Part shown: in pieces, positions 1 through 64,000 of the stretch
How positions within the stretch are numbered: the stretch's first letter is position 1
Layout: every line of letters begins with the position of its first letter
Source of the DNA: an uncultured virus (IMG/VR IMGVR_UViG_3300020049_007132)
Taxonomy: Duplodnaviria; Heunggongvirae; Uroviricota; Caudoviricetes; Crassvirales
Length of the DNA stretch: 64,000 bases
Virus record (IMG/VR): IMGVR_UViG_3300020049_007132
Strand: one strand, 5' to 3'
Notes under the pieces: generated by a model
Told to the model about the DNA's origin: nothing
The model's input: the letters and a program-made list of their open reading frames with translations, nothing else
Databases searched by the model: none
Program-made: the position numbers and the translations under genes

Positions 1-159
1 TTCTTGCAAGTCGCAACTATAAGCCTCAATTCCTTTTGCTCTTAATTCCTTTGTTATGGCTTGACTTTCCTCAAATCCGACAAGAAAAGGCTGCTTATAA
101 CAGCACCTACCAAAAAGAGGCTGTTCGGTGGTTAAATCAAGTGTATTGCTTCGTATCAT
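1..159 (-). CDS. Putative DNA (cytosine-5) methyltransferase, N-terminal part (runs off the window)
   Basis: Manual translation MIRSNTLDLTTEQPLFGRCCYKQPFLVGFEESQAITKELRAKGIEAYSCDLQE resembles the 'VLVACEESQ...FRAKGHEAYSCD' start of phage C5-MTase-like proteins. Its ATG (157-159) lies inside palindrome 1. Confidence 0.6.
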   Translation of the reverse strand, partial: MIRSNTLDLTTEQPLFGRCCYKQPFLVGFEESQAITKELRAKGIEAYSCDLQE

Positions 160-229
160 ATTTAGTGGTTGTTTGAAAATTTGTGCTTCGTAATCGCCTC
201 CTTCTGGTAGCTGCAAACCGTTAGTGGCA
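93..229. repeat. attC-like palindromic element 1
   Basis: GCTTATAAC(93-101)-AGCACCTACCAAAAAGAGGC ... GCCTCCTTCTGGTAGCTGC-AAACC-GTTAGTGGCA(220-229): imperfect inverted repeat with AAC/GTT ends. Confidence 0.75.
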
Positions 230-233
230 ATCG

Positions 234-506
234 TTAAGACAACTCCGAAGGTCTCCAACGACTTCCTCTTGTTAACCAATGTGGATTATCTCCCGACTTT
301 CCGAATGACTTTTGAAATTCAATCGGCTTTCCTGTGTTGCCTTCAAAGTAAGCATCTAACATATGTGGAGCTTCTTTGGTGTAAACCCAACCTTCTTCAT
401 CAATGATGTCTTTTACCTTATCCCAATATTGAGCGTAAGCCGATTGAAAACGACTGCCACTAACATCGGTTTGGCAAGATTGGGGGTTTTGTTCTGAATT
501 GTTCAT
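234..506 (-). CDS. Hypothetical protein (cassette-borne)
   Basis: 90-aa ORF. It starts inside palindrome 2 (N-terminus MNNSEQNPQSCQTDVSGS is encoded by the element) and stops just before palindrome 1. Confidence 0.7.
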   Translation of the reverse strand: MNNSEQNPQSCQTDVSGSRFQSAYAQYWDKVKDIIDEEGWVYTKEAPHMLDAYFEGNTGKPIEFQKSFGKSGDNPHWLTRGSRWRPSELS

Positions 507-592
507 TTGTATTTCTATTTAAAATTTGTACTAAAATTGAGCGATTGTGCTTTTAAGTCCCCAACCTCGCCAAGCCGAGAACCGTTACCTGC
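455..592. repeat. attC-like palindromic element 2
   Basis: TGCCACTAAC(455-464)-ATCGGTTTGGCAAGATTGGGG ... CCCCAACCTCGCCAAGCCGA-GAACC-GTTACCTGC(584-592). Confidence 0.75.
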
Positions 593-597
593 AAGTG

Positions 598-1356
598 CTA
601 CATTTCGTTTCCAAATAGAGTTCCTGCCTGTAAATCTTTTTCTTTTCTTTTTTCTCCCACCCTTTCAAAAGCAAGATTAAAATATTTTTCTTCAAGTTCA
701 ATCCCAATACATTTTCTATTAGTATTTAAACAAGCTATTGGTGTTGTTCCGCTTCCCATACAATTATCTAAAACAGTTTCATTTTCATTTGTGTATATTT
801 TAATTAGAGTTTCCATTAAAGATATTGGCTTTGCTGTCGGATGTGGGTGTCCTTTTCCACTTGGGTTTGCAACTTTTATTACACTCCTATTATATCCTGT
901 TTTAGTCGTTACATAGTCCTTACTATCCTTGCAATGTTTCAACTGCCTGACATCCGTTCCTCTTCCTGATTTTATGTAGCAATCTTCCAAAGTTAATTGA
1001 TTATATATTGGCGGTTTTTTGTAAAACACTAAAATATTTTCGTGAAATTTCAACGGATTAAGTTTCGCAAGTTGAAAATTACTCGCCTTTGTTTTTTCCC
1101 AAATCCATTCGTATCTAAATAATTTTGGATTACTCATTACCAAAGCACTTGTAAATGGTTGCGAAGCAGTTAAAACTATTGCACCATTTGGCTTTATAAT
1201 CCTTTCGTATTGCTCCCAAAGTTTATCAAATGGGATTATAGTATCCCATTTGCAATTTGTAGTCCCGTAAGGCAAATCGCATAAAATTAAATCAATGCTT
1301 TCGTTTTTTATTTGCTTCATTATTTCCAAGCAATCTCCGTTTCTTAAATCTATCAT
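598..1356 (-). CDS. Site-specific DNA methyltransferase (N6-adenine/N4-cytosine, beta class)
   Basis: Catalytic motif IV variant DLPY (DLILCDLPYG) near the N-terminus, HPTAKP, and SAM-binding VLDNCMGSGTT near the C-terminus. Confidence 0.92.
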   Translation of the reverse strand: MIDLRNGDCLEIMKQIKNESIDLILCDLPYGTTNCKWDTIIPFDKLWEQYERIIKPNGAIVLTASQPFTSALVMSNPKLFRYEWIWEKTKASNFQLAKLNPLKFHENILVFYKKPPIYNQLTLEDCYIKSGRGTDVRQLKHCKDSKDYVTTKTGYNRSVIKVANPSGKGHPHPTAKPISLMETLIKIYTNENETVLDNCMGSGTTPIACLNTNRKCIGIELEEKYFNLAFERVGEKRKEKDLQAGTLFGNEM

Positions 1357-1529
1357 ATTTTATCCATTTTAACAATACAAATTCTGTTTCCAAAAAACCA
1401 TTTACTCCAAGTAATTTTATATGCTCCAAACCACAATTTCCCAACATTATAATAGTCTGTATTTCTATTTTCCTTTAGTATGTATTTTATTAGTATCATT
1501 TTTAATTTTTTCAAAATTATTTTTGCCAT
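1353..1529 (-). CDS. Small hypothetical protein (58 aa)
   Basis: Manual translation MAKIILKKLKMILIKY...KMDKI. Its stop overlaps the MTase start (ATGA). Confidence 0.5.
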   Translation of the reverse strand: MAKIILKKLKMILIKYILKENRNTDYYNVGKLWFGAYKITWSKWFFGNRICIVKMDKI

Positions 1530-1596
1530 CGCTCAAAAAAAGAAAAGAAAAAGCGTTTGCGTTTCAATTCAAGTTCTATGGTAATAATCCGCACCA

Positions 1597-1731
1597 GCAG
1601 GTAACACGTGCTATACAAAAGAGGCGGTTCAGTTCTCCGCAGAAACATTTGTGGTTAAACAAACATTTGTACTCCGTATCAACTTTAGTGGTAATAATCG
1701 CCTCCTTCGTATAGCACCATACGTTATTTGT
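1597..1731. repeat. attC-like palindromic element 3
   Basis: GCAGGTAAC(1597-1605)-ACGTGCTATACAAAAGAGGCG ... CGCCTCCTTCGTATAGCAC-CATAC-GTTATTTG. The loop sequence is related to element 1. Confidence 0.75.
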
Positions 1732-1945
1732 TTAAGTCTGATAGTTGTTGTTGTAACCTTATCATCATCGCATCCGTTCTATTATTCAATCCCATACTTT
1801 CTGCTTCATCACTTTGAAATCGAACCTCTTTCAACACATCAATACAGTGCTGTAAGGTTATCTTTGCACACTCTTTAGATAATTGAGCATAGGAAAACCC
1901 ATTGGTCATTAATACATCACAATGTTTTTCTTCAAGTAAGGTCAT
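1724..1945 (-). CDS. Hypothetical protein
   Basis: 73-aa ORF in a tightly packed minus-strand run. Its TAA overlaps the end of element 3. Confidence 0.65.
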   Translation of the reverse strand: MTLLEEKHCDVLMTNGFSYAQLSKECAKITLQHCIDVLKEVRFQSDEAESMGLNNRTDAMMIRLQQQLSDLNK

Positions 1946-1948
1946 GGG

Positions 1949-2284
1949 TTATTTGTTTTGATTGTACCATTTTATAAATTCTACTATTGCAAGCCAAACT
2001 GATTCCTGCTTTGTTTTGCCTTCCTTATCAATAATGGTTTGGTTTGATGTAAGGTGCATCTTTTGAATTGTGCATTGCTTTCTCTTTATGATTATATATA
2101 AATCATGCTTCTGTTCAAGCAAATCAACAATATGAATTAGCTTTCCAAATAACTTTGCCTTGTGAAAGGATATGCTATCAATATTCTCGCCACCCTTTCT
2201 GTAAACATGAGGAGGAAAATGTGTAGCAAGAACCCATCCTCCTGCATCAGCAATAAGTCTGTTTCCTTCGATTATGTCTGTCAT
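1949..2284 (-). CDS. Hypothetical phage protein
   Basis: 111 aa with an 'EGNRLIA...AIVEFIKWYN' pattern of a kind common in Bacteroidota phage small ORFs. Confidence 0.7.
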   Translation of the reverse strand: MTDIIEGNRLIADAGGWVLATHFPPHVYRKGGENIDSISFHKAKLFGKLIHIVDLLEQKHDLYIIIKRKQCTIQKMHLTSNQTIIDKEGKTKQESVWLAIVEFIKWYNQNK

Positions 2285-2565
2285 GGTTTATACTCTTTAA
2301 TGAAAATGTCAAATAACTGATCTGTTGACTTAAACTTTTCTATGGTGCATGTATTTTCGCCGTTTTCTAAACTGTTATTTACCATAAGCATAAAATCTTC
2401 AAAATAATTTTGCTTTACCCAATTATGAAATGCAACACAAATAGGCTTAACATCAATAGTAATTGTTTGATATGGTAGTTGATTAGGGAATAGTTCGCCT
2501 ATCGTTTGTTTCGTTCCACTTGCCTCTGTCTTAATTACTTTTATTGGATTATCGTTGTGGTTCAT
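2281..2565 (-). CDS. Hypothetical protein
   Basis: 94 aa, ATGA-coupled on both sides. Confidence 0.65.
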   Translation of the reverse strand: MNHNDNPIKVIKTEASGTKQTIGELFPNQLPYQTITIDVKPICVAFHNWVKQNYFEDFMLMVNNSLENGENTCTIEKFKSTDQLFDIFIKEYKP

Positions 2566-2885
2566 TGGTCGATATTTTGTTGATGCTTTATAAATTTTAC
2601 TTCTGTTCTTTCTTCATTACACCATTCAAAATGCCCTTGTTCACCATAAAAAATCCAAGTATTCCCATCAACGCTGTTCTCAACTCTTATAATAACAGGG
2701 TCATAATTAAGCAGTTTGGGAAAAATGAGAGGGGACAGCCCTTCAGTTAATTCATTGAATCGCTCTGCATTTTTCTTTTGACGCTTGCTTCTACGCAGCG
2801 CAATACCCTTCCTGAAAAACACCAATCCACCTACAAAAAGAAATACAACAGCAAGGAAAGATAAAGGAAGGATTAAGACGTTCAT
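2562..2885 (-). CDS. Hypothetical membrane-anchored protein
   Basis: N-terminal hydrophobic helix followed by a basic stretch; ATGA coupling. Confidence 0.65.
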   Translation of the reverse strand: MNVLILPLSFLAVVFLFVGGLVFFRKGIALRRSKRQKKNAERFNELTEGLSPLIFPKLLNYDPVIIRVENSVDGNTWIFYGEQGHFEWCNEERTEVKFIKHQQNIDQ

Positions 2886-3085
2886 GGTTTTATTTTGATG
2901 TGTAATGTTTCGCCGTTCATAAATACTGATACATAGCCACTACTTTTTGCCTTTTTAGAACTTCCCGCAAATGAACTAAAGGTAACTGCACCGTTGGGGT
3001 TTAAGTTTTTCTTCAAAGCATCAAATTCGGATTGTGTCATTTCAACTATTCTTTCTTTCATAATTATTATTTTTTCACTTGTCAA
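2882..3085 (-). CDS. Hypothetical protein (start may be the ATG at 3061)
   Basis: Coupled stop/start at 2882-2885; TATATTTG -7 box on the minus strand at about 3083-3090. Confidence 0.55.
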   Translation of the reverse strand: MTSEKIIIMKERIVEMTQSEFDALKKNLNPNGAVTFSSFAGSSKKAKSSGYVSVFMNGETLHIKIKP

Positions 3086-3104
3086 ATATACAACCCCTTT
3101 ATGC

Positions 3105-3323
3105 TTATTTCCTAATTTTACACGTAAATTTTAGTGCAAGGAGTGATTGATTATGTGCTTCAATAGCCCTATACATTTTGAATGGCAATGATTCCTGAAT
3201 TTGGGTGGAAACAAAACAACCCTTTGCATCACCATTTAAAACTTCAATGGCTTCTGGAATATTTTTCACTTTTGTATAGATTGTTTTTTTGCCCTTAAAA
3301 TATCTTAGTGTGTACGGTTTCAT
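3105..3323 (-). CDS. Hypothetical protein
   Basis: 72-aa ORF flanked by a 23-bp direct repeat (3109-3131 and 3353-3375). Confidence 0.6.
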   Translation of the reverse strand: MKPYTLRYFKGKKTIYTKVKNIPEAIEVLNGDAKGCFVSTQIQESLPFKMYRAIEAHNQSLLALKFTCKIRK

Positions 3324-3352
3324 ACATCAAATATCCTATCAATAATTATAAA

Positions 3353-3425
3353 TTCCTAATTTTACACGTAAATTTATTTTTAAGTTGCTTTTTACACGTA
3401 AATATGTTTAAATTTACAGCGTAAA
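3353..3425. promoter_or_regulatory. Divergent promoter region with three TTTAC-N2/3-GTAAA palindromes
   Basis: TTTACACGTAAA at 3361-3372 and 3391-3402, TTTACAGCGTAAA at 3413-3425, between divergent gene runs. Confidence 0.7.
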
Positions 3426-3436
3426 TCAAAATAATC

Positions 3437-4516
3437 ATGAACAAAAAAGAAGAACTAAAGACAATCATTGATTCCTTAAATAACCTTATGGGTAAGATTG
3501 ATTCGGTGGATGAACCGAAACCTTCAACTGATTTCACCACAGGAAATAATGCGTTCAAACATTTACAGAAGCCTAAGTACCCCGAAGGAATATTGTCGTT
3601 TAAAACTTGTTACGATCAAATAGTTTCTTTTAAAAATCAAGTTGGTAACTATCAAAATTGGTGTAATGGACACTTGGGAAAGGAAAGAGAGAATATTGTT
3701 CCATCAACTATCCATTCAGTAAAGAACAGCAAAGGAGAAGTGTTTACTATTGGGGATTTGACACAATACGGAAACATTACAGGATTCACGTTAGGAGCAG
3801 AAGATGTGTATGCTTCATTTGAAGGTGGTTATACTGTTAGTTCGCCTGTTGATTGGCTTGTCAAGAAAGAGCCTCAACCTTCATGGAAAGATCAGATTGT
3901 TGCGTATAGGTGGAATGGTGAAGTGTATTATAGAAATGTAGCTACCTTTTCTTTTAGTCGATATGATACTTCAATAGGTGCTCGTACACTAAAAGAAGAA
4001 GAACAGACTGAAATCTTTAGAGTGCGTAACAAAGCAGGTGTTAAATTTAGTGTTGGAGATTATGCTCATTATGAGAATGGTTCAGAAGTAAAGATTAATT
4101 CATTCTTTATTAGTAACGGGCTTGATTCTTCATTACATGAAATAATAATAGCCATGCACTCTAATGGAAGCTGTGGAATTGATTTATTAACCAAAGCCGA
4201 ACCTAAGAAAGAACCAAAGCCGTTATTCAAAACAGAGGATGGGTTTGATGTGTTTGAAGGTGATGGATATTTCGCTGTTAGAAACAGTGATTTTCATATC
4301 TGTGAATACGCTGCACTATTCGCAAAGTATCTTGTTGATGAAGGGTATTACACCCGCTTCAAACACAAATCCAACGCCGAAAAGTATGTGGCTGAAAATA
4401 AAAAAAGTATCAGCTATAAAGAGTTGGAAGATTATGTAGTGCTAACAACACCTTTTTTAAAGTTGCCTGAACAAGTATCACTTCGGAATATTTTAAATCA
4501 TTTTAAACCACAATAA
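3437..4516 (+). CDS. Hypothetical phage protein with internal repeats
   Basis: 359 aa with repeated motifs IHSVKNSKGEVFTIGD / IFRVRNKAGVKFSVGD / LFKTEDGFDVFEGD. Confidence 0.8.
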   Translation: MNKKEELKTIIDSLNNLMGKIDSVDEPKPSTDFTTGNNAFKHLQKPKYPEGILSFKTCYDQIVSFKNQVGNYQNWCNGHLGKERENIVPSTIHSVKNSKGEVFTIGDLTQYGNITGFTLGAEDVYASFEGGYTVSSPVDWLVKKEPQPSWKDQIVAYRWNGEVYYRNVATFSFSRYDTSIGARTLKEEEQTEIFRVRNKAGVKFSVGDYAHYENGSEVKINSFFISNGLDSSLHEIIIAMHSNGSCGIDLLTKAEPKKEPKPLFKTEDGFDVFEGDGYFAVRNSDFHICEYAALFAKYLVDEGYYTRFKHKSNAEKYVAENKKSISYKELEDYVVLTTPFLKLPEQVSLRNILNHFKPQ

Positions 4517-4518
4517 TC

Positions 4519-5112
4519 ATGACAACACAACAAAAGATAAGTGCCATTTTAGGACAGGAAAATTACAAAGTGTCTGATGGAAAAGTCCTACGCTATGACC
4601 AATTAGATGATAAATTTAAACCTGTAATAGTTTCAGGAAATAGGATTCCTTTAGTAAAGACAGGACAAATTGTTGAAATCTTCGCATGGGATGATGTTAA
4701 AAGTGTTATTGATGGGATGGGTGGTGCTGCGTGGACACTTGATGGTAGAGAATTATCCGAAAAAATAATCGGAACAGTTGATGTGCCGGACTTTCCAATT
4801 CATGTAAAAGACAAATTAGATGTGATTGTAAAAATCAATAAAGCAAAGAATGTGAAAGAAGTAAAAAAAGTAATCAATAAGACAAAAAAGCAAATCATGG
4901 CAAAAAAGAAAAAGGCAGAAACAAAAACAAAGTCCAACCGTAAACCATCTGTGAATTTAACGGATGAACATATCGCTATCATAAAAAAAGAACACAACAA
5001 AGGAACTTCCAAAATGGCAATAGCAAGATTGCTTTCAGAGAAAACAGGAATGGACGTTACAAGGTTTATTGTTATGTATCACGTTAAAAAGATTGATGCT
5101 AAGAAAAAGTAA
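4519..5112 (+). CDS. Putative DNA-binding protein (C-terminal HTH)
   Basis: Lys-rich linker followed by LTDEHIAIIKKEHNKGTSKMAIARLLS, an HTH-like segment. Confidence 0.55.
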   Translation: MTTQQKISAILGQENYKVSDGKVLRYDQLDDKFKPVIVSGNRIPLVKTGQIVEIFAWDDVKSVIDGMGGAAWTLDGRELSEKIIGTVDVPDFPIHVKDKLDVIVKINKAKNVKEVKKVINKTKKQIMAKKKKAETKTKSNRKPSVNLTDEHIAIIKKEHNKGTSKMAIARLLSEKTGMDVTRFIVMYHVKKIDAKKK

Positions 5113-5138
5113 TTTTCACACATTAAACCACTAACCCA

Positions 5139-5300
5139 ATGAACTCTTTAATCCTTATTGAAGATCGTTTAGAGGCTGTTGTAAAAGCATTTGTATGTGA
5201 AGAAGTACAACCTATAATAGATGATAGAAAAGATGCCTTAGAAGGTGTTTGTGTGCATGATGAAGGGTGTTGTTTTGCTGCGTTGAACGTTTTAAAATAA
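5139..5300 (+). CDS. Small hypothetical protein (53 aa)
   Basis: Manual translation MNSLILIEDRLEAVVKAF...ALNVLK; fills the gap between neighbouring ORFs. Confidence 0.5.
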   Translation: MNSLILIEDRLEAVVKAFVCEEVQPIIDDRKDALEGVCVHDEGCCFAALNVLK

Positions 5301-5307
5301 ATTAATC

Positions 5308-5547
5308 ATGAAAAACATTATGACGAATATGAAAAAGTATTGGATTAAAAATCTAAGTAAATTACGTCAATTATTTACCTTAGAATCGTTACCGTTTTTC
5401 TTCACTCGAAAGACAATGATAGAATTTTGCGAATGGAGTAAGCAAGCAGAATGGCGGGATGGAAAACGAAAAGGAGCATTTATAAAAAATGAATGGAAAT
5501 CCTACATAACTCTTTTTTTGAATGACAGACGTGCAAACAAAAAATAA
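5308..5547 (+). CDS. Hypothetical protein
   Basis: 79 aa, flanked by a 26-bp direct repeat (5290-5315 and 5555-5580). Confidence 0.55.
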   Translation: MKNIMTNMKKYWIKNLSKLRQLFTLESLPFFFTRKTMIEFCEWSKQAEWRDGKRKGAFIKNEWKSYITLFLNDRRANKK

Positions 5548-5572
5548 ATTAACTTTTTAAAACAAATTAATC

Positions 5573-5827
5573 ATGAAAAAAAGAATCACTATTACCATTG
5601 ACACTGACGAAATCAAGTCAACAGAAATCAAGTCAACATCATTAATGCTACCTTTTACCGAACGTGCAATGAGAGTATTAGATGACTATCTAAATGCAAG
5701 TGGTAAAGAAGCAAGGCGAATAGCATCAGTAAAAGCAAAAGAACTTTACAAAGAATACTACGGAATTGATTACGTCAATCGTAACGAACGGAATTATATA
5801 CTAAGCAGATTTGCAGAAACCAACTAA
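5573..5827 (+). CDS. Hypothetical protein
   Basis: 84 aa; contains an exact 15-bp tandem duplication at 5609-5638 (EIKST x2). Confidence 0.65.
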   Translation: MKKRITITIDTDEIKSTEIKSTSLMLPFTERAMRVLDDYLNASGKEARRIASVKAKELYKEYYGIDYVNRNERNYILSRFAETN

Positions 5828-5896
5828 ACACTTTGAATTAATGGTTGTGTGGTGGTATATTTGATTTAAGATTTTGATTTGTTGTTTGAAAATACT

Positions 5897-5959
5897 TTGG
5901 CTGCGGACATAACTTTCTACTGACTTGTCCTTAATTGAAACTAAGGGTTAAGCAGCCAA
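5897..5959 (+). ncRNA. Candidate small structured RNA A
   Basis: Closing stem TTGGCTGC/GCAGCCAA, internal hairpins, followed by TGTTCTTTTT. Confidence 0.4.
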
Positions 5960-5975
5960 TGTTCTTTTTAAGATT

Positions 5976-6110
5976 AGGCAGTGATAGTAAAGGAGTGTCA
6001 CTTGCAAAAGATTTCTACCCGCTAAGTAGTGTTTTATGCCAGAAATGGTACGGGGGATTAATTGATACCGGAATAGAAATATTCCCAATGTTTTGCACTA
6101 TCACTTGCCT
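5976..6110 (+). ncRNA. Candidate multi-stem RNA B
   Basis: Closing stem AGGCAGTGATAGT/ACTATCACTTGCCT; inner TGCAAAA/TTTTGCA; GGAATA-GAAA-TATTCC GNRA hairpin; U-rich tail. Confidence 0.5.
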
Positions 6111-6176
6111 TTCTTTTGTGCTTTGAGTTTTTAAAAGTTTTCTGTGTAGCCATTCTCACCCATCACTTTAATAAAG

Positions 6177-6339
6177 CATTGGTAGTACGGCGGACAGTGA
6201 GCCGATGGAGAACATGGTCGCTCTGTGTTCGAGTTTTCGTTTAGGGGTCGTAACCCTTGTCGTTGAACAGTTGCAATATTTTCGCAAATCGTTAGGCGAA
6301 TGAAGCAATACTGCAAGTCAAACCTTGCTGCTACCAATG
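6177..6339 (+). ncRNA. Candidate tRNA-like RNA C with a large interior
   Basis: 11-bp closing stem CATTGGTAGTA/TGCTACCAATG, with a T-arm-like GCAAG-TCAAAC-CTTGC just before the 3' strand; U-rich tail. Confidence 0.5.
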
Positions 6340-6366
6340 TTCTTTTGTTCTTTGATTTTTTAATTT

Positions 6367-6491
6367 GTTGGAGTGGCGGAATTGGCAGACGCTGAAATAA
6401 AAACCGGAAAGTAACTTTCTCGACGGAGAAAATAGGATAAGGGCGTAGTGGACGAAACTACGTGATGAAGGTTCAAATCCTTCCTCCAACA
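6367..6491 (+). ncRNA. tRNA-Leu-like RNA with a non-canonical, expanded anticodon region
   Basis: Acceptor GTTGGAG/CTCCAAC+A; Leu-type D arm GCGGAATTGGCAGACGC; variable arm CGTAGT/ACTACG; T arm GAAGG-TTCAAAT-CCTTC. It is 125 nt long with no canonical anticodon stem-loop. Confidence 0.7.
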
Positions 6492-6625
6492 CATAAATGG
6501 CGGTTCATGATAGGTGGAGTGTCTTAGTAAGGTTGACATCCGAAAAGCACGTTGAAACTGAAAGTAAGTACCTACGGTGAAGCAATTCACTTTAAGCCGA
6601 ACTCAATCAAGGATGGTCTGACTTA

Positions 6626-6651
6626 GCCTTTCAAAGTAAAGGCACTTTTTT
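6626..6651 (+). terminator. Intrinsic terminator
   Basis: GCCTTT-caaagt-AAAGGC followed by ac and T6. Confidence 0.55.
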
Positions 6652-6683
6652 GTTAATCATTTCACTTTAAAATAAATCAAGTC

Positions 6684-6866
6684 ATGCTAAAGTTTCAGTT
6701 GTACATTGACAAAAAGAAGGAGTACCGTTGGAGGTTATTATCATCAAACGGAAAAATTGTTGCTGACTGTGCCGAAGGGTACAAGCAACGTGCTTCATGT
6801 GTTAAAGCGGTAAACAAAATAATTGGTAAGATTGTATTCGACAAATTTAAAATTGTTGACGCTTAG
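6684..6866 (+). CDS. YegP/DUF1508-family protein
   Basis: FQLYIDKKKEYRWRLLSSNGKIVADCAEGYKQRASC matches the family pattern. Confidence 0.85.
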   Translation: MLKFQLYIDKKKEYRWRLLSSNGKIVADCAEGYKQRASCVKAVNKIIGKIVFDKFKIVDA

Positions 6867-6888
6867 TACGATGCTGTGTGGGTTCAGC

Positions 6889-6936
6889 ACTGCCACGAAG
6901 TAATGTTTTTTTGAGTTATTAGTGGCAGTTTTTTTT
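6889..6936 (+). terminator. Intrinsic terminator
   Basis: ACTGCCAC ... GTGGCAGT followed by a T-run. Confidence 0.6.
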
Positions 6937-7072
6937 CATCTTCAAACCACCTATCCCATGAAATTCTTAAACAAATACGGCTGTGAAATTCTTGCATGGA
7001 TTATATCAGCAATAGCTATTTACTTTATTTTCTATGGAATGATTAATCTTTTCACTCTTTTAAAATCCTACA

Positions 7073-7285
7073 TTGACTAAAATGATACCACTTGAAAGCT
7101 ACATAAAGAAGCATACTAAGACACCTGTTCTATTTTCACCTGAATTAAAGAAAGTGATAGTACAGTATTGTGGTGAAGTATTTGATGAAGGTAAACTTGC
7201 AGCAATGGCAAGCTATCAGAATCATTTAGGATTTAATCATGAACAGATTGAAGAAAAAAAACAATCAACACTAAAAACAATATGA
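7073..7285 (+). CDS. Hypothetical protein (likely start ATG 7082)
   Basis: ATGA-coupled to the next gene. Confidence 0.55.
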   Translation: MTKMIPLESYIKKHTKTPVLFSPELKKVIVQYCGEVFDEGKLAAMASYQNHLGFNHEQIEEKKQSTLKTI

Positions 7286-7806
7286 CAGCCACACAACCCA
7301 CCACAGTAAGAGATCGCAGATTTGATGGAAGCATAAGAAAGAACGGACTATCAAAGTTGATGCGGGATATATTCGTGCTACCTGAAAAGAAAAAGAATAT
7401 GGAAGAAGAAAAGATAGACTTAGAGAACGGATATGTCAACATAGCCAAGATAATCGAACAGACAGCCTATGAGTTAGGTGTAGAGGTCGAAGGAATCAAG
7501 GGAAGAAGCAGGGCAAGGAAGTTTGTTACAGCACGTTCAATAATCTGTTTTATAGCACGATACACCACCACCTTATCCTTAAAGCAGATAGGCACAGAGA
7601 TTTCGATGTACTCCCCCAAAGATCATTCAAGCGTTATACATGCCACCCAAAAGGCATTTGACTTCATCCATAATCCTGACACAGAATTTATAGTACTCTT
7701 TGAAAGAGTAAGGCAAAGACTTGATGCACATTATAATATAACCTTCGATTTAGAGGACTTAACACACATGCCATCATGGTATAAAAATATGCTCAAGGAC
7801 AAGTAG
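7282..7806 (+). CDS. DnaA C-terminal (domain IV) HTH protein
   Basis: IKGRSRARKFVTARSIICFIARYTTTLSLKQIG...KDHSSVIHA matches DnaA domain IV; no AAA+ domain. Confidence 0.85.
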   Translation: MTATQPTTVRDRRFDGSIRKNGLSKLMRDIFVLPEKKKNMEEEKIDLENGYVNIAKIIEQTAYELGVEVEGIKGRSRARKFVTARSIICFIARYTTTLSLKQIGTEISMYSPKDHSSVIHATQKAFDFIHNPDTEFIVLFERVRQRLDAHYNITFDLEDLTHMPSWYKNMLKDK

Positions 7807-7862
7807 TTTTTACACTGTAAATTACTAATCCATTTTTACGCTGTAAGTAGTTTCTATATCCT

Positions 7863-8075
7863 TTATAGATTGTTATTTTGTAGTAGTTGCTTTCTTTTTT
7901 CTTTTGCTCTATTATAGTTTCTGTCAGGTGGTTGACATATGAAGCATGAGCATGGTTTTCCCTGATCTTTATATCCATGATAATTACTATTAGGGTCTGA
8001 TTCTTTTAATCCAAGATTCTTTAACCTTCGCTGATATTTCAGTTGCCTAAGTTCGTTACGTCTTGCCTTGTTCAT
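7863..8075 (-). CDS. Basic hypothetical protein with CxCxxC motif
   Basis: 70 aa containing GKPCSCFIC. Confidence 0.6.
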   Translation of the reverse strand: MNKARRNELRQLKYQRRLKNLGLKESDPNSNYHGYKDQGKPCSCFICQPPDRNYNRAKEKRKQLLQNNNL

Positions 8076-8137
8076 GGAACAAAATTAAAAGAAAACTTCG
8101 ATGTAAAATTTGTAGTAGTTCATACGGATTTTAAATT

Positions 8138-8368
8138 TCAAAATTCATTTATTCCTCCTTCATATTTCGGAGCGTTTTCAATAGCTAATTTTTCATCCAC
8201 ATAATCCGAAAGTTTTTCTTTTGCTTTCGATAGTAGAATAATGGCATCGGTTAATCTTACATCAGGTGGTAACTTTTCTATTTCCTGCATTGCATTAGTA
8301 ATTGCTAATTCTGCCGGAGTATTTAAGTCAAGCCTGATTCTTCTTGGGATTTCATTTTTAGGATTCAT
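8138..8368 (-). CDS. Hypothetical phage protein
   Basis: 76 aa; flanked by the 13-bp direct repeat TACGGATTTTAAA. Confidence 0.7.
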   Translation of the reverse strand: MNPKNEIPRRIRLDLNTPAELAITNAMQEIEKLPPDVRLTDAIILLSKAKEKLSDYVDEKLAIENAPKYEGGINEF

Positions 8369-8399
8369 TTTGTACGGATTTTAAAGGCTATTATTTACA

Positions 8400-8920
8400 C
8401 TAAGATAGTTTGTTACAGTTAAAATTCCAAAGTATTGCAAGAGGCAGAGGGGGAGAGGAGGTAGGTAAGAAAAAGCAAGTTGCCCCCAGCCCCCATGAGA
8501 ACAACTTGTATTCTCTTACCTAATTCTGCAATCGGCGTCGGTGTCGTATCGGCTGTGGCTGATGGAAGGTAGCAAGTTAAGAAAACCAATCTCCATCATT
8601 TAAAAGAAGCACCCCTCAAGTTTTACCTCTTAACTGATTATTTGGGTTGTACAGCATGCCCATAATCAAAATGGACAATACCTATGTGTTTAACTGTTTA
8701 AAGCGAATTATGGGCATCTACGGCTTGTTTAAAGCCCTTAAAGCACGAAAGCCACAAAGTATCGTGAGTACAATGTGGCTTCGCTATTAGTTGGGTGGAT
8801 TTAGTTTCCGAAACCCAACCTTATCTTAGAATCACATTTGTTTCTCACGAAAACAAAGTAATGGACAATCATATCTAAAAGAACTACCGCAAAGAAAATA
8901 CCTATTTCCAATATGGCAAA
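8400..8920. other. Long non-coding, hairpin-rich region (candidate origin, ncRNA or leader)
   Basis: No ORF of 60 aa or more. Several inverted repeats: TAGGTAAGA/TCTTACCTA, ATGCCCATAAT/ATTATGGGCAT, CGAAAGCCACA/TGTGGCTTCG, GTTGGGT/ACCCAAC. Confidence 0.45.
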
Positions 8921-8922
8921 AT

Positions 8923-9144
8923 TTATTTTTCAAAGTGTTTTTTAAAAAAAGCTGCTACCTGTCCCTCACTTTGTAAAAAATACCTTCCATTACTATCTGT
9001 TATATCAAAACAGACTATTGTTCCATCAAATGATTTGCTTACTTTTCTTCCCTTGTAAAAGTAGGATATTGTTCCGTCCTTATCTCTCATTTCAAAAGGG
9101 TCTATGCTTTCTAACTTATTAAACAATCGCTCTGATTCAGTCAT
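8923..9144 (-). CDS. Hypothetical protein
   Basis: 73-aa ORF in the minus-strand run. Confidence 0.6.
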   Translation of the reverse strand: MTESERLFNKLESIDPFEMRDKDGTISYFYKGRKVSKSFDGTIVCFDITDSNGRYFLQSEGQVAAFFKKHFEK

Positions 9145-9154
9145 TATTCATTTT

Positions 9155-9340
9155 TTAACCTTTGAGTAATTCACTTACTGCTTCTTCTTCGTACTTTGTT
9201 TGAATAATTATTTGAGAATTTTTACTATACTTTTTCTTTTGATAGACAGTCCAACAATCTTGCTGCCAACAAAGCCACTTATCACCCACAGTAATCATCA
9301 AAAAATAATCGTCAGATTTAAGCATTTCAATGATAGTCAT
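9155..9340 (-). CDS. Hypothetical protein
   Basis: 61-aa ORF in the minus-strand run. Confidence 0.6.
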   Translation of the reverse strand: MTIIEMLKSDDYFLMITVGDKWLCWQQDCWTVYQKKKYSKNSQIIIQTKYEEEAVSELLKG

Positions 9341-9345
9341 GATGA

Positions 9346-9639
9346 TTAGTTTTTAGATTTACCAACCCCGCACCAATTAATTATCTTAAACCTTTTACTG
9401 TAACCTACACAACCAAATTGATCTACTGTTCTACACATATAAAGTCCTGGTTCTATCGGTTCAAAAGTAAATTCAACTTCATCTTCAATAGGTACTGTTC
9501 CTTTGTACCATTGGAAGGACACGTATTTCCATTGGTCAACAGTTTCAAGGTCGCATCCGTCATAATGAATAGTTGGGACACATTGAGAGAAAACATTTGT
9601 GCTGATTAAAATGGCAATAATTGTTAGTAGTTTTTTCAT
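9346..9639 (-). CDS. Small secreted Ig/PKD-like protein
   Basis: Signal peptide MKKLLTIIAILISTNVFSQ; beta-sandwich pattern FQWYK...PGLYMCRTVDQFGCVGYS. Confidence 0.6.
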   Translation of the reverse strand: MKKLLTIIAILISTNVFSQCVPTIHYDGCDLETVDQWKYVSFQWYKGTVPIEDEVEFTFEPIEPGLYMCRTVDQFGCVGYSKRFKIINWCGVGKSKN

Positions 9640-9693
9640 GAATTTTGTTTTTGTGAAAGTTAAAGATATATCCCCTCAATAGGTTTTTACAAG

Positions 9694-9906
9694 TTAATCG
9701 TGTTGTTGCTTTTCATGAGTTTCACCGTTTAAAACATATCCCAAGTATTGCTCGGCTTGTGCAGGCAACATTGTAGGAAAGTACCCTGCACTTTTTGCGG
9801 ATAGTGCAGCAGCATTTACCTGTCCTGCAATTCTTAAACATTCTAATCTTGCCTTTTGAAGTTCGGTTAATTCGTCCATGCTATCTTTTGAATTTGTAGT
9901 TTTCAT
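9694..9906 (-). CDS. Hypothetical protein
   Basis: 70 aa with RLECLRIA motif; flanked by a 14-bp direct repeat. Confidence 0.65.
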   Translation of the reverse strand: MKTTNSKDSMDELTELQKARLECLRIAGQVNAAALSAKSAGYFPTMLPAQAEQYLGYVLNGETHEKQQHD

Positions 9907-9916
9907 AAAAAGGTTT

Positions 9917-10318
9917 TTACAAGTGTTGTATTGTTAGTTCTTTTCCTGTGATTAAAAAATGAACATTCTGAAATTGATGCACATACCGAAACGGATGGCA
10001 TTGACAATCTTGTACACCATACAGTCCTTCTGCAAGATTTACAAGGCAATATCCAAACTCTTCATTATCCCAAAAATTGTAACTGCCTATACCATCAGCA
10101 AAACCATCTTTTTCAATCATACTGAAACGTAGCATCCATTCTTCTGTAAGTGGTACAGGATTTAAATGTTCTTGTAAAAATGATTCTCCATAATCAACAA
10201 AGATCAAAGTAAAAATACCATCTAATGTTTTTTGCTGTGTTATACCTGTTACCATTATTGGGGACATGGTTATTGGCTCTACAATATTCCCGATACGCAG
10301 TTCTCGTGCATCAATCAT
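9917..10318 (-). CDS. Conserved Bacteroidota-phage hypothetical protein
   Basis: ELRIGN ... PVPLTEEW ... YVHQFQN...TGKEL signature. Confidence 0.8.
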   Translation of the reverse strand: MIDARELRIGNIVEPITMSPIMVTGITQQKTLDGIFTLIFVDYGESFLQEHLNPVPLTEEWMLRFSMIEKDGFADGIGSYNFWDNEEFGYCLVNLAEGLYGVQDCQCHPFRYVHQFQNVHFLITGKELTIQHL

Positions 10319-10321
10319 AAC

Positions 10322-10533
10322 CTATTTATTTTTAAGTTCATTAATTTCAAGTTGTAGTTCTGCTAATCGTCAAATTCTTTTTGAATATTTTCAAGGAGTT
10401 CTATTGCTTCGCTTGTTTCCCAAAACAACCTGTCACACGTATTTCCATTCCTATCCTTCCATACAACCGTAACTAATATTTCAAGTTCAGGTTGTTCAGC
10501 TAAATCATTGATAGCTTTATCTTTTTCGTTCAT
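10322..10533 (-). pseudogene. Possible frameshifted gene remnant
   Basis: ATG at 10533 in a duplicated start context gives MNEKDKAINDLAEQPELE. Plausible coding continues in other frames (ILVTVVWKDRNGNTCDRLFWETSEAIELLENIQKEF; RLAELQLEINELKNK). Confidence 0.35.
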
Positions 10534-10543
10534 TGCTTGAAAT

Positions 10544-10762
10544 TTACTTCAAAAGATTTTCAATATGTATTAATTTATGATTTTTAACACACTCATCACA
10601 GTAATAAGATATTAAATCATTATCAACGTGTATATTTTCAATTCTATGCCTTACTGGTTTTTTACACTTTTCACATGGCACGTCTCGTTCAAATCCACTC
10701 AAATAATTAGTAAACACTACATCATGTGGAAAGTCATTGATGGGTTTTTCTTTTTTGCTCAT
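10544..10762 (-). CDS. Small Zn-ribbon-like protein
   Basis: CEKC ... CDEC; flanked by an 18-bp direct repeat. Confidence 0.65.
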   Translation of the reverse strand: MSKKEKPINDFPHDVVFTNYLSGFERDVPCEKCKKPVRHRIENIHVDNDLISYYCDECVKNHKLIHIENLLK

Positions 10763-10821
10763 TGCTTGAAATTTACACTGTAAAACTAAAACAACTTACA
10801 CCTAAATACAACGTGAGTGGT

Positions 10822-11091
10822 TTATTGTGGTTGATATTTTTCATTATAGTCTTTTGCATCTGCTTGCATGTGTCGTGGTAGTTTTAACTTCTTGACAGCC
10901 ACCTTACCTACACCGCTAATATATGGCGACATGAAATCATCAGGCAAAACCAAGTATTTGAAATCGTTTGATATGATTGCCTTAACAGGATCATCACTTT
11001 GAAAATATCTGACATTAGCAGTCATGGTATCAGGCAAAAATTTAATATAGTAGCTATATTTTTCACCCATTATGGTTTTATCTATTCTCAT
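10822..11091 (-). CDS. Hypothetical protein
   Basis: 89 aa with its own upstream promoter. Confidence 0.65.
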   Translation of the reverse strand: MRIDKTIMGEKYSYYIKFLPDTMTANVRYFQSDDPVKAIISNDFKYLVLPDDFMSPYISGVGKVAVKKLKLPRHMQADAKDYNEKYQPQ

Positions 11092-11115
11092 GTTTTTTCA
11101 AAATTTTAACACCCA

Positions 11116-11147
11116 CAAATATAACCACTACTTACACGTAAATACAA
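11116..11147 (-). promoter_or_regulatory. Bacteroidota sigma70-type promoter with operator in the spacer
   Basis: Minus strand reads TTG-tatTTACGTGTAAgtagtggt-TATATTTG (21-nt spacer). Confidence 0.65.
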
Positions 11148-11150
11148 TAG

Positions 11151-11507
11151 TTATGAGGGATTGTGTTTTTCAATCGGTTGCCAATGTGAAATATCCTGAC
11201 CAAAAAAATCATCTGTCCCAAAAGATTCCCAATGGTAAGGAACTAAATTATTGCTCTGTTCATCTTGTGCTTTTTCTATTCTCCATCTTTCAACTTTTTC
11301 ATTTCCATATCTTTCATACTCCATTGGCACTTCTCCAATTCTCATTTTTTCACGATATTCCATAGACATTCCCATCACTAACTTCACTACGACACAATTC
11401 ACATTATCCTGATCTGATGAATCATGCCATGTACCTCTTGTATGCCTTGCAAGAACATATTTACCTTTTTGGGGTAATTTGTCTTTTGTGCTAATCCACA
11501 TAATCAA
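11151..11507 (-). CDS. DUF551-like protein
   Basis: WISTKDKLP ... ISHWQPI terminal motifs. Confidence 0.7.
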   Translation of the reverse strand: MIMWISTKDKLPQKGKYVLARHTRGTWHDSSDQDNVNCVVVKLVMGMSMEYREKMRIGEVPMEYERYGNEKVERWRIEKAQDEQSNNLVPYHWESFGTDDFFGQDISHWQPIEKHNPS

Positions 11508-11718
11508 TGGTTTTTAACTTCGTAAATTTAGCTACCTATCAAACACTATTCCAATCCAACCTAATCAATTTGTGTGCGTTTTAGAGGCATTTTTAAAGGT
11601 TTAGATTAGTCTAAAAGTGCCTTTTTATCTATGAAAAGTCATGTTTGGCAAGCCATCCATACGGAAATAGGGTAGAAAGTCGCTGTAATAGCCTAAAAAG
11701 TGGCAAATAAGCCTATTT

Positions 11719-12132
11719 TTAAATCAGGGTTGAACCCACCGAAACACCTATCATCAATTTTGCCACAAAAGAAATCGTTACCGAAATTGCTAAAACAAAG
11801 GGAAGTCCATCATCATCTTTTGGTTGGCTATACCCCGAACTTCTTTGCACAGGTTGTTCCACACGTCCCATCCCTTCAATCTTCCATGCCTTGAGGTCTG
11901 TGTACCATTTGCCATTGTACTCACGACTTTCAGGGTTGTATGAAACAGTTACTTTCTGTCCTTCCCTCAACTGTCCAAGTGCTTCTACACCTGCATTCCA
12001 AGCCGTAAAAGCTACCTTTTTTGGGTATTCACCTTCTGTTTCGATTACGAAGATTTGCTTTTTCCATTCTCCGTTTTTTCCTTGTCCTGATTCTGTGTCA
12101 AGAATTGTAAAAATTGTTCCTGTTAGTGTCAT
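11719..12132 (-). CDS. DUF3127-family OB-fold (SSB-like) protein with hydrophobic C-terminal extension
   Basis: WKKQIFVIETEGEYPKKVAF...SREYNGKWYTDLKAWKIE; DDDGLPF followed by 25 extra hydrophobic residues. Confidence 0.85.
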   Translation of the reverse strand: MTLTGTIFTILDTESGQGKNGEWKKQIFVIETEGEYPKKVAFTAWNAGVEALGQLREGQKVTVSYNPESREYNGKWYTDLKAWKIEGMGRVEQPVQRSSGYSQPKDDDGLPFVLAISVTISFVAKLMIGVSVGSTLI

Positions 12133-12153
12133 GTTGTTGATTGATTTTTATGG

Positions 12154-13677
12154 TTAAAATGGTAGCGGTATTTCTTCTTCTTTTTGCGGTTCGGTTATGT
12201 CACGAAGTGGTGTTTTTACCTGTTGTGGTGCAGATGGTATGTAGCCCCAATCCCTGAAAATATTTTTTTCAATTTCGGTGAATAGCCTAACCTCACCTGT
12301 TGCCCCTTGTTTGTGCTTTGCGAAGTTGACGTAGAAAGCATGATCCTCTGGTTCGTTGTCGGCATTGAACTTTGGAAAATCAGGTATTTTGTCCATGTAG
12401 TAGGCGGGGCGGTAAAGCAGCATTACCGTATCGGCAGCTTCTTCGACTGTTCCTGTGTCACGAAGGTGGTGTAGCTGTGGTCGTTTGTCCGTTTTGGATT
12501 CTGTTTCCACGCTACGATTTAGCTGACAAAGCATGATGATTGGAATGTTTAATTCCTTCGCCACAGCCTTCACTTCACGAGTTACTTCGGATAATTCTTC
12601 ATAGCGGCTCATCTTTTTTCCACCGTCAACCTTCATCAAGTTCAGGTAGTCAATGATCGCAAGTCCAATCTTTTTTTCATTCTGCATCTTCAAAAGTTTT
12701 GAACGCAAAAGTGTTGGTGTCAGACGTGAATCATCATCCACGTAAACAGGGCAATCTTCGATACGTGACGTGCCAAAAACAATCTGCTGAAATTCGTCCT
12801 CTGATATTTTTCCTGTACGAAGTTTTGAGTACTTCACGTTGTTGTCCATACCCAACTCACGAAGCCCAATTTGTGTCTTTGACATTTCCAAACTGAACAG
12901 CACCGTTGGGTAGGGGTGATAATCTTCACCGTCTAAGTTTTTCTCCATGTATTCAGCAGCATTTCGGGCAAGCCAAATGATGAATCCTGTCTTACCCACC
13001 CCAGGTCTTGCGCCAATGATAATCAGGTCTTGTTTCTGCCATCCACCTGTCAAAGAATTTAATAAATCACTACCTGTTGGCGCACCTGTGATAAACTTAT
13101 TTTGCATGGCTTTTTCAATCTGTGCCAATGCCAAACTAACCCTGTGATGAGGCTCTAAATTTCCACCACCTGTAACATTATCCAACCTCAAAAAATCCCT
13201 TGTTGCGTTCTCCAAAAGTTCAAAAACATCGGTTGTTTCCTCGAAGGCATCACGTGTAACTTCTGCTGCAATCCTTATCAGTTCACGAGCAATAAATTTC
13301 TGATGAATTATTCGTGCATGATACTCCACGTTAGCCCCTGATGCAACACGATTTGTAAGTTCCGAAATGTAGTAAGCACCACCAACACTTTCAAGTTTTC
13401 CGTTCTTTCGCAAAGCATCCATAACCGTTAGCTGATCTACGGGATTTCCACGATTGAATAAATCTTTTACAACCTCAAAAACGTCCTTGTGTACTTCGAG
13501 ATAAAACATTTCAGGAGAAAGAATACCCAATGCCAAATGAACGGCATCCCTTTCGAGCATACAAGCCCCTAAAACAGCTTCCTCAATATCTCGTGCCTGT
13601 GGTGGTATCTTTCCGAACATGGATATATCAATCCCATTTGGCAACGGCTTACGAAGTGATTTTTTATTATCAATCAT
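12154..13677 (-). CDS. dnaB: Replicative DNA helicase
   Basis: PPQARDIEEAVLG N-terminus, Walker A GARPGVGKT, FSLEMS, IIDYLNL, QLNR, LRDTGTVEEAAD. Confidence 0.97.
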   Translation of the reverse strand: MIDNKKSLRKPLPNGIDISMFGKIPPQARDIEEAVLGACMLERDAVHLALGILSPEMFYLEVHKDVFEVVKDLFNRGNPVDQLTVMDALRKNGKLESVGGAYYISELTNRVASGANVEYHARIIHQKFIARELIRIAAEVTRDAFEETTDVFELLENATRDFLRLDNVTGGGNLEPHHRVSLALAQIEKAMQNKFITGAPTGSDLLNSLTGGWQKQDLIIIGARPGVGKTGFIIWLARNAAEYMEKNLDGEDYHPYPTVLFSLEMSKTQIGLRELGMDNNVKYSKLRTGKISEDEFQQIVFGTSRIEDCPVYVDDDSRLTPTLLRSKLLKMQNEKKIGLAIIDYLNLMKVDGGKKMSRYEELSEVTREVKAVAKELNIPIIMLCQLNRSVETESKTDKRPQLHHLRDTGTVEEAADTVMLLYRPAYYMDKIPDFPKFNADNEPEDHAFYVNFAKHKQGATGEVRLFTEIEKNIFRDWGYIPSAPQQVKTPLRDITEPQKEEEIPLPF

Positions 13678-14402
13678 GGGTCTAAATCTACTTTTCGTTT
13701 AGGTGATAATCCTAATTTTTTAATCTCTTTTTTCTCACGTTCAAGCCATGAAGGAATCCAATAAATGAAATTTCGTCTGAAATCCTTTTCGCTTTTCCAC
13801 TCTTTCGATTCTTTGGTGTTTAACTTGGTGGTGGTGAATAATTCTAATCCTTCTTTAAGTTTTGATTCATCAACCCTGTTGGTTATACATGCCGATTCGA
13901 TAGTTTGCTGATCTGATAAAAAATCCTGTTTGAAAAATTCAACCCTTTCTTTTTCGGAGTGTCCGTTTTTTGAAAAATTTTCCGCACCTCTTTTTATAAT
14001 TTCAATATCATATTCACCTTCACCTTCAAGCGGATGTAGCATGTTTGTATCATCTTTGTAACGAGTTTGTACAGCTTTTGTACGAATAACACTTATATGC
14101 TTTTCCTTAAGCATTCTCCTATTCTTAAACTCATAAATACCTTCTAACTTATTGATTTCCCCAACATTAGAAGATATTAACTCATCTAAAACTTCCGCTA
14201 CTTCTGCTTCATTTAGCCGCCATAAATTTTGTAGGGCTTTTGTAGAGGCTTTGTAGATTCCGCTTTTTTCATTTTTAAACATTTTGAATATAATCTTGAG
14301 CCAAGCACCCTCCGCTTTGAGGCTTAAAGAGTTGGTGTCTTGTTCCCAATCGCCAATATAAAGAGGTATGTATGGCTGTTTACCCATGTCGTTTTCTTCC
14401 AT
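13674..14402 (-). CDS. Putative replication initiator (YdaU/DUF1376-like N-terminus)
   Basis: PYIPLYIGDW...GAWLKII wHTH-type N-terminus; directly upstream of and coupled to dnaB. Confidence 0.7.
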   Translation of the reverse strand: MEENDMGKQPYIPLYIGDWEQDTNSLSLKAEGAWLKIIFKMFKNEKSGIYKASTKALQNLWRLNEAEVAEVLDELISSNVGEINKLEGIYEFKNRRMLKEKHISVIRTKAVQTRYKDDTNMLHPLEGEGEYDIEIIKRGAENFSKNGHSEKERVEFFKQDFLSDQQTIESACITNRVDESKLKEGLELFTTTKLNTKESKEWKSEKDFRRNFIYWIPSWLEREKKEIKKLGLSPKRKVDLDP

Positions 14403-14413
14403 TTGAGTGCATA

Positions 14414-14845
14414 TTATTTAGGACATTTAATACTTTTTAAAAACGATATAATCATTTCGATTGCATCTAAACTTTGAAATCCATTTAGCACATTTATTGT
14501 TTTATTTTCAACGCCAAGAAATATAAAGCGGCATTCTCCAAAATTTAATATAAAAAACATTCTGTCAGCTTGCCCTCTAATTTTTAATGCTGATATGGGA
14601 TGATAAATACTTCTGTCTGTATTTTCAATAACAAAATGACAATCAGAACAATAAGTAACAAGATTTTTAAGAGGTTCGTCATGAGGAAATGCCGTTGTAT
14701 ATTTAAAATGATGGACGTGAAGCATGGTTTCTGTATCACCACATAATTTGCATTTGAACTTATCCCTTTTTAATACCTCTAACCGCTTCTTTTGCCATTT
14801 AGGGTGGGCAAGTTTCTTCTGATAAGGAGTTGTTTCTTTATCCAT
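14414..14845 (-). CDS. HNH-like endonuclease
   Basis: WQKKRLEVLKRDKFKCKLC...LHVHH...LVTYCSDCH. Confidence 0.8.
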   Translation of the reverse strand: MDKETTPYQKKLAHPKWQKKRLEVLKRDKFKCKLCGDTETMLHVHHFKYTTAFPHDEPLKNLVTYCSDCHFVIENTDRSIYHPISALKIRGQADRMFFILNFGECRFIFLGVENKTINVLNGFQSLDAIEMIISFLKSIKCPK

Positions 14846-14854
14846 AATAAAATT

Positions 14855-14991
14855 AAAAAATCCTCGAACTACACGTTGGCAATTAAATCCTACTCGTTAG
14901 AGAGGGTGTAATGGCGTGTAGTCGAGGACGTATTTTTAAAGAGGTGAAATCGGATTATCATAAGTAAGAATTAATTGCCGACACAAATAAA
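14855..14991 (-). promoter_or_regulatory. Attenuator-like leader of the replication operon
   Basis: Hairpin arms 14861-14875 and 14915-14928 followed by U6; alternative pairing GGCAATTAA (14878-14886) with 14971-14979; 23-aa uORF at 14890-14961. Confidence 0.5.
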
Positions 14992-15035
14992 CAGAATAAT
15001 ATTTTAAATTCAAAGATAATCTTCAAAAAAAAATA

Positions 15036-15081
15036 ATTTACGTGTAAAAGTTGTAATTGCTGAAATTTACGTGTAAATTTG
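15036..15081 (+). promoter_or_regulatory. Promoter with two TTTACGTGTAAA operators
   Basis: tTTACGTGTAAAagTTGtaattgctgaaaTTTACGTG-TAAATTTG; the second palindrome overlaps the -7 box. Confidence 0.7.
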
Positions 15082-15104
15082 TGGGAGATAATAAATTTTT
15101 AGAA

Positions 15105-15539
15105 ATGGTTAATTTAGATTTTGAAGGCGAAGTAGAAGATATTCAAAAGAAGGGTTTTTACTTTAGACCGAAGATGCACATTTGTAAGCACTACTTAATT
15201 GAGGCAATAGTGAAAACGCCTGATAGTAATTGCTTGGTTATAATTTACGAAATTGGAATACCGCAAAGAATCGGAGGCGTTGAATTACAAATTAGCAATG
15301 GTGAACAAATTGCTACACATGAAACACAATATTTCTGCGAAATAGATTTATGGGGCAAATACTACTTTCCAAGATTTGCAGCCGACCAATACCAATGGTA
15401 TTACAATGAAAGCTATGGAGATAATAAGAAATGGAATCAAGACCATAACGGAAATATGGATGAAATACTTGCAATGGCAGAAGTGATGAAATATGCAATG
15501 GAGTTAGGGCTTAAAATTGGAAACATTACTTTGTATTAA
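15105..15539 (+). CDS. Hypothetical protein
   Basis: The ORF track starts at TTG 15057 inside the promoter; ATG 15105 (MVNLDFEG) is more plausible. Confidence 0.7.
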   Translation: MVNLDFEGEVEDIQKKGFYFRPKMHICKHYLIEAIVKTPDSNCLVIIYEIGIPQRIGGVELQISNGEQIATHETQYFCEIDLWGKYYFPRFAADQYQWYYNESYGDNKKWNQDHNGNMDEILAMAEVMKYAMELGLKIGNITLY

Positions 15540-15581
15540 AATTAGCAATTTGTAAAATTTACGTGTAAGTTTGTTGCGTGA

Positions 15582-15803
15582 ATGTTAATCGTCACTAAAA
15601 ATATTTTTGACATGAAAAAAATAATGAGAATTGGTTTCGGTTTGATAATTGGAATTATTACTTTATTTATAAGTCGGTTTATGTTAATGGAAATCAGTAT
15701 TGCGTATTCTATCGAAATGTTGGATGGTTTTTATACAGGATATTTTTGTGGCATAATTACGTTGGCTGCTATTGTGTGTTTCTTTGAAATGTGTTCTGAA
15801 TAA
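15582..15803 (+). CDS. Small two-TM membrane protein (likely start MKKIMR, 15612)
   Basis: Two hydrophobic segments; promoter/operator at about 15555-15573. Confidence 0.55.
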   Translation: MLIVTKNIFDMKKIMRIGFGLIIGIITLFISRFMLMEISIAYSIEMLDGFYTGYFCGIITLAAIVCFFEMCSE

Positions 15804-15840
15804 TTAACAATAAATAAATTCACACCTAAAAAAACAAACA

Positions 15841-16077
15841 ATGACTAACAGAGGAGATCAACCTGCATATTCCAACACGTACAAAAACAACGATGGAACA
15901 TTAGACTATGAATCAGGAATGACTATCAGAGAAAAGATAGCAGCACAATGTTTGGCAGGTATATTATCTAATCCTGATAAAAGCATGAACCATTGGGGGT
16001 ATGATGAATTTGCTATGAGTGCGGTAAGAAGTGCTGATGCGTTGATCGTTGAATTATCTAAGCCAACTGAAAAATAA
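15841..16077 (+). CDS. Conserved small phage protein (GMTxR..AA..L.G family)
   Basis: PAY...GMTIREKIAAQCLAGILSN...AVRSADALIVEL. Confidence 0.75.
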   Translation: MTNRGDQPAYSNTYKNNDGTLDYESGMTIREKIAAQCLAGILSNPDKSMNHWGYDEFAMSAVRSADALIVELSKPTEK

Positions 16078-16096
16078 TTTTTTTTGTCGAAAACAT

Positions 16097-16128
16097 TTTG
16101 AAAACGAAATATTCGATTAGTACATTTG
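16097..16128 (+). promoter_or_regulatory. Bacteroidota-type promoter
   Basis: TTTG-N20-TACATTTG. Confidence 0.6.
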
Positions 16129-16132
16129 ACAA

Positions 16133-16252
16133 ATGAAAAAAAACATGGAAAGTATTTTTGAACCCATAGAAGAAGAAACAAAAATTGAAGATTTTTTAGT
16201 TGGAAGTGATCCAGGCGACGAACAAATAGAAATAACATTAATAGAAGATTAG
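16133..16252 (+). CDS. Highly acidic micro-protein (39 aa)
   Basis: MKKNMESIFEPIEEETKIEDFLVGSDPGDEQIEITLIED; first ORF after the promoter. Confidence 0.4.
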   Translation: MKKNMESIFEPIEEETKIEDFLVGSDPGDEQIEITLIED

Positions 16253-16379
16253 GTTTTTTTTGAGTGAGTGAAAGGAGAGCCGTCACCACATGAAGTTAAT
16301 TATTTTCTGACAAGGTGAAGTAAGTAATGGATTGTTGGTGGCGGTTTTTTAATTTTAAAAACAAAACAAATAATAAAAA

Positions 16380-16613
16380 ATGGATATTGAACAAGTAGTA
16401 GCAGAAAAGATTGCAGCACACACAAGGGAAACAACATTCACACCTGAAACAAGGTTAGGTGAAGAACTTGAACTTACAGCCGTTGACTTAGTGCAAATCA
16501 TCATGGCAGTAGAAAAAGAACTTGGAATACAAACCGATGAAGTGGACTATGATGATATGCTTACCATGAATGTTTCACAGCTTGTTTCTTTCATAAAAAA
16601 CTTCGTTCAATGA
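16380..16613 (+). CDS. Acyl carrier protein-like protein lacking the conserved Ser
   Basis: TPETRLGEELELTAVDLVQIIMAVEKELGI aligns to ACP 'DLGADSLDxVELVMALEEEFGI', with DSL replaced by TAV. Confidence 0.75.
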   Translation: MDIEQVVAEKIAAHTRETTFTPETRLGEELELTAVDLVQIIMAVEKELGIQTDEVDYDDMLTMNVSQLVSFIKNFVQ

Positions 16614-16767
16614 ACCTACGTTTACTCTTTGGAACAGTAAAAAACATTATACTTAATCAATATCAGTTTAGAAAGCAATGCAAACTTTCTTCTGATGAAA
16701 TAGAAAGGTATATATGTTTTGGTGCTGAAATCTGAAATTGTTTATCTAAAAATTTAAACCATAAAAA

Positions 16768-17793
16768 ATGAACTCACTTGAAAAGATTGTCAGCAATTCA
16801 GGACTTGACAAATCAAAATCCGATTACCTACTTGAAAAGTTTGCTGATTGTACTGCCGTTGCTGAATCATGGGCATTGAGGGCAAAAGAAATAGTTGTGA
16901 CAGATGAATCACAAGTTGAGTTGATGAAGCAAGCAAGCGAAGGAAGGAAGTTGCTTAAAACAAAGCGTGTAGAGATTGAAAAAACAAGGAAGGACTTAAA
17001 AGCTGCTTCACTTGCCGAAGGACGTGCCATTGATGATATTGCTAAAGCACTCACAGCACTTATTGAACCAACTGAACAATATTTACAGTTGCAGGAAGAT
17101 TTCAAAAAGATCAAAGAGCAGCAAAGAATAGTTGCCTTACGTGAACAAAGAATGAATGAGATTGTAACATTCATAACAACGGATGATTTAGTTGGTATGG
17201 GTGATTTGGGTGCAATGTCCGAATCTCAATATGGCATGTTATTCACAGGCATAAAAGTCGCTTACGAAAATAGAGTTGCCGCCGAAAAGAAGGAAAGAGA
17301 AGATGCAATCGCAAAAGAAGAACAAGACAAAAAAGAACGTGAAGCGCAACGCATCGAAAATGAAAGGTTGAAAAAGGAAGCTGATGAACGTGAAAAACAG
17401 TTTGCAGCAGAACGCAAAGCAGCACAAGAAAAAGCGGATAAAGAACGTGCAGAACTTGAAGCAAAAGCAAAAGAAGAAAGAGAAAAAGCAGCAGCCGAAG
17501 CCAAAAAGCAAAAAGAAATTCAGGATAAAAAACTAAAGGAAGAACGTGAAGCAAGAGAAAAAGTTGAAGCAGAATTAAAAGCGAAACGTGAACAGGAGCA
17601 AAAAGAAATTGAAGATGCAGAAAAATTAGCATCCGCAGGTGATAAAGAAAAAATCAAAGACCTGATTAAAAGGTTGCATGAATTTAACCTACCCGAAGTG
17701 AAAAGCAAAAAAGCAAAAGCAATAGTAACAGCAACACAAATTAAGATCACAGAATTGATTGATAACATTACTCAAAGCAGTTCAAAATTATAA
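16768..17793 (+). CDS. Coiled-coil phage protein
   Basis: 341 aa; IVVTDESQ...RVEIEKTRKDLK followed by a long E/K/A/R-rich helix. Confidence 0.8.
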   Translation: MNSLEKIVSNSGLDKSKSDYLLEKFADCTAVAESWALRAKEIVVTDESQVELMKQASEGRKLLKTKRVEIEKTRKDLKAASLAEGRAIDDIAKALTALIEPTEQYLQLQEDFKKIKEQQRIVALREQRMNEIVTFITTDDLVGMGDLGAMSESQYGMLFTGIKVAYENRVAAEKKEREDAIAKEEQDKKEREAQRIENERLKKEADEREKQFAAERKAAQEKADKERAELEAKAKEEREKAAAEAKKQKEIQDKKLKEEREAREKVEAELKAKREQEQKEIEDAEKLASAGDKEKIKDLIKRLHEFNLPEVKSKKAKAIVTATQIKITELIDNITQSSSKL

Positions 17794-17794
17794 T

Positions 17795-18850
17795 ATGGCA
17801 GAAGAAACAGAAGATTTAAAATCAGCACAGGTAGAAAGTATTCAGGCAGAAGAAGTTAATGCCATGTACTATGATGCAGGATTGATTGAGCCGAACTATA
17901 AGCTAAGACGCTTGAACACAATTCGGGGACGTGTGTATTTCCGTTTCGCAGATGAAGTAAATTTGCTTGAACCAATATTTTATGGCGGGACAACTAATAT
18001 GACGTCCGAAATTCCTAAGAGTGAACAACTCATTGATTGGTATGCAAGCAAAGGTTCTGAATGGGCTAAGAGAAACTATTTTCAGCGTATGCTTTTTGGG
18101 TCGTTAGAACATTCGATGCTTGCTGATTATGCCATATCTAAAAAATTAAACCTTGATGAAATTCCTGAACGTGTACGCAATTATTTCTTTACGCAAAATT
18201 TCTATTGCACCGAAAAGGAGTTGACGGATATGGCGACAGAGGCACAAATGGATTTTATTGGACTTTCACGTTGGATGCTTGATTATAAAGTACAATTAAT
18301 TGCCGTTGAAATACCTGTATTTAGTGATGTGGATTTTATGGCTACACAAATTGACCTCGTATGCCTTATTGAAGAAGATGAAGAATTTGAACGTGAAGGG
18401 TACAAGACAAAAGGTAAGCGTAAAGTTCCTGTTCTTGCATTGATAAATTACAAGTCAGGCAAAAGTGGTTTTTTTGACACGCACAGATTTCAGCTTGAAT
18501 CAGAAAAAAATATGTTCCTTGAGTGCTTCCCCGATTTCGCTAAATACAAAATCCGCACCTACAACTTGTCAGGAAAAAAATTCAGATCATTAAAGTGGGA
18601 CGGCAGAAGTCGCCCATATTTATTTTCAGACCAGACGGACAAGATTAACATTGACAGGTACAACGCTTACTTAGCATTAGCAAAAATAACAAGGGATGAA
18701 AGATTAGGCAAACCAATTCGTATCATCAAAGGAGAATTAAATTTCGGTGGCGACCCTTTACAATGTGTCGAAGAAAAAACATTGAAACAAATTGTTGAAC
18801 AAAATATGTGGCAGTCCTTTGTAAAAACATCAGCAAGCATACCACAATGA
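17795..18850 (+). CDS. PD-(D/E)XK exonuclease-like recombination protein
   Basis: GSLEH, IAVEIPVF...ATQIDLV...INYKSGK...FQL motif order; start moved to ATG 17795. Confidence 0.7.
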   Translation: MAEETEDLKSAQVESIQAEEVNAMYYDAGLIEPNYKLRRLNTIRGRVYFRFADEVNLLEPIFYGGTTNMTSEIPKSEQLIDWYASKGSEWAKRNYFQRMLFGSLEHSMLADYAISKKLNLDEIPERVRNYFFTQNFYCTEKELTDMATEAQMDFIGLSRWMLDYKVQLIAVEIPVFSDVDFMATQIDLVCLIEEDEEFEREGYKTKGKRKVPVLALINYKSGKSGFFDTHRFQLESEKNMFLECFPDFAKYKIRTYNLSGKKFRSLKWDGRSRPYLFSDQTDKINIDRYNAYLALAKITRDERLGKPIRIIKGELNFGGDPLQCVEEKTLKQIVEQNMWQSFVKTSASIPQ

Positions 18851-19308
18851 TTACCAAAAAGCAACCTATCTGTTCAGTCTGTAAACAACCATGTTCATTA
18901 TACAGGGTTGAAAGGGATGATATGAAAAGGAAGATTTACATTTGTTCAAAGCACCCCAAAGCATCCGATAAAAAAGAACAAACCGAACATGCAGCAAAAC
19001 TTGAAAAGTTCTATCAGGAAATACACAAAAAGTTTAACGGCATCTGTCAGGAAACAGGAAAACAATTAACCTACTCAAACAAACATTGCGCTCACATTTT
19101 ACCTAAAAGCAAGTATGACTATTTTGAATTTGATTTAAGAAATGCGATATTAGTGTCTTGGAACATTCATTCTATAATTGATAAAGGAAGTCCTGAACAA
19201 CGTAAACAATTAAAAGTATGGAAACGTATTCAGGATATACGAAGTAAATTGCTTGATGAAGTAGGGTTGACGTTTGATGAAAAACATTGGGAAATAGTGA
19301 CTTTTTAA
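18847..19308 (+). CDS. HNH/NinG-like nuclease
   Basis: N-terminal CxxC; CQETG...CAHILPKS...RNAILV...H. Confidence 0.6.
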   Translation: MITKKQPICSVCKQPCSLYRVERDDMKRKIYICSKHPKASDKKEQTEHAAKLEKFYQEIHKKFNGICQETGKQLTYSNKHCAHILPKSKYDYFEFDLRNAILVSWNIHSIIDKGSPEQRKQLKVWKRIQDIRSKLLDEVGLTFDEKHWEIVTF

Positions 19309-19309
19309 A

Positions 19310-19627
19310 ATGACAAGAGAAACAGAATTAAGAATCAAAAGAGAAAATAATCTTGTTGAAAAATGTCTGTTAATAGATAAAAAACAAGAATATAGCATAA
19401 GGCGTATAGGTAGCCAATTAAGAATACGAATTTACGACAGAGATAATAATAAGTGTCTTAGATGTGGCAGCAAAGAAAATTTAACCATAGATCATATTGT
19501 TCCTGTGTCAATGGGTGGAGTTAAAGAAAAATTTAATTTACAAACGCTATGTAAACATTGTAATCAATGGAAAGGCAGCAGGATAATAGATTTTCGCCAT
19601 AAACCAACAAAGAAAAGGACTGAATAA
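19310..19627 (+). CDS. HNH endonuclease
   Basis: RDNNKCLRCG...LTIDHIVPVSMGG...NLQTLCKHCNQWKG. Confidence 0.92.
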   Translation: MTRETELRIKRENNLVEKCLLIDKKQEYSIRRIGSQLRIRIYDRDNNKCLRCGSKENLTIDHIVPVSMGGVKEKFNLQTLCKHCNQWKGSRIIDFRHKPTKKRTE

Positions 19628-19630
19628 GAA

Positions 19631-19933
19631 ATGAAGCATTTTTACAACACCATTAATCAGCAAGGCAATGACTTAGCACAATCTGAAAAGAAAGCTAAAA
19701 GTCAGAATGAAATGATTTTTGCATTTTTTGAAAAGCATCCAAATGAGGAGTTCTCTCCGCCTCAAATCCAAGAAGCCCTTTCATTATACCACACCCCGAT
19801 AACAAGCATACGTAGAAGCATCACCACACTTACAAAAGATGGAAAGTTGATTAAAACCGAAAACCAAATAAAAGGCATTTACGATAAGCCTAACTACAAA
19901 TGGAGATTTCATTTTAAGTCAACACTTTTCTAA
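19631..19933 (+). CDS. Winged-helix DNA-binding protein
   Basis: FSPPQIQEAL...PITSIRRSITTLTKDGKLIKT. Confidence 0.7.
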   Translation: MKHFYNTINQQGNDLAQSEKKAKSQNEMIFAFFEKHPNEEFSPPQIQEALSLYHTPITSIRRSITTLTKDGKLIKTENQIKGIYDKPNYKWRFHFKSTLF

Positions 19934-20191
19934 ATGGAACTGATAAAATACGAAGCCGATAGTTATTGGTTAAAGGTAGCATACCGAAATTCAGGTGCTA
20001 CCATGTATCAAACAATTCCAATAGAAAGTCTTTATCATTGGGCAGTAAAACATGACAGGTTGAAGATGCTTGTTCCTATTTATGATGACGGTGTTGTTGT
20101 TGACCATGATGAAGTGCCGATAAGTTTTGAGGCTTATGTTCATACCCTTGATGGTGACGAGTTGTTGATGTATCTTAGGGATAGGTGTTGA
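19934..20191 (+). CDS. Hypothetical protein
   Basis: 85 aa, abutting the upstream stop. Confidence 0.65.
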   Translation: MELIKYEADSYWLKVAYRNSGATMYQTIPIESLYHWAVKHDRLKMLVPIYDDGVVVDHDEVPISFEAYVHTLDGDELLMYLRDRC

Positions 20192-20194
20192 TAA

Positions 20195-20226
20195 TTGTAT
20201 GATTATGAAATAATTATTTATATTTG
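20195..20226 (+). promoter_or_regulatory. Bacteroidota-type promoter
   Basis: TTG-N21-TATATTTG, followed by the palindrome ACGTGT-N6-ACACGT. Confidence 0.6.
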
Positions 20227-20252
20227 ACGTGTTAAACTACACGTTCTCATAG

Positions 20253-20699
20253 ATGAAGTCCCCTGACATTGGAGAGAAAACACGCAAAAACGTAATCGTT
20301 CATCATTACGAATACCACTATCTGCCAAAGGCATTGATGGATGAAATAGATAAGAAAGAAAAAGAACTTATAGAGTTAAAAAAGCAACTCCCCGCACGTA
20401 TCAGTATCTATCTTCCTAACTCACACCCTATCTTTGAAACAAGGTTGCTTAACCGTAATAAGGTAGTGGAATGGTCAAGTCATGTTTTAGTTGATGGAAA
20501 ACAAAAGCAATTACGTGAACTTGTATATGTACAAAAGGTAGATGAAAATGCAGACATAGCAAGTTCGGTGCATAGTTCAGTTCTTGATGCCATAGACTTT
20601 AGTAATGAGTACTATAATCATTTGGAATGTGTACACTTTGGAAGTAATACTATACTAAAACTTTCAGGATTTGATGTGAAAGATTTGAGTAAAAAATGA
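20253..20699 (+). CDS. Hypothetical protein
   Basis: 148-aa ORF. Confidence 0.7.
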   Translation: MKSPDIGEKTRKNVIVHHYEYHYLPKALMDEIDKKEKELIELKKQLPARISIYLPNSHPIFETRLLNRNKVVEWSSHVLVDGKQKQLRELVYVQKVDENADIASSVHSSVLDAIDFSNEYYNHLECVHFGSNTILKLSGFDVKDLSKK

Positions 20700-20950
20700 T
20701 GCCTTCCGTACTTATTGGTTGTCCTGTAAATGAAGTAAAAAGCTATTGTATTGAGGACTATTTAGAAAATATTTCCCGCCTTACTTACCAAAATAAAAAG
20801 TTCTATTTCGTTGATAATTCAGTAAACTTCGATTGGCATTTCGACACACCGTTCTACTTTGATATTTTCACAGCAGGAATAAGTGTTGTCAATCATCCGT
20901 ATATTTGTGAACATAGAAATTCAAGTTGGACGCTAATTAAAGACAGATAA
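20696..20950 (+). pseudogene. Internally deleted paralog of the glycosyltransferase at 25196-25891
   Basis: Matches both the N-terminus (LTYxNKKFYFVDNS.N.DWH) and the C-terminus (DTPFYFD...HxNSSW) of the 231-aa gene; about 147 central residues are missing in frame. Confidence 0.75.
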
Positions 20951-20954
20951 AAAG

Positions 20955-23738
20955 ATGGCAAAGTTATATTACACTTGGTCACAATACAAAAAGTATGAAC
21001 CTTTGGAGTATTCGGAATATCCGCAAGGGTTTGTGTATATATGTATTCAGACAACTAATTTAGGTGAATCACCTGTTTCAGCACCTCTAAAATGGAAACT
21101 TGCCTTTGGCAGTTCTTTTCCAGGCACAGTTTCAAGCATCACAGCCACATTACCTATTGCCGTATCACCTGACCCAATAACTACCACAGGAACAGTAACA
21201 AGTTCTATGGCTACCAATAAGCTGATAGGACGTTACACAGCAGGAACAGGTGTGATGCAGGAAATAACTATTGGTTCAGGGCTTACCCTTTCAGGTGGTG
21301 GTACTTTATCAGCAAGTATTGGTAGCATTGGTTGGTTGCTTGATGGAAATACAGTAGGAAGTGAAAAGTGGATAGGTACTATTGACAACTTCGACTTTCC
21401 GATAAGGACAAATAATGTCCAAATAGCGGAGTTTAGTGCAGCAGGAAACTTTGGAATAGGCGTTGCTCCAAATGCAGCGTATCGGTTACATAGCAAAGGT
21501 AGTGGGACTGTAAGTGCAACGTATTCTTTGTTTGCTGAAAATAGTGGTTCTACACAATCACTTGGATTTAGAGATGACGGTATTATTATAAGGAATGGTG
21601 CTGTTTACAGCGTAGAGGATGGTTCTTTTGCAAGAGAAAACACTTCTTGGGGACACAATTCATTAGCCTCTGCAACAGGAACAGAAAATGCAGCATTTGG
21701 TTTTCAGGCATTGTTATCAGTTGTTGGTGGTGTAAGATTAACAGCAATGGGAAATAATGCTGCCGTTTCCAATGTGTCAGGTAGTCAAGGTTCTTACTTC
21801 GGCTTTAAAGCAGGAGGACTTCATACAAGTGATGGTGCTTCTGTATTCGGTGAATTTTCTGCATACCACGCCACAACAGCAAGCTACATGACAGCAGTAG
21901 GTCATAGGACTATGGTAGATAGTTCTGTTACCGTTGGAATAACAGGTGGTAGTTATGTTACTGCTTTAGGTGCAGGTGCAGGGCAGAGAGGAACAAGTGC
22001 ATCGGTAAGTAATTCAACTTATTTAGGCTCAAGAACTATATCGGAAGGTTCAAATGAAGTAGTTATCGGTGGTATTGGCAATACTGATTTTTATTTTGGT
22101 ACAGGAAGATTTGGAACAGCAGGAAGTAGTACTCTTTATGGAATTACTATGCACCCAACATCACCTGCATCTGGAAGCACATTTTATGGCAATCAGACGG
22201 ATGCTAATGGAATAAATTGGACGTTTGCGGTATCACAAGCAACAGGAAGTGGAACAAGTGGTGATATGATTTGGCAGTATGCTCCATCAGGAAGCACAGG
22301 AACAACGCTTACAACTGCTACCACAGGAATGACCTTTAAGGGTACTACAGGGCAACTACAGTTTTCAACCATTGGCGCAATATTCAATCCATACGGAGTA
22401 TCATCAGGAAACACAGGCGAATTACGCTTTGCCGAACTTGCCGCAGGAGGAACTAATTATGTAGGATTTAAAGCGGCAGATGCTATAGGAACAACTGTAA
22501 TATGGACGCTACCCGATTCAGACAGCACAGGAACACAAGCACTTGTTAGTAATGGTAGCGGTGTATTATCATGGGCATCAATAGGGGGCGGTGGAACAGT
22601 AACAAGCGTATCAGGAACAGCTAATAGAATAACCTCAACAGGAGGCGCAACACCTGTCATTGACATATCAGCATCTTATGTTGGTCAAACATCAATCACT
22701 ACATTAGGAACGGTAACGACAGGTACGTTAAGCACAGGAGCAATAATAGGTGGTGTTACAATGACACTTGGAAGTGATGCCACAGGAGATATTTACTACC
22801 GCAATGCAGGAGGAGTATTAACAAGGCTTGCTATTGGTTCAAATACCGATATTCTTACCGTTACGGCAGGGCTTCCATCATGGACGACAGCACCAACAGC
22901 AGGAGCAAATACGGCACTATCAAACCTTGCATCGGTAGCTATCAACACAACGCTACTTCCTGGTTCTAACGACGGTGCTGCATTAGGTAGTGGTACACTT
23001 TCATTCTCTGATTTATTCCTTGCATCAGGTGGACTAATAAACTTCGCTAACGGCAACTCTGTTATCACCCATTCATCAGCAGTATTAACAGTTTCGACAG
23101 GTGATTTAAGGGTTACTACGGCAGGTACAAATGCTGCAAGCGTAGCCACATTGGACGGCACACAGACGCTTACAAATAAAACTATCACAGCATCTACCAA
23201 TGTATTAGGTACTGTCACCATGACATTGGGTAGTGATGCAACAGGTGATGTGTATTATAGGAGTGGTGGAAGTCTTTTGACAAGATTGGCGATAGGTTCA
23301 ACAGGTGATTCGCTAACAGTTGTTTCTGGCATCCCTGCATGGTCGCCAAAAGGATATGACCTTACAAGTCAAACAGCAAACGGTGTAACTGTAGGTTCAG
23401 GCGCAACGGTATATGCAGCCCCTTTCTTTGGAGGTTCTTTTAATGCCACCGAAGGAAATAGACAATTAACAATTAAGGTTGCAGGAACAGTTGGTAATTT
23501 ATATGTCAGGACAAATTCAGCACAATCAGGGTTAGGTAGTTTGGTTATAACGGTAAGGAAAAACGGAGCAGATACAGCCGTAACATTAACTATTGCAGCA
23601 GGTTCAGCAGCAGCAACATTTAGTGATGTTGCTAATACGGTAGCATTTGCAGCAGGTGATTTGATTGGATTTAAAGTGGTTAATAATGCAGCCGCTACTT
23701 CTGCCAATATAATGGAAGTAGGTGTGTTTGTAAAATAA
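20955..23738 (+). CDS. Large Gly/Ser/Thr-rich fibre/adhesin-like virion protein
   Basis: 927 aa; beta-roll-like (NxAxGxxA) repeats; duplicated VTMTLGSDATGDxYYR module. Confidence 0.7.
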   Translation: MAKLYYTWSQYKKYEPLEYSEYPQGFVYICIQTTNLGESPVSAPLKWKLAFGSSFPGTVSSITATLPIAVSPDPITTTGTVTSSMATNKLIGRYTAGTGVMQEITIGSGLTLSGGGTLSASIGSIGWLLDGNTVGSEKWIGTIDNFDFPIRTNNVQIAEFSAAGNFGIGVAPNAAYRLHSKGSGTVSATYSLFAENSGSTQSLGFRDDGIIIRNGAVYSVEDGSFARENTSWGHNSLASATGTENAAFGFQALLSVVGGVRLTAMGNNAAVSNVSGSQGSYFGFKAGGLHTSDGASVFGEFSAYHATTASYMTAVGHRTMVDSSVTVGITGGSYVTALGAGAGQRGTSASVSNSTYLGSRTISEGSNEVVIGGIGNTDFYFGTGRFGTAGSSTLYGITMHPTSPASGSTFYGNQTDANGINWTFAVSQATGSGTSGDMIWQYAPSGSTGTTLTTATTGMTFKGTTGQLQFSTIGAIFNPYGVSSGNTGELRFAELAAGGTNYVGFKAADAIGTTVIWTLPDSDSTGTQALVSNGSGVLSWASIGGGGTVTSVSGTANRITSTGGATPVIDISASYVGQTSITTLGTVTTGTLSTGAIIGGVTMTLGSDATGDIYYRNAGGVLTRLAIGSNTDILTVTAGLPSWTTAPTAGANTALSNLASVAINTTLLPGSNDGAALGSGTLSFSDLFLASGGLINFANGNSVITHSSAVLTVSTGDLRVTTAGTNAASVATLDGTQTLTNKTITASTNVLGTVTMTLGSDATGDVYYRSGGSLLTRLAIGSTGDSLTVVSGIPAWSPKGYDLTSQTANGVTVGSGATVYAAPFFGGSFNATEGNRQLTIKVAGTVGNLYVRTNSAQSGLGSLVITVRKNGADTAVTLTIAAGSAAATFSDVANTVAFAAGDLIGFKVVNNAAATSANIMEVGVFVK

Positions 23739-23744
23739 TTTCAA

Positions 23745-24251
23745 ATGGAACTTTGCCCCGATAAAACAAAAAGAGTTTATTGCCCTCCATTTGCAGAATA
23801 CTCATGCTATACAACACATAGTGATGGATATTGGGCTATAAAAAACGGCATTGGAGATACGGTATATAAATTTAAAAGTGACGAAGAATACAAAACTTCA
23901 TCACAATCAATGTGTGATGCAATACATGAAATGTATCTTTTGCTTTATCGTAAATATGATCTTCACAAAATAAAGAATGAACAATACTATATTAAGTCAT
24001 ACGATGAAGCAAACTTCCCACATAAAGCAATTTACAAAGGCTTTGAAGTAAAAAACAGACCTAATTATAATTCGTACACAAATTATTTTGGAGTTGGAAT
24101 ACATGATGCGCCTGTAACCCTTATTCGTGGTGACAAAAAAATAACCATATCAATAATGTATGTTTCATTTAAGATTGGGGACGAATTGGTTTTTGAAACC
24201 AAAGATGGGGTATTACCAAGCGATGAATTTGTGGAGAAATTTATTGCATAA
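23745..24251 (+). CDS. Hypothetical protein
   Basis: 168 aa, directly after the fibre-like gene. Confidence 0.65.
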   Translation: MELCPDKTKRVYCPPFAEYSCYTTHSDGYWAIKNGIGDTVYKFKSDEEYKTSSQSMCDAIHEMYLLLYRKYDLHKIKNEQYYIKSYDEANFPHKAIYKGFEVKNRPNYNSYTNYFGVGIHDAPVTLIRGDKKITISIMYVSFKIGDELVFETKDGVLPSDEFVEKFIA

Positions 24252-24315
24252 ATAAATAGGACATTTAAGTACAATCTTCAAAAATTTACTTATTTTTGTC
24301 ATATCAATTAATGTT

Positions 24316-24522
24316 TTGATACACGAATTTCAGAAACCATTTCCGGTATTGTTACAATGCGAAAACAACCTTTGGCAAGAGGGTTATGCTATCTACGTGG
24401 AATCATCTGGAGCATTTGAGAACGATATTTTCACTTGTGTGCTATGTGACAGTGGAATAGTTAGGCATTATACTACAAATCAAATCAGGGTTCATAACAA
24501 CGCAACATTTGGAATTAAATAA
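24316..24522 (+). CDS. Hypothetical phage protein
   Basis: EGYAIYV..SG.FENDIFTCVLCDSGIVRHY; TATTTTTG -7 box at 24291-24298. Confidence 0.6.
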   Translation: MIHEFQKPFPVLLQCENNLWQEGYAIYVESSGAFENDIFTCVLCDSGIVRHYTTNQIRVHNNATFGIK

Positions 24523-24706
24523 TAATTATATGGACGAACTGCAATCGGAACAATTAGTAAGAATGGAATGTCTTATCACCGCTTTTGAACATTACAACAC
24601 TTGCGTTGAAAACGGAATAGATACATTGTTCACACCATACGAATTATCAGAGCAAATGTACAAGTACATTATGGATAGAGAACTTCCAAAAGCAAACTTC
24701 AACTAA
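24509..24706 (+). CDS. Hypothetical protein (likely start MDELQ)
   Basis: RMECL motif, similar to 9694-9906. Confidence 0.55.
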   Translation: MELNNNYMDELQSEQLVRMECLITAFEHYNTCVENGIDTLFTPYELSEQMYKYIMDRELPKANFN

Positions 24707-24708
24707 TC

Positions 24709-24981
24709 ATGACCAATAAAATTTGGAGTGACACACACAAGATGAAAGACACAAGACATCAAAAGGTATTTCCTTCAACAGAAACAACACAAACAGAACA
24801 TTCAATACAAACAGTAACACAAGGTGGCTACACGAAGTTAGAACAGGCAGCTATAATGATAGCACAAGGGCTTGCTGAAAATCCTCTTTATGATGCCTAC
24901 AAAATGAGCATCCCTGAATTATCAGTAAGCATAGCCAATGCAATCTTTGACATGACACAAAAGCAAGAGAATGAAAAATGA
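24709..24981 (+). CDS. Small phage protein related to 15841-16077
   Basis: GYTKLEQAAIMIAQGL motif. Confidence 0.6.
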   Translation: MTNKIWSDTHKMKDTRHQKVFPSTETTQTEHSIQTVTQGGYTKLEQAAIMIAQGLAENPLYDAYKMSIPELSVSIANAIFDMTQKQENEK

Positions 24982-25199
24982 CTTTAGATGAACTGAAAAA
25001 AAAATACACATACCCTGATTACATATTAAAATGTAGTATAGGAAATGAAGTTGCGTCTTTCTTTATAGAAAGACAAAGTGATGGATACCCTATAATACAT
25101 ACATTAAAAAGTTCAAAAGGAAATGTTTTGACACAGCAGCAAAAAAATGATACCATAAAAGGTTTTATAGAAAGCGTTTTAAAACACATGCCATTATGA
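24978..25199 (+). CDS. Hypothetical protein
   Basis: 73 aa, ATGA-coupled. Confidence 0.6.
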   Translation: MTLDELKKKYTYPDYILKCSIGNEVASFFIERQSDGYPIIHTLKSSKGNVLTQQQKNDTIKGFIESVLKHMPL

Positions 25200-25891
25200 T
25201 GTTTCCTAAAGTTTTGGTAGGCTCACCAATTAATGAAAGAAAGGCATATTGCATGGATGACTATTTAACCAACTGTTACAACCTTACATACCCTAACAAA
25301 AAATTTTACTTTGTAGATAATTCAGAAAACAGAGATTGGCATGTTGACAATATAATAGCAAAAGGATTCGATTGTGACTATGTTAATCCTAAAGGACGTA
25401 CAAATCAACAATATATCTGTATATCGCAAAACGCAATAAGGCAAAAAGCTATTGTAGAAAACTTTGATTTTTTAATGTTTATAGAGTGTGACATTTTCCC
25501 TAAAAAGAACATCATAGAGGAAATGGTTGCCTATAATGAAAAAGTAGTTGCTTGCAATTATTTCATTAGGCAACGTGAAAATTCACATTTGCTAAAGACT
25601 GAAATAGAAAAAACAACATTTGCAAATTACACTAACAGAAACATAAATGATGCAGAAGGGTTTTTGGATTACGTGGGGAACAAAAAAAGAAGTTCTATGT
25701 TTGGGTTTGGTTGTTGCCTTATAAGGCGAGATGTTTTTACAAAAATCAATTTTCATGTAAATAATTATGATAGGTCACACGCTGATACTCCATTCTATTT
25801 TGATCTTTGGGAAGAAGGAATAGAACCTATATGCCATCCTGAAATAGTTAGACACATGAATAGTTCATGGAAAAAAGTTTTAGACACATAA
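25196..25891 (+). CDS. Glycosyltransferase (GT-A fold, GT2-like)
   Basis: YFVDNS, FLMFIECD (DxD-like), GFGCCLIRRDVF, HAD. Confidence 0.85.
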   Translation: MMFPKVLVGSPINERKAYCMDDYLTNCYNLTYPNKKFYFVDNSENRDWHVDNIIAKGFDCDYVNPKGRTNQQYICISQNAIRQKAIVENFDFLMFIECDIFPKKNIIEEMVAYNEKVVACNYFIRQRENSHLLKTEIEKTTFANYTNRNINDAEGFLDYVGNKKRSSMFGFGCCLIRRDVFTKINFHVNNYDRSHADTPFYFDLWEEGIEPICHPEIVRHMNSSWKKVLDT

Positions 25892-25902
25892 AATAAAAGA
25901 TC

Positions 25903-26736
25903 ATGGGTAGCCTTATCTGCATGGCTGTACATAGTACAGAAAAAAATGAAAGATTAAAATATACCAATGAGTGCTTACAGTCACTTATGGAAACTGTTGA
26001 TTTTTCGATTCATAAATTAGTCATTAGCGATAATAATTCATCAATAGAAACCAAAGATGCTATAGGGTGTTTTCAGTATGAATTTGGCAAACATTTCCCA
26101 CATGAAAACCTAACTGTGTTTTTTAACAAGTCAAATCTTGGTACAAGTGGAGCAATCAACAAAGCAATAAGATTAAGAGAATCAGGGCAACATATAATCA
26201 AGACGGATGATGATGTTAAGTGGCATTCAAAAGGATGGGTAGAAGAAATGGAGGATGCTATTCAAAGACAACCCTTAATAGGTGTGTGTAACTTAAAAAG
26301 GAATGATTTCGGTGAAAGTCCATTTGCTGAAAATCCTGATTACAGGACAAAACTATTTATGTTGCCACATCAAAAACACCAATCATGGATTGTAGTGGAA
26401 GAACTTAAAGGAAGCGGGATGGGTACGTGTCAAATGATAAATTCGGCATTGCTTGATAAGATTGGATATTATAAACAGATACCTCCTTATGGATGGGATG
26501 ACCATTTGTTAGGTGTTAGGTGTACGATTGCGGGATTTAAAAATATCTTTCTCCCATACATACGAATATCTCACTTAGATACAGGTGTTACAGAGTTCGG
26601 TATCAAAACTGAATTTATTGAGTGGAAACAAAAAGTTGCTGGTGAAGTTTCAGGCGAAGTGGCGAAGTTGATAGATGGCTATACTAACGGCACAATACCC
26701 ATTTATTTTGAACCAAATTTTGACGAATTAATATGA
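25903..26736 (+). CDS. Glycosyltransferase family 2
   Basis: VISDNNSS, NLGTSGAIN, IIKTDDDV, DKIGY...YGWDD. Confidence 0.88.
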   Translation: MGSLICMAVHSTEKNERLKYTNECLQSLMETVDFSIHKLVISDNNSSIETKDAIGCFQYEFGKHFPHENLTVFFNKSNLGTSGAINKAIRLRESGQHIIKTDDDVKWHSKGWVEEMEDAIQRQPLIGVCNLKRNDFGESPFAENPDYRTKLFMLPHQKHQSWIVVEELKGSGMGTCQMINSALLDKIGYYKQIPPYGWDDHLLGVRCTIAGFKNIFLPYIRISHLDTGVTEFGIKTEFIEWKQKVAGEVSGEVAKLIDGYTNGTIPIYFEPNFDELI

Positions 26737-27251
26737 GAACACTAAAAGAAAAGTTGGCATTGCCTATTGTAAAAATAGACCTCGCTTGCGGGCTTAATCA
26801 GCATGAAAAAAATGATGACCACTATATATATATTGATGGTGACAATGCTGATGGGATAGATATTGTATGTGATTGGAACAGCTTACCGCTTGATGATGGC
26901 ATTGCCGATGTGGTTCATTTTAGCGATGCAATAGAGCATATAAAGACATGGGAAGCAGATATTACTATGGGCGAAATAAACCGTATCATAAAGGTTGGCG
27001 GTATCTTTTTCGGAACTACACCAAACAGAGATTATATACTAAAAGCTGCATACGAGGGATTACAAGATGAAGAATGGCTGCACCGAAATTTGTATGGTGA
27101 TGGAAATGGATTTAATCACACTCACTATCAAACATTTACAAAGAAAAACTTGCAACAATTTTTAGAAAAATACGGATTTGGTGAAGTTGTATTTGATAAC
27201 ATTGAATGGTGGATTTCATGGACTTGTAAAAAAATAAAAAATCTAAAATGA
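26733..27251 (+). CDS. Class I SAM-dependent methyltransferase
   Basis: KIDLACG...LPLDDGIADVVHFSDAIEHI...EINRIIKVGG. Confidence 0.85.
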   Translation: MRTLKEKLALPIVKIDLACGLNQHEKNDDHYIYIDGDNADGIDIVCDWNSLPLDDGIADVVHFSDAIEHIKTWEADITMGEINRIIKVGGIFFGTTPNRDYILKAAYEGLQDEEWLHRNLYGDGNGFNHTHYQTFTKKNLQQFLEKYGFGEVVFDNIEWWISWTCKKIKNLK

Positions 27252-27973
27252 GCATACCATGTTTTATTATAGCAAGGGATAGAGTTACGTGCCTAAAAGA
27301 AATGGTTGCATATCTTAATCAACCACAGACAGGATGCTTACCTATCATCATGGATAACAATAGCAGTAATCCTGAACTAATAGCATACTATGACACTAAT
27401 CCATGTATTGTTCATAGATTGACAGCAAATTACGGTAACTGTTCACCATTGTTTAACACCCCACATTGTATTGAAGGACACATAAAACCTGATTTCCTTA
27501 ATGAATATGATTGCAAGAATGGATATATCCTGACTGATTGTGATCTAAAAATTGACCACATACGAACTAATTTTTTAGATACCTTTCGTGAAGGACTTAA
27601 CAGATATTCATGGGCAACTAAAATAGGATTTCAATTAAGAATACATGATTTACCTGATACTGATATAGGACGTGAAGCAAGGGGATGGGAGAATGGTAAT
27701 CATGCACCACACGCATACCTTGATGGAACAAATTTTATACGTGCTGCTATTGATACTACATTCGCAATGTATAGATGGATAGACCCACCTAATACAGCAC
27801 TTGCACATGACTTTGATAAGTCAATACGTTGCGCTGATCTTGAAGCAATACACTTAGGTTGGTACTATTCGGAAAACAACCCGCCACCACCCGATGAATT
27901 GTATTATCTTAAAAACATTAACCATGACGGATTTACGCACTATTCAAAAATGACAAAAACAAAATTTACATGA
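27248..27973 (+). CDS. Glycosyltransferase family 2-like
   Basis: FIIARDRVTCL, IIMDNNSS, YILTDCDL, AAIDTTFAMY. Confidence 0.8.
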   Translation: MSIPCFIIARDRVTCLKEMVAYLNQPQTGCLPIIMDNNSSNPELIAYYDTNPCIVHRLTANYGNCSPLFNTPHCIEGHIKPDFLNEYDCKNGYILTDCDLKIDHIRTNFLDTFREGLNRYSWATKIGFQLRIHDLPDTDIGREARGWENGNHAPHAYLDGTNFIRAAIDTTFAMYRWIDPPNTALAHDFDKSIRCADLEAIHLGWYYSENNPPPPDELYYLKNINHDGFTHYSKMTKTKFT

Positions 27974-28587
27974 TACCATACATAGGGGATATATCTAAAA
28001 ATGATGCAGAAGTTCTAAAGTTCTATGCTGAATTTTCTAACACCGTATTAGAAGCTGGGGTGGGTGGAAGCACACAGGTTATTGCCGCTTACTGTAAAGA
28101 TGATTTTACAGCAATAGAAACGAATATAGATTGGATTCAAAAGACAAGAAAGAATATTGATATACTTGGTATTAATAAGCAAGTAGAATTTGTGTTGTAT
28201 GATGAGTTCATGAATCGTGAGCCTGAAAAAAGATACGATATGATTTTTGTTGACTTGGTAGATCATCTTAGAAAAGATTTCGGTTGTTACTCTTTTGATA
28301 AACTACTTAAACCAGGTGGATTTCAGTTGTGGCATGACCAAAGAAGAACGGGAGATATTTTTAATATGATTGAAGTAATAAAAGGCTATTCGGCATTTAT
28401 AGAAAGCGTACATATAAATTATCGGGAATCTAATATTACAGTTATCAGAAAAAGAAATATGCCAGAGGCATTGTTTTATGAGGATTGGAATGTGATTGAA
28501 GGACGTGAATCATGGAAGCAAGGATTTGGGGATATTCCAAATGAAGAACAAAATAATTTAAAAAAGCAAACAATATTAGCATTATGA
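27970..28587 (+). CDS. Class I SAM-dependent methyltransferase
   Basis: VLEAGVGGST, AIET, YDMIFVD, LLKPGG..WHD. Confidence 0.8.
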   Translation: MIPYIGDISKNDAEVLKFYAEFSNTVLEAGVGGSTQVIAAYCKDDFTAIETNIDWIQKTRKNIDILGINKQVEFVLYDEFMNREPEKRYDMIFVDLVDHLRKDFGCYSFDKLLKPGGFQLWHDQRRTGDIFNMIEVIKGYSAFIESVHINYRESNITVIRKRNMPEALFYEDWNVIEGRESWKQGFGDIPNEEQNNLKKQTILAL

Positions 28588-29510
28588 TAAATGATATTAA
28601 AATTACAGTAGTAGTATGTTGTTGGGCAACAGAGCATTTGTTCAAAAGGTCTATTGAAACGTATGCTAAACAAGATATGAAGCCGTCTGAATGGCAGTTA
28701 ATAGTTGTTGACGACAACGCATTAGGTGATGTGAAAAGTATTATTAAGCCATACATGAACGATATTCAGATTGAGTATATACGATTTGACCACAAAAGAG
28801 GCATGAGAGGCAACGTGATAGGACTTAATACGGCATGGATGTCTGCAATGTCACCTATAATTGCAGAGAGTACACCTGAAACAATGTGGCAACCTAATTT
28901 GGTTAGAACGCTTTATGAATTGCATGAAGGACATGAAAAAAGATTTGTGTCTATGAAAACATGGAACTTTACAAATGAGTTGCAACTAAAAATAGACACC
29001 GTTGATTGGAAAAGTGATGTTGACAATTTGCAAAAAATAGATGGATTTAAAAATGATTGGACTTGTATGCACGAACATAAAACTAATTTCAGAACACATC
29101 AAACTTGTTCTATAAGAAAAAAAACAATGTATGAGATAACCAATGGTCGGTTATTGCCTTTGTATGGGGACTATGGTTCTGATGACCCTAAATATTCATC
29201 ATTTAGAGAAAACAATGGGGTTGAAGATAAATTGGTCATGGATTTCATGCCGTATCACCAATGGCATTTACCGTTTAACTTTTTTGCTTCGTTAGGTCAT
29301 GCACCGTTACTAAATAAAGATAACCATACCACAAGTAATTATATGTACGATAGTAGTGGAGAGATACCTGAGAATGGCACAAGTGGTATATGGGATGGTG
29401 GTAGTAAAGAGTTATTAGGAGAAGAAGAAAAAAAAGATTGGAGAAGGTGGGATAAAGTTTTTCTTGAAACAGGCGGTGATGAAAGATATTTAAAAACCAC
29501 AAACTATTAA
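28584..29510 (+). CDS. Glycosyltransferase family 2-like
   Basis: ITVVVCC, WQLIVVDD, YGSDD, YHQWH. Confidence 0.8.
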   Translation: MINDIKITVVVCCWATEHLFKRSIETYAKQDMKPSEWQLIVVDDNALGDVKSIIKPYMNDIQIEYIRFDHKRGMRGNVIGLNTAWMSAMSPIIAESTPETMWQPNLVRTLYELHEGHEKRFVSMKTWNFTNELQLKIDTVDWKSDVDNLQKIDGFKNDWTCMHEHKTNFRTHQTCSIRKKTMYEITNGRLLPLYGDYGSDDPKYSSFRENNGVEDKLVMDFMPYHQWHLPFNFFASLGHAPLLNKDNHTTSNYMYDSSGEIPENGTSGIWDGGSKELLGEEEKKDWRRWDKVFLETGGDERYLKTTNY

Positions 29511-29513
29511 ATC

Positions 29514-30089
29514 ATGACAAGAGAACAACAGTTGTTTTTAGACCTTGCAAAGTTATTGGAAGTTGAAATAAAAACACAAACAGAACTTGATGGCAGCTTA
29601 ACCATTATAGCACAAGATAAGATTGACCTTAATAAGGCGTATAAAAGTATGTTGCGCCCACAGATCGAAAACAAGATGAATATTGTTAAGCATTTATCAC
29701 TAAAGTCATCAAAAGGAGTTGATGGTTTGAAAAAGTGGTATATGATTGATGAATATTTCAAACAGAAAAGAGAACTATTTGATTTGGAAGTGGAATATGC
29801 AACGTGCGATAATTATATTTCAAATTATTCACAGCATATTGAGTATGGAATGGTTCAAAAAAAGATAGAATTAGAGAAAGCGAATGAAGAATTACCGTTG
29901 CTAATTGAGCAAGCCGAACAGTATCTTAAATTACAAGAAAATATATTTGAGTTCAAAATAAATGCTATTCTTATAGGATGCGTATTTAGATACAAGGAAG
30001 ATTTAACACAAATGTCTGATGATGCAATTATACAGTTTCATAAAGACATGGTTGAATATATCAGTTTCTTAAATAAGGATAAGGAATGA
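29514..30089 (+). CDS. Hypothetical helical protein
   Basis: 191 aa; paralog of 30648-30947. Confidence 0.7.
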   Translation: MTREQQLFLDLAKLLEVEIKTQTELDGSLTIIAQDKIDLNKAYKSMLRPQIENKMNIVKHLSLKSSKGVDGLKKWYMIDEYFKQKRELFDLEVEYATCDNYISNYSQHIEYGMVQKKIELEKANEELPLLIEQAEQYLKLQENIFEFKINAILIGCVFRYKEDLTQMSDDAIIQFHKDMVEYISFLNKDKE

Positions 30090-30128
30090 GATTATCTACA
30101 TTTTCGATAAGATCAAAGAATTTTACCA

Positions 30129-30326
30129 ATGACAATCACAGAAGAATGGAGTAGTATATCAATAGTAAATAAATCAGAAGATCAAACATGGTTCATCTTA
30201 CGATTAGATTGTACTAAAGAGATGGAGAAAGCAGGTGAACAGAAATGTAAAGATCAGTTTGAACAGTTAGTGTTTGAGATGCGAAGGGTAATTGATGATA
30301 GGTTTGGACTTATAAAAAAACAATAA
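30129..30326 (+). CDS. Hypothetical protein
   Basis: 65-aa ORF within the operon. Confidence 0.55.
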   Translation: MTITEEWSSISIVNKSEDQTWFILRLDCTKEMEKAGEQKCKDQFEQLVFEMRRVIDDRFGLIKKQ

Positions 30327-30336
30327 AATAAAATAC

Positions 30337-30651
30337 ATGAAAATTCCTGTAACCAATGAGGCATTGATAATGCTCGATAGTGAAATGCAGTCATGGAATG
30401 GTACGGCACTATACCTACTGTTAAATGGTAAAATATCAAAGTTCTATCAGGACAATGGTATTCGTATAAATTCTGTAAAGCAAAAGCGACTTGATATTAT
30501 CAGGGAGTTCTTAGTTATCGAAGATGGTAAAGTGAAAACAGAAATGGTTGATGGAAAGGAAGAACCGATATTCATTGATACGTTGAGGAAAAAAGAATTT
30601 CAGGATAAGATGAATGAATTTAGTAAGGCTGAAACATCAATGGAAGTATGA
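30337..30651 (+). CDS. Hypothetical protein
   Basis: 104 aa, ATGA-coupled. Confidence 0.65.
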   Translation: MKIPVTNEALIMLDSEMQSWNGTALYLLLNGKISKFYQDNGIRINSVKQKRLDIIREFLVIEDGKVKTEMVDGKEEPIFIDTLRKKEFQDKMNEFSKAETSMEV

Positions 30652-30947
30652 TACATGATGACAGATTGTTTTTTAAGGTTGCAAAGCATTTAGGGATAGA
30701 TGCTAAAGACTTATCATCACTATCACAGATAGAAGTTAATAAGGCATACCTGATGTTGCTTAGTGAACAGATAGAAAATAAAATAATGCTTGTTGAACAC
30801 TACACTAATCAATCACTAATCACAGAAGATGCCGATAGGTTGTTCATGAAAGATGACCTATTCAAACAAAGACGTGAACTACTTGATTTGTGTGTAGATT
30901 ATGCAGCAAAGCAAAGTTACATGGAGCATCATAAAAACATTTCCTAA
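30648..30947 (+). CDS. Hypothetical protein, shorter paralog of 29514-30089
   Basis: Shared LF..AK.L, NKAY, QIENK, FKQ.REL.DL.V.YA. Confidence 0.7.
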   Translation: MIHDDRLFFKVAKHLGIDAKDLSSLSQIEVNKAYLMLLSEQIENKIMLVEHYTNQSLITEDADRLFMKDDLFKQRRELLDLCVDYAAKQSYMEHHKNIS

Positions 30948-31790
30948 TTGAAAGGAGCATACAAAATACGAAGTAAGGTACTTGACAACTTTTTAATTGA
31001 CTTGCTCGAAGAAGGAAGGAAGGATAAGTTTATGCGCCTTACACCAAGTGAGGCAAGGATGGTTCAAAAGCCGAATTTCTTTGCTGAAAAAGCAACCCTT
31101 GACCAAAAATTAACCATAGCACAAAAATTAGGTAAGAGGATATATGTTATCATCACTAATGAGGATGCAGATATTAATGCTCATGAGTTTGCTAAAATAT
31201 TTCGGTACACATTCTTTTCAGAAGAACGCAATGATGAAGCGATAGAATTTATAGATGAAAAAGGGGTGGTGGTGTTTGGCAGCGAATCAATATCACGTTG
31301 GTTGCAGCGAACAGAAATGTTTTTAAATTCTGATTTGTATGAGATAACCAAAGCGATAAAAAGACTAAAAGGGAAAAAGGTTGTCGCTAACTTTGGATTT
31401 CAAAATAGCCAGCATGAGTTAAAAGACCTTTTCATGCACACGATGATGAGAATGTTTTTTGCTTGTTTGAAGTGGAAGACGTTTTTAAAGTTCTATGCGA
31501 TAAACGAAAAAGAGTTCTCTATCCTTTGCATCATTTGGTTATCAGCAAGACCTATGAGCAATGAAGGACTAAGGGCTAAGTTGGAAAACATAGGTGATGT
31601 TAAGGTTGCTGATGTACGATCATCATTAAAACACCTTGCATTGAAAAAATACATTCATGGAGTATCAAAGGAAGCAACCCATGTTAAAGGACGTGCATCA
31701 CTTTGGATGCTTACAGATTCAGGATATGAGTGTATCAATGCTTTCATTAAAAAAGTGTCGCAAGACACAATGACTAACTTATATGAATAA
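30948..31790 (+). CDS. Protein with C-terminal MarR-like winged helix (putative regulator)
   Basis: INEKEFSILCIIW...VRSSLKHLALKKYI...WMLTDSG. Confidence 0.6.
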   Translation: MKGAYKIRSKVLDNFLIDLLEEGRKDKFMRLTPSEARMVQKPNFFAEKATLDQKLTIAQKLGKRIYVIITNEDADINAHEFAKIFRYTFFSEERNDEAIEFIDEKGVVVFGSESISRWLQRTEMFLNSDLYEITKAIKRLKGKKVVANFGFQNSQHELKDLFMHTMMRMFFACLKWKTFLKFYAINEKEFSILCIIWLSARPMSNEGLRAKLENIGDVKVADVRSSLKHLALKKYIHGVSKEATHVKGRASLWMLTDSGYECINAFIKKVSQDTMTNLYE

Positions 31791-32166
31791 GCCTAACTAC
31801 AAAGATTCGCTTTATTATAGATTTGTCCATTCAGAAGGTATGGAAGGGGATTATATACATAGGATAGTATCAAATTCGTTTAGAAAGCAAAGGATAAAGA
31901 GTGTTTCCGCAAAAAACAATGAAACATGGATACAGATGCCTAAATGGATGAATGAATTGAATGGGACTGATATTAGTCCTTTGGAAATAAATCTTAATAA
32001 TGATAATGTTATGTATTTTAATTACTTATCAATAGAAGGTAAGAATTGTATTTTATGGGTTGAAGAACAACTTGATAAAAGCATGTATAAATTTTTGCAT
32101 TCACAGCAAATGCCTGAAATAGAAACGGAAGCAGATAAATTGTTACTTGAAATAATAAAACGATGA
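31783..32166 (+). CDS. Hypothetical protein
   Basis: 127 aa, overlapping its neighbours. Confidence 0.65.
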   Translation: MNKPNYKDSLYYRFVHSEGMEGDYIHRIVSNSFRKQRIKSVSAKNNETWIQMPKWMNELNGTDISPLEINLNNDNVMYFNYLSIEGKNCILWVEEQLDKSMYKFLHSQQMPEIETEADKLLLEIIKR

Positions 32167-32867
32167 ACACTACCTTTTACGAGCGTATTGTTAATTGTGG
32201 TGAAGATGAATCTTTGCGGGATATTTTCAATTCCTTAAACTTTTCAGATGGCTACGGCATCATTGATAGGTTGAAAGAAAGTGATGACGCAAAGGATAGG
32301 ATAATAAAGTACGTGGTGTATTGTTATTCATATCAAAGTCCAATGCTTAAATCAAAGGACGTTACAGAAAACAAAAAAAAGATTTTACATAAGGTTGGAT
32401 TGAGTGGTTCAAAAGTATCGGAACTGATAATTAAAAACCAAGATGAAAACATAAACTACTTCATACGGTGGTGGTTGGAAGTGAATGAAGATACCGATTG
32501 GGCTTTGTATTCAAGTGGGATGGATTTTGTTGCAGATCAGCTTTTGTTTGTTCGTGAAGGATTGCATATAACATACACAGGTGATGACCCGAAGAAAGCA
32601 GCATCATTTATAAAAAACGTAAAGAAAGATTCAGACCTGAAAGCAAAGGCATGGTTCAATGCTGATAAGGCAATAGAGAGGCTTAAAGAAATTAAAAAAG
32701 CACTTGACATAAGGCATGAATTTTTGGAAGGGGTGGTACGTAAGGACGTTCCTGAATTTTTCGAGGGAACAATAAATTGGGCTGAAAGACAAGCAAAGAA
32801 AAACAGAGAAAAACAATACAATGAAAGCCGTAAGAAAGATAGTAATACTGCGCTACAAAAAGGATGA
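32163..32867 (+). CDS. Hypothetical protein (possible terminase small subunit by position)
   Basis: 234-aa helical protein two genes upstream of TerL; function inferred from position only. Confidence 0.5.
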   Translation: MNTTFYERIVNCGEDESLRDIFNSLNFSDGYGIIDRLKESDDAKDRIIKYVVYCYSYQSPMLKSKDVTENKKKILHKVGLSGSKVSELIIKNQDENINYFIRWWLEVNEDTDWALYSSGMDFVADQLLFVREGLHITYTGDDPKKAASFIKNVKKDSDLKAKAWFNADKAIERLKEIKKALDIRHEFLEGVVRKDVPEFFEGTINWAERQAKKNREKQYNESRKKDSNTALQKG

Positions 32868-33420
32868 CATTGAAATCCTAAAAAAGCAAGGACTGATTTA
32901 CCTTGTTGACAGCCATAACAACGCTGAAAACGTATGTTCGGTTGCGGAGATAGTAAGCACTAACCACCCCGATTTTTCAAAAGGAGATCAGGCAATAGTG
33001 TCTTTCAGGATAGGATTTGATGATGACATTCATGACAGGGGACAAAGAAAAGCAAACCAATATCTGATAGAACGAACAGACGAAGGAGATCATATCAGGT
33101 GGTGTGAGGAATACGATGTTTTCGGGGTGATGAAAAAAGGTAAGTTGATACCCAAGCAAGAATATATTTTTGGAGAGATACCACCACCGATAGATGAAAA
33201 GGTAGGACTGTTATTTATCCCTAACAGTTTCAGAAATCAAAAGACAGACCGAAGCAGTTACACCACAAAAGTAAAGGCAATCCATCCAACAACAGCAAAG
33301 GAAACAGGCATCAAAGTAGGTGATACGATTTGGTGTGAAACAAATAGCGATATAAAAAAGACTATATTTGACAATGAATTTTTGGCAATTCCTTTTCAAA
33401 AGGTTGTTGCCTATCAGTAG
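32821..33420 (+). CDS. GroES-like co-chaperonin (tandem domains)
   Basis: LIPKQEYIF...EKVGLLFIP...VKAI...GIKVGDTI, preceded by a second GroES-like segment (FSKGDQAIV). Confidence 0.65.
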   Translation: MKAVRKIVILRYKKDDIEILKKQGLIYLVDSHNNAENVCSVAEIVSTNHPDFSKGDQAIVSFRIGFDDDIHDRGQRKANQYLIERTDEGDHIRWCEEYDVFGVMKKGKLIPKQEYIFGEIPPPIDEKVGLLFIPNSFRNQKTDRSSYTTKVKAIHPTTAKETGIKVGDTIWCETNSDIKKTIFDNEFLAIPFQKVVAYQ

Positions 33421-33457
33421 TTTATCTAAGATTAAAAAAACTTTTTTGTTATGACAG

Positions 33458-35623
33458 TTGCAGATTGAATTACAGTCATATAAGATAGAAATACCTGACC
33501 CACCTTCTAAGAAATATATCTTAGGACACGATAAGCACATTGCAGATCAGGTATTCACCCCTACCTATACTCTTACAGATAAAGAGTTTGACAGGTTAAG
33601 CCACGAACAACAAAGCGAGATAGTAGAGATAGAAAATGAAAGGTGTGCCAATGGGTACTATATGTACATTAATGGTAACGCTACGTATATCCCTCCCGAC
33701 TTCCATTTTTGGATGAACTTTTATACCATTGATGGAAAGAAACCTGACTACATAGAAAATCAAAGAGGCGACTTTGTGTTTTATGAGTATGTAGAAAATG
33801 ACAGTCAATGTTATGGTTCACTTGAACTAAAGCCAAGACGTGAAGGGTGTACTCATAGGAAGCTATCAAAGATGCTTAACAAAGCACGTCTATCTTACGA
33901 TCAGCACTTTGGCATATTATCCAAGACAGGTGATGATGCACAGGAAATGAACTTTGGCAACTTAGTGAAAGCCTATGCACGTATGCCTATATGGATGAAG
34001 CCTACCATATCGGGTGAATTTCCACCTAAGACAACTTTAACATTTGCTACTCCCGCACAGAGGGCGACCATGAAGAATAAAAGTAAGTTTCAGGTATTGG
34101 GTGAAGATAGTCTTAACACATACATTGATTGGGCTAACACAAGTGAGATAGCGTATGACGGTTTCAAGCTGAAATATTTACTGTTCGATGAATCAGCAAA
34201 ATGGACGAGGGCTGATGCCTACAAAGCATGGATTACACACAAGAAATGCTTAGAGGATGGATATGATATTATAGGTAAGTGTTGGATGCTAAGTACCATT
34301 GAAGGTGACGAGGACAAAGATGCAAGCGCAAAGAGTATTCAGAACTTCATAAAACTTTGGAATGAAAGCAATCCCAATGACCGTAATTCAATGGGTAGAA
34401 CTTCGTCAGGGTTATACCGTTGGTTCATCCCTGCACAACTAAGCAAAAGAGGTAAGTCACCACTTACAGGAATACCACTTGTTGACAAATACGGTAACGT
34501 AGATGAGGCAGAGGTATTGAAGCTGATACAGATTGAGATTGACAGCAAGAAAACACCACAGGAGAAACTACTTGTTCGCAGACAGAACCCAAGAACGGTA
34601 CAAGAGGCAATTTCAACAATAGGTACAGGAACGACCTTTGTAAACATTCAGGAAAGACTTGTTGAACGGCATAAGTTTTTAGAGAACTACAAAGGCACAC
34701 CCGAAAGACCTTTAAAATACAGGACAGGACGACTTGAATGGTTGAACAATGAAAGGTTCACCAAAGCGGTATTCAGGGATGACCCAAGTGGACTGTTCAA
34801 CATAGCCTACCTACCAAACATAGCAGGTGCAGGGATGGATAACAAGGTAAAGGAAATTACCGATGGACGGTTCATGCCGTTTAGTGATAGCCCATTTGTT
34901 ATTGGACTTGACCCTATTGAATATGAAGAAGTACAATATGGTGATGGGTCAAAGGCGGGATTTCATGTGAAATGCAAGTACAATATTTTCAACCCCGAAC
35001 TAAGCGATGTGTATTGCCTTGAATACTTAGGAAGACCTGATATTCCTTCATTCAGGGAAGATTTGTATAAGGCAATGTTTCTTTATGGTGCAAGGATTAA
35101 CGTGGAGAGGCAAGCATCAAAAGCACTCTTTGAGGCACTTGAATTAAACGGTATGAAGTCCTTTATCTTAAAACGGCAGTTGTCATGGAACAAGAAAACC
35201 GATAAGGATAAAAGTCCAGGCACTCCAACATCACCACGTTCCATTCAGACAGGACTTGAATACATTGAAAACTACTTTTCACCACCCAACCCCGAACTAA
35301 ACGAAAACGAGAAAGACAACCTTGAATACTTTTGGTTTGACCGTACACTAAAACAATGTATGGATTATGATATTAGAGAAAAGGTTAAATTTGACCTTGT
35401 TTCTTCGATGATGCAGACAGAATTTGCATCACAGTTCTTAGGAAAGCGGTTCATTTTAAAGGCAAGAGAGCAACAAGAAAACAATCTAAGGAATCCAAAT
35501 AGAGCAACACTAATTGATTATTTATACCCTGTTTACGTAAATGGTGAAGTAGTCACCCATAACAGTTTAAAAAATGATAACAACGCCAGACCTCACCGCA
35601 GGACAGCCCTTCAACGTCAATGA
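33458..35623 (+). CDS. terL: Terminase large subunit
   Basis: Walker A-like LKPRREGCT, Walker B YLLFDESAKW, LST coupling motif, nuclease FVIGLDPI and INVE. Confidence 0.9.
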   Translation: MQIELQSYKIEIPDPPSKKYILGHDKHIADQVFTPTYTLTDKEFDRLSHEQQSEIVEIENERCANGYYMYINGNATYIPPDFHFWMNFYTIDGKKPDYIENQRGDFVFYEYVENDSQCYGSLELKPRREGCTHRKLSKMLNKARLSYDQHFGILSKTGDDAQEMNFGNLVKAYARMPIWMKPTISGEFPPKTTLTFATPAQRATMKNKSKFQVLGEDSLNTYIDWANTSEIAYDGFKLKYLLFDESAKWTRADAYKAWITHKKCLEDGYDIIGKCWMLSTIEGDEDKDASAKSIQNFIKLWNESNPNDRNSMGRTSSGLYRWFIPAQLSKRGKSPLTGIPLVDKYGNVDEAEVLKLIQIEIDSKKTPQEKLLVRRQNPRTVQEAISTIGTGTTFVNIQERLVERHKFLENYKGTPERPLKYRTGRLEWLNNERFTKAVFRDDPSGLFNIAYLPNIAGAGMDNKVKEITDGRFMPFSDSPFVIGLDPIEYEEVQYGDGSKAGFHVKCKYNIFNPELSDVYCLEYLGRPDIPSFREDLYKAMFLYGARINVERQASKALFEALELNGMKSFILKRQLSWNKKTDKDKSPGTPTSPRSIQTGLEYIENYFSPPNPELNENEKDNLEYFWFDRTLKQCMDYDIREKVKFDLVSSMMQTEFASQFLGKRFILKAREQQENNLRNPNRATLIDYLYPVYVNGEVVTHNSLKNDNNARPHRRTALQRQ

Positions 35624-37961
35624 TTGGAAAACACACCTTATTGACCCTGAAAAAAAAGATGCCGTTTGGGGTAAGAATATCTTTGAGGTAAACAAGCCCA
35701 ATCTAAGGACTGCCTTTGCCTCAAGTGGATTTATTGGCACGTACTCACTTGACTTCGAGATGATACGTCAATATGCTAACGGAAATCAGCCAGAAGCAAT
35801 CTATAAAGTACAGTTTGACCCACAGGATAAGCAAGCAAAATATACAGGGCTTAATTGGGGTATTGCGCCGATTATACCAACACTTCGTTCAAGGGTGCTA
35901 AAGGAGATGGCAAGTGTGCCACAGGACGTTCTATGCGAGGCTATTGACCCGATAGCTAACAGTAAAAAGAACATGGACAAGTTGAGGCTAAAGGCTGAAC
36001 CGATAGTAAACAAGCAACTCAAGAAGTTTGCGTTAAAGATGGGACTACAGACACCCATGAAAGCAAACTATTCAAAGAAGATATTAAACACACCCTTTGA
36101 CAGCAGCACCGAATTTGAAAGTGATGAAGAAATAGACTTGCTGATGAGTAAAGAGGCAGGGTACTATAACTTCAATGTGGAGATGGCAAATGAGTTAGCT
36201 ATTAAATCCATACTTGAATACAACAACTTTTCAGAACTTTCACTATTATTAGATAAGGATGCCTTTGATTATGGGATGTGTGCATACCGTACCTATATGA
36301 ATGTGACAGATGGGATGCCTACGTTTCAATATTTACGCCCTGATAAAATTCATGTCGGTGGAAGTAAGTACGCTGATTACAGCGATGTTAATATGTGGTA
36401 CTACCCTGTTCCTGCCACCCTTGCAGACGTGAAAGATTATTTTGGTGATGACATAACCGAAGAAGATGCTAAAGCCATTTGGGAACAGTCAGGAAAAAGG
36501 CGACCATCTGATATTTCAACCTATCCAATAGGCTATACAAGTGATTGGAGGCATTGGAACTACGGTGATTTAATGAAGATTGAAGTGGATATGTTTTACT
36601 TCGAGGTAAAGACACAGGACGTATTGACCTATGAAGAAAGCATCACTAAGACAGGCGGTAAGAAATTAAAGAAAAAGCCATTTGACTATACCCCACCAAA
36701 GGACGGTGAAAAGAAATCCAAGAAAAACTTTTGGGCAGAGGTATGGTACAAAGGGTACTACATAACAGGGTTAAGCAGGGTGTACGGATGGGATAAAATC
36801 AGTAACATGCAAAGGGAGAAAGGCAAAGAACAGTTTTGCAAGCCTACCTTAAACATAAGAAAATATGCCGAAAAAGGATGGACTGAATACATGATTACAT
36901 GGGCTGATATGTTTCAGTTAAACTATCTGAAATTACAGCATGAAGTTCTAAAGGCAAAACCTAAAGGGTACTTTTTTAATTGGGATGCGATAAGCCAACC
37001 ATTCATAGGTAGCGATGGTACTATTTCAGCCGTTGACATGATTAAAATGTTTGAACAGACAGGTAGCGGACTTTATCATTCGATGGATGAATCGGGCGAA
37101 CCACTCATGGCTAATGCAAACGCTCCACACATGCCAGCCGAAAACGGTATCAGTGTAAACGCAAAACAGTATGCAGAGTACATGGCATTTGCCTATAATC
37201 AGATGGCAGAATGTATCGGCATGTCACCCACAGCAGAGGCGGTAAATCCTTCTGAAAGGTTAGGGTTAGGGGTACAACAAAATGCGATGGCAACAAGCAG
37301 CAACGCAAGGTTTTTGCTCATTGACGGAAAGCAGAAAATGATGGTAGCCAACGCAAAGTATGTGTCCTATTGCTTACAGGATATTGCAAAACACAACAAA
37401 ACAACATGGGAAAAGATAAAAGCAATGGTAGGTGTATATAACACCACTATCATTGAAAGCATGGATGATATACCATTACATGCCTTTGGTATCTATCCTA
37501 AAGACGTACCAAGCGAAGAACAAAAGAACTTCGTTAATCAGATTGTGTTACAGTCATACAACAAACCTGTTCCCGAAATAGATATAGAGGACGTTTTCAA
37601 TATTTTATTTATGAAAAACGTGAAATTGGCTATTCAGTTGTTCAATATGAAGCGTAAGAAAAAGCAACGTGAGTTAAGCAAGCAACAGGAACAAGCAATG
37701 CAAATGCAAATGCAACAAATGCAAATGCAAATGCAGCATAACGCACAACTTGAAACAAGCCTTAAACAAATCCCTGCATCAGCAAGTATTGAAGTGGCTA
37801 AAATTCAAAGTCAAGTTGCCTTGTTGATTGCGAAGATGGAAGAACAATCAGATACGCAAAAGAAATTGATAAGTGAAATCAATAAGGCTAATATCAAAGA
37901 TAAAGAGATGATGAACGAGCGTTTTTTGCAACAAAATGAGCCGTCTAAAAATGTTGCATGA
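35574..37961 (+). CDS. Portal protein (Crassvirales-like)
   Basis: 795 aa after TerL; YANGNQP..YK, PIIP, CEAIDP, WYKGYYI, MFEQTG; Q/M-rich C-terminal coil. Confidence 0.82.
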   Translation: MITTPDLTAGQPFNVNDWKTHLIDPEKKDAVWGKNIFEVNKPNLRTAFASSGFIGTYSLDFEMIRQYANGNQPEAIYKVQFDPQDKQAKYTGLNWGIAPIIPTLRSRVLKEMASVPQDVLCEAIDPIANSKKNMDKLRLKAEPIVNKQLKKFALKMGLQTPMKANYSKKILNTPFDSSTEFESDEEIDLLMSKEAGYYNFNVEMANELAIKSILEYNNFSELSLLLDKDAFDYGMCAYRTYMNVTDGMPTFQYLRPDKIHVGGSKYADYSDVNMWYYPVPATLADVKDYFGDDITEEDAKAIWEQSGKRRPSDISTYPIGYTSDWRHWNYGDLMKIEVDMFYFEVKTQDVLTYEESITKTGGKKLKKKPFDYTPPKDGEKKSKKNFWAEVWYKGYYITGLSRVYGWDKISNMQREKGKEQFCKPTLNIRKYAEKGWTEYMITWADMFQLNYLKLQHEVLKAKPKGYFFNWDAISQPFIGSDGTISAVDMIKMFEQTGSGLYHSMDESGEPLMANANAPHMPAENGISVNAKQYAEYMAFAYNQMAECIGMSPTAEAVNPSERLGLGVQQNAMATSSNARFLLIDGKQKMMVANAKYVSYCLQDIAKHNKTTWEKIKAMVGVYNTTIIESMDDIPLHAFGIYPKDVPSEEQKNFVNQIVLQSYNKPVPEIDIEDVFNILFMKNVKLAIQLFNMKRKKKQRELSKQQEQAMQMQMQQMQMQMQHNAQLETSLKQIPASASIEVAKIQSQVALLIAKMEEQSDTQKKLISEINKANIKDKEMMNERFLQQNEPSKNVA

Positions 37962-37968
37962 AAATAAA

Positions 37969-38001
37969 TTTGTTTATTTGAAATTAACTTTTTTATCTTT
38001 G
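37969..38001 (+). promoter_or_regulatory. Promoter upstream of head genes
   Basis: TTTG-N21-TATCTTTG. Confidence 0.65.
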
Positions 38002-38048
38002 GGTAATTGTTTATCTACTAACTAATAACCTTTTTATATGCAATCAGT

Positions 38049-39125
38049 TTGCTTACTAAGGAAATTATTGAACAATCAATAGCAGGAATACCGAAACAAA
38101 CTACGGTAACTGAAACCCCTGCCGCTACCCCTGATCTATACGAAGGTGTTAAAAATGTTCATGTTGACGTTCAACCTGCAAAGGAAACGAAAACTGGAAC
38201 AACTGCCACAGCAGATACTCCTCAATCCAATTCTGATTTACAGGCACTTTTAAAAGAACTTAACATTGGTTCAGTTGATGAACTAAAGAAAAAGTTTACT
38301 ACCCCTACGGAAGTAAAAGAGCCAAAGAAATCAAAGGAACAGGAACTAAGTGAAGCCCTTGACTTTGGTGTACGTAATCAAAAGTTGAAACTCGAAGATT
38401 ACAATAAAGCCGTTCAGTTGCAAGGCATCCCGCCTAAAGAATTGGTGTTTAAGAAATTTTCCGAAACGCTAAAAGAGAAAAATCCAAAGATTACGGACGA
38501 ACAGATACAAGCAAAGTTTGACCGTAAATATGGAGAGGAAGTAGAAAGTAATGAGTTTGACGAAGTAGGCAACCCAAAAAAGATGATAGCCTATGACGAA
38601 GATGAACTGCAATTTGAAGCAGAAAATATAATCAAGCAATCATGGCAGCCTATTGAGAGCATCAAAAAGGAATACGCCACACACACCGAAACGCAAAATT
38701 TTGTTTCCAAAGTACAAAAGGAAGCATCCGACTACGCATCCCAAATACCTTCCACAATCAAACTGTCAATAGGGGAGGATTCTATTGACTATGCCATTGA
38801 TGAAAAGACGAAGGAGAAAATAGCCGATGAATTTAGTAAGGCTTACATCTCAACACAGATTTATTTAAAGGACAAAGGCAAAACAAATGAGAATTTTAAT
38901 TTTGCCGCAACCCTTGAAAATGTAGTGTGGGGAGTAGCACGAAACAATATCATAGGCATCTACGCAAGCAATAAGGCTGAACAAACAAAGCATGAAACGC
39001 TAAAGCCCTTTGCTAATGCCGTAACCCAACCCTTAGAAACATTACGTCCCGATGCAGTGAAAAAGCCAATAGAAACTATTGAGCAAATCGCTGATCGCTT
39101 CGCTAAGAAACTAAAGGGTTTCTGA
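38049..39125 (+). CDS. Putative scaffolding/head assembly protein
   Basis: Acidic helical 358-aa protein between portal and capsid. Confidence 0.55.
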   Translation: MLTKEIIEQSIAGIPKQTTVTETPAATPDLYEGVKNVHVDVQPAKETKTGTTATADTPQSNSDLQALLKELNIGSVDELKKKFTTPTEVKEPKKSKEQELSEALDFGVRNQKLKLEDYNKAVQLQGIPPKELVFKKFSETLKEKNPKITDEQIQAKFDRKYGEEVESNEFDEVGNPKKMIAYDEDELQFEAENIIKQSWQPIESIKKEYATHTETQNFVSKVQKEASDYASQIPSTIKLSIGEDSIDYAIDEKTKEKIADEFSKAYISTQIYLKDKGKTNENFNFAATLENVVWGVARNNIIGIYASNKAEQTKHETLKPFANAVTQPLETLRPDAVKKPIETIEQIADRFAKKLKGF

Positions 39126-39167
39126 TTATCTATTTTTCTCTTAAAAGTAATCACAACTTAAAATACA

Positions 39168-40568
39168 ATGGCAAACCAAGTAGCCGACAATCTTACGATT
39201 GTTAATTCGATTTACTATGCTTTGGTGCATCCTACACAGGTTCACGCAGCATGGAACAGGGCAGCTTTCTCTGCATACGGAAAAAATACCCTCACAGGGT
39301 GGATGCAGATGAACTCTAAGCGTGTCCCTAAACCTGCAATGTCTTTCTTACACAATGAGAATGACAGGTTGCAGCTTCCTATTCAGGTAGGCGCAGCAAG
39401 TGGCGCAGCAGGAGCAGCCGTTTCAGTAACTATCACAAGTGCTGATTCATACCTCAATGCAGGTGCTTACGACCCTACACAGCCTGGATATAAACTGTTT
39501 GACGGTGTCAACACATACACCATTTCAGCAGTGAATACAGCCGTTGCGTATGCTCACGTAATGACCGTTACGCCTGACCTTTCAACGGTAGCTGTGAACT
39601 TCGCAGCAGGGCAAACGCTGTTTATCAACAAACAAGTGGCAGTACTTGAAGGTTCTTCTGCTTCTAAAAACTCTCTTTGGGGTGATGGTGTAACATTCAC
39701 TAACTACCTACAGGAGTTCCGCAGAGATATGAACTTTACAGGTCAATCCCTTGCACAGTTCTCACAGGACGTTACGTTCTTCGACTATCAAAATCCGTAC
39801 ACAGGCGAACCTGAAAAGGTTTGGAGCAAAGCGGAAATTGATCGTGTGATGCTCGAAATGACCAACAACAAAGAGGTCTATTGCATCACAGGACAAGCGG
39901 TAACAAACAGCGCAGTAAGTTCCGTTTACGGTTTGGGTACTACAGGTGTAATCCCTGCTATCAAAGCATGGGGTAACATTAAAAACTATTCCAAAGCCGC
40001 AGGATGGCAGATTGCCGACTACGAGGACATGACGATTGTTATGGAAAAAAATAACAGCGTTGACGAATACCTCGTTTGGAACGGTATTGAACTGTCAAAT
40101 GACCAACAACTTGCCATCAAAGATTTCTTCCCTAACGGTGCTATCACTTACGGAGCATTTGGTTCAGGTGGAAAAGAAGATGCGTTGAGTTTCGGTTTTG
40201 ATTCGTTCAGAGCCTTCGGACGTACCTTCCACATGCACAGAATGGAGATTTTCAACCGCCCTGATTTCTTGGGTGCAGCCTTCTCCACAAGTGGTTCTGA
40301 CTACATTGGTTCAGCAATCGTACTTCCCGCAGGTAAAGCGACAGGTGTAGGTGGTGGAAACAACGACTACATTCAGGTGGCAACTTTGGAAGGAAATGGA
40401 TTTGACTACGGCTACGACCATTGGGTTGTTGACGGTATGGGTTGGTTCTCCGGTCAAAAAGAGTTCCGTCCTACAGACCAAAGAGTAGTTCAGTTCTGTT
40501 TCGCCGATGCTTACGGTGTGGAAGTAAATGCTGCAAAGCAGTTGTTCTACATTCAGCGCACGAACTAA
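39168..40568 (+). CDS. Major capsid protein
   Basis: 466 aa; position after portal and scaffold; EGS...NYLQEFR..MNFTG, TTGVIPAI, GFDSF; visibly C-ending-biased codons as in highly expressed genes. Confidence 0.78.
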   Translation: MANQVADNLTIVNSIYYALVHPTQVHAAWNRAAFSAYGKNTLTGWMQMNSKRVPKPAMSFLHNENDRLQLPIQVGAASGAAGAAVSVTITSADSYLNAGAYDPTQPGYKLFDGVNTYTISAVNTAVAYAHVMTVTPDLSTVAVNFAAGQTLFINKQVAVLEGSSASKNSLWGDGVTFTNYLQEFRRDMNFTGQSLAQFSQDVTFFDYQNPYTGEPEKVWSKAEIDRVMLEMTNNKEVYCITGQAVTNSAVSSVYGLGTTGVIPAIKAWGNIKNYSKAAGWQIADYEDMTIVMEKNNSVDEYLVWNGIELSNDQQLAIKDFFPNGAITYGAFGSGGKEDALSFGFDSFRAFGRTFHMHRMEIFNRPDFLGAAFSTSGSDYIGSAIVLPAGKATGVGGGNNDYIQVATLEGNGFDYGYDHWVVDGMGWFSGQKEFRPTDQRVVQFCFADAYGVEVNAAKQLFYIQRTN

Positions 40569-40596
40569 ACAATTTAAACCAAAAAATAGATTATTT

Positions 40597-41478
40597 ATGA
40601 CAGCATCAACGATGATTTTCGATACGGCAATCAACCCCGAAACAAGTCCGTACTCACTACAGCGTGACCCGACAAAAAAGATCATTGACAACATTGAGTT
40701 CATTCCTGTGACAGATACCATCTTTGAAAAAGATGAAGCAGGAAAGCGGATAATGAAAAAAATCCGTTACATGGCAGAACACAACTCAATATATGTCGAA
40801 GATCAGATAAAGTCAGGTGTATCGCCAAAGTACGGTATGGGATTAAGTGGGGAAGAAAAGAAAAGCCGCAGCGATGTTATCATCTTAGAGAGAGGCAAAA
40901 TTACGGTTGACGGTGAAATGAAACCGAACCTTGTGGAGTACCTTCAAAAGTGCAACTTCAATGGTTCAAACCCCAATCGTGACCCTAAGAAAACAGTCCT
41001 CTTTTATTACAATGATGTGAAGGAGAAAGCCAAAAAGGAATACAGCAAATACAAATTGGTTGATAGGGCAAGGTCATTGGTTGCTTCACTTGAAGGTAAC
41101 ACCCGAAAGTTGATAGACGTAGCAATGTCCTTGCATCTTGATACCAACATGACAGAAGATCAGTTGCTGCTTTCCATGCGTAACAAGGCAGAATCAGACC
41201 CCGAACTAATCATTGGCATCATATCAGAGGACAAAGCAGAGATAGACCTTATAGTTCATAAGTGCCTTGAATATGGCATTATTGAGTTCACAGGGTTTGC
41301 TTACCGATACCCTAATGCAAAAGAAAATATCAAAGGCTTTTCAGGAAAACAGAAACCAGAGATAGCGTTTAAATCTTTTGTAAAATGGTTAGGTGAGGAT
41401 GAAGGACAGGGCGACCTCGCAACTCTAAGGAAGCTGATTGACAGGCATGAAAAAAAGTTGGCTGAAAAAGCCGCATAA
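40597..41478 (+). CDS. Conserved hypothetical protein downstream of capsid
   Basis: IRY...SIYVEDQ...L.EYL...NFN pattern; start moved to ATG 40597. Confidence 0.65.
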   Translation: MTASTMIFDTAINPETSPYSLQRDPTKKIIDNIEFIPVTDTIFEKDEAGKRIMKKIRYMAEHNSIYVEDQIKSGVSPKYGMGLSGEEKKSRSDVIILERGKITVDGEMKPNLVEYLQKCNFNGSNPNRDPKKTVLFYYNDVKEKAKKEYSKYKLVDRARSLVASLEGNTRKLIDVAMSLHLDTNMTEDQLLLSMRNKAESDPELIIGIISEDKAEIDLIVHKCLEYGIIEFTGFAYRYPNAKENIKGFSGKQKPEIAFKSFVKWLGEDEGQGDLATLRKLIDRHEKKLAEKAA

Positions 41479-41521
41479 AATCTTATCTAAAATTTAATTA
41501 AAACTCTAAATTCCAACGACA

Positions 41522-41899
41522 ATGAGTTTAAGAATAAAGGCGGGCATCCTCTTAAGAGATGCACAATATTATGGCGCACAGACTACTATCCCGTCTGATA
41601 ACTTTGATGTAGAAAGAATGACTAACATTCAGCATGGATGGCTTGAATCGTCAGGCGGCACAAGTGGCTTGGGTTCACCGTCCTATGTTACGTCCTTTAC
41701 TGAATCACCAACGGCACATACGACAAGTGCAAAGGTGGGAACACAGTTTTTCTATCAGGGTAAGTTCAATCAGATGGTGAGGTATTTCGTTTCCTGTAAT
41801 AGTGCAGAGTTTGAAACAGCACTTAGCACAACAACGAATGTGAACGTCTTGACAGCACTTGCGGTAGCAACAGGTTCAGGATACACACGTCAGAACTAA
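41522..41899 (+). CDS. Putative virion protein
   Basis: 125-aa S/T/G-rich protein at the end of the head operon. Confidence 0.55.
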   Translation: MSLRIKAGILLRDAQYYGAQTTIPSDNFDVERMTNIQHGWLESSGGTSGLGSPSYVTSFTESPTAHTTSAKVGTQFFYQGKFNQMVRYFVSCNSAEFETALSTTTNVNVLTALAVATGSGYTRQN

Positions 41900-41932
41900 G
41901 AGCCATAGATTGTTCATACATTCATCAAACAC

Positions 41933-41962
41933 AAGAGAGGGTAATAAACTGCCCTCTCTTTT
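41933..41962 (+). terminator. Intrinsic terminator
   Basis: AAGAGAGGG ... CCCTCTCTTTT. Confidence 0.7.
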
Positions 41963-41976
41963 AAAACTTTCCTTCG

Positions 41977-43611
41977 ATGGCTGCTGTTCCTATCAATAGT
42001 GCTACTACTAACTATTTTGATTATAGCGTTAGCTACGACTACTCAACAAGGCAGGTAACAATAAATGATACTTCGTCTTATGTTGGTGGTGGTGCTGCAA
42101 GTGTTGACCCGATAGCCTTTGTTATCACAACACCTACGCTGATTACTTCAAGTGGTACTATTACCCCTTCTGCTCCTGTTGCCTTAGTAAAGAACATGGG
42201 ACTGTTGGGGAATACTATTGTAGTAGGTACTTATACCGTCACAGGAACATTTACAGATGCAGATGATAGCGTCTATACACTTACCAAAACAACCAACCTT
42301 TGCTTGCCTTATCAAGATGCTACGGCATCAGGGGCTAACGGCACAGTAACATTAGGGTGGACGGTTCGTTGTATTGACAACCTTATCATTGTTGCAGATC
42401 AGACAAGTTTTGTGCTTACCGTAAATTCAACGGTTCTCACAGCAAGTTCAAAGACTTACGGCATCACTTGTGTTAATCCATTAGGTGTTGTCATTGCCGA
42501 TGACAGGAATATCCCGCAGTTTCAGATTACCCCGATAGTAAACGGTTCATACGCTATAACAATAGATGATGATGCGACCTTTACAGTAGGTGACAGCGTT
42601 ACCGTTACAGTACATTTTAAGCTGACAGGGGCGACAAAGAAAGCACAATGCAATATCAACCTTTGCGATGTGTATTGTGCCGTAGATAGCGTTTATATAG
42701 CATGGAAAGCGGTAAAAGGTACAGGTTCAAATACGGAACGTGAACTTTATTCAAAATGGACACAACTATCATTACTCATAGGACTTGCACAAGTGGCAAT
42801 ATCATGCGGTAATGACCTCGATACAATACTTACTCAAATTGAAGCCATAAGCGGTGTTAGCTGTCAATGTGGTTGTGGTATCACTAATGTAGATCAGGGT
42901 GTCAACGTAGCACTCGGTCAAAACATAGTAGTACAATCAGATGGTGGAGATATAACAGTCAATTCCACAACAGTAGGTAACACAACAACCTTTGGAATAA
43001 GTGATATTACCTATGTAGTAGAGATTGGCGCAGGTTCAGCCGCTTACCTCACAGTAACAGATGATACGGTAGGTGATACCACAACATTCACTATTGAATT
43101 TGACCTCGCAGAACTGAAAACAGCACTCGGAAACATAGTACTGTTCAATGACCAAACGGCATACCCACTTACCAACATAGGGCAATTTAATTCATACGCA
43201 ATATCAGCAGGTGAAATAGAAAATAACGGAGATCAGGTTGTCATTGATACATTCTTCTACTCATCCGCTTCCGTTGCTGATTCACCTACCGTTGCAATAC
43301 AGTTAAATGGGGTTTCGGTGTGGACGTATGCAATGCTTAGTGGAATACTCGGTGTAAAAGTTCAGTTCATCATCAATAGGGTTAGCGCATCATCTTCAAA
43401 GGTGACGGCTGATTATATTGTGTATGCAGCACCTACGGTAACAGTATATCCCGCATCAAGTCCTTCATCTGTTTTCATCATACCTACCACACTTGCTATT
43501 GACTTCACTTCGGCACTTACGGTAAGTACAAGGTTCACCGTTGATAGTGCTACTGCAATAACAATGACCAATGCAGGGCTTACAATTAAATATTTCCGTT
43601 TACAAACGTAA
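41977..43611 (+). CDS. Putative structural protein (beta-rich, Cys-containing)
   Basis: 544 aa, T/V-rich, with CNINLCDVYC and CQCGC. Confidence 0.6.
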   Translation: MAAVPINSATTNYFDYSVSYDYSTRQVTINDTSSYVGGGAASVDPIAFVITTPTLITSSGTITPSAPVALVKNMGLLGNTIVVGTYTVTGTFTDADDSVYTLTKTTNLCLPYQDATASGANGTVTLGWTVRCIDNLIIVADQTSFVLTVNSTVLTASSKTYGITCVNPLGVVIADDRNIPQFQITPIVNGSYAITIDDDATFTVGDSVTVTVHFKLTGATKKAQCNINLCDVYCAVDSVYIAWKAVKGTGSNTERELYSKWTQLSLLIGLAQVAISCGNDLDTILTQIEAISGVSCQCGCGITNVDQGVNVALGQNIVVQSDGGDITVNSTTVGNTTTFGISDITYVVEIGAGSAAYLTVTDDTVGDTTTFTIEFDLAELKTALGNIVLFNDQTAYPLTNIGQFNSYAISAGEIENNGDQVVIDTFFYSSASVADSPTVAIQLNGVSVWTYAMLSGILGVKVQFIINRVSASSSKVTADYIVYAAPTVTVYPASSPSSVFIIPTTLAIDFTSALTVSTRFTVDSATAITMTNAGLTIKYFRLQT

Positions 43612-43619
43612 CTGAATGA

Positions 43620-44324
43620 ATGGCTCTCAACGTAAATACAATTTTTACATATGTTCAGCAGGTAGCCTTCAAGGACATTTCTACAGGCTATCTTGACCCT
43701 ACCCAATTCAATACCTTTGCTAACATGGCAAACGTAGAGTTGTTCGGTAAGTATGCAGCCATCTATCAGGACACACAAAGAGTAACAGATAAGATTAAGC
43801 CGTTCATCAAAAAAAGCACACTTGCCGTTGATGAATATGGTCACATGGAATATCCCACAGACTATGTAGATAAAGTTGCCATACGTGCCTATGATATGGA
43901 TGCGATGAAGGCAGCAGCAGCCGTAGCCACAGAACAAGACCCAATCAACTACTACAAAATACCACAGATACAGGTAAAGACTATTGACAACAACAAGTTA
44001 GGTGCAAGGCTTACCTCAAATGTGGTACTACCAACAAACAAAAGACCGATTGCCGTATTCTATGATGACTTCGTGCAGTTTTATCCGATAGACACAAGTG
44101 CAGCATTCTTTGAATACCTAAGACAGCCTGATACCGTTGTTTGGGGATATACCACAGCAGCAAATGGACTTGAAGAGTATAATTCAGCGACAAGTGTAAA
44201 CTTTGAATGGGATTGGATGATGACCAATGAACTTGTGGCAACGATATGTTCATACTTCGGAATTTCAGTAAGGGAAGAACAGTTAGTACAAGGCGCACAG
44301 ATGATTAAACAACAACAGGCATGA
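43620..44324 (+). CDS. Head-tail ring/adaptor protein (Crassvirales-like)
   Basis: GYLDPTQFN.FAN.A, YLRQP...WGY; position before the tail genes. Confidence 0.65.
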   Translation: MALNVNTIFTYVQQVAFKDISTGYLDPTQFNTFANMANVELFGKYAAIYQDTQRVTDKIKPFIKKSTLAVDEYGHMEYPTDYVDKVAIRAYDMDAMKAAAAVATEQDPINYYKIPQIQVKTIDNNKLGARLTSNVVLPTNKRPIAVFYDDFVQFYPIDTSAAFFEYLRQPDTVVWGYTTAANGLEEYNSATSVNFEWDWMMTNELVATICSYFGISVREEQLVQGAQMIKQQQA

Positions 44325-44941
44325 AGGCTACACAGTTAGCAGAAGATATTTTCAGGATTTATTCAGGTGGTGACCCCGCCGATGAAAGCGGACTTGAACT
44401 TGCCGACTTCGAGGATGCCGTTCAATCAGCAAGGGCATTTAAGATAAAGATAGACTATTGGAATAGTGCAAGGGTGGAAGGTGAAAGAGTTATCAATCAG
44501 TCCTGGCTTGAAAATTTCGATAGCGTTCCTGTACTTCAAAACGCAACAACAAAGGCTTACTATTCAGTACTTCCAACACAGGTATTTGGAGATTTGCCAA
44601 AGGGTAGAGGGTTGTACCTTATTTGCCCGATACAGGATTTCACAAGTCCTTTCATGCCAATGACCATAGGTGAACAATGGCTATTTTCTACACTACCACA
44701 GGATAAGACTATCAGCTATTTCTTTGATTCAAAAAATGTAACATACGTAAGGTTTGACCCTGATATAGAGTTTGTGTTCATGTCATACATACCACTAAAT
44801 TCAGATTTCATACCTGATGAAGTAGCACATGAGATAAGTGAGTTGGTACTGAATAAGTTTTTGAAACCTAAACAAGTAGGAGTGTTACTTGACAAGCTAA
44901 CGAATAATAATCCAAATCAGGTAGAAACAAATGTGGGCTGA
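44321..44941 (+). CDS. Putative tail ring protein
   Basis: 206 aa, ATGA-coupled to the adaptor gene. Confidence 0.5.
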   Translation: MKATQLAEDIFRIYSGGDPADESGLELADFEDAVQSARAFKIKIDYWNSARVEGERVINQSWLENFDSVPVLQNATTKAYYSVLPTQVFGDLPKGRGLYLICPIQDFTSPFMPMTIGEQWLFSTLPQDKTISYFFDSKNVTYVRFDPDIEFVFMSYIPLNSDFIPDEVAHEISELVLNKFLKPKQVGVLLDKLTNNNPNQVETNVG

Positions 44942-47360
44942 TAACAAAAAACCTTCGCAGTTTGTAACGATTGATGATTGCATCAAACTTGCCCTTATTA
45001 ATATAAACGAAGAAGGAAATCATCTATATAACCGATTCAAAGTATGGTGTATCAATGGATATGAAGAATTAGGATATGATGTGTTGAAGCGGTACAAACA
45101 AAAATATTTGCCTGTCAATACAAGTACTAAAACGGCATTACTTCCTGATGACTTCGTACAATGGCTAAGAGTTGGTGTTATCAATCAGGGTAATGAGATT
45201 CAGGATTTAGTGGAGGATAAAAACATTGTCTTTACCCCAATAGCAGAAGAAGGATGCGACCCTGTACCTCATTGTAGTTGTGGATGTACAGACCCACTTT
45301 GTGCAGCAATAAGCAATGCAACAACAACCGAAGAAACAATATCTATTCCTATTCCTAATTACACAACATATTGTGATTACAATTATGCTTTTGATGCGCC
45401 GATTGAAGGTCAGTTTCCATATAATGTTACGATTGTAATTAATGGAGTAGTAACCGATGCGGAAACTATTACTCAACAATCCGATTTAGATACTTTTTTT
45501 TCAGATTTAGGTTTTACAAAAAACTCTAATACTGATTATTCTAAGTCAAATACATCTGACGTATATGGAAATTTAGTGTTTAATGGTGACTATTGTATTA
45601 ATGCCACTGTTTCTACCACTTTATTATTTCAAACTTGTACATATTCATTACCTTCGACAATTAACTTCAATGGAATAGATATAACATTAGGAGGTGTTTT
45701 ATATACATCTGCGGATGTTTTCACAAGTGTTTCTCAAATACTGTCTTTTTTAAACTCTGCAAATAATGGATTTGGTTTTTTTACTAACTCCTTTAATTTA
45801 GTTTATGCAAAGGCATCTACAGCAACGGCTACTTATTTTGGAACTATGAATGTTGATACTGCGGGAACTCCTGTTGCTGTTCCTGCTGGTGCATACGTTA
45901 ATAATACAGGTAGTCAGGTATTTGATTTGTCGCCATTAACATTTCCATTAGCAAACGCAAGCATTATAATAGATGGGGCAACACATACTAATAATTCTAC
46001 GCTTGCTAATGCTACTGCAATGGTGGCTTGGCTAAATGGATTAGGCAAAGCTAAGTTTACTCTTGTTATAAATACAATTACGGTAAGGCATGTAAGTGCT
46101 AACATAACTCCCGTATTCACATTTCCAACGGTAACAGTAACGATCACTACTAATGGTGTTCCTAATGTGTATTCAACTCCAACTAATAGTCTTGCAGAAA
46201 TAGTGACATGGTTAAATACGCAATCTTCAGGTGCTTTTGGAACTGATGGAACAAAAATATACGCAGTAGATAGTACAGGGCAAATTGTATATACATCAAT
46301 GGGTGCAACATGGTCAGGTGGAAGTGGGTCAACCTCGTTTACATCAGCTAATCCTAATGGAGCATTATTTTATATTCAGGGGTTAGAGGGATGTGTTGAC
46401 CAAACCGATACTAACAGTGTTACTCAAAGCGGGTGTGAATCAGTAGTAACATCATACACAAATGCAGATTATACAAAAACAACAACTATTTGCACCAATG
46501 ATGACGGAAACATAGCAGCACGTATTTGTGAGCCTGTAGTAACCAACCCACAGGAAACTTGTACCTATGTGATAACTTTCCCACGTACATTATCTGTTTT
46601 AGACAATCAGCCATACACCAATTTCTATTTTACAAAAAACAATCAGACACTAACAATAGGTGATGTAACCGATAGCACCGAACTTACAAGTATCATGACG
46701 GCTAACGGATTTTCACTTACGTCAAGTGGCGCAGCATCAATAGTATATACTAAAACATTGAGTGCTGATGTGTGGGATAGCGCAACATTTACCAATAGTG
46801 CCAACACCATTACTTCAATAGACTTTGTTCAAAGTTCATGTGCCGTACCTACACCTGTTGTTGAAACAGTTTGCTATGATACCGTTATTTGTGAAACAGA
46901 AACAGCAGAATGTGGATGCCCAACACTAAACAATGAAGTAGTAAATACTATCCAACAATGGAGTACGCTATTCAATGAGTTTATACAAAGGGATTTACAT
47001 GGACTTGATTGGCAGCAGACATTCAAACAGCCTCTTTCATGGTTTGGTTATTTCAATATCAACACAGAATTAGGCGTAATACAATTTGACAATCACTATC
47101 CCTTTGATACCGTTTACCTGCAATACTATTCAGCAAATGAAGTGAGTGGTGGTGAATACTTAGTGCCGATACTTGCAAGGGAAGCACTCGCAGCATACAT
47201 GGTTCATAAGTACACCTTTCATAAAACAAATATTTCAGGTTACGATAAACGAGCATACCAAAGAGCATACTACAACGAAAAGAAAAAGTTGCATGAGAGG
47301 ATGAACCCCGCAAGGTTTGCAGATATAATGTCAGTGACGCGAATGAATCCAAGACCATAG
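44931..47360 (+). CDS. Tail ring-like protein with a large repeat-domain insertion
   Basis: Ring-like N part (LPDDFVQWLRVG) and C part (GVIQF...VYLQYYS...REALAAY) are separated by about 550 S/T/N-rich residues. Confidence 0.6.
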   Translation: MWADNKKPSQFVTIDDCIKLALININEEGNHLYNRFKVWCINGYEELGYDVLKRYKQKYLPVNTSTKTALLPDDFVQWLRVGVINQGNEIQDLVEDKNIVFTPIAEEGCDPVPHCSCGCTDPLCAAISNATTTEETISIPIPNYTTYCDYNYAFDAPIEGQFPYNVTIVINGVVTDAETITQQSDLDTFFSDLGFTKNSNTDYSKSNTSDVYGNLVFNGDYCINATVSTTLLFQTCTYSLPSTINFNGIDITLGGVLYTSADVFTSVSQILSFLNSANNGFGFFTNSFNLVYAKASTATATYFGTMNVDTAGTPVAVPAGAYVNNTGSQVFDLSPLTFPLANASIIIDGATHTNNSTLANATAMVAWLNGLGKAKFTLVINTITVRHVSANITPVFTFPTVTVTITTNGVPNVYSTPTNSLAEIVTWLNTQSSGAFGTDGTKIYAVDSTGQIVYTSMGATWSGGSGSTSFTSANPNGALFYIQGLEGCVDQTDTNSVTQSGCESVVTSYTNADYTKTTTICTNDDGNIAARICEPVVTNPQETCTYVITFPRTLSVLDNQPYTNFYFTKNNQTLTIGDVTDSTELTSIMTANGFSLTSSGAASIVYTKTLSADVWDSATFTNSANTITSIDFVQSSCAVPTPVVETVCYDTVICETETAECGCPTLNNEVVNTIQQWSTLFNEFIQRDLHGLDWQQTFKQPLSWFGYFNINTELGVIQFDNHYPFDTVYLQYYSANEVSGGEYLVPILAREALAAYMVHKYTFHKTNISGYDKRAYQRAYYNEKKKLHERMNPARFADIMSVTRMNPRP

Positions 47361-47364
47361 TAAA

Positions 47365-47574
47365 ATGATTTTGTTAAGGAAGGGAATACCGATTGAAGTA
47401 TTAAACGAGGTAAAGGGATTAGTAAATATCGCTGATTTAAAAGGAGAGTTAGCAGACCGTTTAACTACTATTCACAACGAATACATAAATAAGCCTGTTC
47501 AAAGATCGGATTGTAAAAAATGTGTTGACAAAGCACGTTCTAACATAATAGATTTTTTGAACCAGATTAAGTGA
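47365..47574 (+). CDS. Small hypothetical protein (CxxC)
   Basis: 69 aa containing DCKKC. Confidence 0.55.
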   Translation: MILLRKGIPIEVLNEVKGLVNIADLKGELADRLTTIHNEYINKPVQRSDCKKCVDKARSNIIDFLNQIK

Positions 47575-50500
47575 TGGCACAAAGAGGCAAACAGGTTGTA
47601 AGACCGTTAAGGGTGAATACGGATTTGGCTAACGAACTTTTGCCTTCCGAATACGCCGCCTATTTGAAAAATGTCATCACCAACTACAATACAGGCGTAG
47701 GAAATTCAGGACAAGACCATAACGTAGGATTACTTACACCATGTGTTTCTAATGTGTCTGTTGACTTCGGTGGACACATGCCCGCAGGAACAAATATTTG
47801 TGTAGGTTCAAGATACGATAGAAGGCTTAATCAGTTTTATTGGTTCAACTATAACAGCGCAGGAAATCATACCATTTGGGTTTACAATGGCAATGATGAT
47901 ACCGTACAAAAGATACTGCAAAGTTCACTACTTAACTTTTCACCAAGAAAGTTGATAACGGCTATTGATATTGTCATTGCTGATGTGAGTAATGCCGTCA
48001 ATGTTCAAAATCTTCAAAGGTTACTGTATTGGACGGATGGAAATAGTGAGCCAAAGAAAATAAATGTTGACGTAGCACTTGCAGGTGGTTATACAGGACT
48101 TGATTTCCTTCGTACCACAGATGAGTATTTTCTTCGTGTGAAGTACCCACCGCTTGACGTTTTACTAACTAATACACTTGCTAACCCTGATACGGCATAT
48201 TTATACAACTACGTAGCAGAGAAACAATTTCAGTTTCGTTACAGGTACTACTATCAGGATGGAGAAAGGTCAACATGGAGCGCAATATCTTCATTTTACT
48301 ATACTGTTATTCCTGAAAAGAATTTTGTAGAACTTTCTCTTGACGCAGGAAGTTCACTTGTTACATTTGTAGAGTTGGGGGTAAGGCTATCCAATACCGA
48401 TGATTGGAAGAGTGCAATAACTATTTCGTATGATCTTATCATTAGCAATACTACTTATGCCTATGATAACGTAACGAACATATTCATATACAAGTTTTTC
48501 AATAACGAACAATACGGAATATTAGATCAAAACGACACCAATAGACCATATTCATTAGTTCCTTTAAAATCCTTTGCACAAAGTTATACCGAACAGAATG
48601 TTTTGGTTGATGGCAATATCTTAGAGGGCTTTGATAACTTCGATGCAGAACAATTAGCATTGCCTGATGTTGATGTGAATTATGCTTTGTATTCACCATT
48701 GACTTTGACGCTAAACGTATCATTACAATGGACGCTAACACTTGCAACAATAACTATTGATGTAGTAAAAATTGATGCCGAAACAAACATAACAACTGTT
48801 GTTGATACTGAAATAATAAGTGCGGTATCAGCACTTCCATATGTTTTTTCTACTGTTGTTACAGATGTTGAATATGGAGATATTTTCTATTTGACATGGA
48901 CAGGTGTTGGTTCTATGAACAACAATTCATCATTGGCAGGTGTATATACAAATATAACAGAAGACTTGTTTTGTGGAACAGGCAACTTTTCAGTAACTAA
49001 AACAAACGGCCCGCAACCAGGAAACGGAACAATAACATTCAACAATGAAGTAAGCGACCCATGTAGTGATTGGAGTACTGTTACAAGCCGTCATACTTGC
49101 CCAAACTATGCAGGTGCTTTCAAGCAATTAAAACAAGGGGGTGTATATAAAATTGCTATTGCAGGCTATGACCCTGCATTAAGACAAACATGGGTTCAAC
49201 CACTTGCAGACGGCAACATAACCATAGATGCCATTCAAGAAAACAACCAATTTCAAACAAATGAGATTGAGATAACATGGAATGGTATGGTGCTTCCCGA
49301 TTGGGTGAAGTACATAAAAGTGTTGCGTACAAAGAACTTAGTGATAGATAGAACCTTTGGCACAGGATATATTCAATGTTCAATAACCTTTGATTCCAAT
49401 ACTTCCACAGGTGGATTCTTAAAGTATGACGGCACTTCGGGAAACCCTGCAACGGACGTAATAAAAAACATACGGTTCACACTATCTAAGTTGATTGCAT
49501 TTAACACCGACAACTACGAAAACACCACTACCACATATACCTTCACACAAGGAGATAGGATTCAGTTTATACGTAATGGTGAAGGCACATGGTACAACAT
49601 AGCAACATACGGACTAATAGATGAACCACTTGCCACAGACCCCACAGAAACAAGCGTAACATTCCTTTGTGAGTATAATCCCGAACTTGCCACACTTGCT
49701 GATGGTGCATGGGTTGAAATTTATACCCCTGCAAAAAAAGATCAGGTAGAACTATATTATGAGGTAAGCAACTTCATAGAGATGACAGGTGTAAAGAGTA
49801 ACAACAAAGTAAGTGAACTGACAACTACGTTAAACACCTTTGACACCTATCCGATATTTTGGAATAGTCCTTACGTTGATACTTCCGTTAATGCCACAGG
49901 CACAATACCATTTGAGCATCATTCAATATACACAACAAAGATAGTACCGTCTAATGGTGAAGATATTGGAAGGATAAATGTTATCAATGTAAGTGCAAGA
50001 CAGTTATGGTATCCTGCAAGGTTAAGATGGAGTTTTGCCTATCTTCCAAACACATTTGTTAATGGGCTATCCATGAATGCAGAGGCTAACGTAAAAGACT
50101 TTAACAGGGCTTATGGAAACATAGTACAGCTATTTGATAATTTCTACAATCTACTCATATTACAAGAAGATAATTGTTTCAAATCAGTACTTGCAAAACA
50201 ACTTGTTACCCTTGCTGATGGCAGTGAACAGTTAGTAGCAACAAGTACATTCATTTCTAATCCTATTGAGTTAAGTGGTGATTTCGGTTGCCAAAATTCA
50301 GAGAGTTTTCAAGAAGATAATGGACGTATGTGGTGGACAGATACAAAACGTGGCGCATTATGTGAATGTGATTGGAGTAGCATCAAAGATATTTCAAGTG
50401 AAGGAAGCATCAAAAGCTACATATCAAGAAAGCTGAAATATATCTATAAATACAATCAGAATGAGCATACCACACAAACATGCTCGTATGATTTGGATTC

Positions 50501-51710
50501 TATGCCTACGATAGCGGTTACGTCAACGGTAAGAATGTTTGTTGATGGAGTGTGGGAAACAATGGTAGTAGGTGTTGAGATTACTACACCGACAGGACTT
50601 GCAGCACTAATACTTGCAGCAGGGTTAGGTACATTTACCGTTAATGGTGACTTGATAGAGATAGTGGATGCCGATAGTGTTTATGGTGATTTGGTGGTTG
50701 TAAATAGTTCGGGGGCTTCGATATTCGAGGCAAGCTATGTGTGCAACTTCGACTTTTTCACCGTTCCCGCAGGATATGACCCAAAGAATAAAATGTATTT
50801 GCCTACATTTTTCAATATGAATAACAAAGGCATTTACAGGTGGAACTTTGCAAGCGGATTTGACACAGGTGATGACTTGACCGTTTCGATAGTGATAGAT
50901 GGGGTAACTGAATCAGGCACATACGACATAAGCGATATTGATGATATAGTAACGGCATTAGAAGACCTCGCAAACAACACAGACGAATTTTCAGTAATAG
51001 AAAACAATACCGTAATTGATACACAGTCAAGTAGTGGAAGTGTTTATGGTACGGTGATAATCAACGGTGACAGCTTTGCCGTAGTAACAACAGATACCTA
51101 CTACTACATAAACAACGAATACGATATTGAGATTGAAAGAAACGAAACAATAGGCTATTCAATGATAGGTGGTGGTGCTAACGGATGGTACGGATTTACA
51201 CCTGAATACTACGGTTTCATTGATGCACAGCTTGAAGGGATAAGCATGGTGACATTCAAAAAAGGGTTGCCATACTTCCATAATCTTTACACCACAACGG
51301 ATTACAATGAGTTCTACGGCACTCAAACAGATCAAGTGATAACACCTGTATTCAATGGGCTTTCACCTGTCACAGAGAAAAGATGGATGACCATAGGCTA
51401 CAATTCAAAAAACAAAACAAGTACCAATAGCGGAACAAAGTACGAGGCGTATGCCGTTGCAACAAGTGATTTTCAGACCAGCACTATTCCAATAGCGGCA
51501 TTTGTTTTCAGGGAAGGGTTTTATTATGGTGTGTTTTTCCGTAACACGTCCACAGGCAGCGATATATTTTCAGGACAGCCATTAAGGGGTACATGGGTGA
51601 AAGTTACATTGGTAAGAGATACCGATGAAGATATACAACCTTTATACAATGAATTAAGCGATATTATTGTTAATTTTGAAACTTCTGCGGTAGCAGTCGT
51701 AGGGAAATAA
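47571..51710 (+). CDS. Tail muzzle/stabilization protein (P22 gp10-like)
   Basis: 1379 aa; LLYWTDG.SEPKKIN, FQFRYRYYY.DGE.S.WS, YG.I..L, FGC.N.ESF, GYDP, REGFYY, LRG.W. Confidence 0.75.
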   Translation: MMAQRGKQVVRPLRVNTDLANELLPSEYAAYLKNVITNYNTGVGNSGQDHNVGLLTPCVSNVSVDFGGHMPAGTNICVGSRYDRRLNQFYWFNYNSAGNHTIWVYNGNDDTVQKILQSSLLNFSPRKLITAIDIVIADVSNAVNVQNLQRLLYWTDGNSEPKKINVDVALAGGYTGLDFLRTTDEYFLRVKYPPLDVLLTNTLANPDTAYLYNYVAEKQFQFRYRYYYQDGERSTWSAISSFYYTVIPEKNFVELSLDAGSSLVTFVELGVRLSNTDDWKSAITISYDLIISNTTYAYDNVTNIFIYKFFNNEQYGILDQNDTNRPYSLVPLKSFAQSYTEQNVLVDGNILEGFDNFDAEQLALPDVDVNYALYSPLTLTLNVSLQWTLTLATITIDVVKIDAETNITTVVDTEIISAVSALPYVFSTVVTDVEYGDIFYLTWTGVGSMNNNSSLAGVYTNITEDLFCGTGNFSVTKTNGPQPGNGTITFNNEVSDPCSDWSTVTSRHTCPNYAGAFKQLKQGGVYKIAIAGYDPALRQTWVQPLADGNITIDAIQENNQFQTNEIEITWNGMVLPDWVKYIKVLRTKNLVIDRTFGTGYIQCSITFDSNTSTGGFLKYDGTSGNPATDVIKNIRFTLSKLIAFNTDNYENTTTTYTFTQGDRIQFIRNGEGTWYNIATYGLIDEPLATDPTETSVTFLCEYNPELATLADGAWVEIYTPAKKDQVELYYEVSNFIEMTGVKSNNKVSELTTTLNTFDTYPIFWNSPYVDTSVNATGTIPFEHHSIYTTKIVPSNGEDIGRINVINVSARQLWYPARLRWSFAYLPNTFVNGLSMNAEANVKDFNRAYGNIVQLFDNFYNLLILQEDNCFKSVLAKQLVTLADGSEQLVATSTFISNPIELSGDFGCQNSESFQEDNGRMWWTDTKRGALCECDWSSIKDISSEGSIKSYISRKLKYIYKYNQNEHTTQTCSYDLDSMPTIAVTSTVRMFVDGVWETMVVGVEITTPTGLAALILAAGLGTFTVNGDLIEIVDADSVYGDLVVVNSSGASIFEASYVCNFDFFTVPAGYDPKNKMYLPTFFNMNNKGIYRWNFASGFDTGDDLTVSIVIDGVTESGTYDISDIDDIVTALEDLANNTDEFSVIENNTVIDTQSSSGSVYGTVIINGDSFAVVTTDTYYYINNEYDIEIERNETIGYSMIGGGANGWYGFTPEYYGFIDAQLEGISMVTFKKGLPYFHNLYTTTDYNEFYGTQTDQVITPVFNGLSPVTEKRWMTIGYNSKNKTSTNSGTKYEAYAVATSDFQTSTIPIAAFVFREGFYYGVFFRNTSTGSDIFSGQPLRGTWVKVTLVRDTDEDIQPLYNELSDIIVNFETSAVAVVGK

Positions 51711-51713
51711 ATT

Positions 51714-52280
51714 ATGGACTTATTAGGAATAGGATCACTTTTGGGAACAGGTCAAGAACTATTTAAAATGTTCTATGGTTTAGGGCAAACTATTAAAGGC
51801 AATAAAGACCTCAATCAGTTAGAGGGAAACATGCCACAGTACACCGTAGATAGCGGTATTCAGGATAACGCAAACATGGCAGCACAGACAGCCTCACAAG
51901 GGTTTGGAGATGCCACAAAGAACTACTACGGCAACATGATAGAAAGAGGGTTAGGTTCAACTATTCAGGCAGGATTACAGACAGGACAAGGGCTTGAATT
52001 TGTGAACAATGCCTTTGGTGGTGCTAATGATGCCTTCATGAATTTCTTATCACAGGATGCACAACAGAAACTAAAGAACCAAGAAATATTCTTTAATGCC
52101 AACAAAGACTTACGTGATGAAAAGTTAATGGCATGGGATTACAACGAAAACCTACCTTTCCAACTTAAATGGAACAGGGCAACACAACAAACCAATGCAG
52201 GGGCGCAGAATATGTACGGAGGCGCAGCAGGAACAGCAAGTAACTCAATGGGATTAGGCGACATACTCGAAAATGGCTAA
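51714..52280 (+). CDS. Putative ejection/internal virion protein
   Basis: G/A/Q/N-rich 188-aa protein after the muzzle gene. Confidence 0.6.
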   Translation: MDLLGIGSLLGTGQELFKMFYGLGQTIKGNKDLNQLEGNMPQYTVDSGIQDNANMAAQTASQGFGDATKNYYGNMIERGLGSTIQAGLQTGQGLEFVNNAFGGANDAFMNFLSQDAQQKLKNQEIFFNANKDLRDEKLMAWDYNENLPFQLKWNRATQQTNAGAQNMYGGAAGTASNSMGLGDILENG

Positions 52281-53556
52281 CGGAATCACCTTTTTACCTG
52301 CATTCGGTCGGCAGGAAGCAAATACGGCGGTGTTACCTGAAAATAATCAGGTGCTAAATACCTATTTGGCATTAAGTGAAAAAAGATTTAAGGAAGGGCA
52401 AGAAGCATATAAACAAAAGCAAGATGAAGTAAAGAAAAAATTAGATGCGATTGATTTTAATTTGAGTGAAGTTGCCGAACAGGACTTTGAGCCATTGCTT
52501 AACAGGCAAAAGGAGTTGATGGAATTTGTTGACAACAATCCAGAGGCAGTTGACCCTAACAATAGTGAATGGTATCCATTGTATGTTGAAAGGGCAAAAA
52601 AGTTAGACCACTTAATCAACCTATCAAAACTTAACAGGGCAGAGCATAACGCATATAACAAAATGATGGTGGATAATCCCGAATATGCCACACCTGAAAA
52701 TGAAAAGATATTAAAAGATTATATGTCATCAAAGGTAGGGGAAAGGAATATGGATGGATTTAGATTACCTATTGAAGATAATCCTATTGCTGATGCAGCC
52801 ATTTTAGAAGACTTCCTTGTTGAAGGTAATCCTAAATTAACTATGACCAATGCAGGTTATGGATTCACAGAGCAAACAACAACAACACCTATTGATACAA
52901 AGGTAGTGGAGAACGGAATAAATGCCATGTGGAATAGTGATTGGAAGAAAAGGAGAACGGCAGAGGAAATGTACAGTAAGATGACACCCGAACAAAGAAA
53001 GGAAAAGGGTTTTGAAACACCATTTGATATTTTCAGGGACACGAGGTTGAAGTTAATGAAGTTAGACCCTAAAGTTAAAAAGGCATTTGAGAGGGTAAAC
53101 TACGCACCGCAATCACCAGGAAATCCAACCGATGGAGTAAGGTACATAGCAGAAAGCGCATTTAACATTTTAGACGTAAATTCAGGTGCTTATACCGATA
53201 CTGATAAGACAATGATAGATGGGAAGGAGTATTCAACGAGCCACTCATTTGACAGCACACCAATAAACATAAAATTGGCAGATGGAACACCTGTAACAAC
53301 AGCGATAACAGGAATTGTAAATATCGGGGGAAAGATGTACGCCAAGACAGTAGATAGGCAAACATCTACAGGAAGTATTGCGCTTAAAGACTTGATACCT
53401 ATTACTGATGTAAAGACACAGTTGATAATACCTTATGTTAATCAGCAATATGGCAGTTCACAAAACACAGCAGAGTTAGTACAAAAGTCACTTGACTTGT
53501 TTGATACCATGAATAAAAGCAAATCATCCACAGAATCAGGAATCCAATGGAAGTAG
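52273..53556 (+). CDS. Putative ejection/internal virion protein
   Basis: 427-aa helical protein; positional inference. Confidence 0.55.
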   Translation: MANGITFLPAFGRQEANTAVLPENNQVLNTYLALSEKRFKEGQEAYKQKQDEVKKKLDAIDFNLSEVAEQDFEPLLNRQKELMEFVDNNPEAVDPNNSEWYPLYVERAKKLDHLINLSKLNRAEHNAYNKMMVDNPEYATPENEKILKDYMSSKVGERNMDGFRLPIEDNPIADAAILEDFLVEGNPKLTMTNAGYGFTEQTTTTPIDTKVVENGINAMWNSDWKKRRTAEEMYSKMTPEQRKEKGFETPFDIFRDTRLKLMKLDPKVKKAFERVNYAPQSPGNPTDGVRYIAESAFNILDVNSGAYTDTDKTMIDGKEYSTSHSFDSTPINIKLADGTPVTTAITGIVNIGGKMYAKTVDRQTSTGSIALKDLIPITDVKTQLIIPYVNQQYGSSQNTAELVQKSLDLFDTMNKSKSSTESGIQWK

Positions 53557-56555
53557 ATGATGAAGTAATAGACGTTGCAATCCCTGTTAAAAAACAAACA
53601 GGTGGTGGAGAATTAGAGAAGTATTACAACTATCTAAAGTCCAAAGGGGCTGATGTGCCTGATAGTTTTCAATCATTCAGTAATACGTTGAGTGACGAAC
53701 AACAAGCAAAAAAATACTATCAATATGTAAGGCAAAAGGGATATGATGCACCCCCTACGTTTGAATCCTTTTCAAGCACCTTTGGATTAAAAAAAAAAGA
53801 TACAGAACAGGATTTACCACAAGATTCAAAGACTACTGTTTCTCAATCAAAGAATGGTGGGCAATTAGACCCCGCTTTTAGCCCTTCTACTGCATTATTA
53901 GGACGAGGGACACAGGAATCATCATTGCAAGGTTTAGGACTTCCTGTAATGAATGAGGACGTGCCTAAGACAGGTGCTACACCTGAAAAAACAGTTACGG
54001 TAAATACACCATTTGGACAGAGTACGATAAGTGCTGATGCTCCGATAACAAAGTTAGGTGTTGAAATAAATAAGCAAGTAAAAAGTGATGGTGGTGAAGG
54101 GTACTTTGATTCGTTCAAGGTTAAGCAGCCACAGGTTGAAGGCTCTTTGGTAGGTGACTTTTCAGGAAGTACAGCAGTAAAAGTACAAGGTAAGTCAGGT
54201 ATCACAGGACGTATCAACACACAAAATAATTCCGATGCAGGTGTTTTAGGAGATCAGGGATTTGTTGGTGCAACAGATAAAGAAGTTTCTACTGAAAGAG
54301 AACGGATTGCTTCGCAGGTGTATAATGAGCCTTCGCTTCGTGATATTGTCAAAGTAGAAAAGAATGGTGACAGGTTGATTGACCCATCAAAACTTAATGG
54401 ATGGTTTGAAAAATACCAAAAGGAAAACGGACTTGAATATCTTGATGCCAACGATAAAGTTTATATCCGCAACAAATTATATCAATCGGTTGCTGATGAA
54501 AAGAGCCAAGAGAAAGTTCTTGATGCAGTAAAGAAAACATATTCGGTTGAAGGAAAGGTTGACCCCATAACGGCTACCAATTTTGTAAATGAATTGATGC
54601 CTGATATTGAAAGGCAGGTATCTGAAAAGATTGTTGGTGAGTTACAAGGATTTGCTGATGGGTTGAACGCAAAGGTACAGAGTGGTGCGATGACAGCAGA
54701 GCAAGCGTCAGGTGAGTATGATAAGTTCTACAACCTTCAATCGGCTACGATGTACCCAAAGCTGATGAAGGAACGTGGCGATAAGTTAGCCGAACATTAC
54801 GGACTTAACGAAGAAGCAAAAAAAGAATTTTCAAAAAGGTATGCCGAACAAGCAGCCAAACGTGCCTTAGATGAAAACATGGGTGCTTATCAGTTTTGGA
54901 AAAGTCAGGGGTGGAATGGGATGGGTGCAGGACTTCAAAAAGGAATGGGTGATGTGGTGAAATTAGCGGGTGATGCGCTGATGATGAGTGGCTATGAGGA
55001 CTTGGGACAGCAGATAAGCCAAACGGCAAAATCACAAAATCTTCCTGATGTACAACTACCTGAATTTTCAGCAGAGAGTTTGACTGACCCTGTATGGTGG
55101 AATACGAAGATGATACCTACGTTGCCACTAATGGCAGAGATGATAGTGCCTTCATTAATGACACAAGGGGCTACAGCAGGGGCTTTATCAACTATGGGTA
55201 TAAAGGGGCTTACTAACCTACTTGCATCAGGTACGGCAGCAGGTGTAACGAATAGGGCATTTGAAAGTCTTGCAGAAGGAGCAAGTCAATACGCAAATGA
55301 TATTGATAAAGGGCTATCACCTGAAATAGCAGCACAAAACGCAGCAGACGTAACAAAAAAGAACTATCCTTTAGGTGGGCTTGATGCTTTACAGTTTGCT
55401 ATGCTTTATGCTAAGATACCACCTGCATTAAAATTAGCACTTGAAGGCGGTACTGAATACGGTGAAGAAGTATATCAGGGATGGGCGCAAGCTATACAGG
55501 ACAATCCTGAAATGCCATTTTTAAAGTACGCAGCAACACCCGAAGGAATAGAATCAGGTGTATTAGGTGGTATAATGGGACTTGTATTTGGTGGTGTAGG
55601 TGCATTGGGAACACAAAAACAAGGCAGCAAATATCAAAAGGCAAGTGTAGTATATGATATGCTTGCAGGTGTAGGAGAAAACGATCAGAAAAGAGGGTTG
55701 CAGATGATAGCGACACTCGATGACCTGTATAGAACAGGCATGATGAAGGAGAAGGACTACAAAGAGGCATTGGCGATTACCCAAAGTGTATTAGAGCAAA
55801 GAAATAGTTTGCCACAAGATTTAAGTGAGAAAGCACGTAAAGAAGTGGTGTTGTATAATTTTCAGGTACAGGAACTTGAAAGGCAAAAACAAAATGCTAC
55901 AAAAGAAGCTATTGAATATCTGAATAAGAAGATTGCAGCAATCCCACCACCTGTTTATACCGATGAAGAAATCGAAGCTGATAAGGCAAAGGTGGAAGAA
56001 ATAAAATCTGATGTTGGTTCAGATATAAAAGCGCAAGCATTAAAGTTAAAATCAGAAGTAGGACTACCACTTGCAGAAGCAGCCAAAGAAAAAGAACCTT
56101 CAACGGTATTCAGCGATGTACCAAAAGAACTATCAAGGGCAGAAAAGTTAAAGGCAGAGGCAATGAGTGGTGGTGTTGTATCTGATGCTCCTTATGTACC
56201 TCAAGTTGAATCACAAGTTGTCCCCGAATCAAAAGTAGAATCGCAGACCTTACCAATGGAAGTAACTGATACAGGTAGCGGTGTGGTTGAACCTGCATCG
56301 CAACCTTTGGAAACATCGGTAAGTGAAGTTGATAACACTCCAATACAGAGTGAACAATCCCAAAAAGAAGCCATAACAAAACTTGAAACTGAAAGGGATG
56401 CAGAAATAGATAAGGTGGTAAAGCCTGATCTGAAATTGCAATTTGTTTCTCCTAAAGAATTGGTTGCAAGCCAAGACCCGATAGGTAACAGAGAAAAGCA
56501 TAATGAATTGAAGGGACGGTACAAAAAATTAAAAAGCCTCATTGACTGCTTATAG
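53547..56555 (+). CDS. Large internal virion/ejection protein
   Basis: 1002 aa; short N-terminal repeats, G/A-rich hydrophobic core, EGGTEYGEEVYQ motif. Confidence 0.65.
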   Translation: MEVDDEVIDVAIPVKKQTGGGELEKYYNYLKSKGADVPDSFQSFSNTLSDEQQAKKYYQYVRQKGYDAPPTFESFSSTFGLKKKDTEQDLPQDSKTTVSQSKNGGQLDPAFSPSTALLGRGTQESSLQGLGLPVMNEDVPKTGATPEKTVTVNTPFGQSTISADAPITKLGVEINKQVKSDGGEGYFDSFKVKQPQVEGSLVGDFSGSTAVKVQGKSGITGRINTQNNSDAGVLGDQGFVGATDKEVSTERERIASQVYNEPSLRDIVKVEKNGDRLIDPSKLNGWFEKYQKENGLEYLDANDKVYIRNKLYQSVADEKSQEKVLDAVKKTYSVEGKVDPITATNFVNELMPDIERQVSEKIVGELQGFADGLNAKVQSGAMTAEQASGEYDKFYNLQSATMYPKLMKERGDKLAEHYGLNEEAKKEFSKRYAEQAAKRALDENMGAYQFWKSQGWNGMGAGLQKGMGDVVKLAGDALMMSGYEDLGQQISQTAKSQNLPDVQLPEFSAESLTDPVWWNTKMIPTLPLMAEMIVPSLMTQGATAGALSTMGIKGLTNLLASGTAAGVTNRAFESLAEGASQYANDIDKGLSPEIAAQNAADVTKKNYPLGGLDALQFAMLYAKIPPALKLALEGGTEYGEEVYQGWAQAIQDNPEMPFLKYAATPEGIESGVLGGIMGLVFGGVGALGTQKQGSKYQKASVVYDMLAGVGENDQKRGLQMIATLDDLYRTGMMKEKDYKEALAITQSVLEQRNSLPQDLSEKARKEVVLYNFQVQELERQKQNATKEAIEYLNKKIAAIPPPVYTDEEIEADKAKVEEIKSDVGSDIKAQALKLKSEVGLPLAEAAKEKEPSTVFSDVPKELSRAEKLKAEAMSGGVVSDAPYVPQVESQVVPESKVESQTLPMEVTDTGSGVVEPASQPLETSVSEVDNTPIQSEQSQKEAITKLETERDAEIDKVVKPDLKLQFVSPKELVASQDPIGNREKHNELKGRYKKLKSLIDCL

Positions 56556-56557
56556 AC

Positions 56558-56998
56558 ATGGCAAAAGAATACGACATAGAAGATGAAAAGTTTGAAGCCT
56601 TATTGCAAGATAAGAGGCATAAAGAAATAGTTAGAAAGTTAGGGGAACTTGCTATTGCAATAACTTCAAAAGATGATAAGGAATTAGTAAGGGTTCTTGC
56701 TGACCAACCATCTGTTTTCAAATCATCAATGGAACAGGTAATAAATGCTTTACAAAATATCGAACCACCACAAGTTAATATTAATTATGAAAATTTATTA
56801 ACTTCGTTTAAAAAAATAACGGATGCAGCAGCATTAAGAGTAGAAGAATCAAATAATAAGTTAATTGATGTGTTTGAAAAAAGATTAGTGCCTTATACAT
56901 TTGATTTAGTAAAAAATTACGGAATAACAGAATCCGTAAAAGTAAATTACAAGCCATCTAATGAAATAGCAATTTCAAAATCTAAATATAATGCGTAA
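56558..56998 (+). CDS. Hypothetical protein
   Basis: 146 aa; first gene of the inserted-looking module. Confidence 0.65.
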   Translation: MAKEYDIEDEKFEALLQDKRHKEIVRKLGELAIAITSKDDKELVRVLADQPSVFKSSMEQVINALQNIEPPQVNINYENLLTSFKKITDAAALRVEESNNKLIDVFEKRLVPYTFDLVKNYGITESVKVNYKPSNEIAISKSKYNA

Positions 56999-57765
56999 TG
57001 GCAGATAATGTAGCGATAAATGCGGTCACGACACCTGGAGGGGCAACTATCGCTACTGATGATGTTGGTGGAATCCAACATGAATTAGTAAAGGTAGAAT
57101 TTGGTAGCGATGGGGTTGCAACAATGGTTGATTCGGCTAATCCATTGCCTGTTACAGATGCATCCGTACTTGCCAAGCTATCTGCTGACCCTGCAACACA
57201 AACAACATTATTAGCGTTATTGGCTAAAGTTATTGCAGCACCATCAACCGAAGCTAAACAAGATGCAACCAATGTTTTACTAACAACGATTGCTGCCATT
57301 ACACAACCATTAACCGATGCACAACTAAGGGCATCACCTGTACCTATTAGTGGAACGGTAACTGCAAATACAGGGCTTACACAACCGCTTACCAATACTG
57401 AATTAAGGTTAACCCCAGTACCTGTTAGTGGCACTGTAACCGTTGATACTTCGCTTATTTCAACGGCGGCTAAACAAGATCAACAAACAGCACTACTTAC
57501 TACGCTTAACAGTTTGATTGAAACTAATAATTATTTGGTTCAGTTTTTATCGCAGTTGACAGCAGCAATGAATAGCGGCGCACCTGCATTGAGGGTAAAT
57601 CCAATAGCATCAGTTTCAACAGCAGTAACAGGTTCGGTAACGGCAACGGTAACATCAGTTGGTTCAATAACTAACTTTGGAACAGGTATCCCTGCATCTG
57701 AAATGGCACATGATATGAATAATCTATTAGTTCAAATGGCGAATGTTAACAATGTAACAGTTTAA
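56998..57765 (+). CDS. Putative virion fibre/decoration protein
   Basis: MADNVAI...IATDDVGG; repeated LT.xQLR.xPVP.SGTVT. Confidence 0.6.
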   Translation: MADNVAINAVTTPGGATIATDDVGGIQHELVKVEFGSDGVATMVDSANPLPVTDASVLAKLSADPATQTTLLALLAKVIAAPSTEAKQDATNVLLTTIAAITQPLTDAQLRASPVPISGTVTANTGLTQPLTNTELRLTPVPVSGTVTVDTSLISTAAKQDQQTALLTTLNSLIETNNYLVQFLSQLTAAMNSGAPALRVNPIASVSTAVTGSVTATVTSVGSITNFGTGIPASEMAHDMNNLLVQMANVNNVTV

Positions 57766-57769
57766 GAAA

Positions 57770-59218
57770 ATGGCAGAAACACAAGGAAATATCCCGATTT
57801 TAAATCGTAAAGAATGGCAGACAATGATGCCAGCAATAACCGCAACGGCAGCAGGATCATTTGTAGCAGCAGACCAATCAGGGCTTTCCAGATATGCCTT
57901 GTATATGCTATCCGGTACGGTTCATTATTTGTACGACCATTTAAACGATGATTATTTACCGATCACATCAGGTGCTTTTGCAGGTACATTTGTAGCTGGA
58001 GTTTGCGGGTGCTACCATCCTTGGTCAGTAACATTTACGGCGACAGGTGGAACGACAACAACGGTTAACGTAGCAGCAGCAACGTCAAATATCAGTGGTT
58101 TGGTGGTGGGTGCTGAAATAGAATTTTTGTCAGGAACGGCAGCAAACTTAGGACAGCGTAGAACGATAACAGCGATTGAAATAGCGGGTGGAACAGGAAC
58201 GACAATTATTACTTTCAATGCCGCACCTGGAGCGGTAGTAAATACAGATACATTTCGGATTTCATCTGGCAGCTTCTTTGTACTTGCCACAGGAACATTG
58301 GCGACAGGTTCATTTAAGCGTTGGGATATTGCAACGGCTGTTTGGAGTAACTTATCAATAACTACTCTACCTGCAACGTGGGGAACGGATGGTAGAATGG
58401 TTACACCGGCGATATTAGATGACTTCTATGATTCAGGAACGGCATCAGCAGGGGCGGCGACAACATTAACAGACGGTACAAAGGCATGGACATCCGACCA
58501 GTGGATTAATTCACAGGTAAGAATAACCGGAGGAACAGGGATTGGGCAAATAAGAAGAATATCAGATAATGATGGCACTGTATTAACCGTTGCTTCGGCA
58601 TGGACAACAAACCCTGATGCAACAAGTACTTATAAGATTGAAGGAGATGAAAATGCAATATTTGTTTTGGGGAACAATGCCGTAACTATGTATAAGTATT
58701 CAATATCAGGTAATACTTGGGCAGTTGTTGCACCCACAACAGCAAGGGTAGGCGCACCAATAGCGGGTATGAGTGCAAACTTCGTAGGTAAGACAGGTGA
58801 TACCGTTTGGGCTGATATTACAGACATAAAAGACGGTAGATACATTTATTCATTGAGGGGTGGAACGGCTGTACTTGACCGTTACGATATTGCAGGTGGA
58901 ACGGCAGGTGCAGGGGCATGGTTAGCAATAACATATTCACCTGCATTACAAACATTTGCCACAGGTGATAGTTCATGTTGGGATTATGAAAATATCATCA
59001 TAGCGAAAGAAGGAACGGCAGCGATACCTCAAAGATTTTACAAATACAATGTTGTAGATAATACATTTATTCCATTTTCAAGTGATTGGTATTTTGGTGG
59101 GGCAGCTTTGTTGGGAAATAAAATTTGGGTGAAAAAGTTATCAGCAACAGGACTTGTAAGGTGGGTATATTGTTTGCAATCAACATCAACAAATTTACGC
59201 AGAATAATGATATATTAA
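57770..59218 (+). CDS. Beta-propeller (kelch-like) virion protein with inserted beta domains
   Basis: Repeated YKYSISGNTW / RWDIATAVW / RYDIAG blades; two GT..GQ.R.I modules. Confidence 0.6.
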   Translation: MAETQGNIPILNRKEWQTMMPAITATAAGSFVAADQSGLSRYALYMLSGTVHYLYDHLNDDYLPITSGAFAGTFVAGVCGCYHPWSVTFTATGGTTTTVNVAAATSNISGLVVGAEIEFLSGTAANLGQRRTITAIEIAGGTGTTIITFNAAPGAVVNTDTFRISSGSFFVLATGTLATGSFKRWDIATAVWSNLSITTLPATWGTDGRMVTPAILDDFYDSGTASAGAATTLTDGTKAWTSDQWINSQVRITGGTGIGQIRRISDNDGTVLTVASAWTTNPDATSTYKIEGDENAIFVLGNNAVTMYKYSISGNTWAVVAPTTARVGAPIAGMSANFVGKTGDTVWADITDIKDGRYIYSLRGGTAVLDRYDIAGGTAGAGAWLAITYSPALQTFATGDSSCWDYENIIIAKEGTAAIPQRFYKYNVVDNTFIPFSSDWYFGGAALLGNKIWVKKLSATGLVRWVYCLQSTSTNLRRIMIY

Positions 59219-59222
59219 ATGT

Positions 59223-59447
59223 ATGTTACTTACTATTTTAGCGCAAAATGTGATGATTGGTTCGGTGTCACCACCAATACCGTCTGACCCATTTATACAA
59301 ATAGGAGATGATGATGGAGGAGGATATACCGAAAGGCATTATGATAAAGAAAAAAAGCAGAGAGAAGAAAGAGAAAGAAAAATAAGAATAGATGATAGTG
59401 AAATAATAGCGATAGTTGAATTAACTTTAAGGCAATTTACAATTTAG
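59223..59447 (+). CDS. Small hypothetical protein
   Basis: 74 aa; last gene of the module. Confidence 0.55.
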   Translation: MLLTILAQNVMIGSVSPPIPSDPFIQIGDDDGGGYTERHYDKEKKQREERERKIRIDDSEIIAIVELTLRQFTI

Positions 59448-59449
59448 AC

Positions 59450-62400
59450 ATGCCTAATCCTTGCATAGAATTACACGCACCACATTTAAAAGGCAGGTTT
59501 GATGAACTTGTAAAAAGCGGTATGTCCGAAAGGGAAGCTGGCAGAAAGGCGGCTATGGAAGATTTTGCCAAACTGGATAAAGAGTTAATTGCCTTTAAAG
59601 AAAGTATCGGAATAAAGTTATCCAAAGAACAAAAAGCAGGTTACAAAGAACCTGATAATTCAGCGAAAGTAAAAGAGATCACAGATGCTTATGCGGATAA
59701 AATAAAAGCAGCATCCCAACCCCCCGAAGTAAATGTTAAAGAATCACCCTCAAAGAAAGAGGAATCTATACAGAAAGAAGAAGTAGTAACTCCATTAAAG
59801 GATCAGATAGCGGCTATTGAATTAGAAAGGGACGAAGCAATTAAAAAAGCTACTAAGCAATCAACAAGTGATGATGACTTGGTGAATCGTTCAAAAGATA
59901 TTCATGCTGAATTTGATGCTAAGGTACAATCCCTCAAAGATCAACCAAACCAACCAACCAATGAAAAAGAAAAAAGGAAAGAAGAAGGGCTGTTAAGTCC
60001 TAAAGAAAAAAAAGAAGAAGTAATAAGTTCACCTAAAACAACAACCGATGGCAAAGAAAAGAGTACGGACAGCACTTCCGAAAAAGCCGAAAAAGTAGAT
60101 AAAGGGGGCGACACAAAAGCCCCCACTACTGAAAAGAAATTTACAGAAAAATCAAAGAAGATAGCTGAAAAGATAAGATCATTCAAGTCAAAGCCTTTAG
60201 AGTTAAAAGATGAAAAAGGAAATCCAATCATCATAGCAAAAAAAGGAATAGACCAAAATGATATTATAGAAGGCATAGCTAAATTAGTAGAGGCAGGAGG
60301 ACAATTAGCAGATGCAATAGCAACAGAACTTTCAAAACATAAATGGTACAATGACCTTACAGATAAAGGAAAAGAAGGGGTAAGAAAACAGTTTGAAGAT
60401 CATCTGTCAAAGGACGTTACAGGAATTACCCATGAAAAAACAGAGGAAACAAGAACTGAATTTGGATTGGGTGACTTCTATGAGAAAACAACTAAAGAGG
60501 ACGAAGCATTATTTGCCGAAGCTGATAAGCAGATTAAGGAAGGGTATAACATTGAATCACTCATATCTAAATTAGAGCAAGGTCACATACCATCTGATTT
60601 AGAAACTACCATACTTAAAAAGTATAAAGCAACAGTTGAAGCAAAGATTGCCAAAGACCCAAGTGATGAAAACTTAGCTGATTTAAGAAGGTTGGTTAAG
60701 GCTACCGATGTCGCAGGTACATTGGCAGGTAGAGGACTTCGTTCACGTCAAGGATTAGAAATAAGAGATGATTCGCTTGCTGGTTATTTCACAAGGGAAA
60801 CTGATGTGAACCAAGATGCTCCACTTACCGAAACACAAAAGGAAAGAGTAATAAAAGAGCATACAGAAATCACAGAAGCACAGAAAGCCTTTAATGAAAA
60901 GATTGCTGAACTTGAAGCAGAAAATGCCAAACTAAAAGCAGATGCCGAACTAAAAAAGTTAAAAGCCAATACCAAAAAGACAAAGAAAACACATGATGAC
61001 TTTGTTGCTGAAAGGAAATCTTTGATTGACCAATTTAAGGAAGAAGGAAAATTCGATAAGAACAAACCACAGGCACAAGGAATATCGCTTACCAATAAGC
61101 AAGTGGTAATCATTGGTAAGTTAGCAAAGAGTTATGTAGATGAAGGTATTTCTAAGTTAGGTGATGTTGTAACTAAGATAGCATCTGAATTAGGTCTTTC
61201 AGAAAGAGATGTGCAAGATGTTTTGGCGGGTGAATACAACGAAAAAAAGAAAACCAAAACAGAATTAGCGCAGACACTTTTAGATATAAAGGAACAAGCA
61301 AAACTAATCAATAAGTTAGATGCGTTGCTTCGTGGAGAAACACCGAAAGTTGAGAAAGCCAAAATACAAAGAAATCAGGAAATAGAAGGATTACGTAAGC
61401 GGATAAAAGACTTGCAGAAGGAACGTGCTGATGCAGAAAGAAAAATAAAAAATGATGAATCAAAAACACAAAGAGAGGCAAACAAAAAAACACCAGAGCA
61501 ACAAGCACTTGACAACCTTAAAAAAAGATATGAGAGAGAGATAAATACTATCACAGAAGATTTGCGTACCGGAAACTTTGATAAGTCGTTACCAAAACCA
61601 CCTTTGAAACTTGACAAGGAAGCAATAGACCTAAAAGATAGGCTGATAAAATTAAAAAGAGAAAGAGAGATAAGGTTAATAAAACAGGAATATGCTAACA
61701 GGACGGCACAGCAAAGAGCAGTTGATAAGGTGGTTGAAGTTTTGAATGTGCCACGTACACTTATGTCCTCAATGGATTTTTCAGCACCACTTAGGCAAGC
61801 CGTAGTAGTTACTGTTTCGCATCCTCAAATTGCGGCAGGAGCAGGATTAGAAATGTTTAAACAATCTGTATCACAGAAAAGATTTGACAGGTGGTTTAGC
61901 GATGTAAGGCAGATGCCACGTTGGAAGCTGATGGAGGATTCAGGGCTTTATGTTGCAGACCCTCATGACCCACGATTGACTGCTAAAGAGGAAGCGTTCA
62001 TGAATAATTTAGTGGAGAAAATACCATTTATAGGAGGTGCTGTTAAAATCCCAAATAGTGTTCCTGTTATTGGTGGTAAAAAAATAGGAGGATTAGTAAA
62101 AGGTACTGAACGTGCTTATGTAGGCTATCTCAATAAAATGAGAGTTGACTTATTTAACAGGTTTGCAGATGCCTTTGAAGCAAAAGGACATACGTTTGAA
62201 AACAGTCCTGAATTATTTAAAGGTCTTGCAAGCTATGTAAACAATTCAACAGGCAGAGGAAAATTAGGTGTTCTTGAAAGTTCAGCACCGATGCTCAATA
62301 CTGCATTTTTTGCACCACGTCTTATTGCCTCAAGAATAAATATGCTTAACCCACTTTACTATAAGCAACTACCCAAACCTGTAAGAGTACAAGCGTTAAA

Positions 62401-63265
62401 GGATATGGCAGTATTTATTGGTGTTGGTATTACTGTTCTTACGATTGCAAAATTATTAGGTGCTGACGTGGAAGATGACCCACGAAGTTCAGATTTTGGA
62501 AAGATAAAAGATGGCAATACAAGGTGGGATATTTGGGGTGGCTTTCAGGCATATGTAAGAATAATAGCACAAGTATTAACAGGACAAAGCAAGTCAGCAA
62601 GGACAGGAAGCATTCAGGAGTTAAGTGGTGAAGGTGCATTTGGACGTGACAGGGGTGATGTTGTTGGTAGCTTTTTAAGAGGTAAACTTGCGCCTATTCC
62701 TGCGATGACATGGAACTTGATAAAAGGAGAAACCATGACAGGTGAAAAGGCAACACCATTTTCAGAACTTCGTGAACACATGATGCCTATGATTGCAGGT
62801 GATTTGAAAGATGCAATGAAAGACAGAGGCGTAAGATCACTGTATGAAGTTGGACTACCTTCCATGTTTGGAATAGGTGCATCAACGTATCTTCCAAGAG
62901 GGTATGATAAAGTAAACAAAAAAGACCCTGTATATGAATTTCTGTATAAGAAAAACATGAATCTTAGCGAACCACAGCAAGGAGAGTTGACTGATGATGA
63001 ATACAAAAAGATGATGGAATTAAGAGAACCGATTTTTAGAGATAAGTGGGAAGTTATTATTGAAAACGGAGCGTTGATAGATAAAGAGGGTAAAGTTACT
63101 ATTGATAAAGACGAGGACGTTTCAAAGAAAAAGGTTGATGAATTGAACATGGAAGAATTATCATCACTCATGAAATCAGTAGGTAATAGCGCAACAAGGG
63201 AAGCAAAGAAAAAGGTTATATTAAAAGAGGATGAGCAAAAAAAGAGTAGGAGGATAAAACTGTAA
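59450..63265 (+). CDS. Large polyvalent/ejection-type protein
   Basis: 1271 aa; K/E coiled coils and a C-terminal domain with DFSAPLRQ, TGRG, DPRSSDFGKIK.GNTRWDIWGG. Confidence 0.65.
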   Translation: MPNPCIELHAPHLKGRFDELVKSGMSEREAGRKAAMEDFAKLDKELIAFKESIGIKLSKEQKAGYKEPDNSAKVKEITDAYADKIKAASQPPEVNVKESPSKKEESIQKEEVVTPLKDQIAAIELERDEAIKKATKQSTSDDDLVNRSKDIHAEFDAKVQSLKDQPNQPTNEKEKRKEEGLLSPKEKKEEVISSPKTTTDGKEKSTDSTSEKAEKVDKGGDTKAPTTEKKFTEKSKKIAEKIRSFKSKPLELKDEKGNPIIIAKKGIDQNDIIEGIAKLVEAGGQLADAIATELSKHKWYNDLTDKGKEGVRKQFEDHLSKDVTGITHEKTEETRTEFGLGDFYEKTTKEDEALFAEADKQIKEGYNIESLISKLEQGHIPSDLETTILKKYKATVEAKIAKDPSDENLADLRRLVKATDVAGTLAGRGLRSRQGLEIRDDSLAGYFTRETDVNQDAPLTETQKERVIKEHTEITEAQKAFNEKIAELEAENAKLKADAELKKLKANTKKTKKTHDDFVAERKSLIDQFKEEGKFDKNKPQAQGISLTNKQVVIIGKLAKSYVDEGISKLGDVVTKIASELGLSERDVQDVLAGEYNEKKKTKTELAQTLLDIKEQAKLINKLDALLRGETPKVEKAKIQRNQEIEGLRKRIKDLQKERADAERKIKNDESKTQREANKKTPEQQALDNLKKRYEREINTITEDLRTGNFDKSLPKPPLKLDKEAIDLKDRLIKLKREREIRLIKQEYANRTAQQRAVDKVVEVLNVPRTLMSSMDFSAPLRQAVVVTVSHPQIAAGAGLEMFKQSVSQKRFDRWFSDVRQMPRWKLMEDSGLYVADPHDPRLTAKEEAFMNNLVEKIPFIGGAVKIPNSVPVIGGKKIGGLVKGTERAYVGYLNKMRVDLFNRFADAFEAKGHTFENSPELFKGLASYVNNSTGRGKLGVLESSAPMLNTAFFAPRLIASRINMLNPLYYKQLPKPVRVQALKDMAVFIGVGITVLTIAKLLGADVEDDPRSSDFGKIKDGNTRWDIWGGFQAYVRIIAQVLTGQSKSARTGSIQELSGEGAFGRDRGDVVGSFLRGKLAPIPAMTWNLIKGETMTGEKATPFSELREHMMPMIAGDLKDAMKDRGVRSLYEVGLPSMFGIGASTYLPRGYDKVNKKDPVYEFLYKKNMNLSEPQQGELTDDEYKKMMELREPIFRDKWEVIIENGALIDKEGKVTIDKDEDVSKKKVDELNMEELSSLMKSVGNSATREAKKKVILKEDEQKKSRRIKL

Positions 63266-64000
63266 TGTCTATCCAACACAACGATCAGATTAATGGTTAT
63301 ACAGGAAGCCCAAACGTAGCACCTAACAAGTATGTTACGCTTACAGGGACTATATCATCTGTAGGTCAGATAGTGACAGGTGTAGGCACTTCTTTTACTA
63401 CTGAAATATATGGTGGTGGGATAGGTGATGTAAGCTATGTAAATAATGGTGGTTGGATATTCAATGGAACAGATGAGGTAGTACAAATAAAGGATATTGT
63501 TTCAGATACCGTATTGGTGTTAAAGCAATCTTTCACGTCTGATTTATCAGCAGGGACGGCACTACTGTATGTGCCTCATTCACGTACTATGCAGATGACA
63601 TTAAGATCAAGTGATGGTACAGGAACGGTAAATGGTGTAGCTATTGGCGCAGGTGGATATGTAGGGTTTGGATTTACAAAGTCAAGAAACGCAAGAATTG
63701 TTGAACCTGTTATCATTGATGGTAATAGCGATAGCCTTAATGCAACACAAATGTTAGGTGTGCCTAATGAAGCACAGGTGGATAGCGATGTTGAAGTTGA
63801 TACCACAGATGAATTAGGTTTAATAACATATAGTCTTTATGGAGATACAACATTTGATATTTCAGTAGAAAATTCCATTGCAGGAAATACCGATTTACAA
63901 AACAACGTGCGCCTGTTAAACCTTAATTATCTTGCATGGGCGACAGGTGCAGTAGAGAATTGGGCTTACTATCTTGAAAGTGGTGGTGATGGATGGAACA
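63265..64000 (+). CDS. Putative tail fibre/virion protein (partial)
   Basis: TAATG coupling; open to the window end: MSIQHNDQING...TGTISSVGQIVTGVGTSFTTEI. Confidence 0.6.
   Translation, partial: MSIQHNDQINGYTGSPNVAPNKYVTLTGTISSVGQIVTGVGTSFTTEIYGGGIGDVSYVNNGGWIFNGTDEVVQIKDIVSDTVLVLKQSFTSDLSAGTALLYVPHSRTMQMTLRSSDGTGTVNGVAIGAGGYVGFGFTKSRNARIVEPVIIDGNSDSLNATQMLGVPNEAQVDSDVEVDTTDELGLITYSLYGDTTFDISVENSIAGNTDLQNNVRLLNLNYLAWATGAVENWAYYLESGGDGWN

What the first reader, a model, noticed from the sequence alone, without database searches (positions are those of the whole stretch)
93..1731. Integron-like gene-cassette array (attC-like palindromes) in a phage genome
Seen: three 135-138 bp imperfect palindromes (93-229, 455-592, 1597-1731). 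Each is bounded by AAC and GTT, with a ~20-bp stem and a similar asymmetric bulge (1-2 nt vs ~5 nt) next to the GTT. The outer ends do not match within an element but across each intervening unit. GTTAGTGGCA (220-229) is the exact reverse complement of TGCCACTAAC (455-464), and GTTACCTGC (584-592) of GCAGGTAAC (1597-1605). Established: this is how integron cassettes look after G/TT recombination, since each unit reconstitutes a matched R''/R' pair when circularised. Inference: the phage carries excisable or shufflable cassettes. No integrase is in the window, so the recombinase would lie elsewhere in the phage or be supplied by the host. The array runs off the left edge.
Basis: partly seen in the sequence, partly recalled or inferred. 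Interest (0 to 1): 0.85.

Follow-up and report, generated by a model that had tools for sequence, protein, structure and literature searches.

The report
Phage integron-like methyltransferase cassette array
The three palindromes are real recombination-type hairpin sites that separate swappable gene cassettes, mostly DNA methyltransferases, and they belong to a widespread, largely undescribed integron-like system of phages that has its own Xer-like recombinase.

Summary
Three hairpin sites lie at 92-229, 455-593 and 1596-1732. Each has TAAC, 5-6 nt, a 19-20 bp stem, a ~74 nt loop, 1-2 nt, then GTTA, read on the minus (coding) strand. The end complementarity across units is real.

A covariance model built from the three sites finds about 100 co-oriented copies in arrays in other viral contigs. 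It also finds them in cultured Flavobacterium phages. Stems covary. One G.T pair is present in 98 of 99 copies.

Similarity between copies breaks exactly at AAC or GTT. Near-identical cultured phages differ by whole hairpin-plus-gene units, with both ends in TAAC. Two metagenome contigs carry the window's own E1 cassette behind different neighbours, and the break falls at window 220/221.

A XerA-like tyrosine recombinase family lies directly behind such arrays. All 118 elements in 79 recombinase loci are upstream of it, and a conserved attI-like junction lies between. The recombinase lacks the IntI-specific insert. Published work shows IntI1 did not recombine one family member.

Verdict: integron-like in mechanism and layout, but not a canonical integron. 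It is a new variant of a known kind. Catalysis and cassette circles are inferred, not shown.

The parts
92..229 (-). Hairpin site E1 (core AAC99-101 to GTT220-222 on +). Its loop holds the ATG of the gene that runs off the left edge.
   Evidence: 136.8 bits. The same element with 1-6 differences is in contigs L110 and L111.
455..593 (-). Hairpin site E2 (core AAC462-464 to GTT584-586 on +). The stem sequence differs from E1 and E3, but pairing is kept by compensatory changes. The loop holds the ATG of ORF90.
   Evidence: 145 bits.
1596..1732 (-). Hairpin site E3 (core AAC1603-1605 to GTT1723-1725 on +). This is the first site in the coding direction. Its stem type recurs with identical stem letters in at least 11 other contigs.
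   Evidence: (I2).
220..235 (.). Left end of the ORF90 cassette. It is the inverted repeat partner of 449-464.
   Evidence: I7: 16 nt, 94%. The similarity break with L110/L111 falls at 220/221.
449..464 (.). Right end of the ORF90 gene module. It is the inverted repeat partner of 220-235.
   Evidence: I7.
584..598 (.). Left end of the methyltransferase cassette. It is the inverted repeat partner of 1591-1605.
   Evidence: I10: 15 nt, 87%.
1591..1605 (.). Right end of the methyltransferase gene module. It is the inverted repeat partner of 584-598.
   Evidence: I10.
221..584 (-). Inferred cassette 1: hairpin E2 plus ORF90 (234-506), cut at G|TT on + (AA|C on the coding strand).
   Evidence: The boundaries are inferred from the unit that is gained or lost in cultured relatives and from the break at 220/221. 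ORF90 has no Pfam or PHROG match.
585..1723 (-). Inferred cassette 2: hairpin E3, ORF43 (1517-1648), ORF58 (1353-1529) and an N6/N4 DNA methyltransferase (598-1356).
   Evidence: PF01555, E 4.7e-28. The ORFs overlap head to tail. The methyltransferase ORF matches one in Polaribacter phage P12002L at 74.5% nt identity, and a P12002L methyltransferase with a similar N-terminus lies behind a short-loop member of the same family.
1..220 (-). Cassette 0, cut by the window edge: hairpin E1 plus the first 54 codons (1-162) of another DNA methyltransferase.
   Evidence: phrog_757 DNA methyltransferase, E 1.4e-4, residues 24-54. The gene continues about 480 nt in L110/L111 and ends at GTTATAAGC, the complement of E1's own outer end.
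1724..1945 (-). ORF73, the last gene before the array in the coding direction. Its TAA stop codon is part of E3's TAAC core.

Best explanation
The three elements are recombination sites of an integron-like gene-cassette system carried by phages of Flavobacteriia-type hosts.

Anatomy of a site. Read on the coding strand, each site is: TGC-NNN-TAAC, a 5-6 nt spacer, a 19-20 bp stem, a variable loop (about 10-90 nt), the other half of the stem, a 1-2 nt spacer, then GTTA-NNN-GC. The stem has one nearly fixed G.T pair, a second frequent G.T pair and a frequent C.A mismatch.

The cassette. One cassette is a hairpin plus the gene or genes that follow it, up to the next TAA|C. The two outer ends of a cassette are complementary. 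A circularised cassette would therefore rebuild a fully paired outer stem, as in integron attC sites.

Inferred mechanism. The coding strand folds as single-stranded DNA. A tyrosine recombinase exchanges strands at AA|C, which is G|TT on the other strand. Cassettes are then excised, inserted and reassorted.

The candidate enzyme. It is a XerA-like recombinase family. In many related phage contigs its gene lies directly after the last cassette, behind a conserved attI-like junction (cassette end TAAC followed by TA-N-TATAT-G/A-TA). Arrays in phages without this gene would be served in trans. These include the cultured Muminvirus phages, P12002L and possibly this window.

Cargo and likely use. 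The cargo is dominated by orphan DNA methyltransferases. The array probably works as a reshufflable anti-restriction repertoire.

A second role for the hairpin. In long-loop sites the loop also carries the start codon of the downstream gene. The site therefore doubles as the gene's 5' leader.

Shown: structure, covariation, the end rule, breakpoints, cassette indels and the recombinase linkage. Inferred: folding as ssDNA, catalysis by this recombinase, circular intermediates, action in trans and the anti-restriction role.
For: 1. Conserved structure. Across 99 elements, 94.2% of 2364 cells are paired. 633 cells are changed on both sides, against 201 in shuffles. The covariation score is 0.689 against 0.156, with 0 of 500 shuffles as high. 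The AAC/GTT core is kept in 98 of 98 sequences with letters. G.U stands at one stem position in 98 of 99.

2. End rule. 26 of 38 adjacent pairs have 7 or more of 10 complementary positions, against 130 of 2256 other pairs and 4 of 48 own pairs.

3. Sharp mosaic breakpoints. Identical hairpins are followed by unrelated flanks from GTT(A) on. Identical flanks are followed by unrelated hairpins from AAC-G on.

4. Polarity.
- Of 12 pairs that share the upstream flank, 11 have a different hairpin.
- Of 19 pairs that share the downstream flank, 13 share the hairpin.
- The hairpin therefore travels with the downstream gene.

5. Indels in cultured phages.
- mumin6-1 and mumin6-3 are 99.9% identical except for a 506 bp unit, hairpin plus gp008. 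Both ends lie in TAACGTT.
- filifjonk9-1 differs from mumin6-1 by two more units that end at TAAC|.

6. The window's own cassette. L110, L111 and the window share E1 plus the methyltransferase. They carry three different sequences from window 221 onward.

7. Recombinase linkage.
- In G002 a 298 aa tyrosine recombinase starts about 30 nt after the last cassette end.
- In 79 further loci with relatives of it, 118 of 118 elements lie upstream and on the same strand. None lie downstream, although 406 kb were searched downstream against 286 kb upstream.
- Among loci at 34% identity or more with at least 700 nt upstream, 43 of 56 hold elements. Among more distant recombinases, 0 of 7 do.

8. attI-like junction. 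It is present in 48 of 65 such loci and in 1 of 10 distant ones. The background is 0.09 per window.

9. Cargo. 17 of 42 scanned ORFs of the G002 array are DNA methyltransferases of four Pfam families.

10. Published field data. Muminvirus methyltransferase content varies and tracks plating efficiency (PMC7077304, passages).
Against: - No recombinase of this kind is in the window (61 ORFs scanned). None is in four complete cultured phage genomes with arrays, nor in complete contigs G003, G005 and G006. Yet indels occur among those cultured phages.
- Breakpoints occur at both ends of the hairpin, not only at one as in canonical integrons. 5-6 of 19 shared-downstream pairs have a different hairpin.
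- A family member, P12002L_attC1, was the one site of six that IntI1 did not recombine (PMC9892861, section 3.4).
- 12 of 38 adjacent pairs do not obey the end rule. 13 of 56 recombinase loci show no element, though several of these still show the junction motif.
- The counts of pairs are not independent, because paralogues and one terminal repeat are included.
- The covariance model was built from the window's own three sites and its alignments are fitted to it.
- The recombinase could be an ordinary lysogeny integrase that sits next to a moron region by synteny.
Confidence: 0.7

Rival explanations
1. The hairpins are RNA elements of a polycistronic early transcript, acting as processing, terminator or translation-start structures. 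Cassette shuffling would be a by-product of homologous or microhomology recombination, or of replication slippage, between repeated hairpins. This is what has been proposed for the promoter-stem-loop (PeSL) modules of T4-type phages (recalled, paper not seen).
For: - All elements are co-oriented with the genes.
- The coding strand folds better and carries conserved G.U pairs.
- Long loops hold the ATG of the next gene behind an A-rich stretch, and the 3' arm is translated.
- Indels occur in phages that have no recombinase, and the junctions share 7-8 nt of identity.
Against: - It does not explain why the variable triplet next to GTTA matches the far end of the next gene rather than its own hairpin.
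- It does not explain why breakpoints sit at the 4-7 nt core and not within the 20 bp conserved stems, where homology is longest.
- It does not explain why a dedicated recombinase family with a conserved junction sits behind the arrays in 118 of 118 cases.
- Outside two fixed columns, G.T pairs (46) are not commoner than A.C (60).
- Short-loop members cannot hold a start codon.
- The two roles are not exclusive.
Confidence: 0.14
2. It is a canonical bacterial integron fragment (a CALIN) picked up from a host chromosome. It would be served by a host IntI, with ordinary attC sites.
For: - It has the AAC/GTT cores, the end rule and an attC-like size range.
- Qi et al. 2023 list a CALIN with two methyltransferases in Polaribacter phage P12002L. 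One of its two predicted sites is a family member.
- More distant relatives of the recombinase in Flavobacterium are named 'tyrosine recombinase/integron integrase' by NCBI.
Against: - The linked recombinase lacks about 43 residues where IntI4 has its extra domain, and aligns end to end with XerA.
- The family member was predicted by HattCI only and was not recombined by IntI1.
- The cultured Flavobacterium phages with at least 15 sites are not among the 21 phages reported from a screen of 10,705 phage genomes with the standard tools. I could not check whether they were in that set.
- The only hits in 185,579 species genomes were four short MAG contigs made of array.
- The genes run opposite to the usual cassette orientation.
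Confidence: 0.08
3. The elements are miniature inverted-repeat transposable elements (the stems being terminal inverted repeats). Alternatively, the gene modules are small transposons with inverted ends, moved by a transposase encoded elsewhere.
For: - The hairpin is a repeated unit with inverted arms, and the same hairpin appears in many contexts.
- The gene modules are flanked by inverted repeats.
Against: - The unit gained or lost is hairpin plus gene, never the hairpin alone.
- Stems differ between copies while pairing is kept, and fixed G.T and C.A positions are retained.
- There are no target-site duplications beyond the shared core.
- No transposase turned up in the ORFs scanned in the arrays (42 of 44 G002 ORFs of 80 aa or more; for the window).
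- The elements have strict co-orientation and regular one-per-gene spacing.
Confidence: 0.03

Closest known systems
Integrons: attC sites, attI, IntI (including long VCR-type attC of chromosomal integrons)
   Same: - Imperfect palindromic sites of about 60-140 nt bounded by AAC...GTT.
- The outer ends match across each cassette.
- The crossover is at G|TT.
- One strand is marked by fixed non-Watson-Crick positions.
- The terminal loop varies in length.
- A tyrosine recombinase gene faces away from the array, next to a distinct attI-like junction.
- Arrays reach at least 37 cassettes.
   Different: - The recombinase is XerA-like and lacks the IntI-specific insert.
- The stem is long and almost perfect, with a 5-6 vs 1-2 nt spacer asymmetry instead of the R/L boxes with extrahelical bases. 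That comparison is recalled, not tested.
- Genes run opposite to the usual cassette direction, and the site acts as their 5' leader.
- Mosaic breakpoints occur at both ends of the site.
- The system is carried by lytic-type phage genomes.
- IntI1 failed on one member (PMC9892861).
CALINs in phages (Qi et al. 2023, Front Microbiol, PMC9892861)
   Same: - Clusters of attC-like sites without an integrase in virulent phages.
- Methyltransferase cargo.
- Polaribacter phage P12002L is shared between that study and this family. Its attC1 is L019:5640-5700.
   Different: - That study saw two sites in one phage of this group, called them divergent, and did not report several things found here: the family, its arrays of tens of cassettes, the cultured Flavobacterium phages, the end rule, the precise indels, the linked Xer-like recombinase and the attI-like junction.
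- Its attC2 is the terminal junction after the last cassette end.
Xer recombinases and dif-type modules (pdif modules of Acinetobacter plasmids; recalled)
   Same: The recombinase is closest to XerA/XerC/XerD. Gene modules are flanked by inverted short sites.
   Different: - The sites here are 60-140 nt hairpins, not 28 bp duplex sites.
- All sites have one orientation.
- The recombinase is encoded at the array end.
- I did not look for dif-like 11-6-11 cores.
PeSL modules of T4-type phages (Arbiol et al. 2010; recalled, not read here)
   Same: Small accessory genes in a hyperplastic phage region are each bracketed by a repeated stem-loop signal and are thought to shuffle as modules.
   Different: - PeSLs are promoter plus small stem-loop and are thought to use homologous recombination.
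- Here there is a fixed AAC/GTT core, cross-unit complementarity and a linked tyrosine recombinase.

Membership tests
Integron (IntI + attI + attC array) | Integrase of the IntI clade, carrying the extra helical insert in the catalytic domain | tested here: not met
   None is in the window. The array-linked recombinase of relatives aligns with IntI4 (2a3v) in two pieces, 80-178/81-179 and 204-275/248-319. That leaves 25 residues opposite 68. It aligns continuously with XerA 4a8e. All NCBIfam hits are below cut-off, the best being NF040815 at 206 bits against a cut-off of 220. The insert as an IntI hallmark comes from a passage of 10.1101/542381.
Integron (IntI + attI + attC array) | attC: imperfect palindrome with AAC...GTT cores that folds as a hairpin | tested here: met
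   The core is kept in 98 of 98 sequences with letters, and 94.2% of cells are paired with strong covariation.
Integron (IntI + attI + attC array) | Full R box consensus (RYYYAAC / GTTRRRY), L boxes and extrahelical bases | tested here: inconclusive
   Only (T)AAC/GTT(A) plus a flanking GC is conserved, and the triplet between is free. Fixed G.T and C.A positions exist instead of bulged bases. The consensus itself is recalled.
Integron (IntI + attI + attC array) | Sites score with the standard attC covariance model (IntegronFinder / HattCI+Infernal) | not testable with these tools
   The model is not on hand. Published: the family member P12002L_attC1 was found by HattCI only (figure legend). 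Rfam has no match.
Integron (IntI + attI + attC array) | The outer end of each site is complementary to the start of its own cassette (end rule) | tested here: met
   Both pairs in the window obey it. 26 of 38 adjacent pairs in the first set of loci searched do, against 130 of 2256 controls.
Integron (IntI + attI + attC array) | Cassette gain or loss with the crossover at G|TT | tested here: met
   Three indels between cultured phages end in the core. The window's E1 cassette breaks at 220/221 against L110 and L111. This is comparative evidence only; no recombination was observed.
Integron (IntI + attI + attC array) | Recombinase gene next to the first cassette, with an attI site between | tested here: met
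   This holds for relatives, not the window. 118 of 118 elements are upstream of the recombinase. The junction motif is in 48 of 65 loci.
Integron (IntI + attI + attC array) | Recombination by an integron integrase in vivo | not tested
   Published assay: IntI1 did not recombine P12002L_attC1, whereas the terminal junction site attC2 recombined on one strand (PMC9892861, section 3.4).
CALIN (cluster of attC sites lacking an integrase) | Two or more attC sites close together with no integrase nearby | tested here: inconclusive
   Three sites lie within 1.7 kb and no PF00589 hit is among the 61 window ORFs scanned. However, the array is cut by the window edge on the side where relatives carry the recombinase, and the sites are not shown to be attC by the standard model.
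Xer/dif modules | 28 bp duplex site with two 11 bp arms and a 6 bp spacer | not tested
   I did not search for such cores. Only the recombinase's Xer likeness was tested.

The most novel reading that the evidence does not exclude
This is a separate, phage-borne class of integron. It has a XerA-like integrase without the IntI insert, its own attI-type junction, and long-stem hairpin sites whose loop doubles as the translation start of the cassette gene. Flavobacteriia phages would use it to collect and reshuffle anti-restriction DNA methyltransferases and other small early genes. Cassettes would pass between co-infecting phages, and arrays without an integrase would be served in trans.
Probability: 0.55. 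Interest if true: 0.9.

Novelty: new variant of a known kind. Interest (0 to 1): 0.8.

Why it matters
- Integrons are regarded as bacterial, and lately archaeal, platforms defined by IntI. A parallel platform with a different recombinase branch, living in virulent-type phage genomes, would widen that concept.
- These arrays can take up to about a quarter of a 40 kb genome.
- It would give a concrete mechanism for the long-noted hyperplastic accessory regions of phages.
- It also bears on the phage-host arms race. The cargo is mostly orphan DNA methyltransferases. In cultured Muminvirus phages, methyltransferase content already tracks plating efficiency on different hosts (PMC7077304).
- The system is directly testable, because cultured phage-host pairs carry it.
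- For annotation, standard integron tools seem to miss it.

Tried and rejected
- Rfam scan of 1-4000 at E<=10 gave only two chance-level hits outside the elements. No tRNA was found.
- No near relative of the region exists in the phage collection beyond the methyltransferase gene.
- An exact 34-mer of E1 was not found in viral contigs.
- The 359 aa neighbour (3437-4516) has no relatives in viral contigs.
- The nearest held record, G001, does not cover window 1-8000 and has no element.
- Folding energy alone and a generic hairpin scan are weak discriminators.
- Reads: four runs of Logan contigs were laid on 1-3000 and gave no circle junction and no contig bridging a deleted cassette. Contigs are short and break near the element borders, with loose ends at about 453-461, 589-594, 1616 and 1709. 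I do not count this as evidence either way.
- The genome contigs pattern scan gave only four short MAG contigs made of array, so no host chromosomal array was found.
- Contig G007, with a 79% identical recombinase, shows no element because it ends 95 nt upstream of the gene.
- I considered and rejected CRISPR, tRNA-like elements, introns and IS200/IS605 ends. There are no repeat-spacer units, no RNA family match, no split gene and no TnpA/TnpB.
- The idea that many G.T pairs mark the folding strand did not hold. The asymmetry sits in two columns only.
Full report
**1. What is in the window**

The genes of 1..3323 all lie on the minus strand. Three elements sit among them at 92-229 (E1), 455-593 (E2) and 1596-1732 (E3).

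Read on the minus strand, each element is built as follows:
- TAAC
- 5-6 nt
- a 19-20 bp stem
- a loop of about 74 nt
- the other half of the stem
- 1-2 nt
- GTTA

E1 and E3 are about 74% alike. E2 has a different stem sequence but the same pairing. Among the three copies, 11 of 24 pairs change on both sides and 94.4% of cells pair. No shuffle out of 500 reaches this.

- 220-235 against 449-464 (16 nt, 94%)
- 584-598 against 1591-1605 (15 nt, 87%)

Folding energy alone is unremarkable. z is -1.1 to -4.2 on the minus strand and worse on the plus strand. Long-loop hairpins as such are not rare. The case therefore rests on comparison with other sequences.

The genes between the sites are:
- a fragment of a DNA methyltransferase that starts in the loop of E1 (phrog_757)
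- a 90 aa ORF that starts in the loop of E2
- behind E3, two small overlapping ORFs and an N6/N4 DNA methyltransferase (PF01555)

No tyrosine recombinase is among the 61 window ORFs scanned.

**2. The element is a family that forms arrays**

A gapped pattern from E1/E3 found 11 loci in viral contigs. A covariance model built from the three window sites then found many more copies. They are always co-oriented and mostly spaced 200-2,400 nt apart:
- 37 copies over 37.7 kb of a 169.7 kb contig (G002)
- 19 at the two ends of a 39.8 kb contig rated 98% complete (G003). If the ends are joined, the array is about 29% of that genome.
- 6 at the ends of a 61.9 kb contig with terminal repeats (G006)

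The window has only its three copies.

At least 15 copies lie in the cultured Flavobacterium phage vB_FspS_filifjonk9-1. Short-loop copies lie in Polaribacter phage P12002L.

Over 99 aligned elements:
- 94.2% of cells pair.
- 633 cells are changed on both sides, against about 201 in shuffles.
- The AAC/GTT core is invariant.
- One stem position is G.U in 98 of 99 copies, and a second in 57 of 99.
- A third position is unpaired in 48 of 99.

C.A accounts for 53 of the non-standard cells over the whole stem. Outside the two G.U columns, G.T is not commoner than A.C (46 against 60). The strand mark is therefore a few fixed positions, not general wobble pairing.

Two caveats apply. The model comes from the window's own sites, and its alignments are fitted to it.

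**3. Evidence that cassettes move, and where they break**

It holds in 26 of 38 adjacent pairs (7 or more of 10 positions), against 130 of 2256 non-adjacent pairs. The conserved frame is GTTA-NNN-GC on one side and GC-NNN-TAAC on the other. Only the triplet and a few outer bases are specific.

*Breakpoints.* Pairs of elements were compared around their cores:
- Identical hairpins (up to 34 of 34 nt) are followed by unrelated sequence from GTT(A) on.
- Identical upstream flanks (44 of 44 nt) run through AAC-G into unrelated hairpins.

*Polarity.*
- Of 12 pairs with the same upstream flank, 11 have another hairpin.
- Of 19 pairs with the same downstream flank, 13 share the hairpin.
- The hairpin therefore goes mainly with the gene that follows it.
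- These pairs include paralogues and one terminal repeat, so the counts are not independent.

*Cultured phages.*
- Flavobacterium phages mumin6-1 and mumin6-3 are 99.9% identical over 13 kb except for 506 bp.
- The extra unit is one hairpin plus gene gp008. Both ends lie in a shared TAACGTT.
- filifjonk9-1 has two further units relative to mumin6-1 (412 bp and about 1.58 kb). Each is hairpin plus gene(s) and each ends at TAAC|.

*The window's own cassette.* Two metagenome contigs carry E1 and its methyltransferase with 1-6 differences. Beyond window position 220/221 (G|TT) the window, L110 and L111 have three different sequences. In L111 the far end of the gene reads as the exact complement of E1's outer end.

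**4. A linked recombinase and an attI-like junction**

G002 encodes one tyrosine recombinase. It starts about 30 nt after the last cassette end, and that cassette end is complementary to the last hairpin's outer end.

The recombinase aligns end to end with XerA (4a8e, 155 bits). It aligns with IntI4 only in two pieces, which leave out about 43 residues where IntI has its extra domain. NCBIfam places it below every cut-off. The nearest model is 'XerA / integron integrase'.

Relatives are numerous, about 268 aa long, and often sit on contigs of phage size.

In 79 further viral loci that encode relatives, the model finds 118 elements:
- All 118 are upstream of the recombinase and on its strand. 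None are downstream, although more sequence was searched downstream.
- 43 of 56 loci at 34% identity or more, with at least 700 nt upstream, hold elements.
- 0 of 7 loci with more distant recombinases do.
- Many close relatives sit within 100 nt of a contig end, as expected if assemblies break in the arrays.

Between the last cassette end and the gene lies a conserved junction: TAAC followed by TA-N-TATAT-G/A-TA. It is found in 48 of 65 loci, against 1 of 10 distant ones, with a background of 0.09 per window.

Turned to the integron convention, the window's plus strand is the 'top' strand. The layout is then:
- a recombinase pointing away from the array
- an attI-like site
- cassettes with the hairpin at their far end
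- the better-folding coding strand as the 'bottom' strand, cut at AA|C

The difference is that the genes run against the array direction.

Complete genomes with arrays but without such a gene exist: G003, G005 and G006, and four cultured phages. So the enzyme must often act in trans, or another mechanism exists.

**5. Cargo**

Of 42 scanned ORFs of 80 aa or more in the G002 array (44 exist; two span locus joins), 17 are DNA methyltransferases:
- 14 N6_N4
- 1 D12 class
- 1 MT-A70
- 1 Dam

The window's two or three cassettes fit this picture.

Nilsson et al. 2020 (PMC7077304, passages only) report 15 methyltransferase genes variably present in 35 Muminvirus genomes, and a link to plating efficiency. 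The text has no word beginning with 'hairpin' or 'palindrom', and its four uses of 'repeat' concern laboratory procedure.

**6. Comparison with what is known**

Qi et al. 2023 (PMC9892861) is the closest prior work. I read the abstract, section 3.4, figure legends and supplement part 1. They screened 10,705 phage genomes with IntegronFinder and HattCI+Infernal and reported 17 CALINs. One, in Polaribacter phage P12002L, has two methyltransferases.

- Its attC1 is a member of this family (L019:5640-5700). It was predicted by HattCI only, and it was the one site of six that IntI1 failed to recombine.
- Its attC2 is the terminal junction after the last cassette end.
- The Flavobacterium phages are not in their lists.

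The idea of attC clusters in phages is therefore known. I did not find the following in print: the family itself, its scale, the end rule, the precise indels, the recombinase family and the attI-like junction. The searches were made, and they cover only the held library.

**7. Verdict**

The system works like an integron but fails a defining membership test, the IntI insert. Its sites are non-canonical. I therefore file it as a new variant of a known kind.

Not shown:
- that the sites fold as single-stranded DNA
- that this recombinase catalyses the exchange
- that circles form
- who acts in phages without the gene

An RNA role of the hairpins as a leader holding the start codon is likely to be additional rather than alternative.

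Noticed in passing
window 1723-1733 and 1948-1958 (minus strand): The exact 11-mer that forms E3's outer end also stands just before the ATG of ORF73. ORF73 is therefore flanked by a direct repeat ending in TAAC, although no hairpin precedes it. There are two exact copies in 64 kb. This may be a hairpin-less unit or an old insertion point.
   Followed up: partly
window 3105-3436: The divergent region between the minus-strand and plus-strand gene blocks holds a 23-nt exact repeat (3109-3131 and 3353-3375) and a third 20-nt copy at 3390-3409 (D1 and D7). These are likely operator or promoter repeats of the early region.
   Followed up: no
window loops of E1-E3; G002 (L012-L014): In long-loop sites the first ATG of the downstream ORF lies in the loop. 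The 3' arm plus GTTA is then translated, giving recurrent N-termini such as ..ITEQPFCQTRV-SGS.. on unrelated methyltransferases. Short-loop sites are followed by genes that start 30-70 nt later. Some cassettes begin GTT-ATG, with their own start right at the core.
   Followed up: partly
L110:771-1071: One metagenome contig carries the window's E1 cassette next to G+C-rich sequence unlike the phage. The junction lacks the TTA after the G. It could be an assembly chimera or a cassette at a secondary site in another genome.
   Followed up: no
window 1616-1708, run X7: A contig has E3's stems but 14 other letters in place of the 91-nt loop (table 5c). This is a short-loop variant of the same site type in the same kind of sample.
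   Followed up: no
L112 (Polaribacter phage Leef_1, MT732473) 4792-7813: This cultured phage has an annotated integrase 37% identical to the array-linked recombinase. Three weak model matches lie upstream on the same strand (22-24 bits). A cassette-end-like GCTAAC followed by ..CTATATAC lies about 60 nt before the gene. It is a possible laboratory system for the whole platform.
   Followed up: partly
window 25196-29510: A block holds two family-2 glycosyltransferases, an Anp1-like hit and a class-I methyltransferase. It could serve DNA or surface modification. Most structural genes from 30 kb on have no Pfam match at all.
   Followed up: no
window 14414-14845, 18808-19308, 19310-19627: Three HNH-type endonuclease ORFs lie in the replication and early region.
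   Followed up: no
L018/L020 around 1600-1655 (Muminvirus array end): In phages without the recombinase, the last cassette end TAAC is followed by TACAATATTACATG. This resembles the attI-like junction found next to the recombinase elsewhere. It may be a relic of a lost platform.
   Followed up: no
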